A DNA stretch of 64,000 nt from Bacteroidota bacterium. GTDB lineage: Bacteria > Bacteroidota > Ignavibacteria > UBA10030. The notes under the pieces are model-generated. The model was not told the origin of the DNA. It made no database searches and was given only the letters and a program-made list of their open reading frames with translations. Both the position numbers and the translations under genes were made by a program. How positions within the stretch are numbered: position 1 is the stretch's first letter; each line of letters opens with the position of its first letter. The stretch covers positions 263,394 to 327,393 of the forward strand of contig JBEKNC010000003.1 in NCBI GenBank assembly GCA_049523215.1, written 5' to 3'. Below are positions 1 through 64,000 of this stretch, piece by piece.

Positions 1-262
1 TGAGGAATTTACCTCGTATTCTGTCATGTTCTTTTCCTGCACTCGTAAAGTGTTGTGAACCATCTATCTCAACAACCAATTTTTCTTTCCAGCATACAAA
101 ATCAACAATGTATTTCCCTATGGGCGTTTGACGTCTGAAATAATATTCTAGTTGCTTTCCACGAAGCCGTGACCAGAGTTTTTGTTCTCCGTCGGTCATG
201 GATTGACGAAATGCTCGTGCTCTGCCAACAGAGCCATGTCGATATTGCAAAGTTTCTGACAT
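1..262 (-). CDS. DUF559 domain protein (endonuclease-like), partial, runs off the window start
   Basis: The reverse-complement of 1-262 translates to MSETLQYRHGSVGRARAFRQSMTDGEQKLWSRLRGKQLEYYFRRQTPIGKYIVDFVCWKEKLVVEIDGSQHF... This is the typical DUF559 motif set (YxVDF, EIDG.QH). It is absent from the ORF track because it is cut by the window edge. Confidence 0.65.
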   Translation of the reverse strand, partial: MSETLQYRHGSVGRARAFRQSMTDGEQKLWSRLRGKQLEYYFRRQTPIGKYIVDFVCWKEKLVVEIDGSQHFTSAGKEHDRIRGKFL

Positions 263-401
263 TATTTTGAACCTCTCCCTAACCCTCTCCTACAAGGAGA
301 GGGTATATTCGCGCTTGGTTTTCCGATAGTCTATTTCTTTTTATCATCTATTACTCTCCTCCCCTGTAGGGGAGGAAAAAGGTGGGGTTGTCAATCTAAC
401 T

Positions 402-606
402 TCCCCTCCGCAATCTTTATCTCTCATTGTCATCCCCGTATGCTTCTAATGGGGATCCAGGATAAGGTTCTTTCCTCTTGCATTTTAATGTTATCCCTGT
501 TTCTGTTCGGGAGAATATTTATCCACGTCCATCTGTAGCCGATGTCGTTGGTTACATTATTTTTTACAGACCGCTTTATCGAACCCCCAGCCTTCGGCTT
601 CCCCCA
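402..606. repeat. Composite repeat copy 1: module A (402-525) plus module C (528-606)
   Basis: Module A consensus: cccctccacaatctttatctccaattgtcatccccRtatgcttctaatggggatccaggRtaaggttctt...ctgtttctgttcgg, with the internal hairpin atccccat/atggggat. Module C: ctgtagccgatgtcgttggttacattattttttacagaccgctttatcgaacccccagccttcggcttccccc. Both modules recur at 716-975, 1397-1766 and 4789-4930. Confidence 0.8.
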
Positions 607-715
607 ACCCCCCTTTGCTCCCCCCTTCAACGAAGGGGAGCGTATCACAACAATACGCGTAAGCGTATCACTAATAAAACGCAGACCACCTTTTAGCAGG
701 GGGGTTCAGCTTTTT

Positions 716-975
716 TCCTTCCACAATCTTCATCTCCAATTGTCATCCCCATATGCTTCTCATGGGGATCCAGGACAAGGTTTTTATCTTTTCTCTCATT
801 TGACGTTATCACTGTTTCTGTTTGGAAAAACATTTATCCTCGACAAACGCTCGCGGCTGTAATGATTTTTGCTTCTGTAGGGACACAACACGTTGTGTCC
901 TGTTTTTGGGCGCATCGTGATGCGCCCCTACGAGGATTTTCCTTTACCCCTCCGCCGCCGCCTTCTTCATCTCTG
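716..975. repeat. Composite repeat copy 2: module A (716-839) plus module B (840-975)
   Basis: Module B: tcgacaaacgctcgcggctgYaatgatttttgcttctgtagggacacaacacgttgtgtcctgtttttgggcgcatcgtgatgcgcccctacgaggattttcctttaccc.tccgccgcc..cttcttcatctctg. It contains two perfect hairpins (ggacacaac..gttgtgtcc and gggcgcatc..gatgcgccc). It is about 95 percent identical to 1631-1766. Confidence 0.8.
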
Positions 976-1378
976 CAAGTTTCGTGGCAAGATCTGCAGG
1001 CAATGCAACGAGAAGCGTTTTAATGTGTTTTGGGAAACGCCCATTATTTTTTTCTTTCTTAATAAGCTCCATCATTGATTTGTCTGTAAATGCAAACACA
1101 ATTTCCTGCGGTTTTTCACTGAGGGAACCTGCCCAAAAAGCATTCGAGCGGACTTTGGCAAGCTCATCTGCTCCAGGTTTATCGCCTGCCGTCTTACTTG
1201 AGCTCGTTGAGATAAAACAGACAATCTTTCCGTCTTCAGAGACAGCATCGCATTCAAATTCGCCGCCGGATTGCACCCCTAATTTCTGTTTTGAGAAGAC
1301 TTGATGATATTTCTTGGGAAGGAATTCGGTTCTTATCCAATTTTCAACATCTTTTGTTGCTAGCGTTGAGTCTGCCAT
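944..1378 (-). CDS. Hypothetical protein, 144 aa, sandwiched between repeat copies; the C-terminal 11 residues are encoded by repeat module B
   Basis: ORF with a plausible start. No motif could be assigned confidently. The segment GGEFECDAVSEDGKIVCFISTSS weakly resembles a PD-(D/E)xK-like strand pair. The 3' end (944-975) lies inside repeat module B. Confidence 0.35.
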   Translation of the reverse strand: MADSTLATKDVENWIRTEFLPKKYHQVFSKQKLGVQSGGEFECDAVSEDGKIVCFISTSSSKTAGDKPGADELAKVRSNAFWAGSLSEKPQEIVFAFTDKSMMELIKKEKNNGRFPKHIKTLLVALPADLATKLAEMKKAAAEG

Positions 1379-1396
1379 TGAATATTCCTTAGCGCT

Positions 1397-1766
1397 ACCT
1401 GTAGCTGATGTCGTTGGTTACATTATTTTTTACAGATCGCTTTATCGAACCCCCCAGCCTTCGGCTTCCCCCCTTTAAGAAAGGGGGGAGCAAGGGGGGT
1501 TAGGTCTTCCCCTCCACAATCTTTATCTCCAATTGTCATCCCCATATGCTTCTAATGGGGATCCAGGGTAAGGTTCTTACCTCTTGCATTTTATTGTTAT
1601 CTCCGTTTCTGTTCGGAAAAACATTTATCCTCGACAAACGCTCGCGGCTGCAATGATTTTTGCTTCTGTAGGGACACAACACGTTGTGTCCTGTTTTTGG
1701 GCGCATCGTGATGCGCCCCTACGAGGATTTTCCTTTACCCTTCCGCCGCCTTCTTCTTCATCTCTG
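1397..1766. repeat. Composite repeat copy 3: module C (1397-1476), a G-rich hairpin spacer, module A (1507-1630) and module B (1631-1766)
   Basis: Direct sequence match to the copies at 402-606 and 716-975. The spacer cccccctttaagaaagggggg is a perfect hairpin. Confidence 0.8.
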
Positions 1767-1921
1767 TTGTTATCGTTATACCCGCGGTTTTTGTAGAGAC
1801 GTCCCCACGATGTTTTCCCTTTTAACCTGCCGTTTGGCCGCTTCTCCATTTCATTCTTCATCCAGAAAAACCAAAGACCGCGCGCTGAAACACGTGCCCT
1901 TTCTCGGATGAGGTGCAATAT

Positions 1922-2755
1922 CTATTTTGTTGTGGATGAATCAGGGACGGCGTTTTTCACCGTTTCATTTCCTAATGTGCCTTGGCCCAATGTGAACATC
2001 TCGTAGTATGCATTCATCAACTTTGCCATCATCATGGTACCCGCTGAATTAACAAGTGCATCGTGATCCTCCGATGCGGCAAATACGAACAGCAACGTCA
2101 CTTTTCCCTTGAACGATTCCGGCAGTGCTATGTCGGAGCCTTCGAATGTTTTGACGCTGAACGAGGGAAGTGGTTTCCCAAGGTACGCATAAAAATCCTG
2201 CCCCTTGCCGAGCGTGAACAACGCCTTGGGTTTGGCATCCGCTTTTTCTTTTGCCAGGGTCGTTTGGAACGGACTTGTTTCGTCAACGGAGATCGCTTCC
2301 TTGCCATCAAGGTTCAACAGAAGTTCTTCCACTAACCGGTTGAAACGGCGCGGATCAAACATGGTCGATTGGCAATGTGCGCGAATGATTCCTTTCCGGT
2401 CGATGGCCAGTACAGTAAAATTGTTCGAATTAAGTTCCAGCACCGAATCGACGGCGGCAGAAAACGCCCTGCCCGAAGCGCTCTTTCCGCCAAACGATAT
2501 ACCGAACGCGCTTTGCGATTTCAGCTTCTTGTACGTCGAGTCGGCGAGTGTCGGGAACAGGAATGTCACATTCATTTTGTCCTTGAAGATCCCGCCGACA
2601 ACATGTTTGGCTGTGGTGAGGTCTTCTGCCATTCCGATTCCTACGATGTTGAGCTTCGGCAGAGGATTGTTGCTATATCGTTCAACAAGCTGGGCGGTCG
2701 CGATGGAACCACCTGTGATCAGGGCGATGAGCGTGATAACGATGATGCGTTGCAT
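1922..2755 (-). CDS. Secreted hypothetical protein with a degenerate (Cys-less) thioredoxin-like/redoxin-like region
   Basis: N-terminal signal peptide MQRIIVITLIALITGGSIATAQ. The segment GKVTLLFVFAASEDHD resembles the redoxin P-loop region, but the CxxC is replaced. The overlapping plus-strand ORF 2205-2885 is judged spurious. Confidence 0.4.
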   Translation of the reverse strand: MQRIIVITLIALITGGSIATAQLVERYSNNPLPKLNIVGIGMAEDLTTAKHVVGGIFKDKMNVTFLFPTLADSTYKKLKSQSAFGISFGGKSASGRAFSAAVDSVLELNSNNFTVLAIDRKGIIRAHCQSTMFDPRRFNRLVEELLLNLDGKEAISVDETSPFQTTLAKEKADAKPKALFTLGKGQDFYAYLGKPLPSFSVKTFEGSDIALPESFKGKVTLLFVFAASEDHDALVNSAGTMMMAKLMNAYYEMFTLGQGTLGNETVKNAVPDSSTTK

Positions 2756-3238
2756 GATAAGCTCCTTTCAACTGGGAACGGCGGCAGCGGATTGGGCTCC
2801 CCCCTTCAAACGATCCCGCCGTAATGCGTGGCCGACGTTACATCTATTGGTTAAAACTGTTCAATTACAGTTACAACAAAAGTAAACCTGAAATTCGTTA
2901 TATGCAAGAAAGACAGCAATTCGTTCCGTATCCAATTTTCAACATCTTTTGTTGCAATAGTCGAATCTGCCATTTTGTAATCGTTTCCCCAGAAATACTT
3001 CTTCCAACGTCTTTGCAGCCGTTAACTTTTTATAAGTAGATCTTCTCGCTCCCAAGCTCTGCTGGGGAGCGTTATTTAAGGAAGCTCTGCTTCCATAAAT
3101 CTTTACCGTTTTGTCTGTACATTAACCAATCAACGGTCTACCTTCAGGTTCTTCCATTATTTAAAGCAGAGCTTCGCCACCTTCCGTTCCCAAACGGAGT
3201 TTGGGAACGAGGGGAAAGCGGGATGGATCGGTACAAAT

Positions 3239-4147
3239 CTATTTTGTACTTTTCACTACACTCATCGCGGTAGCGATCATCGACGAAATATCGCCAAAGT
3301 TCGCCGGAAGAATTAACGTCGTACCCTGCTTTGCAAGATTACCGAATTGTTCCACCAATTTTTCAGCAACGCGTAATTGCACGGCTTCCATTCCGCCTTC
3401 CGACTTAGCTGCCGCTGCAACTGCTTTTACACCGTCTGCGGTTGCATTTGCGACCGCACGGATTGCTTCAGCTTGACCGCTTGCTTCGTTAATTTGTTTC
3501 TGTCGGACCGCTTCAGATTCAAGAACGACCTTCTGTTTCTGCCCTTCGGCAACGTTGATCGCGGACTGTTTTTCTCCTTCTGACTGCAAAATGATCGCCC
3601 GTTTTTCGCGTTCCGCCTGCATCTGTTTTTCCATCGCAATGAGTACAGTCTTCGGAGGGACGATGTTCTTAATTTCGTACCTCAGGATCTTTACGCCCCA
3701 TGTGCGTGATGCCTCATTGATTGCGCTTACGATCGCTGAATTGATCATTGTCCGTTCTTCAAACGTTTTATCCAGGTCGATCTTTCCAACTTCACTGCGC
3801 ATCGTGGTCTGCGACAGCTGCACGATGGAAAACATGTAATTGCTAATGCCATACGACGCCATCTGCGGATCAAACACCTGCACGAAAATCACACCGTCAA
3901 CCCCGACTTGAACGTTGTCCCTGGTGATACAGACCTGCTCAGGAATATCGATCGTCTGTTCTTTCAACGTATGTCTATAGGCGATTTTATCGATGAATGG
4001 AATAATGTAGCTCACTCCCGCATGCAGAGCGATGTGAAATTTACCAAGCCGCTCAACAACATATGCGCTTTGCTGTGGAACAACACGAACGCCGGTCATA
4101 ATTATGATGGCTGCAAGTACGGCGAGGACAATAAAAAATATTTCCAT
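3239..4147 (-). CDS. SPFH/band-7 (stomatin/QmcA-like) membrane protein
   Basis: N-terminal TM helix followed by a typical SPFH core (VVPQQSAYVVERLGKF...) and a C-terminal coiled-coil region rich in A/E/K/Q. Confidence 0.85.
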   Translation of the reverse strand: MEIFFIVLAVLAAIIIMTGVRVVPQQSAYVVERLGKFHIALHAGVSYIIPFIDKIAYRHTLKEQTIDIPEQVCITRDNVQVGVDGVIFVQVFDPQMASYGISNYMFSIVQLSQTTMRSEVGKIDLDKTFEERTMINSAIVSAINEASRTWGVKILRYEIKNIVPPKTVLIAMEKQMQAEREKRAIILQSEGEKQSAINVAEGQKQKVVLESEAVRQKQINEASGQAEAIRAVANATADGVKAVAAAAKSEGGMEAVQLRVAEKLVEQFGNLAKQGTTLILPANFGDISSMIATAMSVVKSTK

Positions 4148-4171
4148 AACAACTCCCTTCTTTTAAGTAGT

Positions 4172-4615
4172 TTATTCGATGAATTTGACTTTCGCCCGAA
4201 TTCCGTCTAATGAAACAATTTCGACTGTGCTCCCTTCGCGTATCGAATTGGTAGATTCACTGAAAGCAATCCATTCCGATCCTCGATAAGAAATCGCGCC
4301 TTCACCGCCGGCTGGAATCGCTTTTACTACCTTAACCCTTTGGCCTTTATAGTCCGGCGGTACATCATGACTGCCAAAGAATAATTTTTTCGCTGTTTTC
4401 CTGAGCACAAACAACAAGAGTAAAGAAGTAATAGAAAAAACTGCAAGCTGGCCGCTTAGTCCAGGCGTGATACCGGCCCAAGTGGTAATTGAGACAATCA
4501 GCGCACCTATTCCAAAGAATGTGAATACGAACGCAAAATGCGTGAGTTCGAGGATGATGAGGACAATTCCTATAATTGCCCAGACAATCACCGGGGACAT
4601 AAATGCTTCAAACAT
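4172..4615 (-). CDS. NfeD-family membrane protein (short form), partner of the stomatin-like protein
   Basis: Three N-terminal TM helices plus a C-terminal OB-fold-like beta domain (GQRVKVVKAIPAGGEGAISYRGSEWIAFSE). It is immediately upstream of, and co-oriented with, the SPFH gene, which is the canonical nfeD-SPFH operon. Confidence 0.7.
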   Translation of the reverse strand: MFEAFMSPVIVWAIIGIVLIILELTHFAFVFTFFGIGALIVSITTWAGITPGLSGQLAVFSITSLLLLFVLRKTAKKLFFGSHDVPPDYKGQRVKVVKAIPAGGEGAISYRGSEWIAFSESTNSIREGSTVEIVSLDGIRAKVKFIE

Positions 4616-4788
4616 GCTGTTAGTTCCTTTCCCTGTTTAGAATGCTTCCGTGTAGAACGTTATCGACGTAAAAAATACGACATTTTAATATCCAACTTGA
4701 CTGAATATAGACTAGTTTTTTAGGAATGGCAAATAGAGGTGGTTGGAATACTCATCGGTACACTCTGGCTTTCTCTAGTCACCATCTA

Positions 4789-4930
4789 CTCCTCCACAAT
4801 CTTTATCTCCAATTGTCATCCCCGTATGCTTCTAACGGGGATCCAGGATAAGGTTCTTATCTCTTGCATTTTAATGTTGACACTGTTTCTGTTCGGGAGA
4901 ACATTTACCGCATACATCTGTAGCCGATTT
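4789..4930. repeat. Composite repeat copy 4: module A plus truncated module C, immediately 3' of the EVE-domain gene
   Basis: ctcctccacaatctttatctccaattgtcatccccgtatgcttctaacggggatccaggataaggttctt...catctgtagccgat matches modules A and C. Confidence 0.8.
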
Positions 4931-4953
4931 GATTCTTTCTGAAAACTTCTTCA

Positions 4954-6063
4954 TCACATCGTCTCCGCCTCTTCGGTGTACTCATCTAGAACTGTGTCTT
5001 TCATGTATTCCAGATGACCTTGCTTGTGTAATTCGATTAACGAATCATAAGAAAGGAAAGTGCATGATTCTACAAGTGGACCCTTTTCCAGCAAGCTGAA
5101 AACAGGTCTGGTAATTTCTTGAAATACTTTTTCTCTTCTTTCTGCTGGTGCTACAATGTGAGCTTTAATGTCAAGGTTAGGTTGTAAGGCAAGTAGATCC
5201 GCCATTCTGAGTATTCCAGAATATATCGATGTCGTATGTTCGACTTCAAAAGCTCTCACGATTGAAGTACGTCGTATCCAAAGCACGTCGATCTGTTCAA
5301 TCGTGCGTAAAGTTGTGTCATCATAATTCATAGGGAGCGACTCTAGCAATGACCCCCCTTGCGGTTTCCATATGTCTAAGACTCGAGACCTATCACTGCG
5401 TGGAACCCATATCTTCATCCCCATTTTTTCGCCAATCTCTGCGAGTAAGGCCTGAATTTGAATGGACTGACGATGTTCTGCAATATCCAGTTTTTGTTCT
5501 TCTATCTCCTCTTCTGGAATTGAAACTGATATTTGCTTATTTAGTGGCGTGCGAATACTATGACCCTGGATCTTCTTTATATCCTCTTCAGAAAGTTCAT
5601 AATTAATGCTATTATGGGTCTGTTCTTTCAATACTCTTTCAAGAAACTCTCCATCATCGTTGTCTAGCTTAAACAGGCTACCTCTCACTCTATTGGTCCA
5701 ACTCTTGTCGTGTTTTGAAAGAGATTTTGTAAAAGAAAGTGTATTCCATACAAGGTCCTCATGGATAGGTACCGCCTTATTTAAATCAAGCCACACATCT
5801 GTTTGAACTTTGAATCTTACTGTGAATGGATCATCTTCAGGAATAAATATTGGTGTATTATCATTAAAACATTTGCTGGTTACTTCAAGAATTCCAACCC
5901 ATCTAGATATTTTTGTTACATAACAGAGAAATTTATCTCCTGGTTTTATCTTATCAGCGGTATTGCGCTGCCTCGGACGGAATCCAGAAATGTCTCTATT
6001 GGATTTGCCAAATGTCTGATATGTCTCTGGTGAAAAAAGATCAATGTAATATGCCATCAACAA
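4954..6063 (-). CDS. EVE (PUA-like) domain protein with a C-terminal uncharacterised, possibly nuclease, domain; candidate modified-DNA reader/restriction component
   Basis: The N-terminal roughly 130 aa (AYYIDLFSPETYQTF...IKPGDKFLCYVTKISRWVGILEVTS) fit the EVE/PUA-like pattern: aromatic residues, GD, Y.....W.G...V. The C-terminal roughly 160 aa (QIDVLWIRRTSIVRAFEVEHTT...) show D/E strand motifs reminiscent of a restriction-endonuclease-like fold. The gene lies directly downstream of the Type IIG gene on the same strand, with a 33-bp gap. Confidence 0.55.
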   Translation of the reverse strand: MLMAYYIDLFSPETYQTFGKSNRDISGFRPRQRNTADKIKPGDKFLCYVTKISRWVGILEVTSKCFNDNTPIFIPEDDPFTVRFKVQTDVWLDLNKAVPIHEDLVWNTLSFTKSLSKHDKSWTNRVRGSLFKLDNDDGEFLERVLKEQTHNSINYELSEEDIKKIQGHSIRTPLNKQISVSIPEEEIEEQKLDIAEHRQSIQIQALLAEIGEKMGMKIWVPRSDRSRVLDIWKPQGGSLLESLPMNYDDTTLRTIEQIDVLWIRRTSIVRAFEVEHTTSIYSGILRMADLLALQPNLDIKAHIVAPAERREKVFQEITRPVFSLLEKGPLVESCTFLSYDSLIELHKQGHLEYMKDTVLDEYTEEAETM

Positions 6064-6096
6064 GCCTCTTTGGTTTCACTAATCCTGGAACAGTTA

Positions 6097-9000
6097 TTAA
6101 GAATTCTTATTTTCTACTTTCCCCTCCACAATCTTTATCTCTTCCTCCGTCAACTCGTACAATTTATACACGATATCATCTATCTTTTTATCTGTGGCGG
6201 CGATTTGACGCTCGACGGGCTCTTTCTCACTGTCAAAATGGGATTTCTGCAATTGCTTGTTGAGTTCCAACATTTTCTCCACGAGCGACACGAGGTCATC
6301 GTGCATTTTCTTTTCGATGGGATTATTAAAATCGATGGCGCGGATAGGAAGTCTTTTAGCATTTTGAATTAATATTTTCTGAAAAACTTCTTTTGATTGA
6401 TCCAAATACTTATGCTTATGGTAAAAATTTATCAATTTGGAATTCAGAATTCCAAGAATATATTTAAGGCTACATTCAGCATCGTTTTTTAACAAAAGAT
6501 TGAAGGCTATTTGAGCATTATATAGCTCCTCCTCGGTGTAGCCGGCATAAATTCTGAGAGGCGAGCCACTTACAATTTGTCTCACTAATATTCGTGGTTC
6601 AGAAAAAAACCTCTGCTCTCTTGGTGCACCTAACCAATCACCGTAACTAATCCATTCTTTCCTACCCCAATCAACTAAGTAACGACTTATATCTTCACCG
6701 GAAAGAATTTTCTTAAAGGTTTTGTCCTTCTTTTTTGTTGAATGAAAGACTCTCTTTTCAATTTGTGCTTGTGTATGTCCTTTGTATTTGTCATATGGCG
6801 TCAAGCCAAGAGAAAAACCACAAACCGCTTCAAGATCGCGACCTATTTTTGACATTTTGTCTATTAAATGCAAAGCATCTGCATTAGAGAAAATATTGAA
6901 AGTACTATAGTCCTCGTTGCTCCAACTCTTTTGATTTATAAAACTATGTTTAAGTGCCTTATCGAAATCTATATGTCCGAGTCTTTCTGTCCGGTCAAAA
7001 ATAATTATTTCACATTTATCGTCATTTAGTACTTTTCTAATGGCAATCGTCAAAACAATAGTTTCCGCAACGACATTCTCAAAAACGCCATCGGGCAACC
7101 TTACAATTTGTTCAACCGCTGCATCTGTTAAGATTTTCTTCCTAAGTTTTGAATATGTGCTTTGAGTTAATATTGAATTAGGTATAATATAACCGAACCT
7201 GCCCTTGTTTTTTATTATACTAAGTGCTCTCTCAATAAATACCGCATACACATTCATCCTGTTTTCGGTTGTTTTGTACTTTTTAAAATAGTAATCAACC
7301 AAAGAAGGATCCAACCCTTTAATATCGATCCATGGCGGATTCCCAATTACCACATCGAAGCCGCCAGTCTTCATAATCTCAGAAAACTCTATTTCCCAGT
7401 CGAATGGGTTTACTTTGTGCCTCGCTTCTTCATCGAACATTTCTCCCTGTGAAGTAAAATCCGTGCCGATAAGTGAATTGCCGCATTTAATATTCTTCGC
7501 GAGCGACGGCAGGTACACTTCTTTTAATGCAAGCGTCATTTGCGGGTTCAGCGTTTCGGCATTTTCTCCTTCAAGCACTTTGAGATACAGCGACATCTGC
7601 GTTACTTCCACCGCCTGCCGATCAATATCCACACCGTAAATATTGTTTACTAAAATATCCCGCTTCTTGCGCGGGGAGAGATGGTAATTGCCGTCTGCGT
7701 CTTTGTAAGAATCAGGGACATTGTTTTCTGTTTTAATATCTTCAGGGTGCGCGGTGTACCATTCAATGTGGTAATCGATCAGTGTCTGGAATGCGCCGAG
7801 CAGGAACGATCCGCTTCCGCAAGCGATGTCGATGATCTTTAATTTTGAAACTTGTTTTGGTGAGAGCCTAAGTCGTTTGATTTCTGTAGCCGACGTCGCT
7901 GACGTCGGTTCTTCCTTTTTCCCGCGATCATCGATCGCGGCTACAATTTTTTCCTCATACAACAATTTACCCAGCGTATTATCCACAATATACTTGACGA
8001 TGTACTGCGGCGTGTAATACACTCCGCCTGCCTTCCGCACTTCCGGCTTTTCTTTTATTATTACATTTTTTGGCGCAAGATGAATTGTCTTGCCGAGGAA
8101 TTTTTCATAAATGCTGCCGAGTATCTCCACGCCGATCTCATTGAAGTGATATGGCGAGAACGGATAATTCAAGTTCTCTAAAATCTTAATCAACACTTCA
8201 TCGCCAACTTCCAACTCTTCGCATTGATGCTGACTAAAGAGCAGCCCATTATACAATGCGCGCCGCTGTTTGAATAAATCATTCAACAGCGAATACAACG
8301 ACAGACCGCGGCGTTCTTTCCACATCCGCAAGATGGCAAGCAGTGTATTTTCAACTTCTATTTCCCTGTCTTCGCACACGCGAATGAAGACGATGCGGTC
8401 AAGAATGCGCTGGACCGCTTCGTTGAGCGTATAATCATTCAGGAACCGACGGTTCTTCGGATGTTTTGCAATATCTCGCGCCAACTCTTCGCGCCATTTA
8501 GATAAATCTTCCAAAAATTCACGGTCGAGTGCAAAGTCGCCGGTGCGCTTCAACATCATCTTTTTTGTCAGCGCTTCCAGGGAACCACCTGCGACAGCAT
8601 CGCGCGAGAATGTATCGAAGAGACGTTCGAATTGATCTAAGTAATGCTTATACGTCAGATCGAAATCTTTGATGATGCCTAATTTCGGTTTCTCAAACGC
8701 AGGTCGCTGGGTGCAATCGAATGTGCGGAATTCTTCAAAGTCTGTAAGTATCGCAAGCGGCACGCGCCCGGAAAATCCGTACCGTTTTACCTGAAAGATC
8801 GCCGATTGGCTTTTTACAAGATCGACGTAGGGCTTTTTTGCTTCAACAAAGAATTTTGTTTGCCCGCCAATGCGAAATCGGTAATCCGGTTTTTTAACTG
8901 CCTCTTTAGAATTGGCTTTGTATTCATCCTCGGCAATATAATCCAGAATGGAAGCGTACTCTTTATACTCTTTGCCAAGAGTTTCTTTTTTCGGAAAGAG

Positions 9001-9252
9001 CGGTTCTTGTTCCTTTACTTCTCTGGCAGTACTGCTCTTCATTCTCGATTCCGGTACGACCTCTTGACGGAATAGCGGTTGCATCAAACGATTATGCACA
9101 TCCCAACCAAGTGCTTCAAAAAACGGATCGATGAGCTGCTGGCGCGCCTGAGTCTCGTTAAACGATGATGATTTGAATTGATAGATGTTCTGATCAAAGA
9201 AATTGACAAGTTTTTCTATATTTTTTCGCGCTGATATTCTATCATTAGCCAT
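6097..9252 (-). CDS. Type IIG/IIL restriction-modification enzyme (MmeI-like): N-terminal PD-ExK nuclease, N6-adenine gamma-class methyltransferase and C-terminal target-recognition domain
   Basis: N-terminal ETQARQQLIDPFFEALGWDV, PDYRF...FFVEAKK (PD..ExK) and LAILTDFEEFRTFD align with the MmeI N-terminal nuclease. MTase motif I IIDIACGSGSFLLGAF and motif IV VVIGNPPWIDIKG are present. The length is 1051 aa. A low-complexity insertion (IVAAIDDRGKKEEPTSATSATEIKR) is encoded by a repeat element. Confidence 0.8.
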   Translation of the reverse strand: MANDRISARKNIEKLVNFFDQNIYQFKSSSFNETQARQQLIDPFFEALGWDVHNRLMQPLFRQEVVPESRMKSSTAREVKEQEPLFPKKETLGKEYKEYASILDYIAEDEYKANSKEAVKKPDYRFRIGGQTKFFVEAKKPYVDLVKSQSAIFQVKRYGFSGRVPLAILTDFEEFRTFDCTQRPAFEKPKLGIIKDFDLTYKHYLDQFERLFDTFSRDAVAGGSLEALTKKMMLKRTGDFALDREFLEDLSKWREELARDIAKHPKNRRFLNDYTLNEAVQRILDRIVFIRVCEDREIEVENTLLAILRMWKERRGLSLYSLLNDLFKQRRALYNGLLFSQHQCEELEVGDEVLIKILENLNYPFSPYHFNEIGVEILGSIYEKFLGKTIHLAPKNVIIKEKPEVRKAGGVYYTPQYIVKYIVDNTLGKLLYEEKIVAAIDDRGKKEEPTSATSATEIKRLRLSPKQVSKLKIIDIACGSGSFLLGAFQTLIDYHIEWYTAHPEDIKTENNVPDSYKDADGNYHLSPRKKRDILVNNIYGVDIDRQAVEVTQMSLYLKVLEGENAETLNPQMTLALKEVYLPSLAKNIKCGNSLIGTDFTSQGEMFDEEARHKVNPFDWEIEFSEIMKTGGFDVVIGNPPWIDIKGLDPSLVDYYFKKYKTTENRMNVYAVFIERALSIIKNKGRFGYIIPNSILTQSTYSKLRKKILTDAAVEQIVRLPDGVFENVVAETIVLTIAIRKVLNDDKCEIIIFDRTERLGHIDFDKALKHSFINQKSWSNEDYSTFNIFSNADALHLIDKMSKIGRDLEAVCGFSLGLTPYDKYKGHTQAQIEKRVFHSTKKKDKTFKKILSGEDISRYLVDWGRKEWISYGDWLGAPREQRFFSEPRILVRQIVSGSPLRIYAGYTEEELYNAQIAFNLLLKNDAECSLKYILGILNSKLINFYHKHKYLDQSKEVFQKILIQNAKRLPIRAIDFNNPIEKKMHDDLVSLVEKMLELNKQLQKSHFDSEKEPVERQIAATDKKIDDIVYKLYELTEEEIKIVEGKVENKNS
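6121..6142. repeat. Fragment of repeat module A (cccctccacaatctttatctc) overlapping the last codons of the Type IIG gene
   Basis: 22-nt identity to the 5' end of module A. It encodes ...EIKIVEG of the MTase C-terminus. Confidence 0.5.
7884..7946. repeat. 63-bp double-hairpin element (GACGTC-type hairpin plus ccgcgatcatcgatcgcgg hairpin) inserted in frame inside the Type IIG coding region; second copy at 52326-52386
   Basis: tagccgacgtcgctgacgtcggttcttcctttttcccgcgatcatcgatcgcggctacaa compared with the 52326 copy gctgacgtcattgacgtcggcattttcttccccgcgaccatcggtcgcggctacaa. Both have the same two-hairpin architecture and the shared tail cgcggctacaa. Confidence 0.75.
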
Positions 9253-9421
9253 TATCTGAGCCTTAAAAATCTCATCAGGTAATTCAATGGTTCAATGCCA
9301 TCGGTGAGCCGCATATCCCCTAATAGCATCTGCTAAGAATGTAGACAAACCTTCTATCTTGTTCAACTTTCATTTCCATTTCATTGCTGGAACAGTTTCA
9401 TATATTCCTTAAAAAATAAAT

Positions 9422-10675
9422 CTACACCCACAATGCTTGGATCGGAACGGCATAAAGATTCTTCTCAAACGGAATGACTTCATTTCCATCATATAATACG
9501 ATGCCGCGCAGAAACTTCTTTTTCATTTCAGCTTCCAGCATCTTCATCGTTTTAAATGACGATGCGTCGACCTTTTGCCCGCTTTTGACTTCAATACAAA
9601 CTATACTGCCATCACGGCGTTCAAGCAGAAAATCAATTTCCTGTCCGGTATGTGTCCGAAAATGATGTATCTGCGTCTGTGTTTTACACCATGAGATCAG
9701 TTTCAGCAATTCATTGAGAACAAATGACTCAACGGCTTTTCCCATAATCTCTCCGTCAGACCGAAGCCGCTGGTCATCTGCACCGAGAAGATACAGCATC
9801 AATCCGGTATCTGTCAGGTACAGCTTCGGTGTCTTAATCAGACGTTTGCTCAGATTCTTAGACCACGGCGTTACCAATCGCACAAGGAACGTTGTTTCAA
9901 GCAGGGTCATGTATCTTTTTAAGGTCGTCTGCGGAATAGTACTGCTATTGGACAACTCTGCAAAATTCAACAAAGAACCTGAACGGCTGGCAAGAAGGGC
10001 AAGCAGCCGAGGAAGCGCCGTTAATCCTTCGATGTGCATGAGATCCCGTATATCACGCTGCAAGATGGTTGTTACATACGAACTGAACCAGGAATTCCTG
10101 CGAGCCGGATCATTGCGCTGCAATGCTTCAAAATATCCGCCTTTTATCATCCGATCACTCAATAGATGACGCGTGATATTTTTGACGGAGTATTTGGGCA
10201 TTTTCTCTGCAAAGATATCCTCTACAAATGATCCCTTTGTTTCTTCGAGTTCACTTTGTGAAAATGGGTACAGGGAAAGTATCTCCATTCGCCCTGCAAG
10301 CGACTCAGAAAGTTTCGGTATGAGAAGGACATTTGCCGAACCCGTTAAAAGAAATTGGCCTGCCCTCTTTTTTTTATCTACGGAGGCTTTCAATGCAAGA
10401 AATATTTCCGGCGCCCTTTGGACTTCATCGATAATGAGCGGCTCTTGATAACCGGCTAAAAATCCTTCCGGATTATTATGCACAGCGGAGAGAACCACCG
10501 CATCGTCCAATGTGACATATCGAGCAGTATGCCCATGCGATGATAGCCACTCCACCAATGTGCTTTTTCCTACCTGCCGGGCTCCATTGAGCAAGACAAC
10601 AGGGCTATCCTTGAGAGCATCAAGTACATTCGGTGTAATAGTACGCTGTCCAATATTTAGCTGATAATCATCCAT
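9422..10675 (-). CDS. AAA+ ATPase of the DUF4143-containing (COG1373-like) family
   Basis: Walker A LLNGARQVGKST and Walker B LIIDEVQ. The C-terminal region has the conserved pattern of the DUF4143 archaeal-type ATPases (...HHFRTHTGQEIDFLLER...CIEVKSG). Confidence 0.8.
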   Translation of the reverse strand: MDDYQLNIGQRTITPNVLDALKDSPVVLLNGARQVGKSTLVEWLSSHGHTARYVTLDDAVVLSAVHNNPEGFLAGYQEPLIIDEVQRAPEIFLALKASVDKKKRAGQFLLTGSANVLLIPKLSESLAGRMEILSLYPFSQSELEETKGSFVEDIFAEKMPKYSVKNITRHLLSDRMIKGGYFEALQRNDPARRNSWFSSYVTTILQRDIRDLMHIEGLTALPRLLALLASRSGSLLNFAELSNSSTIPQTTLKRYMTLLETTFLVRLVTPWSKNLSKRLIKTPKLYLTDTGLMLYLLGADDQRLRSDGEIMGKAVESFVLNELLKLISWCKTQTQIHHFRTHTGQEIDFLLERRDGSIVCIEVKSGQKVDASSFKTMKMLEAEMKKKFLRGIVLYDGNEVIPFEKNLYAVPIQALWV

Positions 10676-10854
10676 AATGTGGACGATTTTACATTCACGC
10701 CGGTTTATACAGATTATGGAGCAACTTGAAATAGCGGAAGGCCCTATTTTAACTTATTCTACCAACTTAAAATAAGCATTTTCTTATTTATCCCGGGCAC
10801 GACAGTGTCGTGCCCCTACAAAAGAACCTCCGGAGGTTGATGGGAACACAATTT

Positions 10855-11075
10855 ATCTTTCTCTCTTTCTTTTACACTCGCCAGCGAAATCGATAGAAGA
10901 TGTTCATCAAATTAATTGTATCCGCGACTCCACCACCCCTTCGAAATAATGTCTGCGTATTTTGGAACACGCAAAGCGTGATGCTTTCCTACGCTCCTCC
11001 TCAAATGAGGAGGGGACAAGCGTAGTGCAAGGGTGGTGGTTTTATGCTTCAAAGAAAGTGGCGATAAGTTTATAT
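10855..11075. repeat. Intergenic repeat modules X (10855-10905), a GC-rich long hairpin (10929-11039) and Y (11046-11073) upstream of the S46 peptidase gene; X and Y recur downstream at 13548-13615 and 13804-13832
   Basis: X: ttctctctttcttttacactcgccagcgaaatcgatagaag compared with 13561 ttcttctctttttcttttcctaagcctgcgaaatcgacggaag. Y: tcaaagaaagtggcgataagtttat compared with 13806 tcaaagaaagtggcgataaatttat. Hairpin: ccaccacccc...ctcctcctcaaatgaggagggg...gggtggtgg. Confidence 0.7.
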
Positions 11076-11248
11076 TATTTGAAATAAATCAAGATTCCCG
11101 CCTGCCCTCCTTCCGCCCAAAAAACTGGCGGACAAGACGGTGGGTAAGCAGGCAGAAAACGCAGAAATGGATGGGTCTCTTTTTTCAAAAAAGTTTCGTT
11201 ATATTATCCCGTCTTCAATAACTCTAATTTCATTTTTGGAGGATTCCT

Positions 11249-13342
11249 ATGAAAACCAAGACCCGTTGGATTAAGTATATTCTGACGTTTGGTGTTGTTC
11301 TTTTTGTATTTCATAGTACAATTTTTTCAGCACCCGATGAAGGAATGTGGACATTTGATAATCCACCGTTGAAGCTGCTCAACGATCGTTATAACTTCAT
11401 CCCAACACAGGAATGGCTTGACCATGTGCGGCTTTCGAGTGTCCGTTTTAACAATGGAGGATCGGGATCATTCGTTAGTCCTACTGGATTGGTACTAACG
11501 AACCACCATGTTGCCCTTGATCAATTACAGAAAGTATCAACATCCCAGAAAGATTATGTCCAAGATGGCTTCTATGCCGCCACACCTGCTGAAGAGATGA
11601 AGTGCCCCGATCTTGAACTTAACGTCCTGATGTCGCTTGAAAATGTTACCGACAGGGTTTTCAGTGTAATAAAAAAGGGAATGAGCGATCAGGAAATCTA
11701 TGCCGCACGAAAAGCTGAAATAGCAAAGATCGAAAAAGAAAGCCTCGAAAAAACAACGCTTCGGTCTGATGTCGTGCCGCTCTATGATGGAGGTGAATAC
11801 TGGCTGTATCGGTACAAGAAGTATACTGAGGTCCGTCTTGTATTTGCCCCTGAAGTGCAGATTGCATTCTACGGCGGTGATCCGGATAATTTCACTTTCC
11901 CGCGTTACGATCTCGACATGGCAATTTTCAGGGTATATGAAGACGGCAAACCTGTCGTGAGCACTCAGTACCTGAAGTGGAACTCAAAAGGCGCCGCCGA
12001 TGGTGATTTGGTATTTGTATCTGGAAATCCGGGCTACACAGCTCGTTTGAACACAATGGCTGAAATTGAAAAAGATCGCGATTATACGTACCCGCTGATA
12101 CTCAAAATATTAAAGCGCCGCCTTGAGGTATTGAAACGCTATGCGGCACTTGGACCTGAGCAGGCAAGGCAGGCGAGCAACATGATTTTCTACTATGAGA
12201 ATTCGGTCAAGGCTCTTACGGGAGAGTATAACGGTCTCCTGGATAAAAATCTTATAGCAAAAAAACAAAAAGAGGAAACTGATTTTCAAACACGCGTCAA
12301 CAGCAAGCCTGAATGGAAATCGGAATTCGGCGGCGTGTGGAACACGATCGCAGAGATCCAGAAAAAGCATAGCGAAAACATGACTAAGATCCGGTACCGT
12401 GCGATTCGCGGTTCACAATTTGCCCAGCTTGCACTGGATATCGTTCGATATGTGACGGAAATACAGAAACCGGATGGAAAACGTCTTGAGGGATTTCACG
12501 ATTCGCAACTCGAATCACTCCGATACGATCTTCTCTCACCTGCACCAATTTATCTGCAGCTTGAAGAAACTATGTTTGCTGATGCGTTGCGGGAATCATT
12601 GGAACAACTGGGTCCCGACGACCCCTTCGTAAAAACAATTCTTGGAACCCGAACACCCGAAGAGGCTGCAAAAGATCTTTTCACCGGTACGAAACTCGCC
12701 GATCCGAAGGTCCGGAAAGCGCTTATTGAGGGCGGAGAAAAAGTCGTCGATGAATCAACCGATCCTTTAATTGCAATGGCACAGAAGGTTGATCCGATTC
12801 TGCGTGAACTTCGAAAATGGATCGAGGACCATCTTGATAGTCAGATGAAAATTGCAGGGGAAAAACTCGGGAAAGCCCGCTTTGCAATCTATGGAAAATC
12901 TGTCAACCCTGATGCTACCTTCACGCTTCGGCTTTCGTACGGCGCTGTCAAAGGATATCCGATGAACGGCACGATAGCACCGTCAAAAACGACATTCTAC
13001 GGATTATATGATCGTGCATCGAGTTTCGATATGAAACAGCCGTTCAATCTTCCCGCACGATATCTTGAGCGGAAAGAGAAGCTCGATCTCTCGACCCCGC
13101 TGAATTTTGTCTGCTCATGCGATATCATCGGCGGCAACTCCGGATCTCCGGTTATCAACAGAGATGGCGAGCTTGTCGGATTGATTTTCGATGGAAATAT
13201 TGAGAGCCTTGTCGGCAATTTTATTTACAGCGATGAGACAAACCGTGCCGTTGCAGTCCATTCGGCTGCAATGATCGAAGCTTTACGGAAACTCTACGAT
13301 GCCGGAAAGCTTGCAGACGAACTGGAGGGAAAATCGAAGTAG
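11249..13342 (+). CDS. S46 family dipeptidyl-peptidase (DPP7/DPP11-like serine peptidase), secreted
   Basis: Signal peptide, then the motif DEGMWTFDNPP typical of the S46 N-terminus. The catalytic Ser motif GGNSGSPV lies near the C-terminus and the His region is TNHHV. The length is 697 aa. A good RBS (ggagg) sits before the ATG. Confidence 0.85.
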   Translation: MKTKTRWIKYILTFGVVLFVFHSTIFSAPDEGMWTFDNPPLKLLNDRYNFIPTQEWLDHVRLSSVRFNNGGSGSFVSPTGLVLTNHHVALDQLQKVSTSQKDYVQDGFYAATPAEEMKCPDLELNVLMSLENVTDRVFSVIKKGMSDQEIYAARKAEIAKIEKESLEKTTLRSDVVPLYDGGEYWLYRYKKYTEVRLVFAPEVQIAFYGGDPDNFTFPRYDLDMAIFRVYEDGKPVVSTQYLKWNSKGAADGDLVFVSGNPGYTARLNTMAEIEKDRDYTYPLILKILKRRLEVLKRYAALGPEQARQASNMIFYYENSVKALTGEYNGLLDKNLIAKKQKEETDFQTRVNSKPEWKSEFGGVWNTIAEIQKKHSENMTKIRYRAIRGSQFAQLALDIVRYVTEIQKPDGKRLEGFHDSQLESLRYDLLSPAPIYLQLEETMFADALRESLEQLGPDDPFVKTILGTRTPEEAAKDLFTGTKLADPKVRKALIEGGEKVVDESTDPLIAMAQKVDPILRELRKWIEDHLDSQMKIAGEKLGKARFAIYGKSVNPDATFTLRLSYGAVKGYPMNGTIAPSKTTFYGLYDRASSFDMKQPFNLPARYLERKEKLDLSTPLNFVCSCDIIGGNSGSPVINRDGELVGLIFDGNIESLVGNFIYSDETNRAVAVHSAAMIEALRKLYDAGKLADELEGKSK

Positions 13343-13360
13343 GAAAAATCATGCTAAAAA

Positions 13361-13386
13361 GCCGGGACACATGTTCCGGCTTTTTT
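13361..13386 (+). terminator. Rho-independent terminator of the S46 peptidase gene
   Basis: gccgggacacatgttccggc stem-loop followed by tttttt, 19 nt after the stop codon. Confidence 0.65.
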
Positions 13387-13489
13387 ATCTCTCCACAATG
13401 TATTCAATATTAGACCTTCAGTCACCGGTTCTTCCCTGAATACTCCATAAATATTGCTACAGTAACACCACAGAACAATAATGAGTGAG

Positions 13490-13897
13490 TAATTTAATTA
13501 AGATACCCGTTTGCACGGGTATGATAGGTAAAACGCGGGAATGGCATTTCCTTCTTTTCCTTTTCTTCTCTTTTTCTTTTCCTAAGCCTGCGAAATCGAC
13601 GGAAGTGAACACGGCCAAGAGGAGGCATTGCTTATTCCATCTTCGATCCAAATCCTAAACGTGAAGCGCATCGAGTCCGTAATAGTCATTCCTCCTTGAG
13701 AATATATTTTCGATTTCGTCCGACTGCCGATCGGCAGTCGAGATCTCGTCTCGACATCGTCAAGACGGACATGTGTTTCTTTCTGCCACTTTCTTTGCAC
13801 ATTCAAAGAAAGTGGCGATAAATTTATGGATCGAATTAGTGGGTAATTTATTTAAGGTGCCCGCGTGCGCGTATGACTGGCAAAACGTGAGGGAAGA
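13490..13897. repeat. Structured intergenic region: two related roughly 57-nt elements (13490-13547 and 13843-13897), a 50-nt CT-rich tract, perfect palindromes (cgactgccgatcggcagtcg; gccactttctttg..caaagaaagtggc) and modules X'/Y'
   Basis: gtgagtaatttaattaagatacccgtttgcacgggtatgataggtaaaacgcgggaa compared with gtgggtaatttatttaaggtgcccgcgtgcgcgtatgactggcaaaacgtgagggaa, about 75 percent identical and in the same orientation. Confidence 0.6.
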
Positions 13898-13901
13898 AAT
13901 T

Positions 13902-14495
13902 CTAGCGCCGAATTTTTAATCCAAGTGAGATACCGTATTCCGGAATTGCATTATGTTCACCGTAGCGACCGGTGAGAGACAGAGAATAGTTTGCTTCCAA
14001 GGGGAATTCCAGGCTGGTTCCAAATCCCCAGTTTTGGTAAATTCCTGTGTTGGCTCCCATCCAAATGCGCGTGCCATTCTGTGCTATCGGCGTCCCCATC
14101 CCTATCCGTAAAAGTCCTTTGCCCGTTGTGTAAGGAATTTCGTCCAGACATTTGATTTCAAAAAAGGTTTTTTCCAAATATCCTACTCGTAAACCTGTTG
14201 TGCCAAATGAAAAGATTCCATTGTCATAAGCAAAGTCCGGATAGCCGAAAACCGCTAAGCTCCCGTTAGAAGGTATCGCACTTATACTCGCTCCTAATCT
14301 CCAGGGAGATTTGAATTTCTGAGTTACACGAAAGCCGGCGTCATAAAAATGTGATGTATGCTCACCGCTGCAATCTTCATATGTATATTGTCCGGTTCCT
14401 GCACCGACGTGCCATTCAGTATAGGAAGAATCCTGCGGAGCAAAACCAACAATGTAAGGCGCTAAAAAGAGTATGATGAAAAAACATTTCGACAT
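13902..14495 (-). CDS. Putative outer-membrane beta-barrel protein (hypothetical)
   Basis: Signal peptide MSKCFFIILFLAPYIVGFA, alternating amphipathic beta-strand pattern rich in G/Y/T, aromatic residue at the C-terminus region. Confidence 0.4.
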   Translation of the reverse strand: MSKCFFIILFLAPYIVGFAPQDSSYTEWHVGAGTGQYTYEDCSGEHTSHFYDAGFRVTQKFKSPWRLGASISAIPSNGSLAVFGYPDFAYDNGIFSFGTTGLRVGYLEKTFFEIKCLDEIPYTTGKGLLRIGMGTPIAQNGTRIWMGANTGIYQNWGFGTSLEFPLEANYSLSLTGRYGEHNAIPEYGISLGLKIRR

Positions 14496-14519
14496 TCATC
14501 CCTCCGTCTGTTGATGAAG

Positions 14520-15624
14520 TCACGCTGCAGCGGATTTCTCTTCCACTTTGAGAATTTCGTACAGCGTTGTACGTTGCGCCGGAATAAATCCTGATTCCCG
14601 AATCATATTCCTGCACTCTTCAGCATCGGTTGTATTGATGAAATTAGCAGCCGCATGCACATTCTCTTCAAGCAACGTGCCGCCAAAATCATCGGCGCCA
14701 AAGTGCAAAGCAATCTGGCCGATCTTCTTCCCTTCTGAGAACCACGACGCCTGGATATGTTCAAAATTGTCCAAATAAACGCGTGAGAAGGCGATCATTT
14801 GCAGATACCGTGTAAGATGTAGCATAATGCGGAATAATCTTCTCTAAAGGCGTGTTACCGGGCTTAAATGACCACGGAATGAAGGCAGTGAACCCGCCGG
14901 TCTCATCCTGCAGCTGGCGGATGGCCTCGAGATGCTCAACAATATCCTCATCTGTTTCGAGGTGCCCGTACATCATAGTTGCCGTTGTTTTGTAGCCAAT
15001 CTGCTGGGCAATGCGCATGACATTCAGCCAATCGGCAAAAGTGCCTTTTTTACTGCTGATCTTCCTCCTCACACGGTCAGAGAGAATTTCGGCGCCTCCG
15101 CCGGGAATAGACCGCAATCCTTTTTCCCACAATTTCTCCAGCACCCCCCGAATCGATAAACCGGAGATTTGCGACATCCCAATAATTTCCGATGTGGAAA
15201 AGAAATGCGGATAGATCTCCGGGACTTCCTTCACGGTACGTTCGACAAGTTCGAGATAATATTCAAATGGAATCGTCGGGTCAACTCCGCCCTGGAGAAG
15301 CACTGTCGTGATACCTTTCGACGCCGCTTCCTTAAATTTCTGAATCAGTTGGTCGCTCGACAGCCGGTACGCGCCTTCTTCGCCCGGATGCCGGTAGAAT
15401 GCGCAGAAGATACAATCGATGTTGCAGACATTTGAATAATTCGGATTGGTATCGAGCAAATAAGTTACCCATTGTTTCGGATTTTTTTGGAATCGGATTT
15501 CATTTGCCATGTCGCCGAGATCCAATAACTCCGCATTCCTCAACAGAAAGAATCCTTCTTCCCGCGAGATACGAACACCTTCCCGAACCTTCTGATAAAT
15601 TTCTTCCAATGTCATACCATACAT
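14520..15624 (-). pseudogene. Radical SAM menaquinone-biosynthesis enzyme (futalosine pathway, MqnC/MqnE-like) interrupted by a frameshift near 14805-14845
   Basis: The CNIDCIFCAF CxxxCxxC cluster lies in the 287-aa ORF (14761-15624). The C-terminal part (AFSRVYLDNFEHIQASWF...GADDFGGT, typical MqnC/E C-terminus) lies in a different frame (14520-14843). The two frames overlap, consistent with a single-base indel. Confidence 0.6.
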
Positions 15625-15773
15625 CCTACAAATTTATTTGATAACCCGATTGGTGTCAGGAATTTCTTCCTGACACTTTTCTATGTCATCCTCGTTCGCT
15701 TTTTCTGTCAGGATGTAAATCCTGACAGCACATCTAATGAAACGCATCCTACAAATTTATTTGATAACCCGAT
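15622..15773. mobile_element. MITE-like insertion (about 94 bp, two hairpins, ends tgtcagga/tcctgaca) flanked by a perfect 29-bp direct duplication (15622-15650 and 15745-15773)
   Basis: DR catcctacaaatttatttgataacccgat appears twice. The internal sequence is tggtgtcaggaatttcttcctgacac...ctgtcaggatgtaaatcctgacag. One DR copy carries the stop codon of gene 15749-16579, the other carries the start codon of gene 14761-15624. Confidence 0.6.
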
Positions 15774-16579
15774 GCTTTAAGATCTTTCAATAATCCGAAG
15801 CTCGCTTCTTCCAACTTGATCACGATCGATTTCGTCAACACGCCCGGCACGTTTTTTGGAAAGTCAACATCTGACATATGAAGAACACAAACACGATTTT
15901 TGCCAAGCTTTCCGACGAAATGCCCAAGCTCGAACATTGCATACGCAAGATCGTTCGGGTTGATGATAAAGAAGGCAAACCTTACGCCCGCATCAACCTG
16001 AAGCGTCTCAAGCGGAAGCATCTGTCCGTGTTGACGTTCGATATCAATTTCCTCTATTCCAATTTCTCCGAGAAATTGCAGCAACTGCACACGGAGCGGA
16101 TCATCTGCTTCCCCGACAACATACACTTTACTGGCATGCGCAGCAGCCTGCGGATGTGCAGAAGGTTGAGCGGGTGCCGTCGCTGCAGGTTTCGGAGGCG
16201 GTTTCAATATTCGGACTCCTCCGGTGTCTGTTGCAGTCTGAACTGTCGGCGTCTGAAGATCCATTGCCGGAGCAGCCGGAGCCGATGCGAGTTCTGGAGA
16301 AGCCTTCACTTTTTCGTACAGTTCACGCAAACAGTTGAGAATCAACTGGGCGGATGGCTGAAAAAAGAATCCGCCTTTTTTATCCCCAAGAATTTTTTGT
16401 TTGTACGGAAATCCAATTGGTCCGGATGATTCGAGCGTTTCCAAACATGCTTTGCGCCAATCCAGATATTTATTTTGTAATCGTGCATTATACCCGGAGG
16501 CCTCGAATCCTCCTTGCGGCGCTAATTGAGTTCCGCTGGCTATTAACTCTTCATATTTTTTTAGTAATTGTTCTGGCAT
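15749..16579 (-). CDS. Hypothetical protein with a C-terminal TIR-like nucleotide-binding domain (COG4271/SLOG-type), a Pro/Ala-rich linker and an N-terminal helical domain
   Basis: The C-terminal region KVYVVGEADDP...FAFFIINPNDLAYAMFELGHFVGKLGKNRVCVL matches the conserved strand-turn pattern of predicted TIR-like nucleotide-binding proteins (fElGyFiGklG..rv). The assignment is from recalled family consensus and not verified by search. Confidence 0.45.
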   Translation of the reverse strand: MPEQLLKKYEELIASGTQLAPQGGFEASGYNARLQNKYLDWRKACLETLESSGPIGFPYKQKILGDKKGGFFFQPSAQLILNCLRELYEKVKASPELASAPAAPAMDLQTPTVQTATDTGGVRILKPPPKPAATAPAQPSAHPQAAAHASKVYVVGEADDPLRVQLLQFLGEIGIEEIDIERQHGQMLPLETLQVDAGVRFAFFIINPNDLAYAMFELGHFVGKLGKNRVCVLHMSDVDFPKNVPGVLTKSIVIKLEEASFGLLKDLKASGYQINL

Positions 16580-16611
16580 AGCTCTTCACACGAATAGTAT
16601 CTCAACTTCTT

Positions 16612-16650
16612 ACTGCTCAGAGTCATCGCGATCCCGATAAATCGGGATCG
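16612..16650. promoter_or_regulatory. Near-perfect 17-bp-arm palindrome upstream of the TIR-like gene
   Basis: gtcatcgcgatcccgat aaa tcgggatcgcaatgac, located about 35 bp upstream of the start at 16579. Confidence 0.3.
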
Positions 16651-16816
16651 CAATGACGTGTTCCTTTCTTTTTGATCACTCCCAGATTTCCAGAGAACAA
16701 AACATGAGGTTACACACGTTCCAATTTATCAATTTCTAAAAGCAGTTCTTGAAATTCTTCTAATTTCAAATCTGTACTACATCTATATGCGTCATACCTT
16801 TGAGGCGTTTAATCTA

Positions 16817-17710
16817 TTATCCGATAAAAAGTCCCACAGCGAGTAAAATCGGTGTTGTCAAATTGATAACTACGTTTAGGCCCATCGAGGGAATCAGGGA
16901 AGGGATATTTTCAGCGTTTTGGTATGCACCCCTATAGGCTTTCCAAGCAGGGATAACTGTCAAGAGAGCAAGCAGACTATAACGAGGCAGTAAAACAAAA
17001 AACACACCGATCACTACCGAAACATACGCAAGCAGCAAGAAGACGCCATATAGTACGGCACTGGCTTGCCGCCCCATGGTAATCGGGAAATGTTTTCGTC
17101 CGATGCTTTTATCGGCATCCACATCAGGAAATTGATTGAGCAGCAGCAAGTCGCTCACAAGAAATGTAGGAGCAAGAGATGCAACAAAAGATGTCCAAGT
17201 GTATGAACCTGTCAAACAGAAGTGCGTCCCCATAACCATGAGAATGCCGAAACCCAATCCCGGCGCTATCAAACAGAGGATCGGATTATACGCCCACCAA
17301 ATAGTATAGGTCACTAATAAGATCAATCCGATGGTGCCAAGCGGCAATAAGAGGAAACCTCGCAGCCATATGAAATAGAACCCCACTACCGCAGTAATAA
17401 CAAAAGTGATTATGGCAAGATAAAGAGTGCTTTTGTTCATCTCCGGATGTGCCTGAAGTGTGCCGCTGCCGCCGCTGAAGGGTGTGCGTTGAGTTTTAGC
17501 GTCAAGTCCGCTTTTAAAATCAAAATATTCGTTAAATGCGTTAGCGCTGATATGACTTGCGAGTCCACCAATAAGAATTATAAGAATCTGGATCCAGCTT
17601 ATTTCATGGGTTTGCCAGAAGGCCGTTCCCGCGCCTACAGCAACACACGCAGGTGGCAGGATTAAAAACGGTACACGCATAGGGCCAAGCAGTGATTTCA
17701 TTTTGTTCAT
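16817..17710 (-). CDS. menA: 1,4-dihydroxy-2-naphthoate (or futalosine-pathway equivalent) polyprenyltransferase, UbiA superfamily
   Basis: Multi-TM UbiA-type protein with NEYFDFKSGLD (N/DxxxD motif) and a second Asp-rich motif DVDADK. Confidence 0.75.
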   Translation of the reverse strand: MNKMKSLLGPMRVPFLILPPACVAVGAGTAFWQTHEISWIQILIILIGGLASHISANAFNEYFDFKSGLDAKTQRTPFSGGSGTLQAHPEMNKSTLYLAIITFVITAVVGFYFIWLRGFLLLPLGTIGLILLVTYTIWWAYNPILCLIAPGLGFGILMVMGTHFCLTGSYTWTSFVASLAPTFLVSDLLLLNQFPDVDADKSIGRKHFPITMGRQASAVLYGVFLLLAYVSVVIGVFFVLLPRYSLLALLTVIPAWKAYRGAYQNAENIPSLIPSMGLNVVINLTTPILLAVGLFIG

Positions 17711-17788
17711 GCAATATTCCTCAATAAGATTGATTTTACCATTCTATCATAATCATAATGCCGAACCATGTTGTTCAGGCACAACTCT

Positions 17789-19858
17789 TTACTTCACAGT
17801 CGCTCCTGTGGATATTTCCGATTGGACACCAACGAGTGTTAATGTGCCGGATTCGTCGCTAGCGGCAAGAATCATGCCTTGCGACTCCTGCCCCATGAGC
17901 TTCGCAGGTTGGAGGTTCGCGACAACTACGATCAACTTTCCGATTAAATCCTCTGGTTTGTACTGCTGGGCGATGCCTGCAACCACCTGGCGCCTTTCGT
18001 TTCCAATTTCAACTTGCAGCTTTATAAGCTTTTCAGACTTGGGTACTTTTTCTGCTTCGATAATTCGTCCGACGCGAAGATCAACCTTTTTAAAATCATC
18101 CATCGTGATCGTAGGTTTCAGAGGAGAAATTGGAACGGCTTCAGGATTGTCTCCGCCTTCGAGGAATTTCACAATCTCGTCGATCTGCTTATCCTCAATT
18201 TTGGTTATGAGAATTTCCGGTTTGTTCAGCTGGTGTCCTTTTTTGATTCTGAATTCAGATGCAGAATCCCATCCATCTTCTCTCAATGGAATATCGAGAT
18301 TGAGGAGTTTCCATATTTTTTCGGAAGTGGCAGGTACAACAGGTTCCAACAAAATTGCAAGAGACCGCACTATTTGGATTGCAACATGAAGAGTCGTTGA
18401 GCAGCGTTCCGGACTCGATTTCAGTGTCTTCCACGGCTCGCTGTCATTAAAATACTTGTTCGCGGCGCGGGAGAGATTCATCACTTCCATCAATCCTTCG
18501 CGAAAGCTGTAATGTTCAAACAACTCACCAATTTTAGACGGTGCTTGTTTCACTGCTGCAATAACTTCTTCGTCAAGCTTATTGAGCGTGCCAAGCTTCG
18601 GTACAATGCCTCCGAAATTCTTATCTATGAACGCAATCGTGCGATTGACAAAGTTCCCGGTAATGTCTGCCAATTCATTATTGATGCGTGCCTGAAAATC
18701 TTTCAGATAAAAATCACTGTCGCGAGTTTCAGGCAGATTGACAGCGAGAGCGTACCGCAACATATCCGCCGGAAAGAATTTCAGAAATTCTTGAAGATTA
18801 ATTCCCCAGCCGCGGCTCTTTGAAAACTTCTGACCTTCAAAATTGAGAAATTCGTTTGCAGGCACATTTTCCGGCAGTACATAGTGATCGGTATTGCCGT
18901 CATTCCAGGCCATCAGCATCGCTGGAAAAACGATGCAATGAAACACCACATTGTCTTTGCCGATAAATGCAACATACTTTGTGTCTTCATTCTGCCAATA
19001 TTCCTTCCACGCTTCCGGTTTTCCGTGAACTGCCGCCCATTCTTTGCCGGATGAAATATACCCGAGCACTGCATCGAACCAGACGTAAATTACTTTATCT
19101 TCGTATCCTGCAACAGGCACGTGTACACCCCAGTTCAGATCGCGTGTCACCGCACGGTCTTTCAATCCATCTTTGAACCATCCTTCGCAATATCGAAGAA
19201 CATTGTCTTTCCAACCATCTCTTTTGTTCCGTTCGGCGATGTACGATTCCAATCGCGACTGATATTTCCCCAGCGGAAAGTACCAATGTGTTGTTTCCCT
19301 CACAACCGGTGTCGTTCCGCACAACTTGCACTTTGGATCAATGAGTTCAGCTTGATCCAGCCACGTACCGCAATTCTCACATTGATCACCGCGCGCCTGT
19401 GTCGATTTACATTTGGGGCAAGTGCCTTCAACATAACGGTCGGCAAGAAACATGGAATCTTGTAAGCAATACAACTGCAGCTCCTTCTTCTCGACCACAA
19501 TATTGCGTTTGTGGAATTCCCCAAAAAATTCTTTCGCTGTTTCGTGATGCAAAGGAAGCGAAGTACGCGAGTAATTATCAAAACTCATTTCGAATGCTTC
19601 GAATGCCGCTTTATTTGCTGGATGGTAGCGGTCGATGATGTTCTTTGGCGTCGTCTTTTCTTTTTCCGCTGAAACAGTAATGGCAACACCGTGCTCATCG
19701 GAGCCGCAGAGGAAGAGAACATCACGTTTCTTCATGCGTTGATAACGGGCATAGATATCTGCCGGCAAATAAGCGCCTGCAAGATGTCCAAGGTGCAGAT
19801 ATCCGTTTGCATACGGCAATGCTGCTGTAATAAGGATTCGTTTGAAAGGAGACTTCAT
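17789..19858 (-). CDS. metG: Methionine--tRNA ligase with C-terminal tRNA-binding domain
   Basis: HLGH (PYANGYLHLGHLAG) and KFSKS motifs, zinc knuckles CPKC/CENC, C-terminal EMAP/tRNA-binding domain. Confidence 0.9.
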   Translation of the reverse strand: MKSPFKRILITAALPYANGYLHLGHLAGAYLPADIYARYQRMKKRDVLFLCGSDEHGVAITVSAEKEKTTPKNIIDRYHPANKAAFEAFEMSFDNYSRTSLPLHHETAKEFFGEFHKRNIVVEKKELQLYCLQDSMFLADRYVEGTCPKCKSTQARGDQCENCGTWLDQAELIDPKCKLCGTTPVVRETTHWYFPLGKYQSRLESYIAERNKRDGWKDNVLRYCEGWFKDGLKDRAVTRDLNWGVHVPVAGYEDKVIYVWFDAVLGYISSGKEWAAVHGKPEAWKEYWQNEDTKYVAFIGKDNVVFHCIVFPAMLMAWNDGNTDHYVLPENVPANEFLNFEGQKFSKSRGWGINLQEFLKFFPADMLRYALAVNLPETRDSDFYLKDFQARINNELADITGNFVNRTIAFIDKNFGGIVPKLGTLNKLDEEVIAAVKQAPSKIGELFEHYSFREGLMEVMNLSRAANKYFNDSEPWKTLKSSPERCSTTLHVAIQIVRSLAILLEPVVPATSEKIWKLLNLDIPLREDGWDSASEFRIKKGHQLNKPEILITKIEDKQIDEIVKFLEGGDNPEAVPISPLKPTITMDDFKKVDLRVGRIIEAEKVPKSEKLIKLQVEIGNERRQVVAGIAQQYKPEDLIGKLIVVVANLQPAKLMGQESQGMILAASDESGTLTLVGVQSEISTGATVK

Positions 19859-20982
19859 ATTGACGGTGCTTCCATTATAAATTTCCGTAAATCAATTGCT
19901 AACGTCGTTAGAATAAGATGAAGGTAGACATTTTTGTCTAGATGAGCAATCGCCTTCTCGACAGTCTGCATGGAAGCAATGAGATTTGCGTGGTTAAATT
20001 TCGTAACAAAATTTTCCATGCTTTTCTTCTCGTCGTCGAGCAATGGCGCTTGCGCGTTCTGCTGCAGAAGGAGCGCATCACGCAGCCATGACTGGAGAAG
20101 TTTCAGCCACCGCTCGATACCGGGGCGATCAGAAGACGACGCAAGTTCATCAATTGCATCGATGAGCGTTGCTCTATTCTTGCCAAGTACCAAGCGCAAG
20201 AATTCGACAATATCTTTTCGCTCATCGAGCATGTCCAATGAACTCAGTCGCCGTGCATTCCCATAACTTCCATGGGAAAGTTGTGCCGCAAGCCGGGCAA
20301 TCGAATGATCCACTCCTTCTCTGCTGATGAGAGCACTTTCAATTTCCGCATCTTGCAACGAATCGCACTGGAGTAATTGACAGCGAGAAATGATCGTTGG
20401 CAGTAGCTGGTCTTTCACCGATGTGGTCAAAAGGAGAATTATTCCGGGCAGTGGTTCTTCCAAAGTCTTTAAAAGTGAATTACTTGCCTCTGCATTCATC
20501 ATATCTGCGTTGAGGATGACGAATATTTTTTCCCCTTCTTCCGCTCGGCTCATAGACGCCTCACGCTTGATATCCCGAACGCTATTGATCTTGATAAAGT
20601 TTGCTTTTTGCACTTCGATGCGATGGTACGGGTCTTTTGCTTTCCATTGGATCTGTTCCCGCACATCAGCAACCTGTGCTTCGGTAAGTATGGTAATCGG
20701 ATCGTCACCGGTTTTTTCACTTTTCCCGGTAGGAAGCGCGAATACCAGCTTGGTATTAGGATGCTGAAATGTATCCATGCGTCTGCAATTCCTGCATGTA
20801 CCGCAAGCTTCTGTGCTCCCGGTCTCACAGTTCATGGCTTTTGCGAATTCGATTGCCAGGGCATCTTTTCCTATTCCCTCAGGTCCATAGAAAAGATACG
20901 CATGAGCAATCCGGTGGTTTTGCAGAATTTGCTTCAGCTGTGTTTTGATGCGTTCTTGTCCTATGATTGACGACCAACTCAT
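19855..20982 (-). CDS. holB: DNA polymerase III delta-prime subunit
   Basis: AAA+ clamp-loader Walker A GPEGIGKDALA, zinc module CETGSTEACGTCRNC, SRC-like motif. It overlaps metG by 4 bp. Confidence 0.8.
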   Translation of the reverse strand: MSWSSIIGQERIKTQLKQILQNHRIAHAYLFYGPEGIGKDALAIEFAKAMNCETGSTEACGTCRNCRRMDTFQHPNTKLVFALPTGKSEKTGDDPITILTEAQVADVREQIQWKAKDPYHRIEVQKANFIKINSVRDIKREASMSRAEEGEKIFVILNADMMNAEASNSLLKTLEEPLPGIILLLTTSVKDQLLPTIISRCQLLQCDSLQDAEIESALISREGVDHSIARLAAQLSHGSYGNARRLSSLDMLDERKDIVEFLRLVLGKNRATLIDAIDELASSSDRPGIERWLKLLQSWLRDALLLQQNAQAPLLDDEKKSMENFVTKFNHANLIASMQTVEKAIAHLDKNVYLHLILTTLAIDLRKFIMEAPSI

Positions 20983-20994
20983 ACGAGATATACT

Positions 20995-23058
20995 TTAGAA
21001 TGTGTGACCTATGCCAAGATGGAGAACGCCGTTTTTGAACGTTTCTGGAAAAAATTCTTTTTGTGTAACCCATCTTCTCGTTGCCGCAGCGTCAGGATCA
21101 TACAATTTCATACCGAAGTCAATGCGGATAGGTCCGGCAATCGTGTTATATCTCAATCCAAATCCAAATGCCATTGCAATTTCACTCAGACTCATCTTCT
21201 GAGGTTCTGTCCAGAGGTTACCGAAGTCATAAAAGAAAACGAGTGAAAATTTTTTGAAATCGAGGAACCAAAATGTTCCGGCTTCATTGAGAAGATTCCA
21301 TCGTGCTTCGATGGTTCCTTCCAGCATTGCATCCCCTCCAAGATTTCTCAGGGAATCAGGCATCGTACCAAGAGTTCTTGCCCTCCAGCCACGAACATCT
21401 CCGCTCCCTCCCGAATAGAACCGTTGTGAAAGAGGTATATCCTTCAACGGTGAATTACCGTAAAGAAGCGCTGCCCCTGCTTGCGCGCGCATTGCCCAGA
21501 TGAGGTCTTGCTTTTTACTTGGATCCAAATACCACTGTCCATCGAGGTATAACTTGACATATTGGGAATAGTCAAGATCCAAGCCGAGCGTTCCGCGAAA
21601 CGCACGTGGAAATAATCCGCCTTCTTCAATTGAGATAGATTGAAAGAAACCTGCAGACGGATAGAAAATATCATTGCGTTTATCGCGTTGTAACGTGAGC
21701 GTAATAAATGAATTGAATTGTTTTATAAAGCCTAATGCTTGATTGTTTGTATCCTGGAGTGTTGCAACTTTTTTTGGATCGCTCAACTGAAGATTCCAAT
21801 CGATAAAAAGTTTTGTGTAAGTCGCTGTCTGTGATTGGGTACCAAGACGAAAGCTGAGAGTTGGATTATAATATGTAGTCTGTTTATCGAGCATAGCAGA
21901 GAAGGCGGCGCTGATACTTGTTTTGTTATTAATGAAGTAGGGCTGAATAACCTGCATCGTCATCTCTGCCCTTGAAACGAGTGAACTGTCCCGCAAAGCG
22001 GCAGTGTTAAAAAGCGATAGATATTGTATCGATTGGAGATTGAGTCGGAGACGGATGGAAAAATTCCGTGCACCTCCAAAAAAGTTTCTGTGATTATATC
22101 CAATACCAACCAGAATATTAAATGCATTATTTTCGTCGTTCACACCGATTTCCGGTGTCAACTCTTGAAACGGCCGAGTGCGCACAAAAACTCGTACAGG
22201 AATACTGGTTATCTCCGACGAGGTATCCGGAAGAGCATTCTCAATTTTTGTCGCTTCAAAAACGCCAAGTCTGTTGAGATTTCTCTCACTCTCTATTTTC
22301 TTTCGTTCGCCATAGTATTCCCCTGTTGTAAAATCGAGATGCCGGATCACAATGGTGGAATCTATGCGTTCTGGTGAAGTGGTATCCTGGTCAACAGAAA
22401 TAGTACCAAACGTATAACGCCTCCCTGGATTAAAGACAAACACAAGAGTAAAATTATCTGTTGAGGCATAATGGCGAGCATCTACAGTAAAAAGTTTCAC
22501 GTTCACATACCCGTTATTGGCAAATACTTTGATGATACGGCGGGATTCTTCTTCCACCTTATTTTGGATATATGGTTGACCCACCTCAATCTGTTTATTC
22601 AAAGTAAGTTCGTCCATGACCTCCGGCGAAAGATTCTCAAATCCCTGATAGATGATCGTATCGATCGATGACCGTCTCCCCTCTTTAATTAAAAAGGTGA
22701 GAAACACCATTTCTTTTTCTGGCCGAACACTGATGCTTGTATCAATTTGAGAATGAATAAAACCATTATCCTGATAAAATTGTTTGACCTGATGAAAGTC
22801 GGAAGAAAAAGTGATGGGGTCAAAATATTCGGGCTTCTGACCACCAAATATTTCTTTATCGAACCAGTGATATATCCATTTCCATACTACCCATGGAGTT
22901 TCACGTGTATTCATGACATTGAGGAGCTGATCGTCCTTCAATGTTTCGTTTCCCTCAAAACGAAGCTGACCGACCTCATATTTCTGTGCCGCAACTTGCG
23001 CCAATACAGGCACCGAACAGAGAATACTGAGGAGTATAGTTAAAATAAAATTCTGCAT
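20995..23058 (-). CDS. BamA/Omp85-family outer membrane protein (POTRA domains plus C-terminal beta-barrel)
   Basis: Signal peptide, POTRA-like repeats and a C-terminal 16-strand barrel with a terminal aromatic (…HLGIGHTF). Confidence 0.75.
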   Translation of the reverse strand: MQNFILTILLSILCSVPVLAQVAAQKYEVGQLRFEGNETLKDDQLLNVMNTRETPWVVWKWIYHWFDKEIFGGQKPEYFDPITFSSDFHQVKQFYQDNGFIHSQIDTSISVRPEKEMVFLTFLIKEGRRSSIDTIIYQGFENLSPEVMDELTLNKQIEVGQPYIQNKVEEESRRIIKVFANNGYVNVKLFTVDARHYASTDNFTLVFVFNPGRRYTFGTISVDQDTTSPERIDSTIVIRHLDFTTGEYYGERKKIESERNLNRLGVFEATKIENALPDTSSEITSIPVRVFVRTRPFQELTPEIGVNDENNAFNILVGIGYNHRNFFGGARNFSIRLRLNLQSIQYLSLFNTAALRDSSLVSRAEMTMQVIQPYFINNKTSISAAFSAMLDKQTTYYNPTLSFRLGTQSQTATYTKLFIDWNLQLSDPKKVATLQDTNNQALGFIKQFNSFITLTLQRDKRNDIFYPSAGFFQSISIEEGGLFPRAFRGTLGLDLDYSQYVKLYLDGQWYLDPSKKQDLIWAMRAQAGAALLYGNSPLKDIPLSQRFYSGGSGDVRGWRARTLGTMPDSLRNLGGDAMLEGTIEARWNLLNEAGTFWFLDFKKFSLVFFYDFGNLWTEPQKMSLSEIAMAFGFGLRYNTIAGPIRIDFGMKLYDPDAAATRRWVTQKEFFPETFKNGVLHLGIGHTF

Positions 23059-23158
23059 GAGAAATCAGCAATAAAAAAACCCAGCAGGAAAGTGCTGGGC
23101 TTCATTCAATACAAACAATCCTGAGGTGCCCTGATGATAAAAAACGAATGTTGTAATT

Positions 23159-23383
23159 CTAATACTCTTTCTCGTCCTCAAAGAAATAGTCTTCGTCAGT
23201 TGGGTAATCTGACCAGATTTCCTCAATACTTTCGTAAGGTTCATCCGAATCCTCAAGCTCTTCCAAATTCTGGATAACTTGACTCGGAGCGCCTGTGCGC
23301 ATCGCGTAATCGATCAACTCTTCCTTTGTCGCAGGCCAAGGAGCGTCATCTAAATATGTTGCCAGCTCGATGGTCCAAATCAT
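23159..23383 (-). CDS. Small acidic hypothetical protein (74 aa)
   Basis: ORF only. It is highly acidic with C-terminal DE-rich repeats. Coding status is uncertain. Confidence 0.3.
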   Translation of the reverse strand: MIWTIELATYLDDAPWPATKEELIDYAMRTGAPSQVIQNLEELEDSDEPYESIEEIWSDYPTDEDYFFEDEKEY

Positions 23384-23418
23384 CGTCGGTTCAATCCTTT
23401 AAAAATTCTTATTGTGAA

Positions 23419-24357
23419 TTAATTCTGGAAATCACTTGCATGTACATCGTCAAAAAAATAATCTATCGGATTCTGTGCCACGCCGTTCACTCGTACTTCA
23501 TAGTGAAGATGCGGTGCATTCGAAAGTCCTGAATTTCCGCAACGACCAATGAGTTCGCCGCGCTTCACTCGTTGTCCCTCATGCACGAGAACCTTCGAGA
23601 GATGTCCGTACCGCGTCTTCAATGAAAAACCATGATTGATCTCAAGGGTTAGTCCATATCCACCTTGGTGCCCGGTGAACTCTATGGTGCCTTCCGCTGC
23701 CGCATAAATTGGAGTGCCTACTTCATTGTCGATATCAATACCTTCATGTTTTCGGAGGATATGCAAGATAGGATGAAAACGCATTCCAAACCCATTCTTA
23801 TTATAAAATCCATCCATCGGTTTGATCGCCGGAAGATGAGAGAAGCGCACTTTATTCTTTTCGTATGCACCTTCAATTTCTTCATAGCTCAATGCTTGGA
23901 GACGCAACTCATGTTCTGCTTGCTCGGAAGTTGAACGCAAATTATTAAGAAGTGAATTTACGCTTATGGAAGATGTAAAATCAATTCGTGATTCAATGCC
24001 GCCTGTTCCAGCTTTCCGCAAATCTTCATCTAATTTTGGCAAATCTGCAAGCAGCCGCATTTCATTTCCTTTGTCACCTAAAAGGTTTAGCTGTTTCTGA
24101 ATGCCATTCAATTGATGCGTGAGAAATTGCAATTGGTTCTGCAATACTCTATTCTCATTGACCAGAGCAGTCTGTTGAATGAATCCCAATCCAAGAACAT
24201 CACCATAGTGTTGGTTCATAACAATGATAGACCAGAGAACAGCACCGCCCATCAGAAGCCCCGTTACCATAAGGCGGGTTCTAGCCAAACGAACCTCATG
24301 GAAGGTTAATGACTTCATTGAAAATTTATAGAGCTTAGTTTTTCTCATATGTATCAA
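23419..24357 (-). CDS. M23 family metallopeptidase (LytM-like) with N-terminal TM and coiled coil
   Basis: HxxxD and HLHYEV motifs (GHQGGYG...APHLHYEVRVNG). Confidence 0.85.
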   Translation of the reverse strand: MIHMRKTKLYKFSMKSLTFHEVRLARTRLMVTGLLMGGAVLWSIIVMNQHYGDVLGLGFIQQTALVNENRVLQNQLQFLTHQLNGIQKQLNLLGDKGNEMRLLADLPKLDEDLRKAGTGGIESRIDFTSSISVNSLLNNLRSTSEQAEHELRLQALSYEEIEGAYEKNKVRFSHLPAIKPMDGFYNKNGFGMRFHPILHILRKHEGIDIDNEVGTPIYAAAEGTIEFTGHQGGYGLTLEINHGFSLKTRYGHLSKVLVHEGQRVKRGELIGRCGNSGLSNAPHLHYEVRVNGVAQNPIDYFFDDVHASDFQN

Positions 24358-24456
24358 GATTTATCAGTATCAGTGAACGAACACGTCTACAAGTTCAGAC
24401 TAACTGCTGGCTGAAAATAGGTAATTATCAATTCTTTGTCAAGAATCACCATCACG

Positions 24457-25464
24457 TTATTCAAAATCGTGGTGAAAATAGTTAATAGCCCTCTTTCCCT
24501 TCAATTTTTCGGCAATTGTAGAATCAAGACGCTTTTTAAATTCCTGCGCTGAATCATATCCATATTGCTTAAGGAGATAATCCAAAGCAATCACTTCGAC
24601 GATGACAGTGATATTTTTACCAGGAAAAATCGGTAATTTGATGTGGGGAAGATTAACTCCCAGAATAGGAATGTATTCGTGATCTAAGCCTGTACGCGTG
24701 TATTCCACATCATTCTTCCATTCCTGCAATTCTACAATGACTTCAACGCGTTTTTGAAAACGAATTGCCTGAATACCAAAGATGGAACGGACATCGATCA
24801 GTCCGAGACCACGAATTTCCATATAATTCCTTACGACATCCGAACCCGCACCCAACAAAATCCCTTCTCCTTTGCGAGAGACCATAACCACGTCATCTGC
24901 GACAAGACGATGTCCTCGTTCAATGAGATCCAACGCTATTTCACTCTTACCGATACCTGAACGCCCTGTAATCAACACTCCAATGCCATAGACGTCCATA
25001 AAGGAACCGTGCAAAACAGTTTGAGGTGCAAAATGGTCGTCAAGAAAATCACTGAGGAAATAGACAAACTTTGTGGTTTCCAACGGTGTCGAGATAACCG
25101 ATACGCGATGTTCCGTTGCAATGGCAATAAGTTCGTCGTCGAGCTTGTTTTCGCTTGTAACAAAAATACAAGGTAAATCAAATTGAAAGATTGTCTGAAA
25201 TGCTTTGATCCTTTCGGCGAAGGTCAAGTGATTGAGATAGCGGACTTCTGTATTACCAAAAATCTGCACGCGATCGTAGGTGAATAATTCCACATATCCA
25301 GCAAGCGCTAATCCAGGCCTGTGAATATTTTTATCCGTGACCTCTTTTTCAAATCCAACATCACCATTGGCTGTCTCTAATGTGAGCCGCTTCTTGAGGA
25401 CTTCGAACAGAGAACCAACCGTAATATTATTATTCTGTGTTTCTTTCGTATTTTCCAGCGCCAT
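24457..25464 (-). CDS. hprK: HPr kinase/phosphorylase
   Basis: P-loop GVLITGRSGIGKSE and the C-terminal HprK signature. Confidence 0.85.
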   Translation of the reverse strand: MALENTKETQNNNITVGSLFEVLKKRLTLETANGDVGFEKEVTDKNIHRPGLALAGYVELFTYDRVQIFGNTEVRYLNHLTFAERIKAFQTIFQFDLPCIFVTSENKLDDELIAIATEHRVSVISTPLETTKFVYFLSDFLDDHFAPQTVLHGSFMDVYGIGVLITGRSGIGKSEIALDLIERGHRLVADDVVMVSRKGEGILLGAGSDVVRNYMEIRGLGLIDVRSIFGIQAIRFQKRVEVIVELQEWKNDVEYTRTGLDHEYIPILGVNLPHIKLPIFPGKNITVIVEVIALDYLLKQYGYDSAQEFKKRLDSTIAEKLKGKRAINYFHHDFE

Positions 25465-25484
25465 CGTCCCGTCTCCCGGGTTAG

Positions 25485-25817
25485 TTATTCTTTCTCACGT
25501 ATTTTTCTTACACCTTTTTTGTCTTTTGTATGAAGTTTTTCTTTGTATTTTTTTAATCGAGTTTTTATTTTTGCAAGTGCTAAATCGATAGACTTTTCAA
25601 ACTCTTCACTCTTGCCTACACCGGTGAGGACCGCACCATAGACTGTCAGAGATAATTCTGCGATCTTCACACTATTCCGTGCTTTTTCGAAGGAAAAAAT
25701 AACTTCTGCTTTGATGATGCCATCATAGAAATGTGAAAGCTCCTCAATGGAGTTCTTTGCATACTCCGAGAGCGAGTTGTGTGATTTGAAATGTCTTGAA
25801 GTGACTTTGATGTTCAT
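25485..25817 (-). CDS. hpf: Ribosome hibernation promoting factor / RaiA family
   Basis: 110 aa with the conserved N-terminal MNIKVTSRHF...L and a typical S30AE-family length. Confidence 0.8.
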   Translation of the reverse strand: MNIKVTSRHFKSHNSLSEYAKNSIEELSHFYDGIIKAEVIFSFEKARNSVKIAELSLTVYGAVLTGVGKSEEFEKSIDLALAKIKTRLKKYKEKLHTKDKKGVRKIREKE

Positions 25818-25871
25818 CGCGAATTCTCCGTCTTGCTAGGTGTGCGTATGGATAGGTCGTTCTCCTTGAAT

Positions 25872-26768
25872 CTACGCCTTTGGATGTGACTCCTCATAGA
25901 CCTTTTTCATGCGGGCAGATGACACATGGGTGTATACTTGTGTGGTAGATAAACTTTCGTGTCCCAACAATTCTTTCACAGCGCGTATATCTGCTCCATG
26001 ATTAAGCAAGTGCGTTGCAAATGTATGACGCAGCACATGGGGACTCTTTTTCTCAATCTCTGAAACCGCTCCAATGTACTTCCGAACAATTCGACCAACT
26101 GCCTGAGGATACAATTTCCGACCTTTTCCGGTTACAAACAGAGATCGCTCGTTGTGTGTTCTCTGCGCTGCCAATAACAAATCTCTTCTTGTGGCAAGGT
26201 ATTCGTTGATTACTGATAATGCTTTTTTCCCAACAGGCACAAAACGCTCTTTGCGTCCCTTTCCCTTTACTTTGATCAGTCCTTCTTCCTGCTTGAGATC
26301 GTTCAACGTAAGATTAATTAATTCACTGAGGCGGATACCAGTACTGTAAAACAGTTCCATGATTGCTAGATCTCTTTTTTTGTGTGGTCCGGTATGATCT
26401 GAAGACAAAAAAAGTTTGCTCATCGACTGTTCATCCAAGAACACTGGCAATCTCTTTCCTACTTTCGGCGTGATGAGTACTAACGCAGGATTACCCTCTA
26501 CGATTTTGTGTCTCCGAAGATATTTAAAAAACGAACGCAGTGATGCAATTTTTCTGGCAACACTCCTTTGGCCAAAACCTTCATCGAGAAGAAATCCAAT
26601 AAATGCTCTTAACGATTCCTTATGTACTTGGTCAAAAGATTCTATCCTTTCGTTCCGAAGAAATTGAACCAAACTCATCAAATCTGTTTCGTACGAAAGG
26701 ATTGTATGAGCAGAATAATTCCGTTCTGTTTCTAAATATTCGAGGTAACCTCTGACGATCTTCTCCAT
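25872..26768 (-). CDS. Tyrosine site-specific recombinase, XerC/XerD family
   Basis: Catalytic motifs R...HxxR...Y: HVLRHTFATHLL, LGHESLSTTQVYTHV. Confidence 0.85.
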   Translation of the reverse strand: MEKIVRGYLEYLETERNYSAHTILSYETDLMSLVQFLRNERIESFDQVHKESLRAFIGFLLDEGFGQRSVARKIASLRSFFKYLRRHKIVEGNPALVLITPKVGKRLPVFLDEQSMSKLFLSSDHTGPHKKRDLAIMELFYSTGIRLSELINLTLNDLKQEEGLIKVKGKGRKERFVPVGKKALSVINEYLATRRDLLLAAQRTHNERSLFVTGKGRKLYPQAVGRIVRKYIGAVSEIEKKSPHVLRHTFATHLLNHGADIRAVKELLGHESLSTTQVYTHVSSARMKKVYEESHPKA

Positions 26769-26799
26769 AGTCCTTTTCGTTCCGTTACCCTTGCATCTC

Positions 26800-29058
26800 T
26801 TACGCCGAAGCAGCGACTTCTATCTGATCCACTTCCTGCTTACATACCGGACAGACCATGTACTCACCTTTTGTCTGAGAGTATTTCGCCACGACATATT
26901 CGTTGCCGCAGGATGTACATGCTTGAGCGACAGGTTTATCCCAAGAAGCAAAATCACAGTTGGGATATTTTGAACATCCATAAAACGTTCGCTTGCCTTT
27001 CTTTGTCTTCCGCTCGATAAGATCGCCCTCTTTACATTTCGGACATTTGATACCCATAGAAATGGGTTTTGTATTCTTGCATGTAGGATAATTTGAACAT
27101 CCAAGAAATGCCCCGAATCGTCCTCCCTTTACTACCATATCACCGCTACAGAGGTCACACTTCCCGCCTACAACATGTTGATGCTTCTCTGCGTCTTCGG
27201 CAAGCGGCTTAGTATTCTTGCATCCCGGATACCCTGTGCACGCCATGAATCTTCCGTTCCGTCCCCACTTTGTCACCATCGGCTTCCCGCACAACTCGCA
27301 CAGTTCTCCCGTCGTTTCCTGCATCGACTTCTTAATAGTGGACGCTAAACCGGAAGCTTTCTCCACTGCATGATGAAAGGGGCCATAAAAATCTTTCATG
27401 ACATTCAAATACTCTTGTTTACCGGATGCGATCGTATCTAACTCCTCCTCCATTTTTGCAGTAAACTTTACGTTGAATATTTCAGGGAAATGACTGACGA
27501 GTAACTTATTCACCTGCATGCCAAGTTCAGAAGCGTACAGCTTCCGTTCTTTCTGTTCAACATATTTTCGATCAACCACTGTTGTAACAATCATTGCATA
27601 GGTACTCGGACGACCGATACCGAGCGATTCTAATTCCTTCACCAGACTGGCTTCCGAATATCGACCCGGCGGTTTGGTGAAATGTTGCAGAGGAAGGAGT
27701 TCTGTAAGCTGAGCTGCTTGACCTTTCGCTAGATTCGCCGGAAGTTTTGATGTCGGATCGACATCCTCTTGTTCTCCACCGTTCTCTTCCACAATGTCAT
27801 CATACACCTGAAGGAACCCGCGAAATGTCGGAAGTTGATCGCTTGCCCGGAAAAGATAATCTCCTCCCGTTACTTCCACGGTGATTTGTTCAAATTCTGC
27901 CGGTTCCATCTGGCAAGCGATGAAACGATTCCAGATGAGTTCGTACAGCGCAAACATATCTTTATCGAGATACTTCTTCACAACTTTTGGTGTGAGTTTG
28001 ACAGAAGTAGGCCGAATGGCTTCATGCGCATCCTGAGATGCCTTTCCTTTCTTAAAAAGACGCGGCTCTTTCGGTAGGTACTCTTTACCATAATTATTGT
28101 AAATATATTCTCGTATGTGCGCTACTGCTTCTTCGCTCAAACGAGTAGAGTCGGTACGCATATAGGTGATGAGTCCCGTCAGTCCCTCTTCACCGATTTC
28201 CTGACCTTCATATAACTTCTGTGCTAACATCATTGTCCGTTTAGAGGACATCCGAAGTCGCTTCGCCGCTTCTTGTTGCAGCGTACTGGTAATAAAAGGC
28301 GCTGGGGCATTTCGCTTGACCGGTTTTCGAGAGACACTCGTAATTTCATATTGTTGTTTCCGGACGTCAGCGATATACCCGTTGGTCGTTGTTTCATCAG
28401 GCATTCGAGGATCATCACCTGCAACCTTAACAAGTTTTGCCAGAAATTTATCGTCACGCTGAGTTGTGAATTCTGCCGTCAACGACCAGTATTCTTCCGG
28501 CACAAACTTCAGAATGGATGCTTCCCGTTCGCAGATCAACCGCAGTGCTACTGATTGAACCCGCCCGGCCGATAGACCGTAATACATCGTCTTCCAAACG
28601 AACGGCGTTACTTTGTATCCTACAATCCGATCCATTGCACGCCGCGCTTGCTGAGACATCACCATGTGTGTGTCGATCTTCTTCGGATGCGCCATGCCAT
28701 CTTTGACACCGATTTCTGTGATTTCATGAAACAGTACGCGTCGAATGTGCTTATTGACATCTTTTACCTCATCGGCGATATGCGCAGCAATTGCTTCGCC
28801 TTCGCGGTCCGGATCAGTTGCGATAAATACTGCTTTTGCTTTCGCTGCTTTTTCTTTGATTCGGGCTACAATATTTTCTTTTCCTACGATAGTTTCGTAT
28901 ACCACTGAAAAGTCGTTATCGATATCAACGCTCAATTTGCTTTTTGGAAGATTTTTGATGTGACCAACAGAAGCTTCAACAATATACTCTTTCCCTAAAT
29001 ATTTGTTGATGGTTTTTGCTTTGGCGGGAGATTCTACAATAATAAGTGATTTTTCCAT
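26800..29058 (-). CDS. topA: DNA topoisomerase I with C-terminal zinc-ribbon repeats
   Basis: TOPRIM N-terminus (IVESPAKAKTI), active-site Tyr region and four C-terminal C4 zinc fingers. Confidence 0.9.
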   Translation of the reverse strand: MEKSLIIVESPAKAKTINKYLGKEYIVEASVGHIKNLPKSKLSVDIDNDFSVVYETIVGKENIVARIKEKAAKAKAVFIATDPDREGEAIAAHIADEVKDVNKHIRRVLFHEITEIGVKDGMAHPKKIDTHMVMSQQARRAMDRIVGYKVTPFVWKTMYYGLSAGRVQSVALRLICEREASILKFVPEEYWSLTAEFTTQRDDKFLAKLVKVAGDDPRMPDETTTNGYIADVRKQQYEITSVSRKPVKRNAPAPFITSTLQQEAAKRLRMSSKRTMMLAQKLYEGQEIGEEGLTGLITYMRTDSTRLSEEAVAHIREYIYNNYGKEYLPKEPRLFKKGKASQDAHEAIRPTSVKLTPKVVKKYLDKDMFALYELIWNRFIACQMEPAEFEQITVEVTGGDYLFRASDQLPTFRGFLQVYDDIVEENGGEQEDVDPTSKLPANLAKGQAAQLTELLPLQHFTKPPGRYSEASLVKELESLGIGRPSTYAMIVTTVVDRKYVEQKERKLYASELGMQVNKLLVSHFPEIFNVKFTAKMEEELDTIASGKQEYLNVMKDFYGPFHHAVEKASGLASTIKKSMQETTGELCELCGKPMVTKWGRNGRFMACTGYPGCKNTKPLAEDAEKHQHVVGGKCDLCSGDMVVKGGRFGAFLGCSNYPTCKNTKPISMGIKCPKCKEGDLIERKTKKGKRTFYGCSKYPNCDFASWDKPVAQACTSCGNEYVVAKYSQTKGEYMVCPVCKQEVDQIEVAASA

Positions 29059-29070
29059 ACTGCCTATTCT

Positions 29071-29517
29071 TCAGTGAATCGTATCATTCATACCAAGTGA
29101 AACCTGTCCATTGCTGCCTTCCATATCAAATAAATATCCAGCAACAAAGGATTTCATTTCCGGTAATCCTATGGTTGTAAATCCTGCCGTCATAATTCGT
29201 TCGATGATGGTTTCAACATCAATATTGTTAAAAAGTCCAAGCTGCTGACATTGAATCAAATAACCATATGCTTGCGATTCAACGACCATCTTCTCAGTAT
29301 CATTCAACATGCGATGCGATGTGCTAGCTCCGCTGGTAACATCTGTCATGGATTTTCCCAGAGAGAGACGTTCAAAGAGCCATGAAAATGCCGATGAAAT
29401 TTCGCTTTGCGTATAACCATCACGCGTCAGCGACGATACATCCACATCACTGAGACGCTTATTGGAACGCAATTCACTTACCAGATATAATATTATTTCC
29501 ACAATCCGTTCTTGCAT
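29071..29517 (-). CDS. smg: DUF494 (Smg) family protein
   Basis: About 150 aa with Smg-like conserved positions. It is adjacent to topA, as smg commonly is. Confidence 0.55.
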   Translation of the reverse strand: MQERIVEIILYLVSELRSNKRLSDVDVSSLTRDGYTQSEISSAFSWLFERLSLGKSMTDVTSGASTSHRMLNDTEKMVVESQAYGYLIQCQQLGLFNNIDVETIIERIMTAGFTTIGLPEMKSFVAGYLFDMEGSNGQVSLGMNDTIH

Positions 29518-29523
29518 AACTCC

Positions 29524-29961
29524 TTACTTCCTTTTCTTTTTCTTCATCAATTCTAAATATATATCCTCACGCTCACTCATCTTTTTCTTTCTGCCTCTTG
29601 TTGTGTCATCGTACCCAAGCAGATGAAGCGCACCGTGGATCAGCAGTCGACGCGACTCTTGAGTGTATGTCACACCATATTCACGGGCTTGTTTTCGCAC
29701 CGCATCCAAATTAATATAAATTTCCCCTTCCACGCCGCCATCTTCTCCAAGCGGAAAGGCAATTACATCGGTTACATAGTCGTGCTTAAGAAAGTCCCGA
29801 TTCATCTTCCTGATAGAACGGTTATGAGTAAAGACGATTGCGAGTGAAGGAAGTTCCTTCCCTTCTCCCCGATAGACAAGATACAACGCACGGAGAACAT
29901 CCCCGCTGGAAAACCGCAGATGAGGATGGTTGGTCGATATAAGAATCATTCGCTGCGTCAT
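29524..29961 (-). CDS. ybeY: rRNA maturation endoribonuclease YbeY
   Basis: HGxLHLxGYDH-type motif HGALHLLGYDD. Confidence 0.85.
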   Translation of the reverse strand: MTQRMILISTNHPHLRFSSGDVLRALYLVYRGEGKELPSLAIVFTHNRSIRKMNRDFLKHDYVTDVIAFPLGEDGGVEGEIYINLDAVRKQAREYGVTYTQESRRLLIHGALHLLGYDDTTRGRKKKMSEREDIYLELMKKKKRK

Positions 29962-30461
29962 CTCCGCTTCTGACTCCTTCCCCGCACATGTTCCGATGGT
30001 TTCTTGTGAACTTGCGGTGGAAGAATCGATTCGGTCAATGACAATGCAATACCCGAGAGCATCACTTCGGGTCCCAGTTTTGTAAAATCACCGGATAATA
30101 TTTCCCGATCAACATTCGCGTAGAGCGAGCACCCGCCTTCGCGTTCAATGGTTAAGCCGGAAAGTTTTCCATCTGACTCTCCGATAAAAGTAATTTCTCC
30201 TAACATCTTACTGACAACATACCCCGTACAGAAATGCAACTGCAGATGCGCCGTAGAGGTATAGACCGAGATGAGACTTCCTTTTCGATTACCGATTTCA
30301 ATATTGGAATAAATCTCTACTGCCAGTTTCCTCTGCTGTTTTTTATTTTCAATTTCAAAACGCATGCTGCTTCCAATATGCTTCGGTTTGACCTCCAGCA
30401 CTTGTGCCAACTTTTGAAAATCTTTTTGTTTGAATTCGAATGTCATTCTTACTTGTCTCAA
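29958..30461 (-). CDS. Hypothetical protein, 4-bp overlap with ybeY (same operon)
   Basis: ORF with translational coupling to ybeY. No recognisable motif. Confidence 0.4.
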   Translation of the reverse strand: MRQVRMTFEFKQKDFQKLAQVLEVKPKHIGSSMRFEIENKKQQRKLAVEIYSNIEIGNRKGSLISVYTSTAHLQLHFCTGYVVSKMLGEITFIGESDGKLSGLTIEREGGCSLYANVDREILSGDFTKLGPEVMLSGIALSLTESILPPQVHKKPSEHVRGRSQKRR

Positions 30462-30593
30462 AGAAAATCTTTTAATTCATGTTCCATTTTTCTACAATTG
30501 CTCTCCGCATGTCCACATCCACTGCTCTACGATAAGCACTCAGAGTACAAATAACCATCGCCAATATACATTCCGCCTCAGTGAATGTCAAGT

Positions 30594-31496
30594 TCAGATA
30601 GAAATTGTTGTATTCTCAACAGCAGCTTCACACTCGAATTTGTATCCCCTGCTTCTGATCTCCTTTTTACATTTTTTTAGAATGTCATCCACTTTTTCGT
30701 CGCTATGATTCTGATCGTGATGAAAAATATACAATCGCCGCACATTCGCTTCCGCTGCCAATCGAAGCGAGAAGAGATAATCCGAGTGTCCCCAGCCAAT
30801 GCGATCAATGTATTCTTCTGGCGTATAAGTCGTGTCATGAATCAGCACATCCGCGCCCCGGCAAAAATCAAAGATACGTTGGTTGGGATCGCCGGTGCTA
30901 TCACTCATAAATTTTTCTTTTACCTTCGGCTCAAAATTACTCATCAAAGCCGCTGATGCCCTATCAAACGGCTCGTTGTCGCTGATGTAAATGAGTGACT
31001 TTCCTTTATATTCCACGCGATACCCAAGCGAGAATCCAGGATGATTCACGTAGATCATCTTCACCAATGCATCATACACTTTCATTTCACCTTCTTCCCT
31101 GATTGGTACAAATTTGATCTTCGCCTTAAGATCATGAAGCTGTACCGGGAAATAGATTCGGTTCATTTGTTCCGAGATGATTTCGTTCAGCGGTTTCTCG
31201 GCGCGATCTGTCCCAATAATTGTCAACTCGTTGCCGGGAATGAATGCCGGCTTGAAAAATGGAAATCCCTGAATGTGATCCCAGTGCGGGTGTGAAATGA
31301 AAAGATGCGCTTTGACGGATTCTCCCTTATTGATTAAATAATCCCCGAAACTACGGATCCCTGTACCAGCATCGAAAATAATAAGCCGATCGTCATCCAG
31401 ACGGAGTTCCAAACATGGGGTATTGCCGCCATAGCGAACAGTATGCTTTCCAGGAGTCGGAATGGAACCACGCACACCCCAAAATGTTAGTTTCAT
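30594..31496 (-). CDS. MBL-fold metallo-hydrolase
   Basis: HxHxDH motif (ISHPHWDHIQG) plus downstream His/Asp ligands. Confidence 0.8.
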   Translation of the reverse strand: MKLTFWGVRGSIPTPGKHTVRYGGNTPCLELRLDDDRLIIFDAGTGIRSFGDYLINKGESVKAHLFISHPHWDHIQGFPFFKPAFIPGNELTIIGTDRAEKPLNEIISEQMNRIYFPVQLHDLKAKIKFVPIREEGEMKVYDALVKMIYVNHPGFSLGYRVEYKGKSLIYISDNEPFDRASAALMSNFEPKVKEKFMSDSTGDPNQRIFDFCRGADVLIHDTTYTPEEYIDRIGWGHSDYLFSLRLAAEANVRRLYIFHHDQNHSDEKVDDILKKCKKEIRSRGYKFECEAAVENTTISI

Positions 31497-31515
31497 AGTA
31501 TGTCTCTTTGGTTAT

Positions 31516-32073
31516 TCATGATCGATAGTTATCACAATAGCGAACATAGTTCGCAGCCGACCGATGTAAAAATTGTTTTTCTTCTTCCGTAAGAGGTCGT
31601 TTAATTTTTGCCGGAACTCCGGCAACAAGCATTCCTTCTGGAACATTAAATCCTTCCAGCACCATCGCCCCGGCAGCTACAATAGAATTTCTGCAAATAC
31701 GAACACCATCTAGCACAATCGCTCCCATCCCGATCAAACAACAATCGTCAACAGTGCATCCATGGAGAACAGCGCTGTGTCCAATAGTTACCTCCGAGCC
31801 GATATGAAGCGGTGCAGTTTTCGTCGTCACGTGCAAAACCGCATTATCCTGAACATTCGTACATGCACCGATACGAATGTAATTTACATCACCACGAACA
31901 ACCGCATTAAACCAGATGCTGCTCTTCTCTTCAATCTCCACGTCACCGATGATTCTTGCACCTTCAGCAACAAATACCGAAGGATGAAGACGCGGTATTT
32001 GCCCCCGATATGGAATTAAATCGCTCAATTCTCTGTCGTTGCTTTTGGGGGCATCCAATCGCCGCGTTTCCAT
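31516..32073 (-). CDS. Gamma-carbonic-anhydrase-like / hexapeptide-repeat protein
   Basis: Left-handed beta-helix hexapeptide repeats and a His triad pattern (HxxxxH). The annotated start overlaps the upstream gene, so the true start may be a non-ATG codon. Confidence 0.75.
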   Translation of the reverse strand: METRRLDAPKSNDRELSDLIPYRGQIPRLHPSVFVAEGARIIGDVEIEEKSSIWFNAVVRGDVNYIRIGACTNVQDNAVLHVTTKTAPLHIGSEVTIGHSAVLHGCTVDDCCLIGMGAIVLDGVRICRNSIVAAGAMVLEGFNVPEGMLVAGVPAKIKRPLTEEEKQFLHRSAANYVRYCDNYRS

Positions 32074-32900
32074 TTCCTTAATTCCACGCGAACGCTTCCT
32101 ACAACCACTTTCATTCGTGCGGTTATAGGAATACCAGCAAGATCGTTGCTAAAGACTCCTTCAAAGGCACCGGTCAAGCCGAATACTCCGACAAATTCTG
32201 CACGTCCGTCCAGCTTGACAACATCTATCGGATAATCAACCGCTTCAATCTCTTCTTCCAAGTTTTCAATGCCCAAATTTATTTTTGTTGTCACTTCGTT
32301 TGTATCGATGAAGGTTGGAATACTCTTCTGCCTTCTCTCTAGTACATGTTCTCGTGCGTAATAGAACAGTGATAACCCATCCTGACATTCTGGTGTAATA
32401 GCAACGGTGTCTGTACCGTTTTGTTTCCGCTCACCTGATGGCAATCTTTCTCCCCATTCGAAGTACATCTTGTTTTTCTTGTAATCGAAACTCATCTTCC
32501 GATAGGTCACTTTTTTACTCGTGCTGTCTTCGCTCACCCATCCATAGGAAAATGCATCCTGATCAATTTCACTATAGAAGCGGACATGCAGGTCAACCAG
32601 CCAACTGAGTGATGGATTCGAATCCATGAACGCAGAGGCATGGTACACTGTCCTTCCATTTCGTTCTTCTTTATCTGTTACTCTGAAAATTATTTTCCCG
32701 ATATTGAAGAACGAATAATGAACACTATACTCCAATTCTTCTCCCACTTGAAGCATTCTCTTTATCGGAGGTGTTGTCGACTCAACAGGATTGACGGAAG
32801 AGTCCTGGTTTTGCTTTGAGAAGCAAAAAATAGTTTGTGAAACTATGAGTACAGCAATGGCACTACCACTCAGAACCCGCAGCGATTTCATTCTAATCAA
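32025..32900 (-). CDS. Secreted hypothetical protein (DUF3108-like?)
   Basis: Signal peptide and a beta-rich composition. The family assignment is tentative. Confidence 0.4.
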   Translation of the reverse strand: MIRMKSLRVLSGSAIAVLIVSQTIFCFSKQNQDSSVNPVESTTPPIKRMLQVGEELEYSVHYSFFNIGKIIFRVTDKEERNGRTVYHASAFMDSNPSLSWLVDLHVRFYSEIDQDAFSYGWVSEDSTSKKVTYRKMSFDYKKNKMYFEWGERLPSGERKQNGTDTVAITPECQDGLSLFYYAREHVLERRQKSIPTFIDTNEVTTKINLGIENLEEEIEAVDYPIDVVKLDGRAEFVGVFGLTGAFEGVFSNDLAGIPITARMKVVVGSVRVELRKWKRGDWMPPKATTEN

Positions 32901-32908
32901 ATTATCTC

Positions 32909-34537
32909 TTATTCTAGTTTAGCAATTTTCTCTGCTTCCGGGAAGAGAGTTAACGCCTTCCGTATTTGATTATCGACACCTGCCAAAATACCAATAGATC
33001 CCTCGAACCCAAAAATCATTTGCGCTATTTCCGCTTTGAGCCGTGCTTTCAAGAAATCGATATCTTTCAAATATTCTTTCTCCTCGATTTTAATTTCTTT
33101 GCTCTCAACAAACCTGCGAAACTCATTCATGAATTCTTCCGATATGACATATTTCAATTTATACTCTTCATAGTGTTTATCATACTTTTTTCTCAGAGCA
33201 AACCCCGGTCCTTCCATATATATTTTGATAAAGTCATAGAAAAGGTTCTTACGAAAAATTGTCAAGACCAATCCAGTTGCCCTTTCAGATTTGACAACAT
33301 AATCCGGTGTAATGCCTCCACCACCGAGGACAGTTCGTCCGCCATTTGTTTTAAAAATGGGAATAGTTGTATCAGGCTTCGCGTCATGTTTGTGCTCGAG
33401 ATTGTATCCTTCTTGCTCATCCCGCTGAAAAGCTTCCATTTGATATTCATCTTTGTCTTTCCCTTCATACGACCTCTGGATCAGCCGCCCGCTCGGCGTA
33501 TAATACCGTGCAACAGTGAGCCGGAATGCCGAACCGTCCTGCAACGGCCACTGCCTCTGAACCAATCCCTTGCCAAACGATGTCTCACCCACGATCAAAC
33601 CGCGATCCCAATCTTGTATCGCACCTGCTACTATTTCGCTTGCGCTTGCAGAGGCATTGTTGACAAGAATAATCAGCGGAAGTTTTTCATATGGTTCACC
33701 TGTTTTCGCAGAATATGTTTCTTCAAAGTCGGGTTTTCGAGCTTTTGTGTAAACTATTCGGTGCGGGTTTTCGGTTGTTCCTCCGTCAAGGAATTGATCG
33801 ACCATACGAACAGCTTCTTCTAAATACCCGCCGCCGTTGCCTCGTAAATCAAGGATGAGCTTTTTCATTCCATCTTCGTGGAGCTTTTGAAGCGCTTTTT
33901 CCATTTCGGTGTGTGTTGTCTCTTTGAATTGATTCACGAGAATATATCCTACTTCCTTATCCAGCATAAATGCAGCATCGATACTCGTGATCGCAATCTC
34001 ATCGCGGATAATAACGAACTCAAGGATTTCCTTTACGCTCGGGCGTACTATGGAAATCTTTACTCTCGTGCCTTTTGGTCCACGGAGAGTGTGCATCACT
34101 TGTTGATCTGTCCATTTAATAGATGACGTATCGTTGATCTTTACGATACGATCATTTGAAATGACGCCCATACGTGCCGATGGTCCGCCGCCGATAGGCT
34201 CAATCACGGTGATCGTGTCATTCAGAACGCGGAAAGAAATTCCCACCCCTTCAAACTTTCCCTTGAACTTCTCCATTACATCTTCATATTGCTTGGGGGG
34301 GATATATACCGAGTGCGGATCGAGTGTATTCAGCATTCCAACAATCGCTGCATCGGTCAGTTTTCCTGTATCAACATCTTCTACGTATGCCTTGTCTGTG
34401 GCACTGAGAACATCTCCAAACTTCTTAATCTGTGTGTAGATGTTGTCGGCAGAAACCAGCTTGTCGATTCCCATGCCTGCAAAAATACTGATAACGACCA
34501 ATGCCGCGAGAGTAGCCAAAGAAAATCTTTTCTTCAT
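32909..34537 (-). CDS. S41 family C-terminal processing peptidase with PDZ domain
   Basis: Ser/Lys dyad region GNGGGYL and TSFGKGLVQ, PDZ domain. The likely true start is MKKRFSL at about 34537; the ORF track extends to 34651. Confidence 0.85.
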   Translation of the reverse strand: MKKRFSLATLAALVVISIFAGMGIDKLVSADNIYTQIKKFGDVLSATDKAYVEDVDTGKLTDAAIVGMLNTLDPHSVYIPPKQYEDVMEKFKGKFEGVGISFRVLNDTITVIEPIGGGPSARMGVISNDRIVKINDTSSIKWTDQQVMHTLRGPKGTRVKISIVRPSVKEILEFVIIRDEIAITSIDAAFMLDKEVGYILVNQFKETTHTEMEKALQKLHEDGMKKLILDLRGNGGGYLEEAVRMVDQFLDGGTTENPHRIVYTKARKPDFEETYSAKTGEPYEKLPLIILVNNASASASEIVAGAIQDWDRGLIVGETSFGKGLVQRQWPLQDGSAFRLTVARYYTPSGRLIQRSYEGKDKDEYQMEAFQRDEQEGYNLEHKHDAKPDTTIPIFKTNGGRTVLGGGGITPDYVVKSERATGLVLTIFRKNLFYDFIKIYMEGPGFALRKKYDKHYEEYKLKYVISEEFMNEFRRFVESKEIKIEEKEYLKDIDFLKARLKAEIAQMIFGFEGSIGILAGVDNQIRKALTLFPEAEKIAKLE

Positions 34538-34736
34538 CACTTTTTCCTTTAGAATTATCAACTCATTTTCAATATAGTTCCATTGATTCAAAACTATACT
34601 TTCTATCACTTTGAATAATAAGGTACGTGAAATCGATGGAAAATCAAACAACAGCCATCATAGACTTTTTTTAATTACGGATATTCATTGAGAGAGTTGC
34701 TGTTTTATGCATGTCACTTTCACAGCTCATCTTTTC

Positions 34737-36272
34737 TTAGCGTTCTTCGGATTTCATTTGTGGGAAGAAGATGACATCCCTGATCGAATCCTGATTCGTC
34801 AACAACATAGTAAGACGATCGATACCGATACCCAATCCCGTTGTTGGGGGCATGCCATATTCAAGAGCGCGAAGGAAATCTTCATCAAGCACTTGCGCTT
34901 CTTCATCACCACGATCAAGGAGTTTCATCTGCTCTTCAAATCTTGATCGTTGATCAAGCGGATCGTTCAATTCAGAAAACGCATTGCATAATTCCTTCCC
35001 GTTCACAATTGCCTCGAAGCGCTCAACTAATCCCGGCTCCATGCGGTGCTTCTTTGCGAGCGGTGACATCTCAAGCGGATAGTCGGTGATGAATGTCGGT
35101 TGGATTAAATGCGGTTCTACTTTTTCGCCGAAGATTTCATCAATGATCCCGCCTGCACCTATTTTCGGATCTACTTCGATGTGCAATTCTTTCGCGATCT
35201 TTCGCAACTCATCTTCCGCTTTGCCCCTGAGATCTTTGCCGGTCTTTTCCTTGATAGCATCAAACACCGTTATTCTTTTCCAAGGCGGCGTGAAATCAAT
35301 TTCATGATTTCCTACTTTCGCAATCGTCGTTCCGTTGATCGCCATTGCTATCGTTGAAACAAGTTCTTCCACCAAATTCATCATCCAGCGATAATCTTTG
35401 TAGGCAACGTAGAGTTCCATCATCGTAAACTCCGGATTGTGCGTCCGATCCATGCCTTCATTGCGAAAATCTTTGGAAATTTCATACACCCTATCATAGC
35501 CGCCGACAATGAGGCGTTTAAGATACAACTCATCTGCAATACGCATATAAAGCTTGACATCGAGTGCATTATGATGAGTAACAAATGGTCGAGCAGATGC
35601 GCCCCCGTAGATTGGCTGTAAAACAGGCGTTTCCACTTCAAGATACCCACGCTCATCTAAAAACCTGCGAAGAGTACTGATGATCTTTGCCCGTTTTACA
35701 AACACTTGCCGCACATTCTGATTGACTGCAAGGTCGAGATACCGTTGGCGGTAACGTAACTCCTTGTCCGAAAACGGGTCATAGACAATTTTATTCCCTT
35801 GTTCATCAATTTTTTCTTTAGCGATAGGCAAAGGCCGAAGAGATTTTGATAAAAGGATAAATTCCGATGCATGAATCGATACTTCTCCCATCTTCGTTCG
35901 AAAGACAAATCCCTTGATACCGACGATGTCACCGATATCCATCAACTTGAAAGCATCGTACACTGCGCCAAGATCGTCTCGTTTCAAATACGCCTGTATT
36001 CTCCCCTGCGAATCTTGAATGTGACAGAATGATGCTTTCCCCATCCTGCGAATGGACATAATCCGCCCTGCTATTGCTACCATGCGCTGGGGAGCATCAT
36101 CACGAAATTGTTCGATAATTTGAACAGAGAACGCATCTCTGTCAAATTCATATGGGTATGGATTGATGCCGAGTTTAGTCAGTTGTTCTAATTCTTCCCG
36201 ACGACGAAGCATCAGCACATTCAAGTCTTCAGGTTCGTGTTCGGTCGATTGAGTTTTCTTTCCGTCGGTCAT
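34737..36272 (-). CDS. lysS: Lysine--tRNA ligase (class II)
   Basis: N-terminal OB anticodon-binding domain and class II motifs 1-3 (FRNEG, GGIDRL). Confidence 0.9.
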
Positions 36273-36319
36273 TATTCTTCCAAATTTCAGATTAATTGAA
36301 GAGTCTGGTAAAATTTTTG

Positions 36320-37837
36320 TTATGATAAAAGATTAAGTCTATCAGGATTACACCTGCCGTAGAGTGCAGTGAGCTCATAGAGTCGATTCGCCGAATCAGT
36401 TCCGACTTGATCCCAAGTAAAACGCCATTCCCAATTCCCTTCGATTGTGCCTGGGATATTCATTCGCCCCTCACTACCAAGTCCAATGACATCTTGATAC
36501 GGAATAACTGCAATATCTGCCACTGATTCCAAAGCAAGCTTTATAAAATCCCATTGAATTTCTTTCCCATCCGTTTTACAATATCTCCTGACAAAATCGC
36601 GTTCATGATTCGATGTTTTTTCATACCACCCGCGCGTTGTATCATTGTCATGTGTGCCGGTGTAGACAACACAGTTTGGTTCGTACCGATGAGGAAGAAA
36701 AGCATTCTCGGGTCCGCTGTTGAATGCAAATTGGAGTACTTTCATACCTGGAAATTCCAATTTCTCACGCAACGCATGCACTTCCGTTGTAATAATTCCT
36801 AAATCCTCAGCAATGATAGGCAATGTACCTAGTTTTCGTTGAACATTCTTAAAGAATTCCTCACCCGGCCCTTTCACCCATCTACCTTTTTCTGCAGTCT
36901 CTTCTTCTTCGGGAATCTCCCAATATGTTTCGAAACCCCGAAAATGGTCGATGCGAAGAACATCAAACAACGCAAATGTCTTTCTGAAACGTTCGATCCA
37001 CCATTGATACTTGGTTTCCTTTATAACATCCCATCGATACAGTGGATTTCCCCATCGTTGCCCTGTTTTACTAAAGTAATCCGGAGGGACTCCGGCAACA
37101 ACCGTAGGCATTCCATCTTTATCTAAATGAAACTCCTTAGGATGCGCCCAAACATCTGCACTATGATAAGCGACAAAAATGGGAATGTCTCCAACAAATA
37201 TTACATTTCTGTCATTTGCATATTTCTTCAATAAACTCCACTGTCGAGCGAAACACCACTGTGTGAATTTGTGGATGGCGACGCTATCGTGCAATTCTTC
37301 AGAGGCTTTCTTCAGTGCATTTGGCTCTCGATGCGCCAGATTAGCATCCCAGGAAGACCATTCCTGCTCGCCATGCTTATGATTAAGCGCTTGAAAAAGT
37401 GCATAATCATCCAACCATGACTTTTCAGCCGCACAATACAGAACATACTGCTTCATATCTTCTGAAGTTCCTTGTTTAAAAAATTGCTCTGATGCCTTCG
37501 CAAGCATCCTCATTCTGAAGTCTGTAACTTCTGAATAATTAACTCGATAAGCTGAAAGACCTTGAGTGATACAAAGGTCTTCTTGAGTCAGCCAGCCATG
37601 AGAAACAAGTTCCTGCAGATCAATAAGTAACGGGCTTCCTGCAAAAGCGGAATGTGACATATATGGAGAGTTTGCCAAGCCTGCCGGACCAAGGGGGAGC
37701 ATTTGCCAGATGGATTGACCTGCTGCAACTAACCAATCAACAAAATGGTAGGCTGGTGCACCAAGATCCCCTGAACCAAATTGTCCGGGTAATGATGTAG
37801 GATGGAGAAGAATACCACTGCTACGAGGAAATCTCAT
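36320..37837 (-). CDS. malQ: 4-alpha-glucanotransferase (amylomaltase, GH77)
   Basis: GH77 conserved segments ([30 protein letters not shown]). Confidence 0.85.
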
Positions 37838-38609
37838 CGATCTCTTTTCTGCTTATTGCGCCAGTGAGTTTTTTAAGTTTGTTGACCTCGCTTCGGGTTA
37901 AATATCTCGAACTTCCGCGCGAAAGCCCAAGCGGTGTGAGCCCTGCAAAAGAAACGCGGTCAAGCTGGCGTACATCGTGCCCGATGACCTCGAACATTCT
38001 CCGCACTTCACGATTTCGTCCCTCCAGAAGCGTGAGCAGCACTTTCTTTCGTTTGGAGCCCTCAATCATTTCTGCAGTGCTTGCCTTTGCCGGACCATCT
38101 TCAAGACGAACACCTTTGCGAAGCTTTTTCAAATCCTCATCGTTCACTTGACGATCGAGCGTTACACGGTACATTTTTTCAATTTCAAACTTCGGATGGA
38201 TCAATGCATTTGCCAGATCGCCGTCATTCGTGAAAAGTAATACACCTGTTGTATTCCTATCTAATCGGCCGACCGGAAAAATACGCTCCTTCACGCGAAC
38301 ATATTTCATGACGGTCGTACGTCCTTTTTCATCGCTCGTCGTTGTGATGGTATCTTTCGGTTTATTTAAAAGGATATATACAAGCTTCTCTTCGAGATTA
38401 ACCAACTCTCCGTTGATAGAAATCTTGTCTTTGCCGACATGTACTTGAACACCCAATTTGTGTACAACACGACCATTCATCTTTACTGCACCGGATAGAA
38501 TCAAATCATCATTCTTTCTTCGTGAACCAATACCCGCCATGGCGAGATAACGGTTCAGGCGAACAGTTTCTTTATGAAACCCTGGATTTTTTCTTTCCAT
38601 ACCTTCCAA
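37821..38609 (-). CDS. Pseudouridine synthase, RsuA/RluB family (S4 domain plus catalytic domain)
   Basis: S4 domain RLNRYLAMAGIGSRR and catalytic Asp motif PVGRLDRNTTGVLLFTNDG. Confidence 0.85.
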   Translation of the reverse strand: MEGMERKNPGFHKETVRLNRYLAMAGIGSRRKNDDLILSGAVKMNGRVVHKLGVQVHVGKDKISINGELVNLEEKLVYILLNKPKDTITTTSDEKGRTTVMKYVRVKERIFPVGRLDRNTTGVLLFTNDGDLANALIHPKFEIEKMYRVTLDRQVNDEDLKKLRKGVRLEDGPAKASTAEMIEGSKRKKVLLTLLEGRNREVRRMFEVIGHDVRQLDRVSFAGLTPLGLSRGSSRYLTRSEVNKLKKLTGAISRKEIDEISS

Positions 38610-39754
38610 CGTTTTGGTTGTTGACTATTTTCTTCTACTGCCGCGCTTGCCTCTGCGAGTCCAACCGCATGTTCGGTCTTGACTTTTATTATATCTGTTT
38701 CGATTGCCTGTTCCGGTATAACGTCTACCTCCACTTCACTCTGAGAGATTTCGGCAATCGGATCAACCACCAATTCGTTCGGCACTTGAATAGAATTTTC
38801 TTGCTCGTCAACTTCTTCCTGAATGTTTTCCTGAGACGAAATGAACGTCAATTCCACTTTGGGTTCTTCCTCTGTAATAAGCGGAGCATGTAATTGTTCT
38901 ACCGGCGGTACATCATCCGAATTGAATATGATCGTTTCCTGTCCTGCTTCTTCTAGGAGCTTGCGATCCACAACAGGCACAATTCTGATTTCACGTGTCT
39001 TTTTGCTCTGAATTATTTCAACATCTTTCTCTTCAAGGCCAGGTTTCTTCTTCGGAATATGCGGTAAGCGCGACTTGAAGTCTTCCTGTTCCTTCTTCAT
39101 AAGCTCTGCGCCTTCTTGAGCTTCCAACATTCTGCGTTCGGTCTCGAATTGGCTTTCACCAAGAATCTCTTCAATCTCTCTTGGACGCGGGAGATCGGTG
39201 ATATCGTTCAATCCAAAATGTTTTAGAAATTCCTTTGTTGTGCCATATAAAAGCGGACGTCCGACACTTTCCGCACGTCCCGTTACCGTAAGTAATTCTT
39301 TTTCCAATAAAGTCTTGAGCACATAATCGCAATTCACGCCGCGGATTTTCTCGATCTCCGCCTTCGTGACGGGCTGTTTGTAAGCTACAATCGCAAGTGT
39401 TTCCATACCGGATTGCGAAAGCTTTCGTCGTCCCTGTTCCTTATAGAGCTTCCCTAGCCACTCTGCATAATCAGATAATGTTGCGAACTGATATCCACCT
39501 GCAATTTGCACAATGCGATACGGTCGATCGTTTTTTTCATACTCTAAGTTCAGATCTGTTACACTTTGCCGAATGGTCTCCGGTTCAATTTGTTTTAATC
39601 CGTTATTTCGCGCATCATCACCTTGATAGATCGCACGAATCTGGTTGATCGAAAGCGGTTCCTGCGCTGCAAAGATGAGCGCTTCCACCAACGCCTTCAG
39701 CGTTGTCGGAATTTTCAGTTCTGCTTTTTCTATCGTTGTTTGTTCTTGCATCAA
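38555..39754 (-). CDS. scpB: Segregation and condensation protein B with extended acidic C-terminal tail
   Basis: N-terminal winged-helix pair LKALVEALIFAAQEPLSINQI. Confidence 0.8.
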   Translation of the reverse strand: MMQEQTTIEKAELKIPTTLKALVEALIFAAQEPLSINQIRAIYQGDDARNNGLKQIEPETIRQSVTDLNLEYEKNDRPYRIVQIAGGYQFATLSDYAEWLGKLYKEQGRRKLSQSGMETLAIVAYKQPVTKAEIEKIRGVNCDYVLKTLLEKELLTVTGRAESVGRPLLYGTTKEFLKHFGLNDITDLPRPREIEEILGESQFETERRMLEAQEGAELMKKEQEDFKSRLPHIPKKKPGLEEKDVEIIQSKKTREIRIVPVVDRKLLEEAGQETIIFNSDDVPPVEQLHAPLITEEEPKVELTFISSQENIQEEVDEQENSIQVPNELVVDPIAEISQSEVEVDVIPEQAIETDIIKVKTEHAVGLAEASAAVEENSQQPKRWKVWKEKIQGFIKKLFA

Positions 39755-40467
39755 TTTATATTTCTCATGATCGAAAGTTCACCGAACGGCTGCAACTGGC
39801 GGATGATAAGTTTTTTTGAGCGGATGACTTCGAGCAAAGCAATGAATGTTACGATAATGCGAACTCTTTCTGTAAAGTCTTTCACCATTTCATAGAATGT
39901 TGCCTCTGAACGCCGTGAGAAGAAATCTTCAATATAGGCAATCTGTTCCTCGACAGTGACATTGATCTTTTCAATTTCGTGAATAAACTTCTTCGGCATC
40001 CTATCCATTGCAAATTTAAATGATGCAATAAGGTCAAAGAATGTCACATCACGAATCAAATCTTCGCCTGTCTCTTCTTCTACCGCATGTTCGTCGGCAG
40101 AATGATATCCGCGGTAACATACTTTCATTTGTTCATCTTCACGCCTCTTCATCTCCACCGACATTTCTTTAAAGCGCTTGTATTCCACCAACCGTTGTAC
40201 CAAATAAGCGCGCGGGTCTGCTTCTTCTTCTTCGCCCGGTTCCGGTGGAAGAAGTAATCTGACCTTAATTTGCATCAGTTCAGCCGCCATAACTAAGAAT
40301 TCACCTGCAATTTCTAAATCGAGTTGTTGCATGTAATGGAGATATTCTAAAAATTCCTTCGTGATTCGAGCAATTGGAATGTCGTAGATATCCAATTCAT
40401 CCCGCTTGATGAAGAAAAGCAAAAGATCCAGCGGACCTTCAAAGTCAAGGAGTTTAATCGTATACAT
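39751..40467 (-). CDS. scpA: Segregation and condensation protein A
   Basis: ScpA signature FEGPLDLLLFFIKRDELDIYDIPIA. It overlaps scpB by 4 bp. Confidence 0.85.
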   Translation of the reverse strand: MYTIKLLDFEGPLDLLLFFIKRDELDIYDIPIARITKEFLEYLHYMQQLDLEIAGEFLVMAAELMQIKVRLLLPPEPGEEEEADPRAYLVQRLVEYKRFKEMSVEMKRREDEQMKVCYRGYHSADEHAVEEETGEDLIRDVTFFDLIASFKFAMDRMPKKFIHEIEKINVTVEEQIAYIEDFFSRRSEATFYEMVKDFTERVRIIVTFIALLEVIRSKKLIIRQLQPFGELSIMRNIN

Positions 40468-40469
40468 AG

Positions 40470-41453
40470 TTACCCGAGCTTCATTGCTTCATGAACTTCA
40501 GCCATTGTCTGTTTCGCGATTGCTTTGGCTCGCTGTTCACCGTCTGCAAGAATATTTTTTACTATATCTATATGCGATTCATAATAGGCGCGCTTTTCAC
40601 GGTTTGGTGCCAGTGTGTCGATAATTTTTTTTGCACAGTTCATCTTGCAATCCACGCATCCGAGTTTTCCGCTTTCACAATTGGCGCGAATCTCCGGCAC
40701 TTCTATCGGATTAAATTTATTATGGTACGCAAACACCAAGCACACATCCGGATGTCCCGGATCACCTTTTCGTATTTTCTGCGGATCCGTGACTGCGGTT
40801 TTCAATTTCTTTGTGATTGCTTCCGGTACATCCGATAGCAATATCGTATTGCCAATTGATTTGCTCATTCGTTTACCATCGAGCCCGGGTAGACGTGCAA
40901 ACTTTGTGATCTTCCCCTCTGGTTCCGGAAATACTGGTGCGTATTGGGCATTGAAACGCCTTGCAATCTCGCGTGTAATTTCGATATGCGGTAATTGGTC
41001 TTCACCTACAGGAACAAGATCGCCTTTGTAGAGCAAAATATCCGCAGCCTGCAACACCGGATACCCAAGATGTCCATAGACTACGCTGTCTATCTCGAGA
41101 TCGCGAATTTGTTCCTTCAGAGTCGGGTTCCGCTCAAGACGTGCCGTTGTGATGAGCATCGAGAAAATCAAATGTAATTCAGCATGTTCTTTGATCTGTG
41201 ATTGTCTGAACATCGGACTTTGCTCAGGTTCAAGTCCGGCGGCAAGCCAATCGATGAGCATATCGATGGAATTATCGTAAATTTCAGAAGTATCTGGATT
41301 TGTTGTCAGCGCATGATAATCTGCGATGAGATGATAATTTTGGTATTCACCCTGCAATGCAACCCAGTTTTCGAGAGCGCCTGTAAGATGACCAAGATGC
41401 AGTTTGCCTGTAGGGCGCATTCCGCTCAGGATAATTTTTTTCTTCTGACTCAA
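40470..41453 (-). CDS. trpS: Tryptophan--tRNA ligase
   Basis: Class I HIGH-like (TGKLHLGH) and KMSKS motifs. Confidence 0.9.
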   Translation of the reverse strand: MSQKKKIILSGMRPTGKLHLGHLTGALENWVALQGEYQNYHLIADYHALTTNPDTSEIYDNSIDMLIDWLAAGLEPEQSPMFRQSQIKEHAELHLIFSMLITTARLERNPTLKEQIRDLEIDSVVYGHLGYPVLQAADILLYKGDLVPVGEDQLPHIEITREIARRFNAQYAPVFPEPEGKITKFARLPGLDGKRMSKSIGNTILLSDVPEAITKKLKTAVTDPQKIRKGDPGHPDVCLVFAYHNKFNPIEVPEIRANCESGKLGCVDCKMNCAKKIIDTLAPNREKRAYYESHIDIVKNILADGEQRAKAIAKQTMAEVHEAMKLG

Positions 41454-41556
41454 AAGAACAAGAGACTCCTTTTGATGAAACAGTAAACAGTTTTCAGTTG
41501 TCAGTAATCAGAAAAATTAAATTGATAACTGACGACTGAGGACTGATAACTAACAA

Positions 41557-42045
41557 CTAATTCATAAACAAATACGGCTTCCAATGGTCATCCACAGTGC
41601 CGACGAAATGGCGGATAAACATCACGTGGTTGGGACGAATCGGTCTGCGGAGGAGAGTCATCTGTGATTCATGCAAAGTTCTGTCTCCTTTTTTGTTGTT
41701 ACAAGAGACACACGCTGCCACCAGATTTTCCCACGAATCTGGGCCGCCCTTCGCTCTTGGGATAATATGATCCACGGTGAGCATGGTGTCAGTTCTCCCG
41801 CAATATTGACAACTATGTCCATCGCGGCGCAAAATATTCTTGCGTGAGAGGACAATCTTTTTATAAGGGACGCGAACGAAAACACAGAGGCGAACTATGC
41901 TTGGATAGGGCATCGTCAAATAGACAGAATGCAATTTTTTTCCATCGCACGCCGCAATCAACTCAGCTTTGCCTAAATACAAGAGGATGACAGCTTTCTT
42001 GACATTACAGATGCTTAATGGCTCATAATTATGATTGAGCACCAA
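41557..42045 (-). CDS. HNH endonuclease family protein
   Basis: CxxC...H...N...CxxC pattern: CQYCGRTDTMLTVDHIIPRAKGG...WENLVAACVSCNNKK. Confidence 0.8.
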   Translation of the reverse strand: MVLNHNYEPLSICNVKKAVILLYLGKAELIAACDGKKLHSVYLTMPYPSIVRLCVFVRVPYKKIVLSRKNILRRDGHSCQYCGRTDTMLTVDHIIPRAKGGPDSWENLVAACVSCNNKKGDRTLHESQMTLLRRPIRPNHVMFIRHFVGTVDDHWKPYLFMN

Positions 42046-42265
42046 TACTTTTCGGCTTAGTTTTATGCTTGTACCGATGGTTTCTGCGAATATACTGAAG
42101 ACCTATGCACCTCCTTTTGACCAATTGAGCTGTTAGCTCATATCTTTCTTGAGGTATTTCGTTCTTTCCATTGAAAATATAGCATATTCCACAGCCAGAG
42201 TCAAGATTAGAATGGATTTGAGATTGTAGAGATATGAGGAATAAACTATCTCAGACCAAGGTTCG

Positions 42266-42365
42266 GGGTATTCTATCTGTTTTTCTGGATTCTCGATTAG
42301 CTGGAAAGCTGATAATGTATTACGCTTCGCGTGATTCAATTCTACGCCTCCGGCTGGGAATGATA
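42266..42365. repeat. Roughly 100-bp repeat, second copy at 57413-57508 (about 88 percent identity, same orientation)
   Basis: ggtattctatctgtttttctggattctcgattagctggaaagctgataatgtattacgcttcgcgtgattcaattctacgcctccggctgggaatga compared with the 57413 copy. Confidence 0.75.
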
Positions 42366-42455
42366 GTACTTTCTTTTTTATCCACTTGTCATATTCGGCA
42401 CACAACACCTTGTCATTCCCGCACCTAAAGTTAAAAGATGCCCGCAGTTACTTAG

Positions 42456-42932
42456 TTAGGCTATACGCTTGCCAAAAATTTTCAAACTTCTTTCCACACC
42501 GTCTAATGAAGCAATATTGGGAAGTGTTGCCCAGACTTCAAAGCCAAAACGTTTAAATAATTTTATACTTGGTTCATTATGGGCAAAAATATATCCCAGG
42601 ATTGTCTTCACACCAAATTTTGGAGCTTCATCTATTGCATGGCGCAGCACCTGCTTACCCAATCCTTTGCTTCTGTGCACAACGTCCAGATAAATACTTA
42701 GCTCGATAGTCGCATCATACGCCGGCCTGCCGTAGAACGATTGAAAACTGACCCAACCGATGATTTCACTATTTTTGTTTTCGACAACCCATAAAGGACG
42801 TTTATTGGGAGTGTGTTCATGAAACCATCGTATTCTGCTTTCTACTGAGATAGGTTCTGTGTCGGCAGTGCCAGCCCTGTCTGCGCTGATGGTATTTTTC
42901 TTTCTATACGAAACGCTCTCACCGACGGGCAT
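42456..42932 (-). CDS. GNAT N-acetyltransferase, phosphinothricin-acetyltransferase-like, with a replaced, non-canonical N-terminus
   Basis: PAT-family core (…WVVENKNSEIIGWVSFQSF...LGKQVLRHAIDEAPKFGVKTILGYIFAHNEPSIKLFKRFGFEVW). The first roughly 24 residues are unrelated to the canonical N-terminus, which is found in the fragment at 51184-51290. Confidence 0.8.
   Translation of the reverse strand: MPVGESVSYRKKNTISADRAGTADTEPISVESRIRWFHEHTPNKRPLWVVENKNSEIIGWVSFQSFYGRPAYDATIELSIYLDVVHRSKGLGKQVLRHAIDEAPKFGVKTILGYIFAHNEPSIKLFKRFGFEVWATLPNIASLDGVERSLKIFGKRIA
42699..42870. repeat. 172-bp direct repeat (copy A) internal to the GNAT gene; copy B at 51012-51183 (3 mismatches)
   Basis: Direct alignment of tagctcgatagtcgcatcatacgccggcctgccgtagaacg...gataggttctgtgtcggcagtg at both sites. 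Confidence 0.9.
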
Positions 42933-42993
42933 TTATGAAATGATTATCATGTTCACTGCCAACTGTGTGGATTTTATTTCGCGAATGGCTCTA

Positions 42994-45714
42994 TTATGAC
43001 TGGCTATTGTCGGAGCTTGTGCCGCGGTGGCCGGAGTTAGAATTCTCTTTCTTCGGTAAATCTGTCGGGAGATGTTGAGATAAAATCGTCCCGCGTTTAT
43101 CTTTGATTTTTGACAGATAGCCTCCATACAGCTTTTCTGCACATGTCGGACAAACACCATGGCTGAAGGTTGCTTCAGAATGCTCATTAATGTATTGTTC
43201 CAGTTGATTCCAGTACCCTTTATCATCGCGTATTTTTTTACAGTTCGCGCATATCGGAATGAGACCATTGAGTACTTTGATCTTCGACATTGCTTCTTCA
43301 ACATTTACTTTCAGTATTTTTTCCCGCACTATGAGGCGCCACACGCGAAGTCGATGTATACCAAGACCCGATAGGATAGCCACAATTACCATAAGGCCAC
43401 GAAACCAATTCGTCTGATAGAAATACGCAGCGATATTCAATTCCAATGCTGCGCCTTTCCAATTCCATACACCGTCGTTATTGCATGCAATGACCTTGAA
43501 TGTATATTTCCCATGAGGAATATGGGTGTAAGATGCCACGCGTCGTGTGCCAGCATCAATCCAATCTTTGTCATAACCAGCAAGCATATATTTGAAGCTT
43601 ATCAGCTGGGGTGCTGCATAACTCAGTGCGGTATAGTGAAACTCTAGTTCGCCTTGCCCCGGTCCTACTTGTATCAAACTATCAATAGCTACTTCCTCGT
43701 TGTTGACAAAAGCGTGCTCTATAAACACAGGCGGAATAAGTGTGCTCTGTCCGGCTGTTGCAGGGTCTATGATTACTACACCATTGAGTGTTGGGATCCA
43801 AAGTTTCCCATCATACGTGCGAATCCCCGCAGGCTGCGAACTTCCATTACATTTTGTGCTTATCATACCGTTATCTTTACCAAACACTGTACAATGGATT
43901 TTTTGGATCTTCCCCTCAGTAAAATCATTAAGCTCTTTCTTGTTGACACGGAAGACCCCCCGATTGCTCGTCATCCAGAGATTATTTTGCTCATCCGGAA
44001 GAATTTGGAATACACCGTTATTGTACAGACCGTCTTTCGTGGTATATGAGTTGAAGCGGCCATCTTTGAATCTACTTAGACCACCACCAAATGTGCCAAT
44101 CCAGAGAATATTGTTTTCGTCCTCGAAGAGAGAAAAAACTTCGTTGTATGCAAGCCCGTCTTTTGCGGAATACCGTGTCAGCTTCCCGTCTTTGAATCTG
44201 TGTAATCCGTTATCGGAACAGATCCATAAATTTCCATCGTGGGTCTCCAGAATAGTCCGGATACCATTACTCCCCAAACCATCCTTAGTTGTATACGTTG
44301 TGAACTTGCCATTCTTCAATGTATTGAAACCACCAAGTGTGCCGATCCAAAGAGTATGATCCCTGCTCAGGAAGAGGCTATATATAAAGTTATTTGCCAA
44401 TCCGTTTTTTGTTGTCCATGTGGTAAACTTGCCGTTTTTCAACCGGCATAAACCCTGATCAGAAGTTCCAATCCACAATGAACCGTCCACATCTTCGCAG
44501 AGTGCACGTATACTATTGGAAGGGAGACCATCCTTCATGGTGAACGTTTTCACCGATCCGTTCTTGAAACGAGATAAACCTCCGCCGATTGTTCCCACCC
44601 ATACAGAGCTATCGGATGTTTGGTAGATAGGTCGTACCTCGTTATTTCTCAACCCTTCTTTATCCGTGTAGACTGTGAACCTCCCGGGACGGAAACAATT
44701 CAGTCCGTTATTCAATGTACCGACCCAAAGATTTCCTTCAATATCTTCAAAGAATGCCTTCACAAATTTACCACTCAACACATCATCGGAGGTGTACGCA
44801 CAGATATGGTTATCCCGGATGCGGTTGAGACCTCCATTGGTTCCGATCCATAAGTTGCCGTCACGATCTTTGTAGATGCTTCGCACCCAATTGTTTGCCA
44901 AACCATCTTTGGTTGTGAATGTCGTCCATTTCCCATTCTTGAGTTGGCTGAGACCGGCGTTGGTGGCAACCCATAAAACATTGTCAATATTTTGGCACAC
45001 AGATGTGATAGTGTTGCTGGCAAGTCCGTTGGCGGTAGTATAGGTGGAAAAGACTCCATCCTTGAATCTACTCAACCCGGCAGTAGTCGAACCGATGTAG
45101 ATGCTTCCGTCGATCCCCCCGCTCACGCATGTTAAGTAATTACTGGAAAGGCCATCTTTTGTAGTGTAGTTTGTAAATTTCTCTTCCTTCCACACACTTA
45201 ATCCTTCGTACAGGGTCGTAATCCAGAGCCTTCCTTCAGCATCTTCAAAGAGATCTGTTACATAATTATTTGCAAGTCCATCTGCCCTTGTATAAGTGAT
45301 GAATTTTCCATTTCGTATTCGTGTGAGGCCATCCTGGGTTCCTATCCACAGGCTTCCGTCGGTAGATTGAATGAGTGCTTCAATGCCATTGTACCTGAGT
45401 CCTGCTGTTGTGCTTCTATCAAAAACAGTAAACTGTACTCCATCGAATCGGATAAGTCCTTCTTGTGTTCCGAGCCAAAGATAACCGTCACGTGTCTGTG
45501 TGATGCACTGTACCAAATCCTGCGGCAATCCATCTTCCTGTTTCCACACTAAATGGCTATACTGAATAGTGGTCTTTGTCGGGTCAAGCGCAAAGGAAGA
45601 TGGAGTCACAGCAAGCTGGACAAGCAGGAACCCGACAAGAATGTTCAATGCAATATTTTTCACCTCTCTAGTACTACAACTCTGAGAGTTTATCATACGA
45701 ATATTCGCATTCAT
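42994..45714 (-). CDS. Transmembrane sensor: signal peptide, double beta-propeller (two-component regulator propeller repeats), Y_Y_Y domain, TM helix, short cytoplasmic coiled coil and a C-terminal Cys4/His zinc-ribbon-like module; no kinase domain
   Basis: At least 14 Reg_prop-like repeats (G.LW.GT..GL..). Y_Y_Y region (GELEFHYTALSYAAPQLISFKYMLAGYDKDW...YTFKVIACNNDGVWN). TM helix WFRGLMVIVAILSGLGI. C-terminus LIPICANCKKIRDDKGYWNQLEQYINEHSEATFSHGVCPTCAEKLY. Confidence 0.8.
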   Translation of the reverse strand: MNANIRMINSQSCSTREVKNIALNILVGFLLVQLAVTPSSFALDPTKTTIQYSHLVWKQEDGLPQDLVQCITQTRDGYLWLGTQEGLIRFDGVQFTVFDRSTTAGLRYNGIEALIQSTDGSLWIGTQDGLTRIRNGKFITYTRADGLANNYVTDLFEDAEGRLWITTLYEGLSVWKEEKFTNYTTKDGLSSNYLTCVSGGIDGSIYIGSTTAGLSRFKDGVFSTYTTANGLASNTITSVCQNIDNVLWVATNAGLSQLKNGKWTTFTTKDGLANNWVRSIYKDRDGNLWIGTNGGLNRIRDNHICAYTSDDVLSGKFVKAFFEDIEGNLWVGTLNNGLNCFRPGRFTVYTDKEGLRNNEVRPIYQTSDSSVWVGTIGGGLSRFKNGSVKTFTMKDGLPSNSIRALCEDVDGSLWIGTSDQGLCRLKNGKFTTWTTKNGLANNFIYSLFLSRDHTLWIGTLGGFNTLKNGKFTTYTTKDGLGSNGIRTILETHDGNLWICSDNGLHRFKDGKLTRYSAKDGLAYNEVFSLFEDENNILWIGTFGGGLSRFKDGRFNSYTTKDGLYNNGVFQILPDEQNNLWMTSNRGVFRVNKKELNDFTEGKIQKIHCTVFGKDNGMISTKCNGSSQPAGIRTYDGKLWIPTLNGVVIIDPATAGQSTLIPPVFIEHAFVNNEEVAIDSLIQVGPGQGELEFHYTALSYAAPQLISFKYMLAGYDKDWIDAGTRRVASYTHIPHGKYTFKVIACNNDGVWNWKGAALELNIAAYFYQTNWFRGLMVIVAILSGLGIHRLRVWRLIVREKILKVNVEEAMSKIKVLNGLIPICANCKKIRDDKGYWNQLEQYINEHSEATFSHGVCPTCAEKLYGGYLSKIKDKRGTILSQHLPTDLPKKENSNSGHRGTSSDNSQS

Positions 45715-45876
45715 TTTACACCTCTCATATCGAGATCCGTTTTATAGAGCATAATATATATGTTGTCTTAACCTGAAAGTCAACGTTTTTTCTTGCTTTT
45801 ACCTTGACGCTGCGTACTATTTTCTTTGATCTTTCATGGACATATATTTTTATAAAAAAAGCTGACTAGAAATTAC

Positions 45877-48800
45877 TTAGCAACTTTCATCTAATACTTT
45901 CCGGATTATCTGTAGAATTTCATCAATCATATAAGGCTTCTGAATAAAACCGCGAGCCCCAGCTTTTAGGAGTTCAGATTTAACATTCGGATCAAAAAAA
46001 CCACTGGCAAAAATTACTTTTACATTCGAATTAATCTCTTTGAGTCTCTTAAATTCCTCCATACCACTAATTCCCGGAAGGCCAAGATCAGTGATGACAA
46101 GGGCAATTTTCTGTTTATGCTGTGAGTACATATCGATCCCTTCAAGACCGTCATTTGCCGTATAGACAGTATATCCTTTGAATTCGAGAAATGGACATGC
46201 GGTATCTCTTAGAAGTTCTTCATCCTCTACAAACAGAATGGTCTCTGTACCGCCAACCGAAAAAGATTTATTCGGTGTTTGCACATCCATTATGTTATCA
46301 CCGGGAGTTGAAACCGGGAAATAAAGGTGAAACGTAGTTCCAATGCCCAGTTTGCTTTCTACGCTAATGAAACCTTGATGTGCTTGCATAACACCGTAGA
46401 CAACAGACAATCCCATCCCCGTTCCTTTTCCTAACGGCTTTGTTGTGAAAAACGGATCAAATATCCTTTGTCGGGTTGCTTCATCCATTCCTTCGCCAGT
46501 ATCACTCACACTGATACTCACATATGAATCTTGATCGGCAGAAGCAAATTGTGCTCGAACGTATTCTTTAAGATGTTTCTCCACTTTCATTGAAATTGTT
46601 CCGCCATTGGGCATGGCATCCCTCGCATTAACACAAAGGTTCAATAATGCCTGATGAATCTGTATGCGATCGGCAGAGATGTATGGAATGTTCTTATCAA
46701 AAGTCTCTGTAAAGATGATGAGCTTGGAAAAGGTTTGTTTGAGCATCGACAGAATTTCGTGCACGAGTTCGGTAATATCTATCGGCTCGAATGAAATTTC
46801 GGTCTTTCGTGCGAATGTCAAAATTTGACGCACCAGCGCTGCTCCGCGCTGAATTGTTTGCGTAACAGCCGATAGACTCTCGATAAATTTCTGATCATCT
46901 GATCTTTGTTTACTCAGCAACGAAGTGTACCCGAGCATAATGCCGAGAATATTATTGAAGTCGTGCGCAATACCGCCGGCAAGCGTGCCGATACTTTGCA
47001 TTTTTTGCGATTGGAGCAACTCTTGTTGGAGTTTTTTTTGCTCAGTAATGTCTCGACTAATGCCGACAAGACCAACGATCTTCCCTTGTTCATCTCGCAA
47101 AGGCAACTTGGATGTAAGCATCCAATGTTTTTTTCCTTCCTTATCGAGAAAGAATTCCTCCTTATTGATGAGCGGTGTATTAGTCTGAATGACCGACTGA
47201 TCCTCATTATGGAAATCTGTTGCTATGTCTTTTGGGAAAAAATCAAAATTGGTTTTTCCTAAAACTTCTGCTTCTGACTGTGCTCCCATGTTATGAAAAT
47301 CTGTGATATTCGCTATGGTGATACGGCAATCAGTATCTTTGACATAGATACCATCCGGAATATTATCAATCAATATCCGGAATAAATTGCGTTCTTTTGC
47401 CAGCGTTTCCTCTACTGCTCGGCGTTCAAAGACGTGCTGTTCCAGTTGTTTCTCTCTCTTTACAAATTGCCGCACACGCCGGCGATATACACCAAATCCG
47501 GTGCTGATTATAACCACCAGCACAAGACCATAGAACCACAATGTTTGGTAGAAATGCGGTTCAAGTTCGAACGCAAAGCTTGCTCCGGTTTCATTCCACA
47601 CACCATCGCTATTGCATGCCGTGACACGAAAGACGTATTCCCTTGGCGGTAAGTTCGTATAAAACGCTTCGTGCCGTGTTCCCACCGATCTCCATTCCTT
47701 ATCAAATCCCTCCAATTTATAACGGAAATTCACTTTCTGCGGTGTAGTGAAACTCAATCCTCCATAGTGAAATTCTACCTGACCGTTGCCGGGCGCGAAA
47801 TGTCCGTACTCATATGGAGAATAATCTACCCTATCCATCACCACTCGTTCAATCACGACAGGCGGTGGAAGATTGCTTTTCTGTAATTGCTTTGGATCTA
47901 CAACGACAATACCTCCGGCGGTGGAAAACCAGAGACGGCCGTCAGAAGTCTTACACGCAGTTGATTGCCCATTACTGGAACAAACATCATTCAACATGCC
48001 ATCAGAATATGTATATGCTGTATGTTGAATACGATCAATTTTACCATCCGCAAAATCGTTGAGAATTTGTTTGCTGACACGACTGATACCATTGATATGG
48101 CTCATCCAAAGATATCCAAGATCATCCTCAAGGATTTCATACACTGCATCATTATAGAGACCATGTTTGCGGGTGAATCGAGTGAATTTACCATCCTTCA
48201 CTCGTACAAGCCCACCGCCATAACTTCCCATCCAAAGAATATGTTCACGATCTTCCATCATACCATAGATGGGTTCAACCGGCAATCCATCTTTTTGTGT
48301 ATATGTTGTTACAGATCCATTTTGCCATCGCATGACCGCCTCATTCCCTCCAATCCACATGGCGCCGCTGTGGTCAACGAGAATAGACCGGATCACATTC
48401 ATCGGTAATCCTTTATCCCGATAATTCACAAATCTTCCATTTTCTAATCGATGAATTCCACCGTTGAGCGTCCCTACCCATAAATATCCTTGGTGATCTT
48501 CTCCAATTGCGCGAATGTAGACATCTGTCAATCCATCCTTCGCAGTATACGCATGGAAAATACCATTACGAAATTCTGTGAGACCTATTTCCGTACCAAT
48601 CCATATGGTACCATGAGAATCCTCAAAAAATGAACGAACATTATTACTCGGAAGAATATTCTTTATGTGACAGACCATGAACTTCTTCCCGTCGAAACGT
48701 ACTACGCCAGCACAACCGATCCACATATCCCCATTATGTGCTTGCATGATAGACCCGGTACCAACGCTGGGTAATCCTTCACGTTCAGTGTAATTGAGAA

Positions 48801-49803
48801 ACTTCCCCTTCCAGAATTGATCCAATCCAGTATTGTAGTTGCCAACCCATAAAGTCCCTTCACGATCTTCTAATATGGAAACTACTACATCACCCGAGAG
48901 ACCATCGGAAGAACGAAATGGCATGAAGACACCAGAAGCAAACTGACAAATACCACCTCCTTCAGTTCCAATCCACAACTCTCTTGAACGATCTTCATAG
49001 ATTGCCCGAATCCTATTATTAGAAAGTCCGTCATCTGTTGTAAATGTGTGAAGTGAGCCTTTCCTCCACCTGACGAGACCTCCCGACGTACCAATCCACA
49101 TAGTGCTGTCAGATGCTTTATAAATACTTCTCACCGTTTCATGCGGTAATCCATTTTTACTCGTATAGTACGACCATCGGCCATGACGATACACGCTTAC
49201 ACCTGCATTTGTTCCTACCCAAATGTTACCTTGATGATCTTCTGCAATTGCATACACTACGTTACTGGAAAGACCTTGTGCAGTAGTGATGGATTCTGTT
49301 TTCCCATCTTTGTACTTGCGAAGCCCGGCATTCATCGTGCCTATCCAACAATTTCCCTCATGGTCTATTGCCAGCGCCCGAATGACTTCAAGTCCTCCAG
49401 TCGTGTTTGTTGGATGATACGTGAAGATACCGTTCTTGAGACTGGTAAGTCCATTGTACGTTCCAATCCAAAGCGTTCCATCGGAAGACTCAATCAACGC
49501 TGTAATGTCATTGTGCTTTAGCGCAGGCGTGTTGTCTTTATCAAACACTTGAAAGATGGATCCATTGAAGCGAACGAGACCATCTTGTGTGGCAATCCAG
49601 AGATATCCGTCTTGTGTCTGAACAAGTGCCCGACCGGAATTATGCGGCAATCCATCTTTGTTCGTCCATATTTTATGGATATACTGCCTCAGTGGTGTTT
49701 TTTGTTGTTCTTGTGCAAGAGAGCCGGGACATACAAACAAACAGGTGAGGAGAAACAATAGCAACCATCGCAATCGATGTATTGTATTCATGAAAGGCAG
49801 CAC
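45877..49803 (-). CDS. Hybrid sensor histidine kinase: double beta-propeller, Y_Y_Y, TM, PAS, HisKA, HATPase_c and receiver
   Basis: Same periplasmic architecture as the neighbouring gene. The cytoplasmic part has PAS, H-box GIAHDFNNIL, N/G boxes (DTGEGMD, GTGMGLS) and REC (ILFVEDEE...VITDLGLPGISG). Confidence 0.9.
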   Translation of the reverse strand: MLPFMNTIHRLRWLLLFLLTCLFVCPGSLAQEQQKTPLRQYIHKIWTNKDGLPHNSGRALVQTQDGYLWIATQDGLVRFNGSIFQVFDKDNTPALKHNDITALIESSDGTLWIGTYNGLTSLKNGIFTYHPTNTTGGLEVIRALAIDHEGNCWIGTMNAGLRKYKDGKTESITTAQGLSSNVVYAIAEDHQGNIWVGTNAGVSVYRHGRWSYYTSKNGLPHETVRSIYKASDSTMWIGTSGGLVRWRKGSLHTFTTDDGLSNNRIRAIYEDRSRELWIGTEGGGICQFASGVFMPFRSSDGLSGDVVVSILEDREGTLWVGNYNTGLDQFWKGKFLNYTEREGLPSVGTGSIMQAHNGDMWIGCAGVVRFDGKKFMVCHIKNILPSNNVRSFFEDSHGTIWIGTEIGLTEFRNGIFHAYTAKDGLTDVYIRAIGEDHQGYLWVGTLNGGIHRLENGRFVNYRDKGLPMNVIRSILVDHSGAMWIGGNEAVMRWQNGSVTTYTQKDGLPVEPIYGMMEDREHILWMGSYGGGLVRVKDGKFTRFTRKHGLYNDAVYEILEDDLGYLWMSHINGISRVSKQILNDFADGKIDRIQHTAYTYSDGMLNDVCSSNGQSTACKTSDGRLWFSTAGGIVVVDPKQLQKSNLPPPVVIERVVMDRVDYSPYEYGHFAPGNGQVEFHYGGLSFTTPQKVNFRYKLEGFDKEWRSVGTRHEAFYTNLPPREYVFRVTACNSDGVWNETGASFAFELEPHFYQTLWFYGLVLVVIISTGFGVYRRRVRQFVKREKQLEQHVFERRAVEETLAKERNLFRILIDNIPDGIYVKDTDCRITIANITDFHNMGAQSEAEVLGKTNFDFFPKDIATDFHNEDQSVIQTNTPLINKEEFFLDKEGKKHWMLTSKLPLRDEQGKIVGLVGISRDITEQKKLQQELLQSQKMQSIGTLAGGIAHDFNNILGIMLGYTSLLSKQRSDDQKFIESLSAVTQTIQRGAALVRQILTFARKTEISFEPIDITELVHEILSMLKQTFSKLIIFTETFDKNIPYISADRIQIHQALLNLCVNARDAMPNGGTISMKVEKHLKEYVRAQFASADQDSYVSISVSDTGEGMDEATRQRIFDPFFTTKPLGKGTGMGLSVVYGVMQAHQGFISVESKLGIGTTFHLYFPVSTPGDNIMDVQTPNKSFSVGGTETILFVEDEELLRDTACPFLEFKGYTVYTANDGLEGIDMYSQHKQKIALVITDLGLPGISGMEEFKRLKEINSNVKVIFASGFFDPNVKSELLKAGARGFIQKPYMIDEILQIIRKVLDESC

Positions 49804-49904
49804 CCTTTCTTAACATATAGAGATAAATGCTTTTAAATGGTAATCAATTTAATAATCCTTTTCCACTCTTAAGTTTGATGAGTTTACGCATTGTAATAGC
49901 TCAT

Positions 49905-51011
49905 TAAGAATGTCAGGTTTGCGTATGTTAGAAGTCCTCAAAAGAGAAATGACTTCTGGAATGGGACAAACCATAACAATGAGCATATAAGAGAAATGGA
50001 AACCCGATTGAAAATGATAGTACGGAACAAAGAAGGCAAAATCATCGTGTTAGAAGCAGCCGAGAGCATACATCTCAGCGAGCGGCAGATGTATCGTGTG
50101 TTAGCCCGCTATCGGACACAGGCAGAAGCAGGACTGGTGCATCGACTCCGCGGGGCACGAGTTCTCATCGAGGATATTCGGAAGAGAACGCGGAAGAAAG
50201 TATTTCGATTGTTCCGAGAGCAGTATTCAGATTATGATCCAACGCTGTTTTCCGAGAAGTGAGAGGAATATCACGCTTTGCGCATTTCACGGCAAACGCT
50301 CACTCGGTGGTTGGTCAAGGAAAGTCTCTGGGCGCCCAGACGCAAGAAGCGAACGGTGTCAGACAATGGGCTCACTCATTCAATTCGACGGTAGTGATCA
50401 CGATTGGTTTGAGGGACGTGGTCCGGCGCGGTGTTGTTTGTTGGTTGCCATTGACGATGCCTCGGGAAGTGTGATGCTGCGTTTTACCAAGGAAGAAGAT
50501 ACGGCAAGCGTCCCCTTTTGAGTTCTGACATAGATACATTCAACACAGAGGCATTCCTGCAGAAATCTACACAGATGGCGGTACGATCTATTTTGACACC
50601 AAAAATCCTAAACGTTTGACGCAGTTTGGCTGTGTTCTTAAAGCACTGGGCATTCATCATATCCATGCCTATTCTCCTCAGGCAAAGGAGCGGGTGAAAC
50701 GATCCAATCGAACGTATCAAGATCACCTGTTGAAGGCGTTACGCGAACAGGGCATTTCCAGCATCAAAGATGCAAATCGGTTTTTAGAGGAACTCTACTG
50801 TACTCAACACAATATGCGTTTTGCACAGTGCGAAGGACTTTCAGACATTCACCGCCCTGCTAATGGGATTGATCTCGACAACATCTTTTGCTTCGAAGAT
50901 ACTCGGAAGGTGTATAACAACTATACCATTACTCTGCACAGTCAGTTTATTCAGTTACTTCGCTCAGAAGCACCTCTGCCGCCTCCGCGCTCTACGCTGC
51001 TCCTGCGGCAA
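49905..51011 (+). mobile_element. Degraded IS, IS1202 (ISNCY)-like; DDE transposase split over three frames and truncated at the 3' end
   Basis: The ORFs 49996-50262, 50234-50521 and 50616-51014 together resemble one rve-type transposase: HTH ...LSERQMYRVLARYRTQAEAGLVHRLRGAR, then ...QFDGSDHDWFEGRGP..LLVAIDDASG, then ...HAYSPQAKERVKRSNRTYQDHL. The family call is from memory of ISNCY/IS1202 transposases. Confidence 0.65.
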
Positions 51012-51290
51012 TAGCTCGATAGTCGCATCATACGCCGGCCTGCCGTAGAACGATTGAAAACTGACCCAACCGATGATTTCACTATTTTTGTTTTCGACAA
51101 CTTATAAAGGACGTTTGTTGGGAGTGTGTTCATGAAACCATCGTATTCTGCTTTCTACTGAGATAGGTTCTGTGTCGGCAGTGACCATCCTTGAAGAGAT
51201 TGTCGAATTATATATCTCGACAATCCTTTCCAGGTCTTGAAGATTTGCGTCTCTATATATAAGTTCATCTATAGCTGTAATTGTCTTCAC
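51012..51290 (-). pseudogene. GNAT (PAT-like) gene fragment: canonical N-terminus plus the 172-bp repeat, with a premature stop
   Basis: [62 protein letters not shown]. It is identical to gene 42456-42932 over the repeat except for a ccc to ctt change that creates the stop. It ends at the IS junction. Confidence 0.8.
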
Positions 51291-51386
51291 TCCTTCTTGT
51301 AATGTGTACCTACTCGCTAAACTTTTCGCTTATTCCAGCGACCTGCATTTTATGCCGTTGTTATAGGGACGTATCGCCGTACGTTC

Positions 51387-52301
51387 CTACGAGGACTTCC
51401 CTTTCTTCACAAATGTATTGTTCTCGTATTCCCGAAAAGCAATTTCCAATTCTTTTTGTGTATTCATCACCACCGGTCCATACCATGCAATGGGTTCGCC
51501 GATCGGTTTCCCGGATATCAGGAGAAATCTCATGGACTGATCTTCTGTTTGAACAACGATTTGATCGCCGTCATCAAACAAGACAAGCGTGCCATTGGAT
51601 GCGTACGGCTCGCGCTTGATATCAAAATAATTGACTCCATCTGCTTCATAGGAAAACGGCTTCCTCTCCTTGCACAGAAATCCTTGCCCTTCGATCACGT
51701 ATGCGAAGACCGTATATCCCCTCTTCGTCGCGTGTATAAATTCCGAGCTTGACGGCACGGTAATATCGAGATACTCCGGATCGACAATAATATCCTGTAC
51801 AGGTCCCTTTGTCTTTTTGTAAGAGCCGCAGATAAGTTTTATCTTCGTTCCGTTCTCCAGAACCACGTCCGGAATATCCGCCTGTTTAACTTCCTGATAC
51901 CGCGGATCCATCATTTTGTGAGAAGCTGGAAGATTTGCCCAGAGTTGAAACCCGTACATCGCGCTTCCCGTACCGGGCTTCGGCATTTCCTGATGAATAA
52001 TTCCGCTGCCTGCCGTCATCCATTGAACATCACCCGAAGAAATGATCCCGCTGTTGCCCATACTGTCTTTGTGTTCTACGCTTCCCTTGAGCATATACGT
52101 GATCGTTTCAATTCCCCGATGAGGATGCCAGGGAAATCCTTTGATGTAATCATCCGGATGATCGGAACGAAAATCATCTAAAAGAAGGAAAGGATCGAAT
52201 TGAGGCACTTCTTTATTTCCCATCGCCCGTTTGAGACGGACTCCCGCTCCTTCAAGAACAGACTGACTTTTGAAAACTTTTTTTATTTTTCGCGTCTCCA
52301 T
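51387..52301 (-). CDS. Pirin family protein (bicupin)
   Basis: HPHRGIETITYMLKGSVEHKD cupin metal-site motif and a second cupin domain. Confidence 0.9.
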   Translation of the reverse strand: METRKIKKVFKSQSVLEGAGVRLKRAMGNKEVPQFDPFLLLDDFRSDHPDDYIKGFPWHPHRGIETITYMLKGSVEHKDSMGNSGIISSGDVQWMTAGSGIIHQEMPKPGTGSAMYGFQLWANLPASHKMMDPRYQEVKQADIPDVVLENGTKIKLICGSYKKTKGPVQDIIVDPEYLDITVPSSSEFIHATKRGYTVFAYVIEGQGFLCKERKPFSYEADGVNYFDIKREPYASNGTLVLFDDGDQIVVQTEDQSMRFLLISGKPIGEPIAWYGPVVMNTQKELEIAFREYENNTFVKKGKSS

Positions 52302-52325
52302 CTTACACCTCCGTTTAGTTATTTT

Positions 52326-52386
52326 TAGCTGACGTCATTGACGTCGGCATTTTCTTCCCCGCGACCATCGGTCGCGGCTACAAAAT
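52326..52386. repeat. Second copy of the 63-bp double-hairpin element (see 7884-7946), intergenic downstream of pirin
   Basis: gctgacgtcattgacgtcggc and ccgcgaccatcggtcgcgg hairpins plus the shared tail ctacaa. Confidence 0.75.
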
Positions 52387-52495
52387 CATTTTACCACCGA
52401 CTCTATTATTGTTTCTTAAGTTCCGCCTTGCAAAATTCCGAACGTTAAACGATGTTTAAGAAACCGATAGGATATGCTCAATCCAATCTTAAGCT

Positions 52496-53008
52496 CTATT
52501 CAATTGAATACTTCTTAATTTTATTGCAGAATTCATCAAGATCGGTACCTTCAATATCCTTTAGTTCCATATTCTTTAAAATTGGCAACATCTTTTGGGG
52601 ACACTTTAATTCACCTTCCCACCACTCCTTTGAATGATCCGCATCGGCAAATTGTTCCCATAAAGAAATATCCACATTTGCTTCAGATATTTCGTTTTTG
52701 ATTAAATTCGTGAATACAGTTTTTATCCCTTTAAATGAATAGTAGTTTTCGATGCTATATCTTTTCAATACTGTGGGAATAATATTTATGGATTTACATC
52801 GTTCTATAAATTTATCTCGCGGCTTCTTATCTTTTGTGTCTTTATCAAGCAAAACAAAAACATTTCTTAATTGTGCAAATGGAGTCGGATCAAAGAACGC
52901 CATCATACTTCCTGAGAGGAATACGTATGAGACAGAGAAAGTATTAGCAATGTTATACCAATGTTTAAGAATATAATCCATTAGTATGGGATCATTTTTC
53001 CCCTCCAT
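52496..53008 (-). CDS. AT-rich ORFan, possible Toprim-like (DUF4276/OLD-C-terminal-like) domain protein
   Basis: N-terminal EGKND and later VFVLLDKDTKD resemble Toprim E..(G) and DxD motifs. The codon usage is AT-rich and atypical for the window. It abuts a truncated DUF559 gene. The assignment is speculative. Confidence 0.3.
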   Translation of the reverse strand: MEGKNDPILMDYILKHWYNIANTFSVSYVFLSGSMMAFFDPTPFAQLRNVFVLLDKDTKDKKPRDKFIERCKSINIIPTVLKRYSIENYYSFKGIKTVFTNLIKNEISEANVDISLWEQFADADHSKEWWEGELKCPQKMLPILKNMELKDIEGTDLDEFCNKIKKYSIE

Positions 53009-53249
53009 GAGAATCGCCGTCTATCTCAAGAACCAATTTCAATCGCGGACAATAAAAATCTACCACATATTCATCAATCGGCTTCTGCCTGTGAAAATCA
53101 TAACCTAATAATTGCTTGCCCTTAATTTGCTGCCAGAGAAGAATTTCTGTCAATGTCATATTCTTCCGCAATGTCCGTGCAGCCTGTTTGAGTCTCGGAT
53201 TGTATTCTATCCATTGGTTTCTCACGAACACACCCCTTACCCCTCTCAA
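52992..53249 (-). pseudogene. DUF559 endonuclease-like gene, C-terminally truncated
   Basis: ...YVVDFYCPRLKLVLEIDGDSHGGEK* stops right after the EIDG.SH motif, whereas family members (including the copy at 1-262) continue about 40 aa further. Confidence 0.55.
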
Positions 53250-53395
53250 GAGGGGACGTTTAAGCTTAAATTCAAAAATCTTTTCTTAGCACCACATCAT
53301 TTTCCTTCTTCCTCATATTCATCCCGCCGGCATACTATCCGATGAACGTTTGTGATATATGAAACGTAGAGATAATATATCGCCTGATCTGCCAA

Positions 53396-53737
53396 TTACA
53401 CACTTGGAGCTTTACAAATTTTTGATACAAATAATTCAATGAACAATCCAAATATGGTTCCTCCTATAGTGTAAGGAATAAAACCCATTACATTATTATC
53501 AAGAATCATACCTATGGAATATGATAGAGTTACTAAAAAACCAATGAATGCTCCGTGGAGGAGATAATTCATTTTTAACCTACTTATACCGATAACAAAA
53601 CCAATTAAAATTCGATTTCCAAAAGATGAAACAATTAATGCAGATAATGTGATGGATGGAATTAAATATTTCCTTCCGATAGCACATATAATCGCACAAA
53701 TAATTCCAGCTATGATAGATAATGATAATCTTTTCAT
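53396..53737 (-). CDS. Small 4-TM membrane protein, hypothetical (AT-rich)
   Basis: Hydrophobic helices starting from MKRLSLSIIAGIICAI. The upstream in-frame extension to 53821 is less likely. Confidence 0.35.
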   Translation of the reverse strand: MKRLSLSIIAGIICAIICAIGRKYLIPSITLSALIVSSFGNRILIGFVIGISRLKMNYLLHGAFIGFLVTLSYSIGMILDNNVMGFIPYTIGGTIFGLFIELFVSKICKAPSV

Positions 53738-53971
53738 TTTTTCTCTCCTTAAAATTGTTATTTGTGGACAATTGCGTACAACATACAGATACATGCATAG
53801 ACAACGGCTGAGAAGAGCCAATGGAGTTCATTTGCCCTGCACAATATCTTTTCTCTTTTAGATTTTTCTTCGAATCGGAATCCCCAATGATGATTACGGC
53901 GGCTCGGGATTTTTCTAACTATAAATATACGCGTTTCCGGATGGTCGGGCAAGGGCTGCTTTTACTCTGAT

Positions 53972-54009
53972 GCCACCACCCCACACCCCTCCTCATATGA
54001 GGAGGGGAC
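53972..54009. repeat. GC-rich hairpin ccaccacccc..cccctcctcatatgaggagggg; related to 10929-11039 and to cccctctcaagagggg at 53236-53256
   Basis: 22-nt perfect palindrome preceded by a ccaccacccc box, the same pair of motifs as at 10929-11039. Confidence 0.6.
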
Positions 54010-54216
54010 GTTCCGATGTATTTCAATCGGAACAGGGGTGGTCGATAAACGCCAGAGAGTAATCAAAGGCAAGCATATCACTTCAAGAGAGTGTCGGGAG
54101 GAAACTCCCGCCATCACATTTACACGTGAAATCATTAAAAAATCAAGATTTGCTTGTTTCTTCGGAAATTTATTTGAATATAGATTAAAACAGAATAACA
54201 TAATTATCAAAAGGGA

Positions 54217-54624
54217 TTGTGTATGCCTCTCATAGAATGGAACAACACCTTTTCGGTTGAAATACAAAAAATCGATGAACAACATAAGAAGTTTTTTTCT
54301 ATTATCAACGTGTTATATGATGCTATAATGCAAGGCAAGGGTGAAGAGGTTGTGGGTTCGGTATTGAAGGAGTTACAACAATATGTGATATTTCATTTCA
54401 AATCCGAAGAGTCCTGGATGGAAATGTACAATTATCCGGATATAAACAAGCACATCCTGGAACATGAAGGGGCGATTCAAAAAGTGAACAAGCTCGTACT
54501 GGAATATGAACGAGGCCAACAAACCGTCGATATTGAATTATTGAAATTCTTAAGCGATTGGCTCCAAAATCATATTCTCAAGGCCGATAGGAATTATATT
54601 CCATATTTCCGGGGAAAAGTATAG
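54217..54624 (+). CDS. Hemerythrin-like (bacteriohemerythrin) protein
   Basis: HHE cation-binding pattern: H...HF..EE..M......H..EH...D; IEWNNTFSV...IDEQHKKFF...HFKSEE...HILEH...DWLQNHILKAD. The start is probably MPLIEW at 54223. Confidence 0.8.
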   Translation: MCMPLIEWNNTFSVEIQKIDEQHKKFFSIINVLYDAIMQGKGEEVVGSVLKELQQYVIFHFKSEESWMEMYNYPDINKHILEHEGAIQKVNKLVLEYERGQQTVDIELLKFLSDWLQNHILKADRNYIPYFRGKV

Positions 54625-54694
54625 CAAAGTATTTTAGATATTAATTCGAGGTCGTGCGCAATGCAATCACATTTACAAGCTGCAAAATTATTCA

Positions 54695-55354
54695 TCACTT
54701 AAGCAGAACAAGTTTCCTGGTGTCTGTAAATGACCCGGTTTGTAGCCTATAAAAATATACTCCGCTCGGCATCGATGCAGCATTCCATATCTTCGAGTAA
54801 CTGCCGGCCGCCATATTTTCACTCACTATAGTCGCCACCTCCTGTCCTACCAGATTGTACACCTTTATCGAAACATAGGTTTGAAATGGAATATCAAACG
54901 AGACCGTTGTTGTTGGGTTGAACGGATTCGGATAATTCTGCTTCAGCCCGAAAGCATCGGGTCGGAAAGAAATCCGATCATTCTCAATACCGGTGGCTGC
55001 GGACGCAGTGAACGATCCTGTCATCCCCGCCGAAAAATGGAAGTCGCATTGATAGAGATACATGCCCGCAACTGCGACAGGATACGTAAATACGCTACCG
55101 GAAGCCTGATGAAAGCTTTGTGCACCGGCGGGAACACTCGTGGAACTCAGCGGATGCATACTAAAATCACCCTCCCACTTGACCGTGTCCCCTACGAAAA
55201 CATTCAGAGAATTGGGCGAATAAGTAAGTCCAAACGAACCCCCGAACTGGATGACATGGGTTGTGGCATGCGCTGTAGTCGCAACTGCGAGTAACATTAC
55301 TACCCACACAATCGATGTCGTTCTCTGAAATACCAAGATGGATTGTTTTTTCAT
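54695..55354 (-). CDS. Type-1 copper (cupredoxin/plastocyanin-like) protein with T9SS C-terminal sorting domain
   Basis: Signal peptide, copper ligand cluster YLYQCDFHFSAGM (C..H....M) and a C-terminal approximately 80 aa Por-secretion CTD (NYPNPFNPTTTVSFDI...VYNLVGQEVATIV...GVYFYRLQ). Confidence 0.75.
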   Translation of the reverse strand: MKKQSILVFQRTTSIVWVVMLLAVATTAHATTHVIQFGGSFGLTYSPNSLNVFVGDTVKWEGDFSMHPLSSTSVPAGAQSFHQASGSVFTYPVAVAGMYLYQCDFHFSAGMTGSFTASAATGIENDRISFRPDAFGLKQNYPNPFNPTTTVSFDIPFQTYVSIKVYNLVGQEVATIVSENMAAGSYSKIWNAASMPSGVYFYRLQTGSFTDTRKLVLLK

Positions 55355-55975
55355 GATAAATCCTTTCTGATTTGGTTTGTGATTACTTTGAGTTGAATCT
55401 GAGTCACCGCTTGTTCATTCCTTCGTCTCGATGATGGCAAAGCAATACCAAGAGGTGCCTTAGTTTTCATAGGAATAATTTCTTTTATGATTTTTGCATT
55501 TTACCAACCAGCTTTAGAAAGCATTGCCGCGCTTTTACCACAATCCGATTATACTTTCTATTATGAACAGTTTAGAGACCTACAATGTTCCCACGGAGGT
55601 ATTCATTTTTAAGCCTCTTTTTGAGTTCTCCCTTTGCCTTACCAGAACCAAATATCAAAATAGATATTGCATTACGATAAATTAATCATGTTGCCGTTAG
55701 AAGCAATAGTCTATTCACATGGAAATACTCCATCATCCACGTCTCCACGCGCCAACAACCGGGGCTTTAATTGCGCCGCCATTTTTGGAGGGAACGATGC
55801 ATTGGAAACCTAATCATCTTCCCGCACTTTGTCAGCTGAAATTATCTCTTAATTCGGCGTATTTTCCCAACACCTTACTATCTCTCAAACTTACTTGATA
55901 ACCATGCTAACTTTCCCTATCATAAGAATAGACATGTTCATTCGCTAATTCTGTTAACCTAACAGGAGGTATGTT

Positions 55976-56698
55976 ATGAAGAGTAAATATCTGGCTATCA
56001 TCATCGTTGTTGCTTTTATCGTGGTGGCTGCCGTGTCAAATTCGGAAGCCGCTGTCAAGATCACTGTCACTCAAACTGCAGACAAAATCACCATCATGGG
56101 TTATAAAGGTAAAAAAATCACTTCAGACAAATTCGCACTCAGCAATGACGGGTGGTATATCATTAAGGTTTCGTACACGGGCGTTGATGCCAGTATTTGC
56201 CAGCTATCACTTGTTACCCAGAAAATGATCACCGATCAAGAGACTGTTGCCGGCTCGTTAACAAACTGGATGGGGCCGAATATGACAGAGAAAATCCGGT
56301 CTAAGGGTTCAGCAAACTCAGAAGATTACATGATTTATGTAGAAAATTCAGGAGGGCCGTGGACAATCGAGATTTTGAAGAACCCGAAGCCCGCACCATT
56401 ATCCAGCAACACTACGTTCAGCAACACTACGTTCAGCGACACTACGGACAAAGTAACGCCGTTCTTCAACTTGAATAAAGGATCAGCGACGTTTACCATG
56501 CACCAAAAGCTGAAAGGCCAGTTCTCTATGCGCCTTGAGGTCGCTCTCTACGATGCTAACACGGGCAAGATTGTGAGTGACTTGTGCCATAACGACGCTT
56601 CGCCTACGCTGGAAGCAACCACGGACATACCGGAAGCCGGTACCTATATTCTTGAGGTTTCTGGCGGCGACAGCTGGAATGTCTCGTATAAACAGTAA
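55976..56698 (+). CDS. Secreted hypothetical protein with two related beta-rich halves joined by an S/T/N-rich linker (SSNTTFSNTTFSDTT)
   Basis: Signal peptide, aggagg RBS and an internal duplication (KITVTQTADKITIMGYKG... compared with ...TFTMHQKLKGQFSMRLEVAL...TYILEVSGG). Confidence 0.5.
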   Translation: MKSKYLAIIIVVAFIVVAAVSNSEAAVKITVTQTADKITIMGYKGKKITSDKFALSNDGWYIIKVSYTGVDASICQLSLVTQKMITDQETVAGSLTNWMGPNMTEKIRSKGSANSEDYMIYVENSGGPWTIEILKNPKPAPLSSNTTFSNTTFSDTTDKVTPFFNLNKGSATFTMHQKLKGQFSMRLEVALYDANTGKIVSDLCHNDASPTLEATTDIPEAGTYILEVSGGDSWNVSYKQ

Positions 56699-56841
56699 AT
56701 ATTCGAGTACGGCCTGAGGGCACTTTAAATTCCGCCCTCATCACGTGAGGAGTGGTGTGTGATTCGTCACAACACTTCTGCCTCCTTTTTATATACTGAT
56801 AGCGCCTTAGAGAAGGCATAGAGATTTGGTGAATCGAGTCA

Positions 56842-57378
56842 TTGTGTATGCCATATAAAACCATTAAACAAGCTGAAAAAACATTTCGTACTGCTATTTA
56901 CGGCCGTGCAGCCCAATTTGATATGGAAACGATTCATCGAGCAGAAACACTTTTGCTTCAAGCTCGGTCTCTGGCAATGAGCGATCCGATAAAGAGCAAG
57001 GCATTGGCAGAGAGTGCACGACAAATTGCGTTAAAAGCTATTGCAAAAACCGAAATGGAAAAAACACGGCTCAAGGGGATTTTAAGTTCCGAAGTCGCAT
57101 CCCTGGTCCAAGAATATTCTCGCGACAAAATAACACTTGGCGATATCAGAGAGAGAATTAACAACCAGACGTATTTAATAATTTCACAACGCATGGAAAT
57201 TGCCGAAGTCTGCATGAGACAAGCGAAGGAAGGATTGGACAAAGGGCAGTTCGACTCTTTTCCGGCATTGTGCACCAGAACAAGACAACGGTTGTCCGAC
57301 GTTGCACATGTTCTGACACCCGTGATTGACCAGTTACATTATTCGGAGTCCCCGAAGATTCTTCCTCGAAAAAAGTAA
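56842..57378 (+). CDS. Hypothetical helical protein
   Basis: ORF with an alternative start MPYKTIKQAE at 56848, predicted all-alpha, no motif assigned. Confidence 0.35.
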   Translation: MCMPYKTIKQAEKTFRTAIYGRAAQFDMETIHRAETLLLQARSLAMSDPIKSKALAESARQIALKAIAKTEMEKTRLKGILSSEVASLVQEYSRDKITLGDIRERINNQTYLIISQRMEIAEVCMRQAKEGLDKGQFDSFPALCTRTRQRLSDVAHVLTPVIDQLHYSESPKILPRKK

Positions 57379-57526
57379 GCCGCTGAACAAACTACCTCGG
57401 AGCAAGCTCCGAGGTATTCAAACTGTTTTTCTGGATTCCCGATAGCTGGAAGCCTGATAATGTATCACGATTCGCGTGATTCAATTTTACGCCTCCGGCT
57501 GGGAATGACTTTTCCTTTTTGGGAAA

Positions 57527-58699
57527 TCAGACATTACACCTGCTCGATAACTCTTTCAGCGAGTCCCCGCCGAATTTCTCCAACAATGCATTTGCTAACA
57601 CCGGAGCAATCACCGCCTCGCCGATAACTGAAGCAGCCGGAACGGCACAAACATCCGAACGCTCATAGCGCGATTGCACAAGTTTGTTTGTAGCAAGATC
57701 AACAGCCATCAACGGCTTGGCAAGCGTCGCTATTGGTTTCATTGCAGCATGGAGAACGATCATCTCGCCGTTTGTCACACTCCCTTCGAGTCCGCCGGCT
57801 CGATTGGTCTTGCGTGCGATAGTTCCATTCTTCAGCATGAATTCGTCATGCACGTCCGAGCCGGACTTTGCCGCGTTTGCAAATCCATTACCAATCTCGA
57901 TGCCTTTGATTGCTTGAATCGACATCAAAGCTTGCGCAAGTTGACCGTCAAGTTTTCTGTCGTACTGCGTATAGCTGCCAAGTCCGATCGGTACACCGCT
58001 TACGATAACTTCAAAAACACCACCAAGTGTGTCACCGGACTTCTTTGATTTCTTAATTGCGGCAATAGCTTTCGCTTCGGCGGATTTGTCGAGAATGCGT
58101 ACTTCGGATTTATCCGCTTCCTCTGTCACCTTGTACGCTGCGGATGATGTTTGTGTGGTAAGCTTCGCAATCATCTGATCGATCTTTGTTCTGTTCTTCA
58201 CTGTCGCGGAACCAATATTCAAGACGTAGCTCCCGATGAAAATTCCGCAATCCTCCAGCATCTTCCGTGCAATTGTGCAGCAGGCGACACGCATTGCAGT
58301 CTCGCGCGCACTCGATCGGTCAATAACATTGCGTAAATCATCAAACCCGTACTTTATCGCACCGACATAATCTGCATGACCTGGACGAGGAACGGTAATT
58401 TTCTCGATTCCTGCACCGTCCCCCTCTACCGCCATTTTCTCTGTCCAATTCTGCCAATCTTTATTCTGAATCATCAGAGCAATGGGTGAACCAAGAGTTT
58501 TCCCGAATCTGACACCTGAAAGAATCTCCACGGTATCTGTTTCAATTTTCATACGGCCGCCGCGCCCGTAACCCTGCTGGCGTCGCCACAATTGGTGATT
58601 GATGTACTCAGTGGAAATTTCGACACCTGCCGGCATTCCTTCGACAATCCCAATAAGCACTTTCCCATGTGATTCTCCGGCTGTGAGATAGCGGATCAT
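57527..58699 (-). CDS. aroC: Chorismate synthase
   Basis: MIRYLTAGESHGKVLIGIVEGMPAGV N-terminal signature and conserved RSSARETA, GGRSSARET-like motifs. Confidence 0.9.
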   Translation of the reverse strand: MIRYLTAGESHGKVLIGIVEGMPAGVEISTEYINHQLWRRQQGYGRGGRMKIETDTVEILSGVRFGKTLGSPIALMIQNKDWQNWTEKMAVEGDGAGIEKITVPRPGHADYVGAIKYGFDDLRNVIDRSSARETAMRVACCTIARKMLEDCGIFIGSYVLNIGSATVKNRTKIDQMIAKLTTQTSSAAYKVTEEADKSEVRILDKSAEAKAIAAIKKSKKSGDTLGGVFEVIVSGVPIGLGSYTQYDRKLDGQLAQALMSIQAIKGIEIGNGFANAAKSGSDVHDEFMLKNGTIARKTNRAGGLEGSVTNGEMIVLHAAMKPIATLAKPLMAVDLATNKLVQSRYERSDVCAVPAASVIGEAVIAPVLANALLEKFGGDSLKELSSRCNV

Positions 58700-58887
58700 A
58701 GGTCTGATTCCTTAGTATACAATTTGTTCTTCAAGATGAATACACCCAACCTTTACATAGATTCAATTAAACAAAATTTCGAGGGAGATTCAATTGGCGG
58801 ACAAATAAAAAGCGCGACCGATATTCTCAGCCGCGCCTCGTAGATTTCGAGTTTCGGATTTAGGATTTCTAATTTAGGATTTTGGAT

Positions 58888-60429
58888 TTATTTAGGCATT
58901 TCTATAGGGACAAAACGCATCTTTTTGTCTTCGCCCTTTACCCGAAGCATCACAGCATCACCCGGTTTAAGTTTCTTTACCGAACTCTCAAACTGATCCG
59001 GGGTTGAGACTTTTTGATCTCCGACTTCTGTCACCACATCGCCTTTCTTGAGTCCGCGATCCTGTGCGGGACTCATGTCTTCGATATTCGAAACCATCAC
59101 ACCTTTGTCCACTTCGTACTGTTTCTTTATTTTGGAATCGATCGATTTCACGGTCACTCCGAGTTCTTTCACAGTAACAACTTTTTCTGCATCCGAATCA
59201 GAGTCAGACTCTCCTTTATCATTTTTTACTTTTTCAGCAATTGTTTCGCCTTCTTCATCGCGGGATCCAAGTTGGGCTTTTTTCTCTATGATCTTTTTGT
59301 TTCTCCAAATCCCGAGCATAACAATGGACCCCGGATGTTTACTCGCAACCGTTGTCTGTAACTCTTGCGGTGAATTTACTTCTTTTCCATCGACCGTAAG
59401 AATAATATCGCCGTACTCAACACCTGCTTTATCGCCGGCAGCATCTTTCGCTACATTTTCGACCCACACACCTTTCGCTTTGTCCAAACCTGCAGCTTTT
59501 GCCGTGACTGCATCGACCGGTCGGATCCCGATGCCAAGAAATCCTCGCCGGAATTTTCCGTACTTGATAATATCGGTTGCCACCTGCTTCGCAAGATTCA
59601 GCGGAATAGCAAAACTGTATCCCTGATATCGAGCGTTTGTTGTGGCAATCGCAGAGGTAATACCGACAACCTCGCCGTCGATATTCACAAGCGGTCCGCC
59701 GCTGTTCCCGGGATTGACTGCGGCATCAGTTTGAATGAAGTTCTCAATTCCATATCCGCTATTATCATCTCCGATGATGCCGATATTTCGCCCAAGCGCA
59801 CTGACAATTCCCTGTGTCATCGTCGATTTCAATCCCAATGGTGCACCGATCGCAAAGACGATATGTCCAACTTCGACTTCATCGGAATTTCCAAGGGCAG
59901 CAACCGGTAAGTTATCTGCATCAATCTTGATCACGGCAAGGTCCGTATACTTATCTGTACCGATAAGTTTTGCCTTGTACTCGCGTGTATCAGAAAGCTG
60001 AACTTTTATGCCATTTTTCTTCGCACTCGTCACAACATGGTTGTTCGTAAGAATATATCCGTTCGCTGTGATAATAACTCCTGAACCTGCTCCGATTTCC
60101 GGACCACGCTTCGGCATATCAAATTTAAAATCAGGACCGAAGAACCGATGAAAGAACTGACTTCCATCATCTTGAGAATCTGACTCCTGATCCATTTCCA
60201 CTTTCACAAAGACAACTGAAGGCGTCACCGTTTTGCTGACGGTATGGAATGCATCATTCAGGGCTTGAAGCGTAGAGTTTGGTTTTAAGGGAGCCTGTTG
60301 TGCACCAAGCTTGACGTCTTCTCCTGCAAATGAGAAATCAACACCCTTGAAACTGGACACCAGCACAACACCGAAAATAATGCCGAGACTAATAAGAAAT
60401 ACTGCTGCAAGAATCGATTTTGTTGACAT
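58888..60429 (-). CDS. htrA: Periplasmic serine endoprotease HtrA/DegP family with two PDZ domains
   Basis: Catalytic triad segments TNNHV, D (TDLAVIKI) and GNSGGPLVN, with two PDZ domains. Confidence 0.9.
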   Translation of the reverse strand: MSTKSILAAVFLISLGIIFGVVLVSSFKGVDFSFAGEDVKLGAQQAPLKPNSTLQALNDAFHTVSKTVTPSVVFVKVEMDQESDSQDDGSQFFHRFFGPDFKFDMPKRGPEIGAGSGVIITANGYILTNNHVVTSAKKNGIKVQLSDTREYKAKLIGTDKYTDLAVIKIDADNLPVAALGNSDEVEVGHIVFAIGAPLGLKSTMTQGIVSALGRNIGIIGDDNSGYGIENFIQTDAAVNPGNSGGPLVNIDGEVVGITSAIATTNARYQGYSFAIPLNLAKQVATDIIKYGKFRRGFLGIGIRPVDAVTAKAAGLDKAKGVWVENVAKDAAGDKAGVEYGDIILTVDGKEVNSPQELQTTVASKHPGSIVMLGIWRNKKIIEKKAQLGSRDEEGETIAEKVKNDKGESDSDSDAEKVVTVKELGVTVKSIDSKIKKQYEVDKGVMVSNIEDMSPAQDRGLKKGDVVTEVGDQKVSTPDQFESSVKKLKPGDAVMLRVKGEDKKMRFVPIEMPK

Positions 60430-60442
60430 ACTGCTTCTTCCT

Positions 60443-61252
60443 TTACATTGTTGATATATGTTGTTGTTGAAAAAACTCTGCCGATTTCAATGGTTTTAAT
60501 CCATCAAAGTGATATCGCAAGTACAAACGTAATAGCTCGTTCATTTCGTTCCCTACACGCGCGTCGAACTCAAGAGTACTGAGACTTGAGAGTTGCGCAT
60601 GTACAAGACGGCGAACAATTTGCAATCCCTGTACTGAAAGTGTCGTGAATGCGATACTCTGATCACTGTCATGTACCGCAGAATCATTTGGCGTGCAGCA
60701 CTTATTGCAAAACACCGCGCCACGAACAATCTGAAATGCAACTTGCCTTTCTCCGTTGCCGAGAAGGACGGGTTTTCCGCACTCGCCGCAAGTATCAAAA
60801 TTCGGTGCATAGCCGAACAATGCTGCAAGCCGCAGCTGGAACGCCTGTAAATACGTTTCATAATTTTTCGTGCTGGCATTCAATGCGCTCAATGTTTCAA
60901 CAAGCAGGGCAAACATCGCCGGAGTGCGTTCTTCATGGTGCGTTACCTGATCGATAAGTTCTAAAACCGACAGACCAGTAGACATCCGATCTAAATCTTC
61001 AGTGAGATTTCGAAAGGAGTCAATAGAATCACATTGTGAAATCAAATGGAGATCGCGATGTTCTTTTTTATAGATGAGAAGCATCGAATGAGAGAGCGGT
61101 TCCAATGCAGAGCCGAATTTATTTTTTGCGGATCTCGCACCTTTCGCAATACCTTTCAACTTGCCATATTCCTTTGAGTAAAACGTGACGATTTTACTCG
61201 TGTCGCGGTACTTCATCGATCTCAGAACTATCACCTCGGTCTTAACCAGCAC
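60443..61252 (-). CDS. recO: DNA repair protein RecO
   Basis: N-terminal OB-fold signature (EVIVLRSMKYRDTSKIVTFYSKEYGKLKGIAKGARS) and C-terminal Cys cluster CGECGK...CNKCC. Confidence 0.8.
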   Translation of the reverse strand: MLVKTEVIVLRSMKYRDTSKIVTFYSKEYGKLKGIAKGARSAKNKFGSALEPLSHSMLLIYKKEHRDLHLISQCDSIDSFRNLTEDLDRMSTGLSVLELIDQVTHHEERTPAMFALLVETLSALNASTKNYETYLQAFQLRLAALFGYAPNFDTCGECGKPVLLGNGERQVAFQIVRGAVFCNKCCTPNDSAVHDSDQSIAFTTLSVQGLQIVRRLVHAQLSSLSTLEFDARVGNEMNELLRLYLRYHFDGLKPLKSAEFFQQQHISTM

Positions 61253-62300
61253 GGTCCCTCCGAAAGTTCAATCTTTTGAGCGAAACTGAGAATGGAGGTC
61301 GATGCACTCCTTGGTCTGTCACAATCGCCGTCACGAATTCATTGGGTGTCACATCAAATGCCGGTGAATATACATTGACCGTCTCCGGTGCAGTCCGTTT
61401 GCCAAACGATTCTGTCACTTCCCTTGCATCCCGTTCTTCAATAGGAATATCTTTCCCCGTACTCATCTGAACATCTATGGTCGAAACAGGCGCCGCAACA
61501 TAGAATGGAATTCCATGGTGCTTTGCCAGCACTGCAAGAGAGTATGTTCCTACTTTATTCGCCACATCTCCGTTCATTGCTATTCGATCTGCACCGACAA
61601 TGACTGCATCAATTTTTCTTTGCTGCATGAGAACCGCTGCGACGTTATCGACTATCAGCGTCGCTGGAATCTTTGCTTGCATCATTTCCCACGCTGTCAG
61701 TCTTGCGCCCTGCAAGAGCGGCCGCGTTTCATCTATATAGACGTGTTTCAGTCTTCCCAGTTCCCACGCTTTGGAAATTATACCGACGGCTGTACCGCGT
61801 CCGCCGGTGGCAAGGGCGCCGGCATTGCAGTGCGTAAGGATGGAACAATCGTTGGGAAGAAGTTCTATGCCAAAAGAACTGATCCGCTCGCACATCTCCG
61901 CATCCTCTTGATGAATCCGTTTTGCTTCGTCAAGTAAATTATTTTGCAGGTCGGTGATGGAGTCTGCGTGCCATGCATCCAGCACGCGACGCTGTCGTTC
62001 TAAAGCCCAAAAAAGATTAATAGCGGTTGGACGCGTGGAAGCAAGAAGATCGATAACCGATAAGAGATGCGAGCGTGCTTCTTTCATCATTGAATAGTTC
62101 AGCGAAAGACTTGCAAGTGCGACACCATATGCCGCCGCGATGCCGATGAGTGGAGCGCCGCGAATGGCGAGCCGCTTGATCGCCTCTGCTACAAAAACAA
62201 CATCATCGGTCTCGCAGAAGAATTCTTCGAGGGGGAGTTTTGTCTGATCGAGAAACTTCAGCTTGCCGTCTATCCATTCTAACGGCTTCATCACAATCAC
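61242..62300 (-). CDS. mtnA: S-methyl-5-thioribose-1-phosphate isomerase (eIF-2B alpha/beta/delta family)
   Basis: Family signature WIDGKLKFLDQTKLP...IRGAPLIGIAAAYG. Confidence 0.8.
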   Translation of the reverse strand: MIVMKPLEWIDGKLKFLDQTKLPLEEFFCETDDVVFVAEAIKRLAIRGAPLIGIAAAYGVALASLSLNYSMMKEARSHLLSVIDLLASTRPTAINLFWALERQRRVLDAWHADSITDLQNNLLDEAKRIHQEDAEMCERISSFGIELLPNDCSILTHCNAGALATGGRGTAVGIISKAWELGRLKHVYIDETRPLLQGARLTAWEMMQAKIPATLIVDNVAAVLMQQRKIDAVIVGADRIAMNGDVANKVGTYSLAVLAKHHGIPFYVAAPVSTIDVQMSTGKDIPIEERDAREVTESFGKRTAPETVNVYSPAFDVTPNEFVTAIVTDQGVHRPPFSVSLKRLNFRRDRAG

Positions 62301-63211
62301 TTCTCATCAAATCTTGATAAATCCATGAACGAATGGAACCTATCGCGAATTTTGAGATAACTCAAATCGCGCAAACTGTCTATGCTGAACTTCTCGACGC
62401 AGAACGACGCCAACGTACTGCCATAGACGACAGCGCGTTTCAAGTTTTCCGTCGAGATATCATCCGTGCGGGCAATCCAACCGATGAAACCTCCGGCGAA
62501 TGCATCTCCGGCTCCGGTGGGGTCGAAGATAGTTTCCAACGGAAATGCGGGGGCTGAGAATATAGTATTTTCAGTCACCAACATTGCACCATGTTCGCCT
62601 TTCTTAATGATAATGATACGCGGACCCATCTTGATGATTTTCTTCGCTGCTTTAATGAGGTTGGGTTCGTGTGTGAAAAGACGTGCTTCGGAATCATTCA
62701 CGATGAGAACATCCATGAATTTCATGGTTTTCATCAACTCTTTCGGCTTCGTTTCTATCCAATAATTCATCGTGTCGCCGACAACGAGCCGCGGTTTATT
62801 GATTTGATTCAACACCCGCAATTGAAGTACAGGATCGATATTACCAAGACAAACATAGGCGGAAGATTTGAATCCTGGGGGAATCTTCGGATCGAAATTC
62901 TTAAATACATTGAGATCTGTGAAAAGTGTATCGCGAACATTTAAATCATAGTGATACTTGCCGCCCCACCGGAATGTTTTTCCTTTTTCAACAATCTGCA
63001 ATCCATCAAGATCGATTTGACGCGATTCCATAAATTTGATATGCTCTTTCGGGAAATCTCCGCCGACCACTGCTACCAGACGAATGGGCGTGGTAAAATA
63101 ACCTGCTGCTACCGCAATGTATACTGCTGAACCACCGAGTGCGTCTTTGATACTTCCAAACGGCGTCTCGACAGTATCGAGTGCAACGGATCCAACGACC
63201 AAGAGACTCAC
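62297..63211 (-). CDS. PfkB-family carbohydrate/nucleoside kinase
   Basis: N-terminal GG motif region and C-terminal DPTGAGDAFAGGF anion-hole motif. It overlaps mtnA by 4 bp. Confidence 0.8.
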   Translation of the reverse strand: MSLLVVGSVALDTVETPFGSIKDALGGSAVYIAVAAGYFTTPIRLVAVVGGDFPKEHIKFMESRQIDLDGLQIVEKGKTFRWGGKYHYDLNVRDTLFTDLNVFKNFDPKIPPGFKSSAYVCLGNIDPVLQLRVLNQINKPRLVVGDTMNYWIETKPKELMKTMKFMDVLIVNDSEARLFTHEPNLIKAAKKIIKMGPRIIIIKKGEHGAMLVTENTIFSAPAFPLETIFDPTGAGDAFAGGFIGWIARTDDISTENLKRAVVYGSTLASFCVEKFSIDSLRDLSYLKIRDRFHSFMDLSRFDEK

Positions 63212-63228
63212 ACTAGTTTCCTTTCAAA

Positions 63229-63699
63229 TTAGAATTGCGTTATTTCCAATAATCGAGCAGCTTCTTTTCCGCCGGCGATAAATTCATGCACGATTTCAAT
63301 TGCTTGCCGCTGACCGGGCCATACAACGCGGTCTCTTGCCGCGACATACACCAGCCACTCAAAGCGTCGATGCTCGCGGGATAAGCGCACATTGAGTGCT
63401 GCATCCACTTCAGTCGCAAAAATCGGCACCATCTGGACAGCGTCATTCCGTCTGTCAAAATACGAATCCATGATCGGAACTATCCAGAATCGTTTCGGAC
63501 GCAATCCGGTTTCTTCCTCAAGTTCACGCAACGCTGCTTTGTCTGCGCTTTCATTTTTCTTCATTGACCCGGTTACTATTTGCCAAATACCAGGATAAAG
63601 TTCTTCGTCATCTGCACGTTGGAGCAGAAGGTATTGAGGTTCACCTGCACTCCATCGAAATATACAAATCTCAACAATCTGGCTAAGAATTGTCGCCAA
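63229..63699 (-). CDS. NUDIX hydrolase
   Basis: Nudix box GSMKKNESADKAALRELEEETGL (Gx5Ex7REUxEExGU). Confidence 0.85.
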   Translation of the reverse strand: MATILSQIVEICIFRWSAGEPQYLLLQRADDEELYPGIWQIVTGSMKKNESADKAALRELEEETGLRPKRFWIVPIMDSYFDRRNDAVQMVPIFATEVDAALNVRLSREHRRFEWLVYVAARDRVVWPGQRQAIEIVHEFIAGGKEAARLLEITQF

Positions 63700-63771
63700 G
63701 CCTGATTCCTTTTTCTTTAAAAAGATAACCGAATTTTCATTGAATTCAAATTGAGGGAAAGAGAAGAGTGA

Positions 63772-64000
63772 TTATCGTTGGTCTGATCGATTTCGCCAAT
63801 GTTCGAGAAAAATACCGCATGCAATTCCGACATTAAGCGATTCAGCTTGACCATAGCGTGGAATACTCACGACCGCATCTGCTTGCTGAATCAATTGAGG
63901 GTTCACTCCTTGTGCTTCATTTCCCAACAGAAGGACAATTTTTTCCGGCAACGAGTACGCTTTCAGCGTTTTGCCATTGAGAGCCGTTGCGATCACTTTG
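63772..64000 (-). CDS. SpoU/TrmH-family RNA 2'-O-methyltransferase, C-terminal part (the gene continues beyond the window end)
   Basis: LLLGNEAQGV and ESLNVGIACGI motifs of the SPOUT class. Confidence 0.7.
   Translation of the reverse strand, partial: KVIATALNGKTLKAYSLPEKIVLLLGNEAQGVNPQLIQQADAVVSIPRYGQAESLNVGIACGIFLEHWRNRSDQR

Follow-up and report, generated by a model that had tools for sequence, protein, structure and literature searches.

A small probable defence island of a Bacteroidota bacterium, with a predicted EVE-NmeDI_C endonuclease beside a Type IIG restriction-modification enzyme and a DUF4143 ATPase

In the 64,000-nt stretch of Bacteroidota DNA analysed here (the window), three open reading frames lie together on the minus strand, encoding an ATPase, a Type IIG restriction-modification (RM) enzyme and a fusion protein with an N-terminal EVE domain. 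The three co-oriented genes had been recognized at these positions in the preliminary description of the locus, and their arrangement was confirmed. The features of the locus are as follows.

9422–10675, minus strand: ATPase with AAA_14 and DUF4143 domains, a 417-aa ORF (Pfam, PADLOC)
6097–9252, minus strand: intact, single-chain Type IIG restriction-modification enzyme, 1051 aa (Pfam, PADLOC, motifs)
5563–6057, minus strand: EVE (PUA-superfamily) domain of a 367-aa protein, residues 1–165
5482–5562, minus strand: acidic interdomain linker of the EVE protein, residues 166–192, of low confidence in the structural model
4954–5481, minus strand: NmeDI_C domain of the EVE protein, residues 193–367 plus the stop codon
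4786–4930, no strand assigned: copy of a hairpin-containing repeat of about 150 nt, directly 3' of the EVE gene (repeat search, blastn)
6123–6141, no strand assigned: 19-nt exact direct repeat of positions 4791–4809, within the 3' coding end of the IIG gene

The AAA ATPase call with DUF4143 made at first reading holds, as the protein matches Pfam AAA_14 (1.9e-26) and DUF4143 (3.1e-47) and carries the Walker A motif GARQVGKST at residue 31. Over its full length it also matches the PADLOC model PDLC04790 (E=7.9e-160) of PDC-S01, which is a candidate defence system only. A distance of 169 nt separates the ATPase gene from the IIG gene downstream of it, and the ATPase gene is probably a transcription unit of its own; no homologue of it was found near any other EVE-NmeDI_C gene or near the closest listed IIG homologues.

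The 1051-aa protein is, as judged from its domains and motifs, a Type IIG enzyme uniting a nuclease, a gamma-class N6-adenine methyltransferase and a target-recognition domain (TRD) in one chain. It matches the PADLOC model REase_MTase_IIG PDLC03604 (E=6.7e-183) and the Pfam families HSDR_N (6.6e-10), Eco57I (1.2e-42), N6_Mtase (4e-22) and TaqI_C (7.2e-19), with the HSDR_N-type PD-ExK nuclease domain at nt 8701–9162, the methyltransferase domain at nt 6970–7881 and the TaqI_C TRD at nt 6343–6711. Both the nuclease motif (P122-D123...E137-A-K139) and the methyltransferase motifs (DIACGSGSF at 475, NPPW at 638) are unbroken, and the domain set is common to thousands of homologues. The single-chain RM enzyme proposed earlier, with a PD-ExK nuclease and a gamma-class m6A methyltransferase, was thereby confirmed; its designation as MmeI-type is correct for the overall architecture but not for the family. 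MmeI-family Type IIG/IIL enzymes are likewise single chains with an N-terminal PD-ExK domain, a gamma-class adenine methyltransferase and a C-terminal TRD, whereas the enzyme here has an HSDR_N N-terminus and a TaqI_C TRD, and its Eco57I score (146 bits) exceeds its weak match to MmeI_Mtase (49 bits), the only MmeI Pfam model to match at E<=0.01. On these profiles, it is not a member of the MmeI family proper.

For the third gene, the start is most likely the ATG at 6057, because all homologues in the alignment begin with MAYY or MAYF, giving a gene at 4954–6057 and a product of 367 aa. The close adjacency to the IIG gene described at the outset therefore stands, although the figures of 369 aa and 33 bp likely become 367 aa and 39 nt, the distance from the IIG stop to this ATG on the same strand. 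Since no terminator-like site is present in the 39-nt gap, the EVE gene is probably co-transcribed with the IIG gene at the present locus.

The N-terminal EVE domain suggested previously is supported by both profile and structure. Residues 24–141 match Pfam PF01878 at 26 bits (cut-off 23; E=1.1e-5), the family profile matches PH1033 (E=2.5e-6), and the AlphaFold model, made with a 119-sequence alignment, shows a pseudobarrel fold that superposes on EVE/YTH domains of solved structure. Its nearest EVE relatives are two UPF0310 proteins of archaea, PH1033 and MJECL36; PH1033 is also the closest structural relative, with YTH m6A readers scoring almost equally. The residues S9, T12, F26, Y46, F82, W104, W120, T121 and R125 are invariant across the family, and their pattern is compatible with a pocket for a flipped modified base. 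The linker (residues 166–192; pLDDT <50), which is variable and gapped in the alignment, holds a conserved 'V-S-[VI]-P-E-[DE]' strand that is also found ahead of the C domain in relatives with other N-terminal domains.

The C-terminal half had been described as possibly a nuclease but had not been placed in any known nuclease family; the nuclease suggestion was borne out, and a family can now be named. This region is assigned to PF27126 NmeDI_C, precomputed for an identical protein and not returned by the local Pfam copy, and residues 190–326 match PADLOC PDLC03534 REase_II (E=6.3e-16). Examination of the modelled structure revealed the restriction-endonuclease-like alpha/beta core of the PD-(D/E)xK fold, in which D257 stands just before the strand 258–262 and E271-V-E273 at the end of the strand 265–272. 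This acidic triad (D257, E271, E273) is invariant in the family and reads D...ExE as against the canonical D...ExK. A BamHI-like variant of the catalytic motif with E as the third residue is known. From its sequence and model, the domain is a predicted PD-(D/E)xK cleavage module of the NmeDI_C family. The first helix of the nuclease core includes position 197, which is E or D in 117 of 119 relatives but Q in the present copy; Q197 occurs in 2 of the 119 aligned sequences and in a relative outside that alignment that is 82% identical. This residue could matter for the predicted catalysis. The remaining invariant residues of the family are all kept in the present copy, and its ORF is full length.

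The EVE-NmeDI_C family comprises more than 5,700 sequences that are 58–64% identical across many phyla, and both domains contain dozens of invariant residues. For an arms-race gene, such identity is unusually high. Among 185,579 genomes (one per species), 468 family matches were confirmed in many bacterial phyla and one archaeon, a patchy spread amounting to about 0.25% of species genomes if every match represents a separate species. The gene has a GC content on average 5 points below that of its flanks, which together with the broad and patchy spread is a signature of horizontal transfer. Members of the family are modular, since C domains of this kind, up to 73% identical, occur behind Mrr_N and other N-terminal domains, the reader domain being swapped among relatives. 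No homologue of the EVE-NmeDI_C protein was found in phage genomes, and a viral fold library returned EVE/ASCH-type matches only; plasmids carry relatives of the C domain alone (33–43% identity), situated within metal-resistance islands with no methyltransferase listed. In the literature searched, no experimentally characterised EVE-NmeDI_C member was found.

The preliminary description had proposed that the EVE fusion and the IIG enzyme could form an operon-level architecture coupling a modification reader to an m6A writer, a proposal that the neighbourhoods do not support. Across 80 other genomes carrying an EVE-NmeDI_C gene, all-against-all clustering of 676 neighbouring ORFs revealed no conserved neighbour, every cluster being confined to five loci or fewer, and a conserved partner gene was rejected. 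An IIG gene lies upstream of the EVE gene in only 1 of the 80 loci, and it belongs to another family (DUF7149-DUF7814-Eco57I-TaqI_C). Conversely, the EVE gene is absent downstream of four of the closest IIG homologues among the matches listed on long contigs (87, 66, 66 and 65% identity; five contigs), and one syntenic locus holds a RhuM-Fic gene in its slot. The IIG and EVE genes are thus not a fixed pair, a dedicated reader-writer operon is not supported, and the EVE gene mostly occurs alone, apparently with no need of a cognate methyltransferase.

Genes adjoining the EVE gene are nevertheless enriched for RM methyltransferases, while its neighbours elsewhere are mostly housekeeping or unannotated rather than recognisable defence genes. 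In 7 of 80 loci, the immediate neighbour on the same strand is a gamma-class adenine methyltransferase (gaps of -28 to +760 nt). This exceeds chance, since by a hand calculation random placement would put about 1 of the 11 methyltransferases located within 10 kb so close, and there may therefore be some functional link between the EVE gene and adenine methyltransferases. These adjacent enzymes span Type I, another IIG family and Eco57I-like RM types, a mixture that fits hitch-hiking in defence islands or RM operons better than a dedicated partnership. The ligand could not be assigned from co-resident methyltransferases, as both m6A (11 loci) and C5 (2 of 80 loci) enzymes occur nearby. A link to MADS is not favoured: the PADLOC models mad2, mad3 and mad8 match 4–7 of 122 neighbours, and those neighbours that were scanned individually with Pfam were Type I/Eco57I-like methyltransferases and other RM subunits.

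The statement that the island is bounded by repeat elements is valid for the EVE side only. The repeat of about 150 nt is present in four copies (400–544, 714–836, 1506–1650 and 4786–4930) that are 84–90% identical by blastn, and its core pattern gives four matches against none expected; all copies lie on the EVE side, whereas the ATPase side has only an unrelated 26-nt repeat. No Rfam family was detected in window positions 1–12000, this repeat included, and the repeat folds no better than shuffled sequences (z=-1.05). The 19-nt copies at 4791–4809 and 6123–6141 bracket the EVE gene together with the repeat element, and the copy at 6123 lies within the native 3' coding end of the IIG gene (…EIKIVEG), '…EEEIKIVEGK' being the conserved C-terminus of the IIG family. 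Site-specific insertion was rejected as a family trait, with flanking direct repeats at the present locus only among 71 loci tested, and so was an integron cassette, with no attC-like sites 3' of the gene in 74 loci by comparison with controls.

Several explanations of the EVE protein compete. It is very improbable that the EVE domain reads the m6A placed by the neighbouring IIG enzyme, or by another adenine methyltransferase, so that both products form one system, for example with the EVE nuclease serving as an additional or substitute restriction subunit, or sensing the state of methylation. The 39-nt gap without a terminator, the seven directly adjacent loci and the finding that all partner methyltransferases checked are m6A enzymes speak for it; yet 69 of 80 loci have no gamma-class methyltransferase within 10 kb (11 do), four of the closest listed IIG homologues are without the gene, and the unrelated partner types (Type I, two IIG families, Eco57I-like) necessarily differ in specificity while the EVE domain is almost invariant. 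Furthermore, a nuclease triggered by m6A of the host would turn against the chromosome of its own cell. A variant, in which EVE-NmeDI_C works with m6A-based RM as a reader-nuclease that cuts DNA with excessively dense or misplaced adenine methylation, such as phage genomes escaping Type I/IIG restriction by promiscuous self-methylation, is quite improbable, although it would explain why the gene has repeatedly docked at the ends of unrelated types of adenine-methyltransferase operon, the YTH-like fold and the extreme conservation.

A role outside defence, as a conserved DNA-repair, nucleic-acid-processing or RNA-directed nuclease that finds a damaged or modified base and adjoins RM genes incidentally, is unlikely. 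The high identity across phyla with its many invariant residues, the possibly RNA-related nearest relatives PH1033 and MJECL36, the mostly housekeeping or unannotated neighbours and the plasmid NmeDI_C genes of metal-resistance islands would suit such a role. It is opposed by the patchy distribution, the GC content below that of the flanks, the homology to a proven restriction endonuclease, the recombination of the C domain with other readers such as Mrr_N, as in defence enzymes, and the enrichment of RM methyltransferases among adjoining genes. The least probable reading is that the present copy has lost nuclease activity through E197Q and is a decaying passenger behind the IIG gene. The rarity of Q197 would fit decay, but a catalytic role of residue 197 is putative, the ORF and the other invariant residues are intact, and Q197 is kept in a relative only 82% identical, which argues for continued selection.

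We therefore consider it reasonably probable that the locus represents a small defence island, in which the EVE protein is a stand-alone, modular, modification-dependent (Type IV-like) endonuclease beside a complete IIG enzyme and an ATPase. The type IV-like backup offered earlier as an alternative is thus the best-supported reading, given the EVE and NmeDI_C domains and the solitary occurrence of the gene. The DUF4143 ATPase, the complete Type IIG enzyme and the Type IV-like endonuclease would be three independent modules, the latter two not forming a dedicated two-protein machine. The IIG enzyme would methylate adenine in its own recognition site and cut unmethylated foreign DNA, while the EVE domain would flip a modified base of invading DNA into its conserved pocket. 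With low confidence, that base may most likely be a phage-type pyrimidine, such as 5hmC or a derivative, rather than host m6A or 5mC. By analogy with NmeDI, the NmeDI-type PD-(D/E)xK domain, probably as a dimer, would then cut some distance away. The cover would be complementary, the IIG enzyme acting against unmodified DNA and the EVE nuclease against DNA whose modification lets it escape.

Comparable proteins have been reported. VcaM4I, an EVE-HNH enzyme, is proven to depend on 5mC/5hmC (PMC7897488); it and other EVE-HNH enzymes (PMC7897488, PMC6765204) use an HNH nuclease, whereas the protein here has a PD-(D/E)xK NmeDI_C domain with a predicted specificity only and an EVE domain nearer to PH1033/UPF0310 than to VcaM4I. 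The Type II restriction endonuclease R.NmeDI of Neisseria meningitidis cleaves on either side of its recognition sequence, 12/7 nt away (PMC2095814), which fits a separable cleavage module. It shares a homologous C-terminal domain (NmeDI_C; the PADLOC model is of NmeDI length), but its target is unmodified RCCGGY, its gene overlaps the gene of the cognate methyltransferase M.NmeDI (PMC2095814), and its N-terminal half does not align to the EVE domain, the match covering model positions 168–311 only. In their EVE census of 2020, Bell, Wolf and Koonin had already classed EVE-PD(D/E)XK fusions among putative type IV enzymes, and they also recorded an association of stand-alone EVE proteins with Type I RM loci (PMC7641849). 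The same two-domain logic and predicted role apply here, although the census is a catalogue without experiment that names no NmeDI_C family, and its text contains neither 'Type IIG' nor 'Eco57I' and describes no IIG neighbour (PMC7641849). A TIV-RE of an enterococcal plasmid (PMC11322646) was rejected as a relative, being GmrSD-like and not NmeDI_C.

At the level of the island, BREX plus BrxU on pEFER places a methylation-based system beside a Type IV enzyme (PMC8565348). There, too, an attacker of unmodified DNA adjoins an attacker of modified DNA with complementary cover; the components here are Type IIG and EVE-NmeDI_C, and their complementarity is presumed. The hsd-mcr-mrr region of E. coli is a further island combining methylation-based and Type IV systems. 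The locus reveals no new RM architecture and, because the IIG and EVE genes are not a fixed pair, adds one instance to a known kind and does not constitute a new system.

Should the main reading hold, the locus would provide one more example of layered defence, joining restriction of unmodified DNA to restriction of modified DNA. The locus also draws attention to a family of small predicted reader-nucleases that is very large and highly conserved. MspJI and AbaSI became tools for mapping DNA modification, and since the nuclease module here derives from an enzyme with a fixed cutting distance, a member of this family, once characterised, could become another such tool.

Three large open reading frames on the minus strand lie at the positions proposed for them in the preliminary description:

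9422-10675, minus strand: 417-aa ATPase with AAA_14 and DUF4143 domains
6097-9252, minus strand: 1051-aa single-chain Type IIG enzyme
4954-6063, minus strand: EVE fusion protein, 369 aa counted from TTG

The GC content is 0.36-0.39 across 5000-7500, compared with ~0.45 in the surroundings. The ATPase is a full-length match to the PADLOC candidate system PDC-S01 (E=7.9e-160). The 1051-aa protein contains the Pfam domains HSDR_N, Eco57I/N6_Mtase, and TaqI_C, matches the PADLOC model REase_MTase_IIG (E=6.7e-183), and carries the motifs P122-D123...E137-A-K139, DIACGSGSF at 475, and NPPW at 638, so that, to judge from its sequence, it is an intact single-chain Type IIG enzyme. The label MmeI-like, previously attached to it, describes its layout but not its family, because the Eco57I model scores 146 bits against 49 bits for MmeI_Mtase and none of the other MmeI models in Pfam matches.

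The reading frame of the EVE gene is as proposed, but its start was probably placed too far upstream: all homologues begin with MAYY or MAYF, which favours the ATG at 6057 as the true start, with a protein of 367 aa and a gap of 39 nt after the IIG stop codon, in which no terminator-like site was found. The call of an N-terminal EVE domain was borne out, as the protein clears the Pfam EVE cut-off and both phmmer and the family profile retrieve PH1033 and MJECL36. The AlphaFold model, built from a 119-sequence alignment of the family, has a mean pLDDT of 84.7 and consists of two confident domains (1-165 and 193-367) with an acidic, disordered linker between them.

The C-terminal half, earlier suspected to be a nuclease and described as unmatched to any known nuclease family, does match one and is predicted to be an NmeDI_C domain. 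PF27126 (NmeDI_C) is present in the public precomputed Pfam annotation of an identical protein (P0001), and the PADLOC REase_II model PDLC03534, whose 351 positions equal the length of R.NmeDI, matches residues 190-326 with E=6.3e-16. D257, preceding the strand 258-262, and E271-V-E273, at the end of the strand 265-272, are invariant in 119/119 sequences and would represent the PD-(D/E)xK motif in a variant form, D...ExE. R.NmeDI, an enzyme of demonstrated activity, cleaves on each side of RCCGGY at a distance of 12/7 nt (PMC2095814), and the domain in the EVE protein is therefore plausibly, by analogy, a module for cutting at a distance.

The EVE-NmeDI_C family is large, with more than 5,792 proteins at E<=0.001; the best 120 of these are all ~365-375 aa long and, leaving aside the identical protein and a single 82% relative, 59-65% identical to the window copy. 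When one genome was taken for each of 185,579 species, 468 matches were confirmed, distributed over Bacteroidota, Acidobacteriota, Nitrospirota, Chloroflexota, Gemmatimonadota, Planctomycetota, Pseudomonadota, Bacillota, Cyanobacteria, and one Hadesarchaeon, the best 80 being 57-64% identical. The GC content of the EVE gene is on average 5 points below that of its flanks, and 20-25 points below at some loci.

Clustered at 50% identity, the C domain alone yields 1,684 groups. Of the 150 top-ranked representatives, 51 have an N-terminus that is EVE-like by phmmer, while 42 more have an N-terminal region of >100 aa without detectable EVE similarity. One relative (P0123) carries an Mrr_N winged-helix domain (E=2e-30); another (P0121), with a C domain 73% identical to the window copy, starts with YDIFISYRHND, read by eye as TIR-like; others, such as P0125 and P0151, have N-terminal domains of 250-300 aa without assignment. 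A conserved V-x-V-[ST]-V-P-[ED]-D strand and an acidic linker travel with the NmeDI_C module. This variety of N-termini on the same C domain identifies the latter, at the level of predicted domains, as a promiscuous effector module behind exchangeable N-terminal domains, a swapping pattern already described for modification-dependent endonucleases (PMC6765204, PMC11037411, PMC12191111). Additionally, NmeDI_C genes of ~420 aa occur on Caulobacter/Sphingomonas plasmids (L088, 3269-4534; L089, 3230-4513), annotated as 'type II restriction endonuclease' and standing alone in copper/heavy-metal resistance clusters of conjugative plasmids, with no methyltransferase annotated beside them. Matches are also found in plasmid records of Cupriavidus metallidurans CH34 (233.7 kb).

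Open reading frames were called within ±10 kb at 80 other EVE loci and the 676 neighbours were clustered; no cluster recurs at more than 5 of the 80 loci, and no other member of the family has a homologue of the DUF4143 ATPase nearby. A search within 10 kb at the same 80 loci, using an iterated methyltransferase-domain profile, detected a gamma-class adenine methyltransferase at 11, directly adjacent and on the same strand at seven. By hand calculation, about one of the 11 would be expected that close under random placement within ±10 kb, and the adjacency thus exceeds chance. The predicted partners are heterogeneous, comprising a Type I hsdR-hsdS-hsdM set (L071), hsdR-x-hsdM (L046), a IIG enzyme from another family, DUF7149-DUF7814-Eco57I-TaqI_C (L008), and Eco57I-like methyltransferases (L006, L007, L013, L061). 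A C5-methyltransferase lies near the EVE gene at two loci (L034, L082).

As for the IIG enzyme, four of its closest homologues among those listed, located on long contigs (87, 66, 66, and 65% identity), are accompanied by neither an EVE gene nor the DUF4143 ATPase. At L085 (1-9291), a locus syntenic with the window and sharing its Peptidase_S46 neighbour, the IIG enzyme is 66% identical, and the position following its gene is taken not by an EVE gene but by a RhuM-Fic gene, overlapping the IIG end by 8 nt. Taken together, the lack of a fixed EVE neighbour, the IIG homologues without EVE, and the RhuM-Fic gene in the same slot point to the IIG-EVE pairing as a local arrangement in a variable cargo slot. 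The suggestion that 'IIG + EVE' constitutes a new restriction-modification architecture is accordingly not supported: only one of the 80 EVE loci has a IIG enzyme upstream, from another family, and the four close IIG homologues examined lack the EVE gene.

The island had also been described as bounded by repeat elements, which holds on the EVE side but not on the ATPase side. A ~150-nt hairpin-containing repeat occurs in four copies (400-544, 714-836, 1506-1650, and 4786-4930), all downstream of the EVE gene, thus on a single side of the island, and within 5 kb; it has no match in Rfam, and its predicted fold is unremarkable. On the ATPase side, the sole repeat is an unrelated one of 26 nt (11048-11073 / 13802-13827, 25/26 identical), with one copy to either side of the Peptidase_S46 gene. 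The end of the hairpin repeat carries, at 4791-4809, a 19-nt exact copy of 6123-6141, which encodes the native C-terminus of the IIG family (...EIKIVEG), so that 19-bp direct repeats bracket the EVE gene and one hairpin-repeat copy; none of the other family loci compared shows such bracketing, which is unique to the window locus. Two further repeat pairs, 805-975 / 1596-1766 and 533-588 / 1399-1454, each 96% identical and interleaved with the hairpin repeats, indicate recent local duplication inside the window's first 1.8 kb. Beyond the ATPase, a comparison of ~10654-11290 with a public ENA contig (k141_226828) reveals a 40-nt coordinate drift, implying that the two assemblies differ by a 40-nt indel in the ATPase-S46 intergenic region. 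About 5 kb past the ATPase, a gene at 15749-16579 on the minus strand, adjoined by a radical-SAM gene (14761-15624), specifies 276 aa that include a CAP12/Pycsar-type TIR domain (Pfam 34 bits; cut-off 24.7) and may be a further defence gene.

Type IIG enzymes place m6A at their own site in the host and cut unmarked DNA; because this behaviour is established, the IIG enzyme here would be expected to do the same. In the favoured reading, the EVE-NmeDI_C protein would work independently of it, with the EVE domain flipping and binding a modified base, as modelled on VcaM4I (PMC7897488), and the PD-(D/E)xK domain, probably as a dimer, cutting at a distance after the model of R.NmeDI. Since m6A and C5 methyltransferases are both tolerated nearby and the reader domain hardly varies among hosts whose methylomes differ, the ligand may be somewhat likelier to be a phage-type modification (5hmC or a derivative) than plain m6A or 5mC. 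A genuine m6A reader-writer link between the EVE protein and the methyltransferase seems very unlikely.

A non-defence role in repair or RNA metabolism, which the unusual conservation of the family would favour, is considered unlikely. Residue 197, which lies on the nuclease core's first helix, is E or D in 117/119 relatives and Q in the window copy (nt 5467-5469); Q197 also occurs in the 82%-identical relative (P0002), which lies outside the 119-sequence alignment, and inactivation of the window copy is judged most improbable.

EVE-PD(D/E)XK fusions have been catalogued as putative type IV enzymes in PMC7641849, which also records stand-alone EVE proteins beside Type I RM systems. Islands that combine a type IV enzyme with a methylation-based system have been described, BREX with BrxU (PMC8565348) being one example; the window locus resembles them, its type IV enzyme being a predicted one. 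In the searchable literature, EVE-fusion names such as 'EVE-PD' and 'EVE-nuclease' led to no paper besides PMC7641849, and no experimental work on the EVE-NmeDI_C family was found; characterising this family would be a reasonable undertaking.

What the first reader, a model, noticed from the sequence alone, without database searches (positions are those of the whole stretch)
7884..7946. A 63-bp double-hairpin repeat element inserted in frame inside the Type IIG coding sequence
The element at 7884-7946 recurs intergenically at 52326-52386 with the same two-hairpin architecture and the shared tail cgcggctacaa. Inside the RM gene it is translated as IVAAIDDRGKKEEPTSATSATEIKR, just N-terminal to MTase motif I (DIACGSGSF). 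The reading frame is preserved. This is a small palindromic element tolerated as a linker insertion in a restriction enzyme. It could modulate activity, or it marks a recent, still-functional insertion. The left end ctgtagccgacgtcg also resembles repeat module C (ctgtagccgatgtcg), suggesting the repeat families are related.
Basis: seen in the sequence. Interest (0 to 1): 0.65.

Follow-up and report, generated by a model that had tools for sequence, protein, structure and literature searches.

The report
REP hairpin pair inside restriction gene
A 63-base pair of small DNA hairpins from a known class of bacterial selfish repeats (REP elements) sits in frame in a floppy surface loop of an intact restriction-modification enzyme gene; this kind of insertion is already known, but here the same loop carries different hairpin repeats in many related enzymes.

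Summary
Window 7884-7946 holds two 8-bp-stem, 3-nt-loop hairpins. Each carries an outward-facing GTAG tag, which makes the element a head-to-head heterodimer of GTAG-tagged REP units (REPIN/BIME-like). It lies in frame (residues 436-457) in an intact 1051-aa Type IIG RM gene, between methyltransferase motifs X and I. A second copy lies upstream of a pirin gene (52326-52383).

I found 19 distinct copies in the window and in public Bacteroidota, Ignavibacteriae and other metagenome contigs. In two of these assemblies, arrays of this same family flank a REP-associated tyrosine transposase (RAYT) gene.

Of 111 homologues with both anchor motifs, 42 have no extra residues at this site. AlphaFold gives pLDDT below 50 for exactly residues 437-456.

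The insertion is not recent. An 87%-identical orthologue carries it at the same junctions. It has diverged as much as the rest of the gene (54/63 against 86.5%), and no stem is broken.

This loop (S1) and a second loop before motif IV (S2) carry other hairpin-forming inserts in most close orthologues. The same REP dimer also sits in frame in a DrdV-like Type IIL enzyme.

Intragenic REP dimers encoding 20-30 residues are already described, so this is a new member of a known kind. Whether the insert affects the enzyme is untested.

The parts
7884..7946 (-). 63-bp head-to-head heterodimer of two GTAG-tagged REP units, in frame in the RM gene. It covers gene nt 1307-1369 and codons I436 to the first base of E457, encoding (I)VAAIDDRGKKEEPTSATSAT(E).
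7886..7908 (+). REP unit A: gtag + CCGACGTC gct GACGTCGG. The GTAG tag is read on the + strand.
7909..7921 (.). Spacer between the two units. It is purine-rich in the gene sense and encodes GKKEE. Length and sequence vary between copies. On the + strand it forms a T-rich tail after unit A, which makes a terminator-like site antisense to the gene.
7922..7944 (-). REP unit B: gtag + CCGCGATC gat GATCGCGG. The GTAG tag is read on the - strand.
6097..9252 (-). Host gene: an intact 1051-aa Type IIG RM enzyme with HSDR_N nuclease, Eco57I/N6_Mtase/MmeI_Mtase and TaqI_C domains. Motif I is DIACGSGSF and motif IV is NPPW.
7330..7404 (-). Site S2 (FDWEIEFSEIMK|TGGFDVVIGNPPW). It is empty in this gene. 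The 87%-identical orthologue has a 72-nt nested-hairpin insert here, and 22 of the 65 closest homologues have an extended spacing at this site.
52326..52383 (-). Second, intergenic copy of the same REP dimer, about 15-20 nt upstream of the ribosome-binding site (ggaggtg) of a pirin gene (51387..52301, -). Unit B is at 52359-52381 (-). Unit A is at 52328-52348 (+) and has a degenerate tag. The copy is kept at the same position in L013 and L021.
877..931 (.). A different GTAG head-to-head dimer family with the same architecture: gtagGGACACAAcacgTTGTGTCC + spacer + GGGCGCATcgtgATGCGCCCctac. It repeats at 1668-1722.
1668..1722 (.). Second copy of the GGACACAA/GGGCGCAT GTAG dimer.

Best explanation
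The element is a REPIN/BIME-like doublet. Two different GTAG-tagged REP hairpins lie in inverted orientation with their GTAG tags outside; this is an 'HH heterodimer' in the nomenclature of Di Nocera et al. 2013.

The family is spread, or was spread, by a REP-associated tyrosine (HUH/Y1) transposase acting on single-stranded hairpin DNA.

One copy landed in the Type IIG RM gene, in the loop between methyltransferase motif X (GGVYYTP) and motif I (DIACGSGSF). It survived for three reasons:
- (i) In this orientation only one of the three reading frames is open (GTAG read as x-GTA-G gives Val-Ala), and that is the frame used.
- (ii) Its length is a multiple of three.
- (iii) The loop is a disordered surface segment, so 21 extra hydrophilic residues are tolerated.

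The insertion is old. It predates the split from an orthologue with 87% protein identity and has been inherited vertically since.

It is most likely a passenger with little or no effect on enzyme chemistry. Across the enzyme family, the same loop (S1) and a second loop just before motif IV (S2) have repeatedly accumulated hairpin-forming inserts of several different kinds.

Shown: the anatomy, family membership, RAYT linkage in related genomes, insertion status, age and the predicted disorder. Inferred: mobilisation by the RAYT, neutrality for the enzyme, and the reason for the hot spots.
For: Anatomy:
- Both units have 8-bp stems, 3-nt loops and a GTAG tag immediately 5' of each stem on its own strand.
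- TGTAG is invariant in 19 of 19 distinct copies.
- 98% of stem cells are paired. In hairpin 2, one pair covaries (CG in 10 copies, UA in 8), and 0 of 500 shuffles reach the observed covariation score.
- The window has 9 GTAG+hairpin units, against about 1 in shuffles.

Dispersal:
- Copies occur in SPRUCE Bacteroidota, Ignavibacteriae fen_1299 and fen_1287, a MAG labelled Verrucomicrobiota, and JGI metagenome contigs. Most are intergenic and some are in arrays.

Transposase:
- L006 ORF 144..614 matches NCBIfam NF047646 (REP-associated tyrosine transposase) at 123.6 bits, cutoff 80.
- It has the HUH motif (HVH) and the Tyr-x3-Asn motif, aligned by me to E. coli TnpAREP Y115/N119.
- Arrays of exactly this REP family flank it on both sides.
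- A 91%-identical RAYT (P0121) is flanked the same way in L032. It lies on the same 620-kb contig as RM orthologue P0013.

Insertion status:
- The alignment of 65 homologues shows it as an insertion.
- Spacing statistics over 120 homologues agree.

Tolerance:
- pLDDT is below 50 exactly at residues 437-456, with no secondary structure.

Frames:
- Only one frame per orientation is open.
- The independent intragenic copy in L027 uses the same frame, reading VAATVGRGQSKKPTSTTSATA. HMMER aligns 18 of those residues as a clean insertion relative to solved DrdV, PDB 7LO5.

Age:
- The junctions are the same and divergence matches the gene (54/63 against 86.5%) in L001/P0002.

Precedent:
- Intragenic GTAG/CGTC REPs are described; more than half are dimers or groups that encode 20-30 residues (PMC3733652).
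- Rickettsia palindromic elements also insert in frame (PMC10969869).
Against: - No RAYT gene is in the 64-kb window (tblastn). None of the 120 listed RAYT homologues sits on a contig of 328,509 bp, the length of the contig that carries this window's protein P0001. The transposase link therefore rests on related genomes.
- Copy number looks low for a REP family: 2 copies in 64 kb, and only about 22 true hits in two very large collections with a strict pattern.
- No close relative with an empty S1 site is available, so the exact insertion boundaries and the absence of a target duplication are inferred from 19 heterogeneous flanks.
- All nine substitutions between the window and L001 copies spare or compensate the stems. 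My rough binomial estimate gives p about 0.02. That is more conservation than a purely neutral passenger predicts. It hints at selection on the hairpins or at gene conversion from other copies.
- Enzyme activity has not been shown.
Confidence: 0.78

Rival explanations
1. The hairpins are kept inside the gene because they act at the nucleic-acid level. They could be an mRNA structure that pauses ribosomes or sets mRNA decay. They could be a terminator for antisense transcripts, or a protein-binding DNA site. Any of these would tune expression of a potentially toxic RM enzyme.
For: - Stems stay intact after about 14% nucleotide divergence, including one compensated pair and one G-U-compatible change.
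- On the + strand, antisense to the gene, unit A plus the T-rich spacer matches a simple intrinsic-terminator consensus. So does the intergenic copy.
- This is the most stable local structure in the gene.
- The literature proposes RNA-level roles for REPs (PMC3733652).
Against: - The T-rich tail is not a family feature; spacers differ widely among 19 copies.
- There is no U-tract in the sense direction.
- Orthologues carry unrelated hairpins or none at this site, so no specific structure is required by the enzyme family.
- Stem conservation can also come from gene conversion among REP copies, or from only two sequences having been compared.
- There are no expression data.
Confidence: 0.15
2. 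S1 and S2 are true integration targets. Hairpin elements are directed there by local sequence or structure, or by a hairpin already present that seeds further nested insertions. On this view the sites are not simply permissive loops that filter random insertions.
For: - Only S1 and S2 show hairpin-type length variation among 65 homologues. Other low-confidence segments of the protein (71-93, 109-118) do not.
- In all seven genes with DNA, the most stable 60-nt window lies in S1 or S2.
- P0012 has four hairpin modules stacked at S1 and an extended hairpin-2 loop.
- The syntenic orthologues L016 and L017 carry different inserts at both sites.
- A distant homologue (P0113) has a Y1_Tnp domain in frame at S2.
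- Copies with different spacer types share the same S1 junctions.
Against: - Survivorship bias: only intact proteins are in the database.
- BREX PglX has extra residues in the equivalent motif X to motif I stretch in the HMMER alignment, which fits a structurally permissive loop.
- The inserted families are heterogeneous (GTAG-tagged units and several untagged palindromes), so one targeting mechanism is unlikely.
- The same REP dimer sits at an unrelated position in the DrdV-like enzyme.
- No common target motif was found at the junctions.
Confidence: 0.25
3. [quoted passage not shown] It would be derived from, and moved by, a DDE-type insertion sequence, with tgtagccg/cggctaca as its terminal inverted repeats.
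For: The 8-9 bp ends are perfect inverted repeats and the element is short and non-coding in origin.
Against: - There is no consistent target-site duplication in 19 copies.
- The 'terminal repeats' are simply the two GTAG tags plus the first stem bases.
- Single units and partial dimers occur in arrays, which is REP/BIME behaviour.
- The gene flanked by these units is a Y1 RAYT, not a DDE transposase.
Confidence: 0.04
4. The segment is ancestral linker sequence of the enzyme, and the intergenic match is a coincidence or a gene fragment.
For: Three further orthologues carry a similar peptide.
Against: - Most homologues lack it.
- The DNA family occurs in intergenic regions of several genomes, flanks a RAYT, and sits inside an unrelated DrdV-like gene.
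- Chance expectation for the patterns is well below one.
Confidence: 0.01

Closest known systems
GTAG-tagged REPs and REPINs with their RAYT transposase (E. coli REP/BIME with TnpAREP; Pseudomonas fluorescens REPINs; GTAG families of Di Nocera et al. 2013, PMC3733652)
   Same: - Palindromic units with stems in the usual 6-9 bp range and short loops.
- An invariant 5' GTAG tag.
- Two inverted units with the tags outside (an HH dimer, the REPIN layout).
- Heterodimers, loop-length variants, partial units and arrays.
- A RAYT gene flanked by the family in related genomes.
- Sub-families with complementary stem changes.
   Different: - The host is an uncultured Bacteroidota/Ignavibacteria lineage. 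In the 2013 survey, Bacteroidetes and Chlorobi are named for CGTC repeats; I did not see them named for GTAG repeats in the passages I read.
- Copy number looks modest.
- Stems are perfect, without the bulge that E. coli TnpAREP needs.
- No RAYT was found in this window.
Intragenic REP dimers (Opitutus terrae, Thauera, Xanthomonas recB and others; PMC3733652) and Rickettsia palindromic elements (RPEs) inserted in frame (as reviewed in PMC10969869)
   Same: - A palindromic repeat inserted in frame in a functional-looking gene.
- It adds 20-30 residues.
- It is thought to sit in loops or linkers.
- Different REPs at about the same site in orthologous genes have been reported once, for recB of two Xanthomonas species.
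   Different: - RPEs are about 100-150 bp and unrelated in sequence.
- The reported targets are mostly replication and repair genes; that paper does not mention restriction or methylase genes.
- Here two loops of one enzyme family carry inserts in most close orthologues, with several hairpin types. I did not find that described.
Prokaryotic MITEs (Correia, ERIC, Chunjie, Nezha)
   Same: They are short, have inverted ends, form stable stem-loops, and are occasionally intragenic and in frame.
   Different: This element has no target duplication and no related DDE insertion sequence. It is built from GTAG-tagged hairpin units that also occur singly.
Type IIG/IIL RM enzymes (MmeI, DrdV 7LO5) and BREX PglX (8C45, 9EWZ): the host protein's relatives
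   Same: The host has the nuclease, gamma-class N6-adenine methyltransferase and TaqI_C-type specificity domain order. The sequence-closest solved chain, PglX, has extra residues between motif X and motif I in the HMMER alignment.
   Different: The extra 21 residues here come from a mobile repeat, not from a folded subdomain.

Membership tests
GTAG-tagged REP / REPIN | Palindromic unit of about 20-40 bp with a 5-13 bp stem and a short loop | tested here: met
   Both units have 8-bp perfect stems and 3-nt loops. Across 19 copies, 98% of stem cells are paired.
GTAG-tagged REP / REPIN | Conserved GTAG tetranucleotide immediately 5' of the hairpin foot | tested here: met
   gtagCCGACGTC... on the + strand and gtagCCGCGATC... 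on the - strand. TGTAG is invariant in 19 of 19 copies and the opposite CTAC is nearly so. The window's intergenic copy has one degenerate tag (ttag).
GTAG-tagged REP / REPIN | [quoted passage not shown] | tested here: met
   The tags are outside, the bodies face each other, and the spacer is 10-18 nt and variable. Nomenclature was checked in PMC3733652.
GTAG-tagged REP / REPIN | Multicopy and dispersed within one genome (tens to hundreds of copies) | tested here: inconclusive
   There are 2 copies in this 64-kb window and 2 in the 22-kb L001, with arrays in L005/L006, L012, L014, L028 and L032. The source genome beyond the window could not be searched and is not in the GTDB-representative collection.
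GTAG-tagged REP / REPIN | A cognate RAYT gene flanked by units of the same family (REPtron) | tested here: met
   Met for the family, in two related assemblies. The L005/L006 RAYT scores 123.6 bits against NF047646 (cutoff 80). L032 carries P0121, which is 91% identical. Both are flanked on both sides by this REP family.
GTAG-tagged REP / REPIN | RAYT present in the same genome as this copy | tested here: inconclusive
   There is no RAYT in the window (tblastn). None of the 120 listed RAYT homologues is on a 328,509-bp contig. Most RAYT contigs are shorter than 3 kb, so the gene may be on an unbinned fragment.
GTAG-tagged REP / REPIN | GTAG-dependent binding and cleavage by the RAYT; mobility | not testable with these tools
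   This needs biochemistry or comparison of recent insertion polymorphisms.
MITE (DDE-transposase derived) | Target-site duplication flanking the element | tested here: not met
   There is no consistent direct repeat at the junctions of 19 copies. AAAT|...|AAAT in the window copy is not shared by the orthologous copies.
MITE (DDE-transposase derived) | Parent insertion sequence with the same terminal inverted repeats | tested here: not met
   The only gene found flanked by the family is a Y1/HUH RAYT.
Intragenic in-frame palindromic insert (REP-decorated protein / RPE-like) | Absent from orthologues, frame kept, host gene otherwise intact | tested here: met
   The independent case in the DrdV-like gene is a clean 18-residue insertion relative to 7LO5.
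Intragenic in-frame palindromic insert (REP-decorated protein / RPE-like) | Insert lies in a surface loop or linker | tested here: met
   In the AlphaFold model (mean pLDDT 82), residues 437-456 have pLDDT below 50 and no secondary structure, between helix 427-431 and strand 473-476. This is a prediction only.
Type IIG RM enzyme (host gene) | Fused nuclease + gamma-class N6-adenine methyltransferase + specificity domain, with catalytic motifs present | tested here: met
   Pfam finds HSDR_N, Eco57I, N6_Mtase, MmeI_Mtase and TaqI_C. The sequence contains D..EAK, DIACGSGSF and NPPW. Activity was not tested.
Intrinsic terminator | GC-rich hairpin followed by a U-tract in the direction of transcription of the gene | tested here: not met
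   There is none on the sense (-) strand. A consensus match exists only antisense, on the + strand, 7888-7910 plus tail.
Any Rfam RNA family | Match at the gathering score | tested here: not met
   There are no matches in the whole window.

The most novel reading that the evidence does not exclude
The two loops that bracket the catalytic core of this Type IIG family are S1, before motif I, and S2, before motif IV. On this reading they are preferred landing pads for REP/RAYT-type and other hairpin elements, and the resulting turnover of surface peptides or of mRNA hairpins is used by the host. It could vary an exposed surface that phage anti-restriction proteins bind, or set the expression level of a self-toxic enzyme. 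RM genes would then be a favoured niche of these repeats: the same REP dimer is also in frame in a DrdV-like enzyme, and a Y1-transposase domain is in frame at S2 of a distant homologue.
Probability: 0.1. Interest if true: 0.7.

Novelty: new member of a known kind. Interest (0 to 1): 0.45.

Why it matters
REP/REPIN elements are usually treated as extragenic. Intragenic, translated copies are documented but rare and poorly understood.

This case adds a clean example in an uncultured Bacteroidota/Ignavibacteria lineage:
- The transposase is identified in two related assemblies.
- There is a dated, vertically inherited insertion whose hairpins have stayed intact.
- There is a natural series of orthologues with empty, filled and differently filled sites at two loops next to the methyltransferase active-site motifs.

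That series is a ready-made experiment. It can address how much sequence a restriction enzyme loop tolerates, whether hairpin repeats choose their sites or are merely filtered by selection, and whether repeat-encoded peptides or mRNA hairpins affect RM activity.

There is also a practical point. Such inserts inflate apparent diversity in RM enzyme families, and similar hairpin repeats may account for odd low-complexity peptides in metagenomic proteins.

Tried and rejected
- A fixed-spacing pattern for the whole element found nothing because the two window copies differ by an indel. Separate hairpin patterns worked.
- Rfam at gathering thresholds gave no match in the window.
- The genome-collection scan and metagenome scan with a strict gapped pattern returned only 10 and 12 stretches. 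Four of these (L008, L019, L022, L026) are chance matches inside high-GC coding sequence. The source contig itself was not in the GTDB-representative collection.
- RAYT in the window: none (tblastn with the L006 and L016 proteins).
- RAYT on the source contig: none of the 120 listed homologues has contig length 328,509.
- Target-site duplications: none are consistent.
- Sense-strand terminator: none. The sigma-70-type promoter scan is of doubtful relevance to Bacteroidota.
- An empty-S1 allele in a close relative was not available. P0039 had no DNA on file. P0049/L031 is insert-free but only about 53% identical, too far to define the junctions.
- L023, a fourth orthologue with the element, has stops in frame on both sides of the insert region. 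I used it only for the junction sequence.
- I first read the dimer as 'tail-to-tail'. The source paper defines tags-outside as HH, so I corrected it.
- I first suspected that the L006 RAYT lacked its catalytic tyrosine (WQREFFDH). The catalytic Tyr of E. coli TnpAREP is Y115, followed by N119. By my alignment this corresponds to EYVFNNPV, which is present.
Full report
**1. The observation**

Window 7884-7946 (+) reads ctgtagCCGACGTCgctGACGTCGGttcttcctttttcCCGCGATCatcGATCGCGGctacaa. Either strand folds into two perfect 8-bp hairpins with 3-nt loops, closed by a 5-bp outer stem (tgtag/ctaca). The MFE is -28.4 and -29.1 kcal/mol, with z-scores of -5.3 and -5.8, and no shuffle out of 200 folds as well.

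The 1051-codon ORF 6097..9252 on the minus strand reads straight through the element as ...LYEEKIVAAIDDRGKKEEPTSATSATEIKRLRLSPKQVSKLKIIDIACGSGSF.... The element occupies gene nt 1307-1369, which is 63 nt and a multiple of three. It is the most stable 60-nt window of the whole gene: -28.2 kcal/mol, against a mean of -8.9 (sd 3.7) for the rest.

The second copy, at about 52326-52383, has the same two hairpins. One base pair in hairpin 2 is changed on both sides (T-A to C-G). The spacer is 2 nt shorter and one end tag is degenerate. It lies between two minus-strand genes, about 15-20 nt upstream of the ribosome-binding site of a pirin gene.

**2. What the host gene is**

Pfam finds HSDR_N (nuclease), Eco57I / N6_Mtase / MmeI_Mtase, and TaqI_C. 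This is a single-chain Type IIG restriction-modification enzyme, and motif I (DIACGSGSF) and motif IV (NPPW) are intact.

An identical protein is on record from a MAG labelled 'Bacteroidota bacterium', on a contig of 328,509 bp. The neighbours are an EVE-domain protein downstream and an AAA_14/DUF4143 ATPase upstream.

**3. It is an insertion**

In an alignment of the 65 best homologues, the stretch between GKLLYEE and KLKLSPKQV..IIDIACGSG is hypervariable. Across 111 homologues in which both anchors were found, the YYTP-to-ACGSG spacing is:
- the minimal 32 residues in 42 homologues;
- 44 residues in 12;
- anything up to 96 in the rest.

The window protein has 61.

AlphaFold on a 68-sequence alignment gives a good model overall (mean pLDDT 82). 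It gives pLDDT below 50 and no secondary structure for residues 437-456, which are exactly the repeat-encoded residues.

**4. What the element is**

Each hairpin is immediately preceded, on its own strand, by GTAG: gtagCCGACGTC... on the + strand and gtagCCGCGATC... on the - strand. A conserved GTAG 5' of a short palindrome defines the largest REP super-family, and the E. coli REP transposase TnpAREP needs that tag for binding and cleavage (PMC3733652; PMC3479197).

The two units are inverted, with the tags outside. In the nomenclature of Di Nocera et al. this is an HH dimer, and a heterodimer because the stems differ. It is also the REPIN layout.

The window contains 9 GTAG+hairpin units, against about 1 in shuffles. 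These include a second dimer family with the same architecture at 877-931 and 1668-1722.

**5. It is a dispersed family with its own transposase**

One scan of GTDB-representative genomes and one of JGI metagenomes with a strict gapped pattern gave about 22 true copies. They come from a SPRUCE-peat Bacteroidota MAG, two fen Ignavibacteriae MAGs, a MAG labelled Verrucomicrobiota (117-bp tandem units) and several metagenome contigs. Four further hits are chance matches inside high-GC genes.

Nineteen distinct copies align with TGTAG invariant and 98% of stem cells paired. One hairpin-2 pair is split CG:10 / UA:8, and the covariation score is above all 500 shuffles. Spacers vary freely. A long-loop or nested variant of hairpin 2 exists (L004, L010, L013, L032).

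In L005/L006, a 156-aa ORF scores 123.6 bits against NCBIfam NF047646, REP-associated tyrosine transposase (cutoff 80). It has the HUH motif and the Tyr-x3-Asn motif. Full and partial dimers of exactly this family flank it on both sides. A 91%-identical RAYT (P0121) is flanked in the same way in L032. It sits on the same 620-kb contig as an orthologue of the RM gene, P0013.

I found no RAYT in the window. None of the 120 listed homologues lies on a contig of the source contig's length. Most RAYT contigs are very short, which fits assembly breaks at repeats.

**6. Why this copy survives in a gene**

Translating several copies in all six frames shows that only one frame per orientation is open. 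The frame that reads xTAG is closed by the tag itself, and the third frame usually meets TGA in a loop.

The open frame gives VAA(I/T)..RG...PTS.TSAT. The same frame is used by an independent intragenic copy in L027, a 1022-aa enzyme that aligns end to end with solved DrdV (PDB 7LO5, E = 0). There, 18 of the repeat-encoded residues are a clean insertion relative to DrdV.

Survival therefore needs the right frame, a length of 3n, and a tolerant loop. All three hold here.

**7. Age**

The 87%-identical orthologue P0002 (L001) has the element at the same junctions. The two copies differ at 9 of 63 positions (85.7% identity), the same as the gene as a whole (86.5%). Their spacers resemble each other more than either resembles any other copy.

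This is one ancestral insertion that has co-diverged with the gene. It is not a recent event.

None of the nine changes breaks a stem:
- six are unpaired: two in hairpin loops, three in the spacer, and one at the base just outside the outer stem;
- two form a compensated pair;
- one gives a G-U-compatible pair.

My rough binomial estimate for this is p about 0.02. It hints at constraint on the hairpins or at gene conversion from other copies.

P0012 (65% identity) and the fragment L023 share the right junction ggctacag|aaatcaaa but have other spacer types. This points to either conversion or re-insertion. L023 has in-frame stops on both sides of the insert region and may be a pseudogene or a poor assembly.

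**8. The unexpected part: two hot spots**

At the same site (S1), most of the closest orthologues carry other inserts. Examples are PLLVGEGQGEV..., KPSEG...KPSEG, VIARS..TKQS..LPRNDT, HPERS..ESKG, EFISES..MLKQVQHD and FPNASIGNP..LDPRLKHAGMT.

In the six orthologue loci with DNA (L001, L004, L015-L018), the S1 stretch is dominated by predicted hairpins. One of these inserts (L017) matches an intergenic repeat of this very window, 269-303, at 91% over 35 nt.

A second site (S2) lies between FPEI(M/L)K and GGFDVVIGNPPW, just before motif IV. It is empty in the window gene and has an extended spacing in 22 of the 65 closest homologues. The 87% orthologue has a 72-nt nested hairpin there.

In all seven genes examined, the most stable 60-nt window lies in S1 or S2. 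The syntenic orthologues L016 and L017 carry different inserts at both sites. No other part of the protein outside the specificity domain shows this behaviour, not even the other low-confidence segments.

The one insert-free orthologue with DNA (L031) sits in 23 kb with no strong hairpin at all. Insert-bearing loci have 2.2-3.4 per 10 kb; this comparison rests on a single insert-free locus.

Whether the hot spots reflect targeting or only selection for tolerated sites cannot be settled here. I put targeting at about 0.25.

**9. Comparison with what is known**

Intragenic GTAG and CGTC REPs are described. More than half are dimers or groups that encode 20-30 residues. The authors argue that they sit in loops or linkers, and they note one case (recB of two Xanthomonas species) of different REPs at about the same site (PMC3733652). 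Rickettsia palindromic elements are the classic in-frame case (PMC10969869).

That paper does not mention restriction or methylase genes. Two further full-text searches found nothing on REPs in RM genes or in Ignavibacteria.

The finding is therefore a new member of a known kind. The family-wide two-loop hot spot is an extra I did not find described.

**10. Mechanism, with confidence**

- That this is an old, in-frame, RAYT-family REP dimer tolerated in a disordered loop: about 0.78.
- That it also has a nucleic-acid-level role (mRNA structure or antisense terminator): about 0.15. The antisense terminator-like match is not a family feature.
- MITE: about 0.04.
- Ancestral linker: about 0.01.

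Enzyme activity, and any effect of the insert on it, remain untested.

Noticed in passing
L001 13205-13266 (JGI 3300078615 contig; gene 10001-13210): In the 87%-identical orthologue, a second copy of the same REP dimer overlaps the 3' end of the RM gene. Its TTGTAG supplies the stop codon, so the protein ends ...IVEGKL* instead of ...IVEGKVENKNS* as in the window.
   Followed up: partly
window 6113-6142, 395-424, 1501-1530, 4781-4810; also L016 about 13250-13290: The last 30 nt of the RM coding sequence (reverse complement gaggaagagataaagattgtggaggggaaagtaga, 'EEIKIVEGKVE') recur three more times in the window. There they form the start of a 145-nt intergenic repeat (D2/D3: ...ttgtcatccccatatgcttctaatggggatccagg...). 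A similar pseudo-C-terminus sits inside the REP array downstream of the L016 orthologue. An intergenic repeat family seems to carry a copy of the gene's 3' end, or the reverse.
   Followed up: partly
P0113 residues about 560-770 (Bacteroidetes bacterium GWA2_32_17 protein, 42-43% identical homologue): This 1190-aa homologue has a Y1_Tnp (IS200/RAYT-like, PF01797) domain plus a DSTRGHA tandem peptide repeat. Both are in frame at site S2, between ...FPEVFNVKT and GGFDIVLGNPPW. A transposase-like domain therefore sits in the same loop that collects hairpin repeats.
   Followed up: partly
L027 3110-3173 in ORF 637-3705 (JGI Ga0105104_10016839): The same REP dimer is in frame (VAATVGRGQSKKPTSTTSATA) in a DrdV-like Type IIL RM enzyme. 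HMMER aligns 18 of these residues as a clean insertion relative to PDB 7LO5. Two of the three or so intragenic copies found are in RM enzymes.
   Followed up: yes
L016 13127-13590 and 13590-14156 (GCA_026390575.1, Ignavibacteriales): Directly downstream of this RM orthologue lies an array of a different GTAG REP (gtagAGACGT...ACGTCTCTAC). It is followed by a 188-aa RAYT-like gene that scores 64 bits against NF047646, below the cutoff. This is a second REPtron type, next to the same RM gene family.
   Followed up: partly
L012 1-169 and L014 3753-4041 (CAZALU01, MAG labelled Verrucomicrobiota): Here the REP dimer is part of a conserved unit of about 117 bp repeated in tandem (3 copies in L014, 2 in L012). 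The taxonomic label differs from the other hosts, which suggests mis-binning or horizontal spread.
   Followed up: no
window 260-975 and 1399-1766, 4786-4930: These are long composite intergenic arrays of different hairpin modules: cctctccctaaccctctcctacaaggagagggt; cccccttcaacgaaggggag; gtcatccccatatgcttctaatggggatccagg; and the GTAG dimers. Module 269-303 is 91% identical to the in-frame S1 insert of orthologue P0013 (L017).
   Followed up: partly
window 533-570 and 1399-1436: 'Module C' (ctgtagccgatgtcgttggttacattattttttacag) shares the GTAG tag and CCGAYGTCG with REP unit A. It pairs only through G-T/G-U wobble (GUAGCCGA/UUGGUUAC), so the pairing works on the + strand only. It may be a decayed or RNA-level relative.
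   Followed up: no
window 52326-52383; L013 5708-5782; L021 8112-8173: The intergenic copy is kept at the same place in three related genomes: between ...aaaatgattt and ...aacggaggtgtaagATG of the pirin gene. One of them has the long-loop variant of hairpin 2. It may lie in the pirin 5' UTR.
   Followed up: partly
window 4954-6063 (-) and 9422-10675 (-): The RM gene is followed by an EVE-domain protein (369 aa) and preceded by an AAA_14/DUF4143 ATPase (417 aa). EVE domains are, to my knowledge, linked to recognition of modified bases, so this may be a small defence cluster.
   Followed up: no
window 44025-49603: There are many diverged direct repeats with spacings that are multiples of about 123 bp (families D1, D6, D7, D11-D13, D16). 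This looks like one or more large repeat-domain protein genes.
   Followed up: no
window 42699-42870 and 51012-51183; 42239-42363 and 57385-57508: One pair of long direct repeats is 172 nt long and 98% identical, 8.3 kb apart. Another pair is about 125 nt long and 83-92% identical, 15.1 kb apart. They may be insertion-sequence ends or duplicated gene fragments.
   Followed up: no
P0001 versus P0002-P0014 at site S2: The window protein has the ancestral-looking empty S2 (EIMKTGGFD), while most of its closest relatives have an S2 insert (EILGS...). This implies either a precise loss or a recombinant origin of this segment. Nucleotide identity to L001 dips to 78% just before S2 and rises to 94% after it.
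   Followed up: partly

Follow-up and report, generated by a model that had tools for sequence, protein, structure and literature searches.

A hairpin-doublet element and its 29-bp flanking duplication at the junction of a TIR-like gene and mqnC

The junction between a TIR-like gene and mqnC, in a menaquinone operon setting, raises the question of what kind of element has come to lie there and what process could have bordered it with a perfect direct repeat as long as 29 bp. The window considered here is the whole 64-kb stretch of DNA analysed, which comes from an uncultured Bacteroidota/Ignavibacteria-like bacterium, and related loci in genomes and metagenomes carry L numbers. Locally all genes are on the minus strand: MetRS (17789-19858), a UbiA/MenA-type prenyltransferase (16817-17710), the intact gene for a TIR-like protein (PF10137, 276 aa; 15749-16579), which in relatives sits between mqnE/D and mqnC, then mqnC itself, encoding the radical-SAM cyclic dehypoxanthinyl futalosine synthase and present here as a pseudogene (14520-15624), and a putative outer-membrane protein of 197 aa.

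The repeat and the insert

The 29-mer CATCCTACAAATTTATTTGATAACCCGAT occurs twice in the window, at 15622-15650 and 15745-15773, on either side of a 94-bp insert; no third occurrence is found in the window when up to three mismatches are allowed, and 100 shuffles gave 0 matches. Its length is exactly 29 bp, since the neighbouring bases differ between the two copies on both sides. Read on the minus strand, the first copy contains the mqnC ATG (15624-15622) together with its 25 upstream nt, in which the 3' end of the TIR-like gene survives as a relic, while the second contains the functional last 8 codons and TAG of that gene, followed by G-ATG, and so provides the TIR-like reading frame with its last 25 nt and its TAG. 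The first-pass annotation had described a perfect 29-bp repeat around an insert of about 94 bp with two hairpins, one copy giving the TIR-like stop and the other the radical-SAM start; the exact coordinates and the shuffles bear out the former description and the reading of the ORFs the latter.

The insert (15651-15744, plus strand) consists of TG, a first hairpin H1, a 28-nt spacer, a second hairpin H2 and a 16-nt right-end segment, CACATCTAATGAAACG. H1 (15653-15676, plus strand) is GTGTCAGGAA-TTTC-TTCCTGACAC, a perfect 10-bp stem with a T-rich 4-nt loop and a G..C closing pair; H2 (15705-15728, plus strand) is CTGTCAGGAT-GTAA-ATCCTGACAG, likewise a perfect 10-bp stem, with an A-rich 4-nt loop and a C..G closing pair. 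The folding energy of the insert as DNA is -20.5 kcal/mol, against -6.6 in shuffles (z = -7.0). TTTTCT follows H1 directly on the plus strand, an arrangement that is terminator-like in the antisense direction only, and on the sense strand there is no U tract behind either hairpin. The right-end segment (15729-15744, plus strand) carries the motif CAC..TC..ATGA..ACG, read directly from the sequences, which recurs at the right ends of L008 and L026.

As defined by the repeats, the ends of the element are 5'-TGG...ACG-3'. The sequences tgtcagga...tcctgaca, previously taken for inverted termini, are 3 nt away from the left repeat copy and 17 nt away from its right counterpart, and the inverted relation between H1 and H2 is trivial because each hairpin is itself a palindrome. 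TG[G/C]TGTCAGGA is present on both sides of the element, 10 of 11 positions matching, the right one being 14 nt inside the repeat-defined end. The two ends are asymmetric and appear to lack canonical terminal inverted repeats.

Both the source contig (L001) and an independent Logan assembly (SRR7028477, L002) are identical in sequence to the window, so the structure is not an assembly artefact. An ORF of 37 codons (15634-15747, minus strand) starts at the duplicated ATG, crosses the element and ends at a TAA in the first repeat copy, 9 nt before the mqnC ATG; the insertion of 123 nt equals 41 codons, so the ORF is in frame. It is regarded as incidental.

Filled and empty sites, and the state of mqnC

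Orthologues of the TIR-like protein number in the hundreds in Bacteroidota/Ignavibacteriales MAGs, and the junctions were read on contigs from the six closest of them. The junction is empty in eight relatives (L003-L007 and L013-L015; contigs 93-96% identical, the TIR-like gene 93-95%), where it reads ...ATCGGGTTATCAAATAAATTTGTAG-G-ATG-TATGG..., also written ...AAATTTGTAG-G-ATG-TATGG..., with stop and start one base apart. This is the uninterrupted TAG-G-ATG that the first-pass annotation had predicted, and its presence in eight relatives shows insertion with target duplication rather than the local tandem duplication that the 29 bp repeated without an insert would have indicated; what the relatives have is a single-copy empty junction. 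In L009-L012 the initial 569 nt of mqnC are lost, from directly after the TAG. L008, 95.1% identical to the window in the TIR-like gene and 95.8% in the first 400 nt of mqnC, is the sole match of our covariance model (described below) among the relatives' loci. Its junction holds a different insert, 156 nt long, again with two hairpins and oriented as in the window; the duplicate there is only 8-14 nt long and degenerate (...ACATTTGTAGGATG), the spacer is about 45% like that of the window element, and the loops differ.

In the window, mqnC is split into two ORFs (14761-15624 and 14520-14825) by one extra T near 14815, in a CTCT run, relative to the intact gene of L013. The same CTCT site has a +1 insertion in L009-L012 and a +4 insertion in L003, and the gene is intact in L004, L008 and L013. 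The MetRS/UbiA-TIR-mqnC context is common to the three frameshifted lineages, the L003 contig starting within UbiA; given the shared lesion site and shared context, the frameshift is most simply ancestral to all three. L003 combines the frameshift with an empty junction; the pseudogene is therefore older than the insertion specific to the window. From these comparisons the element most likely landed beside an mqnC gene that was already dead, and given this earlier frameshift its arrival was probably neutral. With mqnC already a pseudogene, the 29-bp duplication was not kept by selection for an mqnC start, which points to a mechanistic origin. What was interrupted was a formerly coupled stop-start junction, but probably not a functioning operon; the proposal that the insertion split a translationally coupled gene pair therefore stands as regards the ancestral spacing of one base between stop and start, while its mqnC partner was probably frameshifted by the time of insertion. 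Since the duplication is perfect, it is younger than the divergence of about 5% from these relatives.

A dispersed family of hairpin doublets

The window element belongs to a family with the formula (G)GTGTCAGGA-loop-TCCTGACAC, spacer, CTGTCAGGA-loop-TCCTGACAG. Orientation and architecture are constant across the family: oriented copies begin with (T/C)G, followed by H1 as GTGTCAGGA-N-loop-N-TCCTGACAC with a T-rich loop, a spacer of 13-42 nt that often has TTTTTG at its end, and H2 as CTGTCAGGA-N-loop-N-TCCTGACAG, whose loop is A-rich and which is followed by CA or CG. The plus strand of the window is the family orientation. Scanning one genome per species with the pattern TGTCAGGA-loop-TCCTGACA-N15-45-TGTCAGGA gave 84 loci, against about 4 expected by chance, and a stricter two-hairpin pattern gave 16 metagenome loci, so that further copies of the family, for which the first-pass annotation had proposed a search, do exist. 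About half of the matches form one coherent family, present several times over in single MAGs of Ignavibacteriales/Bacteroidota type (eight loci in JBGPAN01, seven in CAVUAC01, five in JAPLFP01), and the other matches are separate repeat families of other phyla that share the octamer. Eight or nine of the stem pairs are invariant and the loop-proximal pair varies by compensatory changes (CG, GC, AU, UA); 99% of cells pair, and the observed covariation was reached by 0 of 500 shuffles. Some copies, L008 among them, contain within a loop a nested hairpin of 25 nt (CCGCC...GGCGG), and tandem arrays occur in L046, L055, L061 and L082. In some genomes the doublet is embedded in a MITE of about 150-170 bp with CTAG...CTAG termini, and these larger elements suggest that different vehicles may carry the doublet as a module.

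A covariance model built from 17 copies finds one intact copy in the 64-kb window, at 15649-15732 (79.8 bits, E = 3.6e-17), and one degenerate single-hairpin relic, TGTCGGGAG-GAAA-CTCCCGCCA, in an intergenic position at 54090-54115 on the plus strand (20 bits, E = 0.004). A further hairpin-like match, at 14129-14150, lies inside the gene for the probable outer-membrane protein and was rejected as a third family hairpin, being a chance partial match within coding sequence.

Searched against Rfam, the window region and eight family loci gave only weak matches far below the gathering scores, the best (E = 0.71) being to a eukaryotic snoRNA, and literature searches on MITEs of IS1202 and on the hairpin sequence found no relevant report. 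A metagenome scan for the subfamily specific to the window (both stems fixed, spacer 18-40) gave 0 matches and no near-identical sister copy; a scan of viral contigs gave a single, unrelated match. The hairpin doublets are thus an uncatalogued family, multi-copy and dispersed. In an all-against-all comparison of the proteins encoded beside doublets only T9SS-tail cargo proteins recur, and no candidate transposase is found in the window or adjoining any copy; lacking a recurring neighbour protein, the element is taken to be non-autonomous.

The 250-nt left and right flanks of 92 hairpin clusters were aligned with each other, and in about 55 of the 60 clusters examined no flanking repeat was detectable within 250 nt. 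Long duplications stand out at three copies, with lengths of 29 bp in the window, 28 bp at L026 and 35 bp at L086; the survey of duplication lengths proposed in the first-pass annotation thus yields a value for these three, while most copies have no flanking repeat. At L026 the 28-bp repeat, with 1 mismatch, surrounds a 134-bp insert and spans codons 4-13 in the gene for a SAM-methyltransferase. TTG GAC AAC C stands before the upstream copy, and with either copy the N-terminus has an orthologue-like length; the upstream block looks like the original gene start, and the functional copy has its ATG now supplied by the right end of the element. No empty site was recovered for L026, the methyltransferase orthologues being at most 76% identical, and none for L086. 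L112, which is 96.7% identical to L026 over 1.8 kb, has the same element and lacks the 39-nt relic block, so that a repeat copy was lost in the L112 lineage or else never arose there; between these 96.7%-identical genomes a nested loop insert of 25 nt is polymorphic as well. Flanking repeats can thus disappear quickly, and their absence at old copies says little. At L086 a perfect 35-bp repeat corresponds to the last 11.7 codons of a gene, to which the insert of about 165 nt supplies a new stop codon; this insert contains a diverged third copy of its repeat, and the locus also fits local amplification. Long duplications therefore recur in the family, always at a gene terminus and not constant in length.

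The ends of the element recur as well. The left end as the repeats define it in the window, TG|GTGTCAGG, coincides with a homology breakpoint among L053, L093 and L119, which are 98.6% and 77% identical rightward of this point and unrelated leftward of it, and the right-end motif is common to the window, L008 and L026 copies. Both speak for a unit whose ends are defined and against random copying.

Origin of the insertion and of its long duplication

We consider it probable that the 94 bp are a non-autonomous, MITE- or REP-like hairpin doublet, recently inserted with duplication of a target made up of the last 25 nt of the TIR-like gene and the G-ATG junction. The insertion machinery would cut the two strands of the target about 29 nt apart, and repair of the gaps would duplicate 29 bp; the TIR-like gene would thereby keep an intact end at one border of the element, while a relic copy holding the mqnC start would come to lie at the other. 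The enzyme would act in trans, probably recognising the invariant TGTCAGGA/TCCTGACA arms, whether as DNA hairpins or as duplex sites. Long duplications of this sort let elements enter overlapping gene ends without destroying the upstream gene.

As a more specific and quite tentative suggestion, the family could use an undescribed integration mechanism that recognises TGTCAGGA palindromes and makes strand transfers 28-35 bp apart, regenerating gene ends. If true, this would explain why the recent copies lie exactly at gene termini and why the TIR-mqnC junction has been hit twice. If the long duplications are a mechanistic signature, they imply an unrecognised transposase, or a new use of a TnsB-like enzyme, in Ignavibacteriota/Bacteroidota; we know of no other MITE- or REP-like repeat with 28-35-bp target duplications outside the IS1202 subgroup.

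The first-pass annotation had attributed the 29-bp length to IS1202-group transposition and had pointed to a degraded IS of that type at 49.9-51.0 kb. On that view the element would be a MITE that descends from the long-duplication subgroup of the IS1202 family and is mobilised by the TnsB-like DDE transposase of that subgroup, and there is something to recommend the idea: duplications of 27-29 bp are otherwise known only from the IS1202 subgroup (bioRxiv 10.1101/2022.12.17.520857), the lineage carries IS1202-family elements, and the heptamer TGTCAGG, common to the hairpin arms, is the core of the binding block AATGTCAGG of the IS clade, the arms also beginning with TGT and ending with ACA. 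The heptamer, the one sequence link between the two, is suggestive but short, and was noticed after the fact. The IS in the window (49892-51020, plus strand) is indeed degraded and of the IS1202 family. It is 3'-truncated, with left end TGTAATAGCTCATTAAGAATGTCAGG, several frameshifts and stops, and 25 bp deleted between its two binding-site repeats; its transposase corresponds to NCBIfam NF033594, ISNCY family, intact homologues of which have 435-473 aa. The IS ends begin TGT and contain two Tnp-binding repeats each, which are hallmarks of the IS1202 family (PMC10132070). Siguier and colleagues distinguish subgroups by duplication length, ISAba32 with 5-6 bp, ISTde1 with 15-17 bp and IS1202 with 27-28 bp, one member having 29 bp (bioRxiv 10.1101/2022.12.17.520857). 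An intact 1.49-kb copy from the same sample (L100), with ends TGTAATAGCTCATTAAGAATGTCAGG..., has a flanking duplication of 16-17 bp; this one copy, in which the duplication length of the IS was measured, makes the window IS ISTde1-like, of a type that would not make a 29-bp duplication. The duplication is absent in L101, L102 and L106, and two more distant IS relatives (L124-L127) are at contig ends or without duplication.

The family assignment of the degraded IS thus holds and its place in the 27-29-bp subgroup does not, the only such IS here duplicating 16-17 bp, and the window contains no parent IS with a matching duplication length. Several further points argue against a derivation from IS1202. 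The published 27-28-bp subgroup comes from Firmicutes, Tenericutes and one spirochaete, phyla other than the host's (bioRxiv 10.1101/2022.12.17.520857). The termini of the element are TGG...ACG, not TGT...ACA, 3 and 17 nt outside the TGTCAGGA arms; duplications in the hairpin family span 28-35 bp, with 28, 29 and 35 bp observed; and no IS copy lies near any doublet. The comparison of element ends with IS1202-like copies that the first-pass annotation had proposed was made for five ends (window, L008 and L026) against 17 IS1202-family inverted repeats, drawn from the IS of the lineage itself and from published subgroup members, including rows of Supplementary Table 1, and the similarity was no better than that of shuffled ends (p = 0.03-0.8). 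Two individual resemblances failed the shuffle test and were rejected, that of the right end, CGT-TTCATT-N8-TGTC, to the left inverted repeat of the IS1202 subgroup, TATGA-TTCATT-N8-TGTC, and that of the right end to TCATTA-N4-TGTCAGG of the window IS. The attribution to IS1202 thus comes down to duplication length and is unsupported, and mobilisation by such a transposase seems to us unlikely.

Rather less likely still is replication template switching (FoSTeS/MMBIR-like), in which a stalled nascent strand would copy a doublet from another locus and re-anneal 29 nt back, the hairpins promoting both stalling and switching. Such a process would accommodate the variable duplication length (28, 29 and 35 bp) and the variable sequence outside the hairpins (2 vs. 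12 nt on the left, 16 vs. 45 nt on the right), as well as the apparent lack of terminal inverted repeats and of an associated transposase, the fast turnover of hairpins seen in the polymorphic nested loop insert, and the array-like local amplification in L086. The conserved right-end motif and the coincident left end, however, suggest defined ends, and the presence of different members at the same junction and in the same orientation in the window and L008 looks like targeting; neither a donor locus nor junction microhomology was found.

The coincidence with L008 might also reflect one old insertion shared by the two, its inside later overwritten by gene conversion from other copies, with the other relatives having lost their copy by precise excision. 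The close identity of the flanking genes, the common junction, orientation and right-end motif, and the fact that 29-bp direct repeats would permit precise loss are all compatible with this. The spacers and loops are nonetheless different, the sites are empty throughout all other relatives, and the repeat, of which L008 keeps an 8-14-nt degenerate duplicate, is perfect over 29 bp in the window, where about 2-5 differences would be expected in the unconstrained copy over that divergence; we regard a shared old insertion as very improbable.

A local tandem duplication, an assembly artefact or the remnant of an integrated element with att-core repeats can practically be set aside, even though the start-to-start spacing of 123 nt is a multiple of three and integrases rebuild gene 3' ends, for the 94 bp are not locally duplicated and are absent from the empty sites, the same sequence occurs in two assemblies, the insert is a member of a dispersed family, and the targets in the window, L026 and L086 are unrelated, so that the repeat is not carried by the element.

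A recent insertion of a non-autonomous doublet, the reading preferred here, places the element among several kinds of known repeats and within none of them neatly. Like the MITEs Correia/NEMIS, RUP and ERIC, it is about 100 bp long, non-coding, structured, dispersed and multi-copy, with insertion at gene boundaries, target duplication and filled/empty polymorphism between close relatives. In a typical MITE the terminal inverted repeats match, a parent IS can be identified and the duplications measure 2-10 bp, whereas here the ends are asymmetric, there are two conserved internal palindromes, the duplications are 28-35 bp long and no parent was found. The TnsB-like IS1202 subgroup is alike in its duplications of 24-29 bp, being the sole such IS group in the cited IS1202-family literature, and in having a family member in the window whose binding block shares TGTCAGG with the hairpins; it is unlike in that the window IS is of the 16-17-bp type, the element does not end in TGT/ACA, and the duplication length of the hairpin family is variable.

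REP, BIME and REPIN sequences offer a close structural likeness, with short conserved palindromes, compensatory stem changes, two hairpin types in doublets and sometimes arrays, intergenic positions between gene ends, many copies per genome in the family, and occurrence at synteny breakpoints. The copy number in the host genome, unlike theirs, appears low, about 1 per 64 kb. To our knowledge REP/REPIN insertion has not been reported to duplicate the target, whereas duplications of 29, 28 and 35 bp flank three recent-looking copies here; no RAYT (Y1_Tnp) match came up in the ORFs of the window that were scanned, and no neighbour protein recurs at family copies. PATEs of IS200/IS605 type have subterminal hairpins, a specific 4-5-nt left target and no duplication; they are similar in having hairpins at asymmetric ends and different in that no conserved left-flank tetranucleotide is seen here and a duplication is present. 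Off-target ('neo-CRISPR') integration by Cas1-Cas2 duplicates a target of about 28-36 bp by a repeat-length ruler, with inserts of about 30-40 bp. The similar duplication length around an inserted fragment makes it an analogy only; in our case no cas genes were seen and the inserts are 94-165 bp long and members of a conserved family.

The insertion also has consequences for annotation of the locus: the duplicated ATG and stop create the spurious ORF of 37 codons, and the insertion masks the former coupling of the TIR-like gene and mqnC.

Doublets at breakpoints, in larger elements and with nested hairpins

The two-hairpin doublets are markers of rearrangement or synteny breakpoints, as can be seen where contigs sharing 98.6% identity on the right-hand side of a doublet lose homology exactly at its TG/GTGTCAGG edge and are unrelated beyond it (L053 at 1096, L093 at 217, and L119). 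In several genomes the doublet occupies the center of an element of about 150-170 bp, bounded by inverted repeats of about 22 nt (CTAGAGAC..GAAAACCCC) with CTAG at both ends. This larger element was found in the flanks of the doublets at L019, L044, L051, L056, L070, L108, L111 and L121. Its CTAG ends resemble the CTAG target duplication of the IS5 type, and this IS5-like setting means that the hairpin core may have more than one kind of MITE as its carrier.

Some doublet copies also harbor a 25-nt mini-hairpin, (T)CCGCC-N9-GGCGGA-TAAA..., within the loop of either H1 or H2; the comparison sets L026 (1497-1518) against L112 (1889-1935), and the copies concerned include those of L008, L018, L019, L053, L068, L074 and L077. 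Genomes with 96.7% identity differ in whether they have this mini-hairpin; it therefore represents either a second, still smaller mobile or convertible module or a sign of rapid gene conversion among the copies.

The TIR-like gene and mqnC

The TIR-like gene (15749-16579; PF10137, PADLOC PDC-S35) is flanked in related contigs (L004, L008, L013-L015) by mqnC and by a fused MqnE-MqnD gene with the domains Radical_SAM, CofH_C and VitK2_biosynth. The relatives have the TAG-G-ATG junction between the TIR-like gene and mqnC, with UbiD upstream of the arrangement. Its placement between MqnE-MqnD and mqnC suggests a putative metabolic role for the TIR-like protein, not one in phage defence; it might, for example, be an N-glycosidase acting in place of the futalosine hydrolase MqnB.

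In the window, a CTCT run of mqnC (14520-15624) contains one extra base (+1), which shifts the frame near 14815. When the relatives' sequences are compared, the same site has +1 in L009-L012, which are also missing the first 569 nt of the gene, and +4 in L003. It seems that mqnC is a decaying pseudogene in the MetRS-UbiA-TIR lineage, prompting the question of where this organism has its functional copy for the futalosine pathway.

The IS1202-family element and other features of the window

The degraded IS1202-family element of the window (49892-51020) has several frameshifts and stops; about 330 bp of the right end are gone, as are 25 bp from between the two binding repeats of the left end. 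An intact relative on L100, a contig of the same sample (2443-3935; 1493 bp, with a 462-aa transposase), has made a duplication of 16-17 bp. For the IS1202 subgroup, in the portion of Supplementary Table 1 of bioRxiv 10.1101/2022.12.17.520857 considered here, most of the rows that report a duplication have TGTCAA (or GCAA, TTCAA, GGTCAA) as the last bases of the left flank, abutting the left copy of the 24-28-bp duplication. The flank-end TGTCAA mimics the IRR terminus TGTCAA of the IS itself and, in those rows, has the appearance of a target "pseudo-end" fixing the insertion distance.

At 54090-54115, with a hemerythrin gene downstream, is a degenerate single hairpin that belongs to the doublet family, TGTCGGGAG-GAAA-CTCCCGCCA; the perfect palindrome CCCCTCCTCATATGAGGAGGGG (53985-54010) adjoins this hairpin and is unrelated to it. 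The window also encodes a stand-alone HNH endonuclease of 162 aa (41557-42045), surrounded by housekeeping genes.
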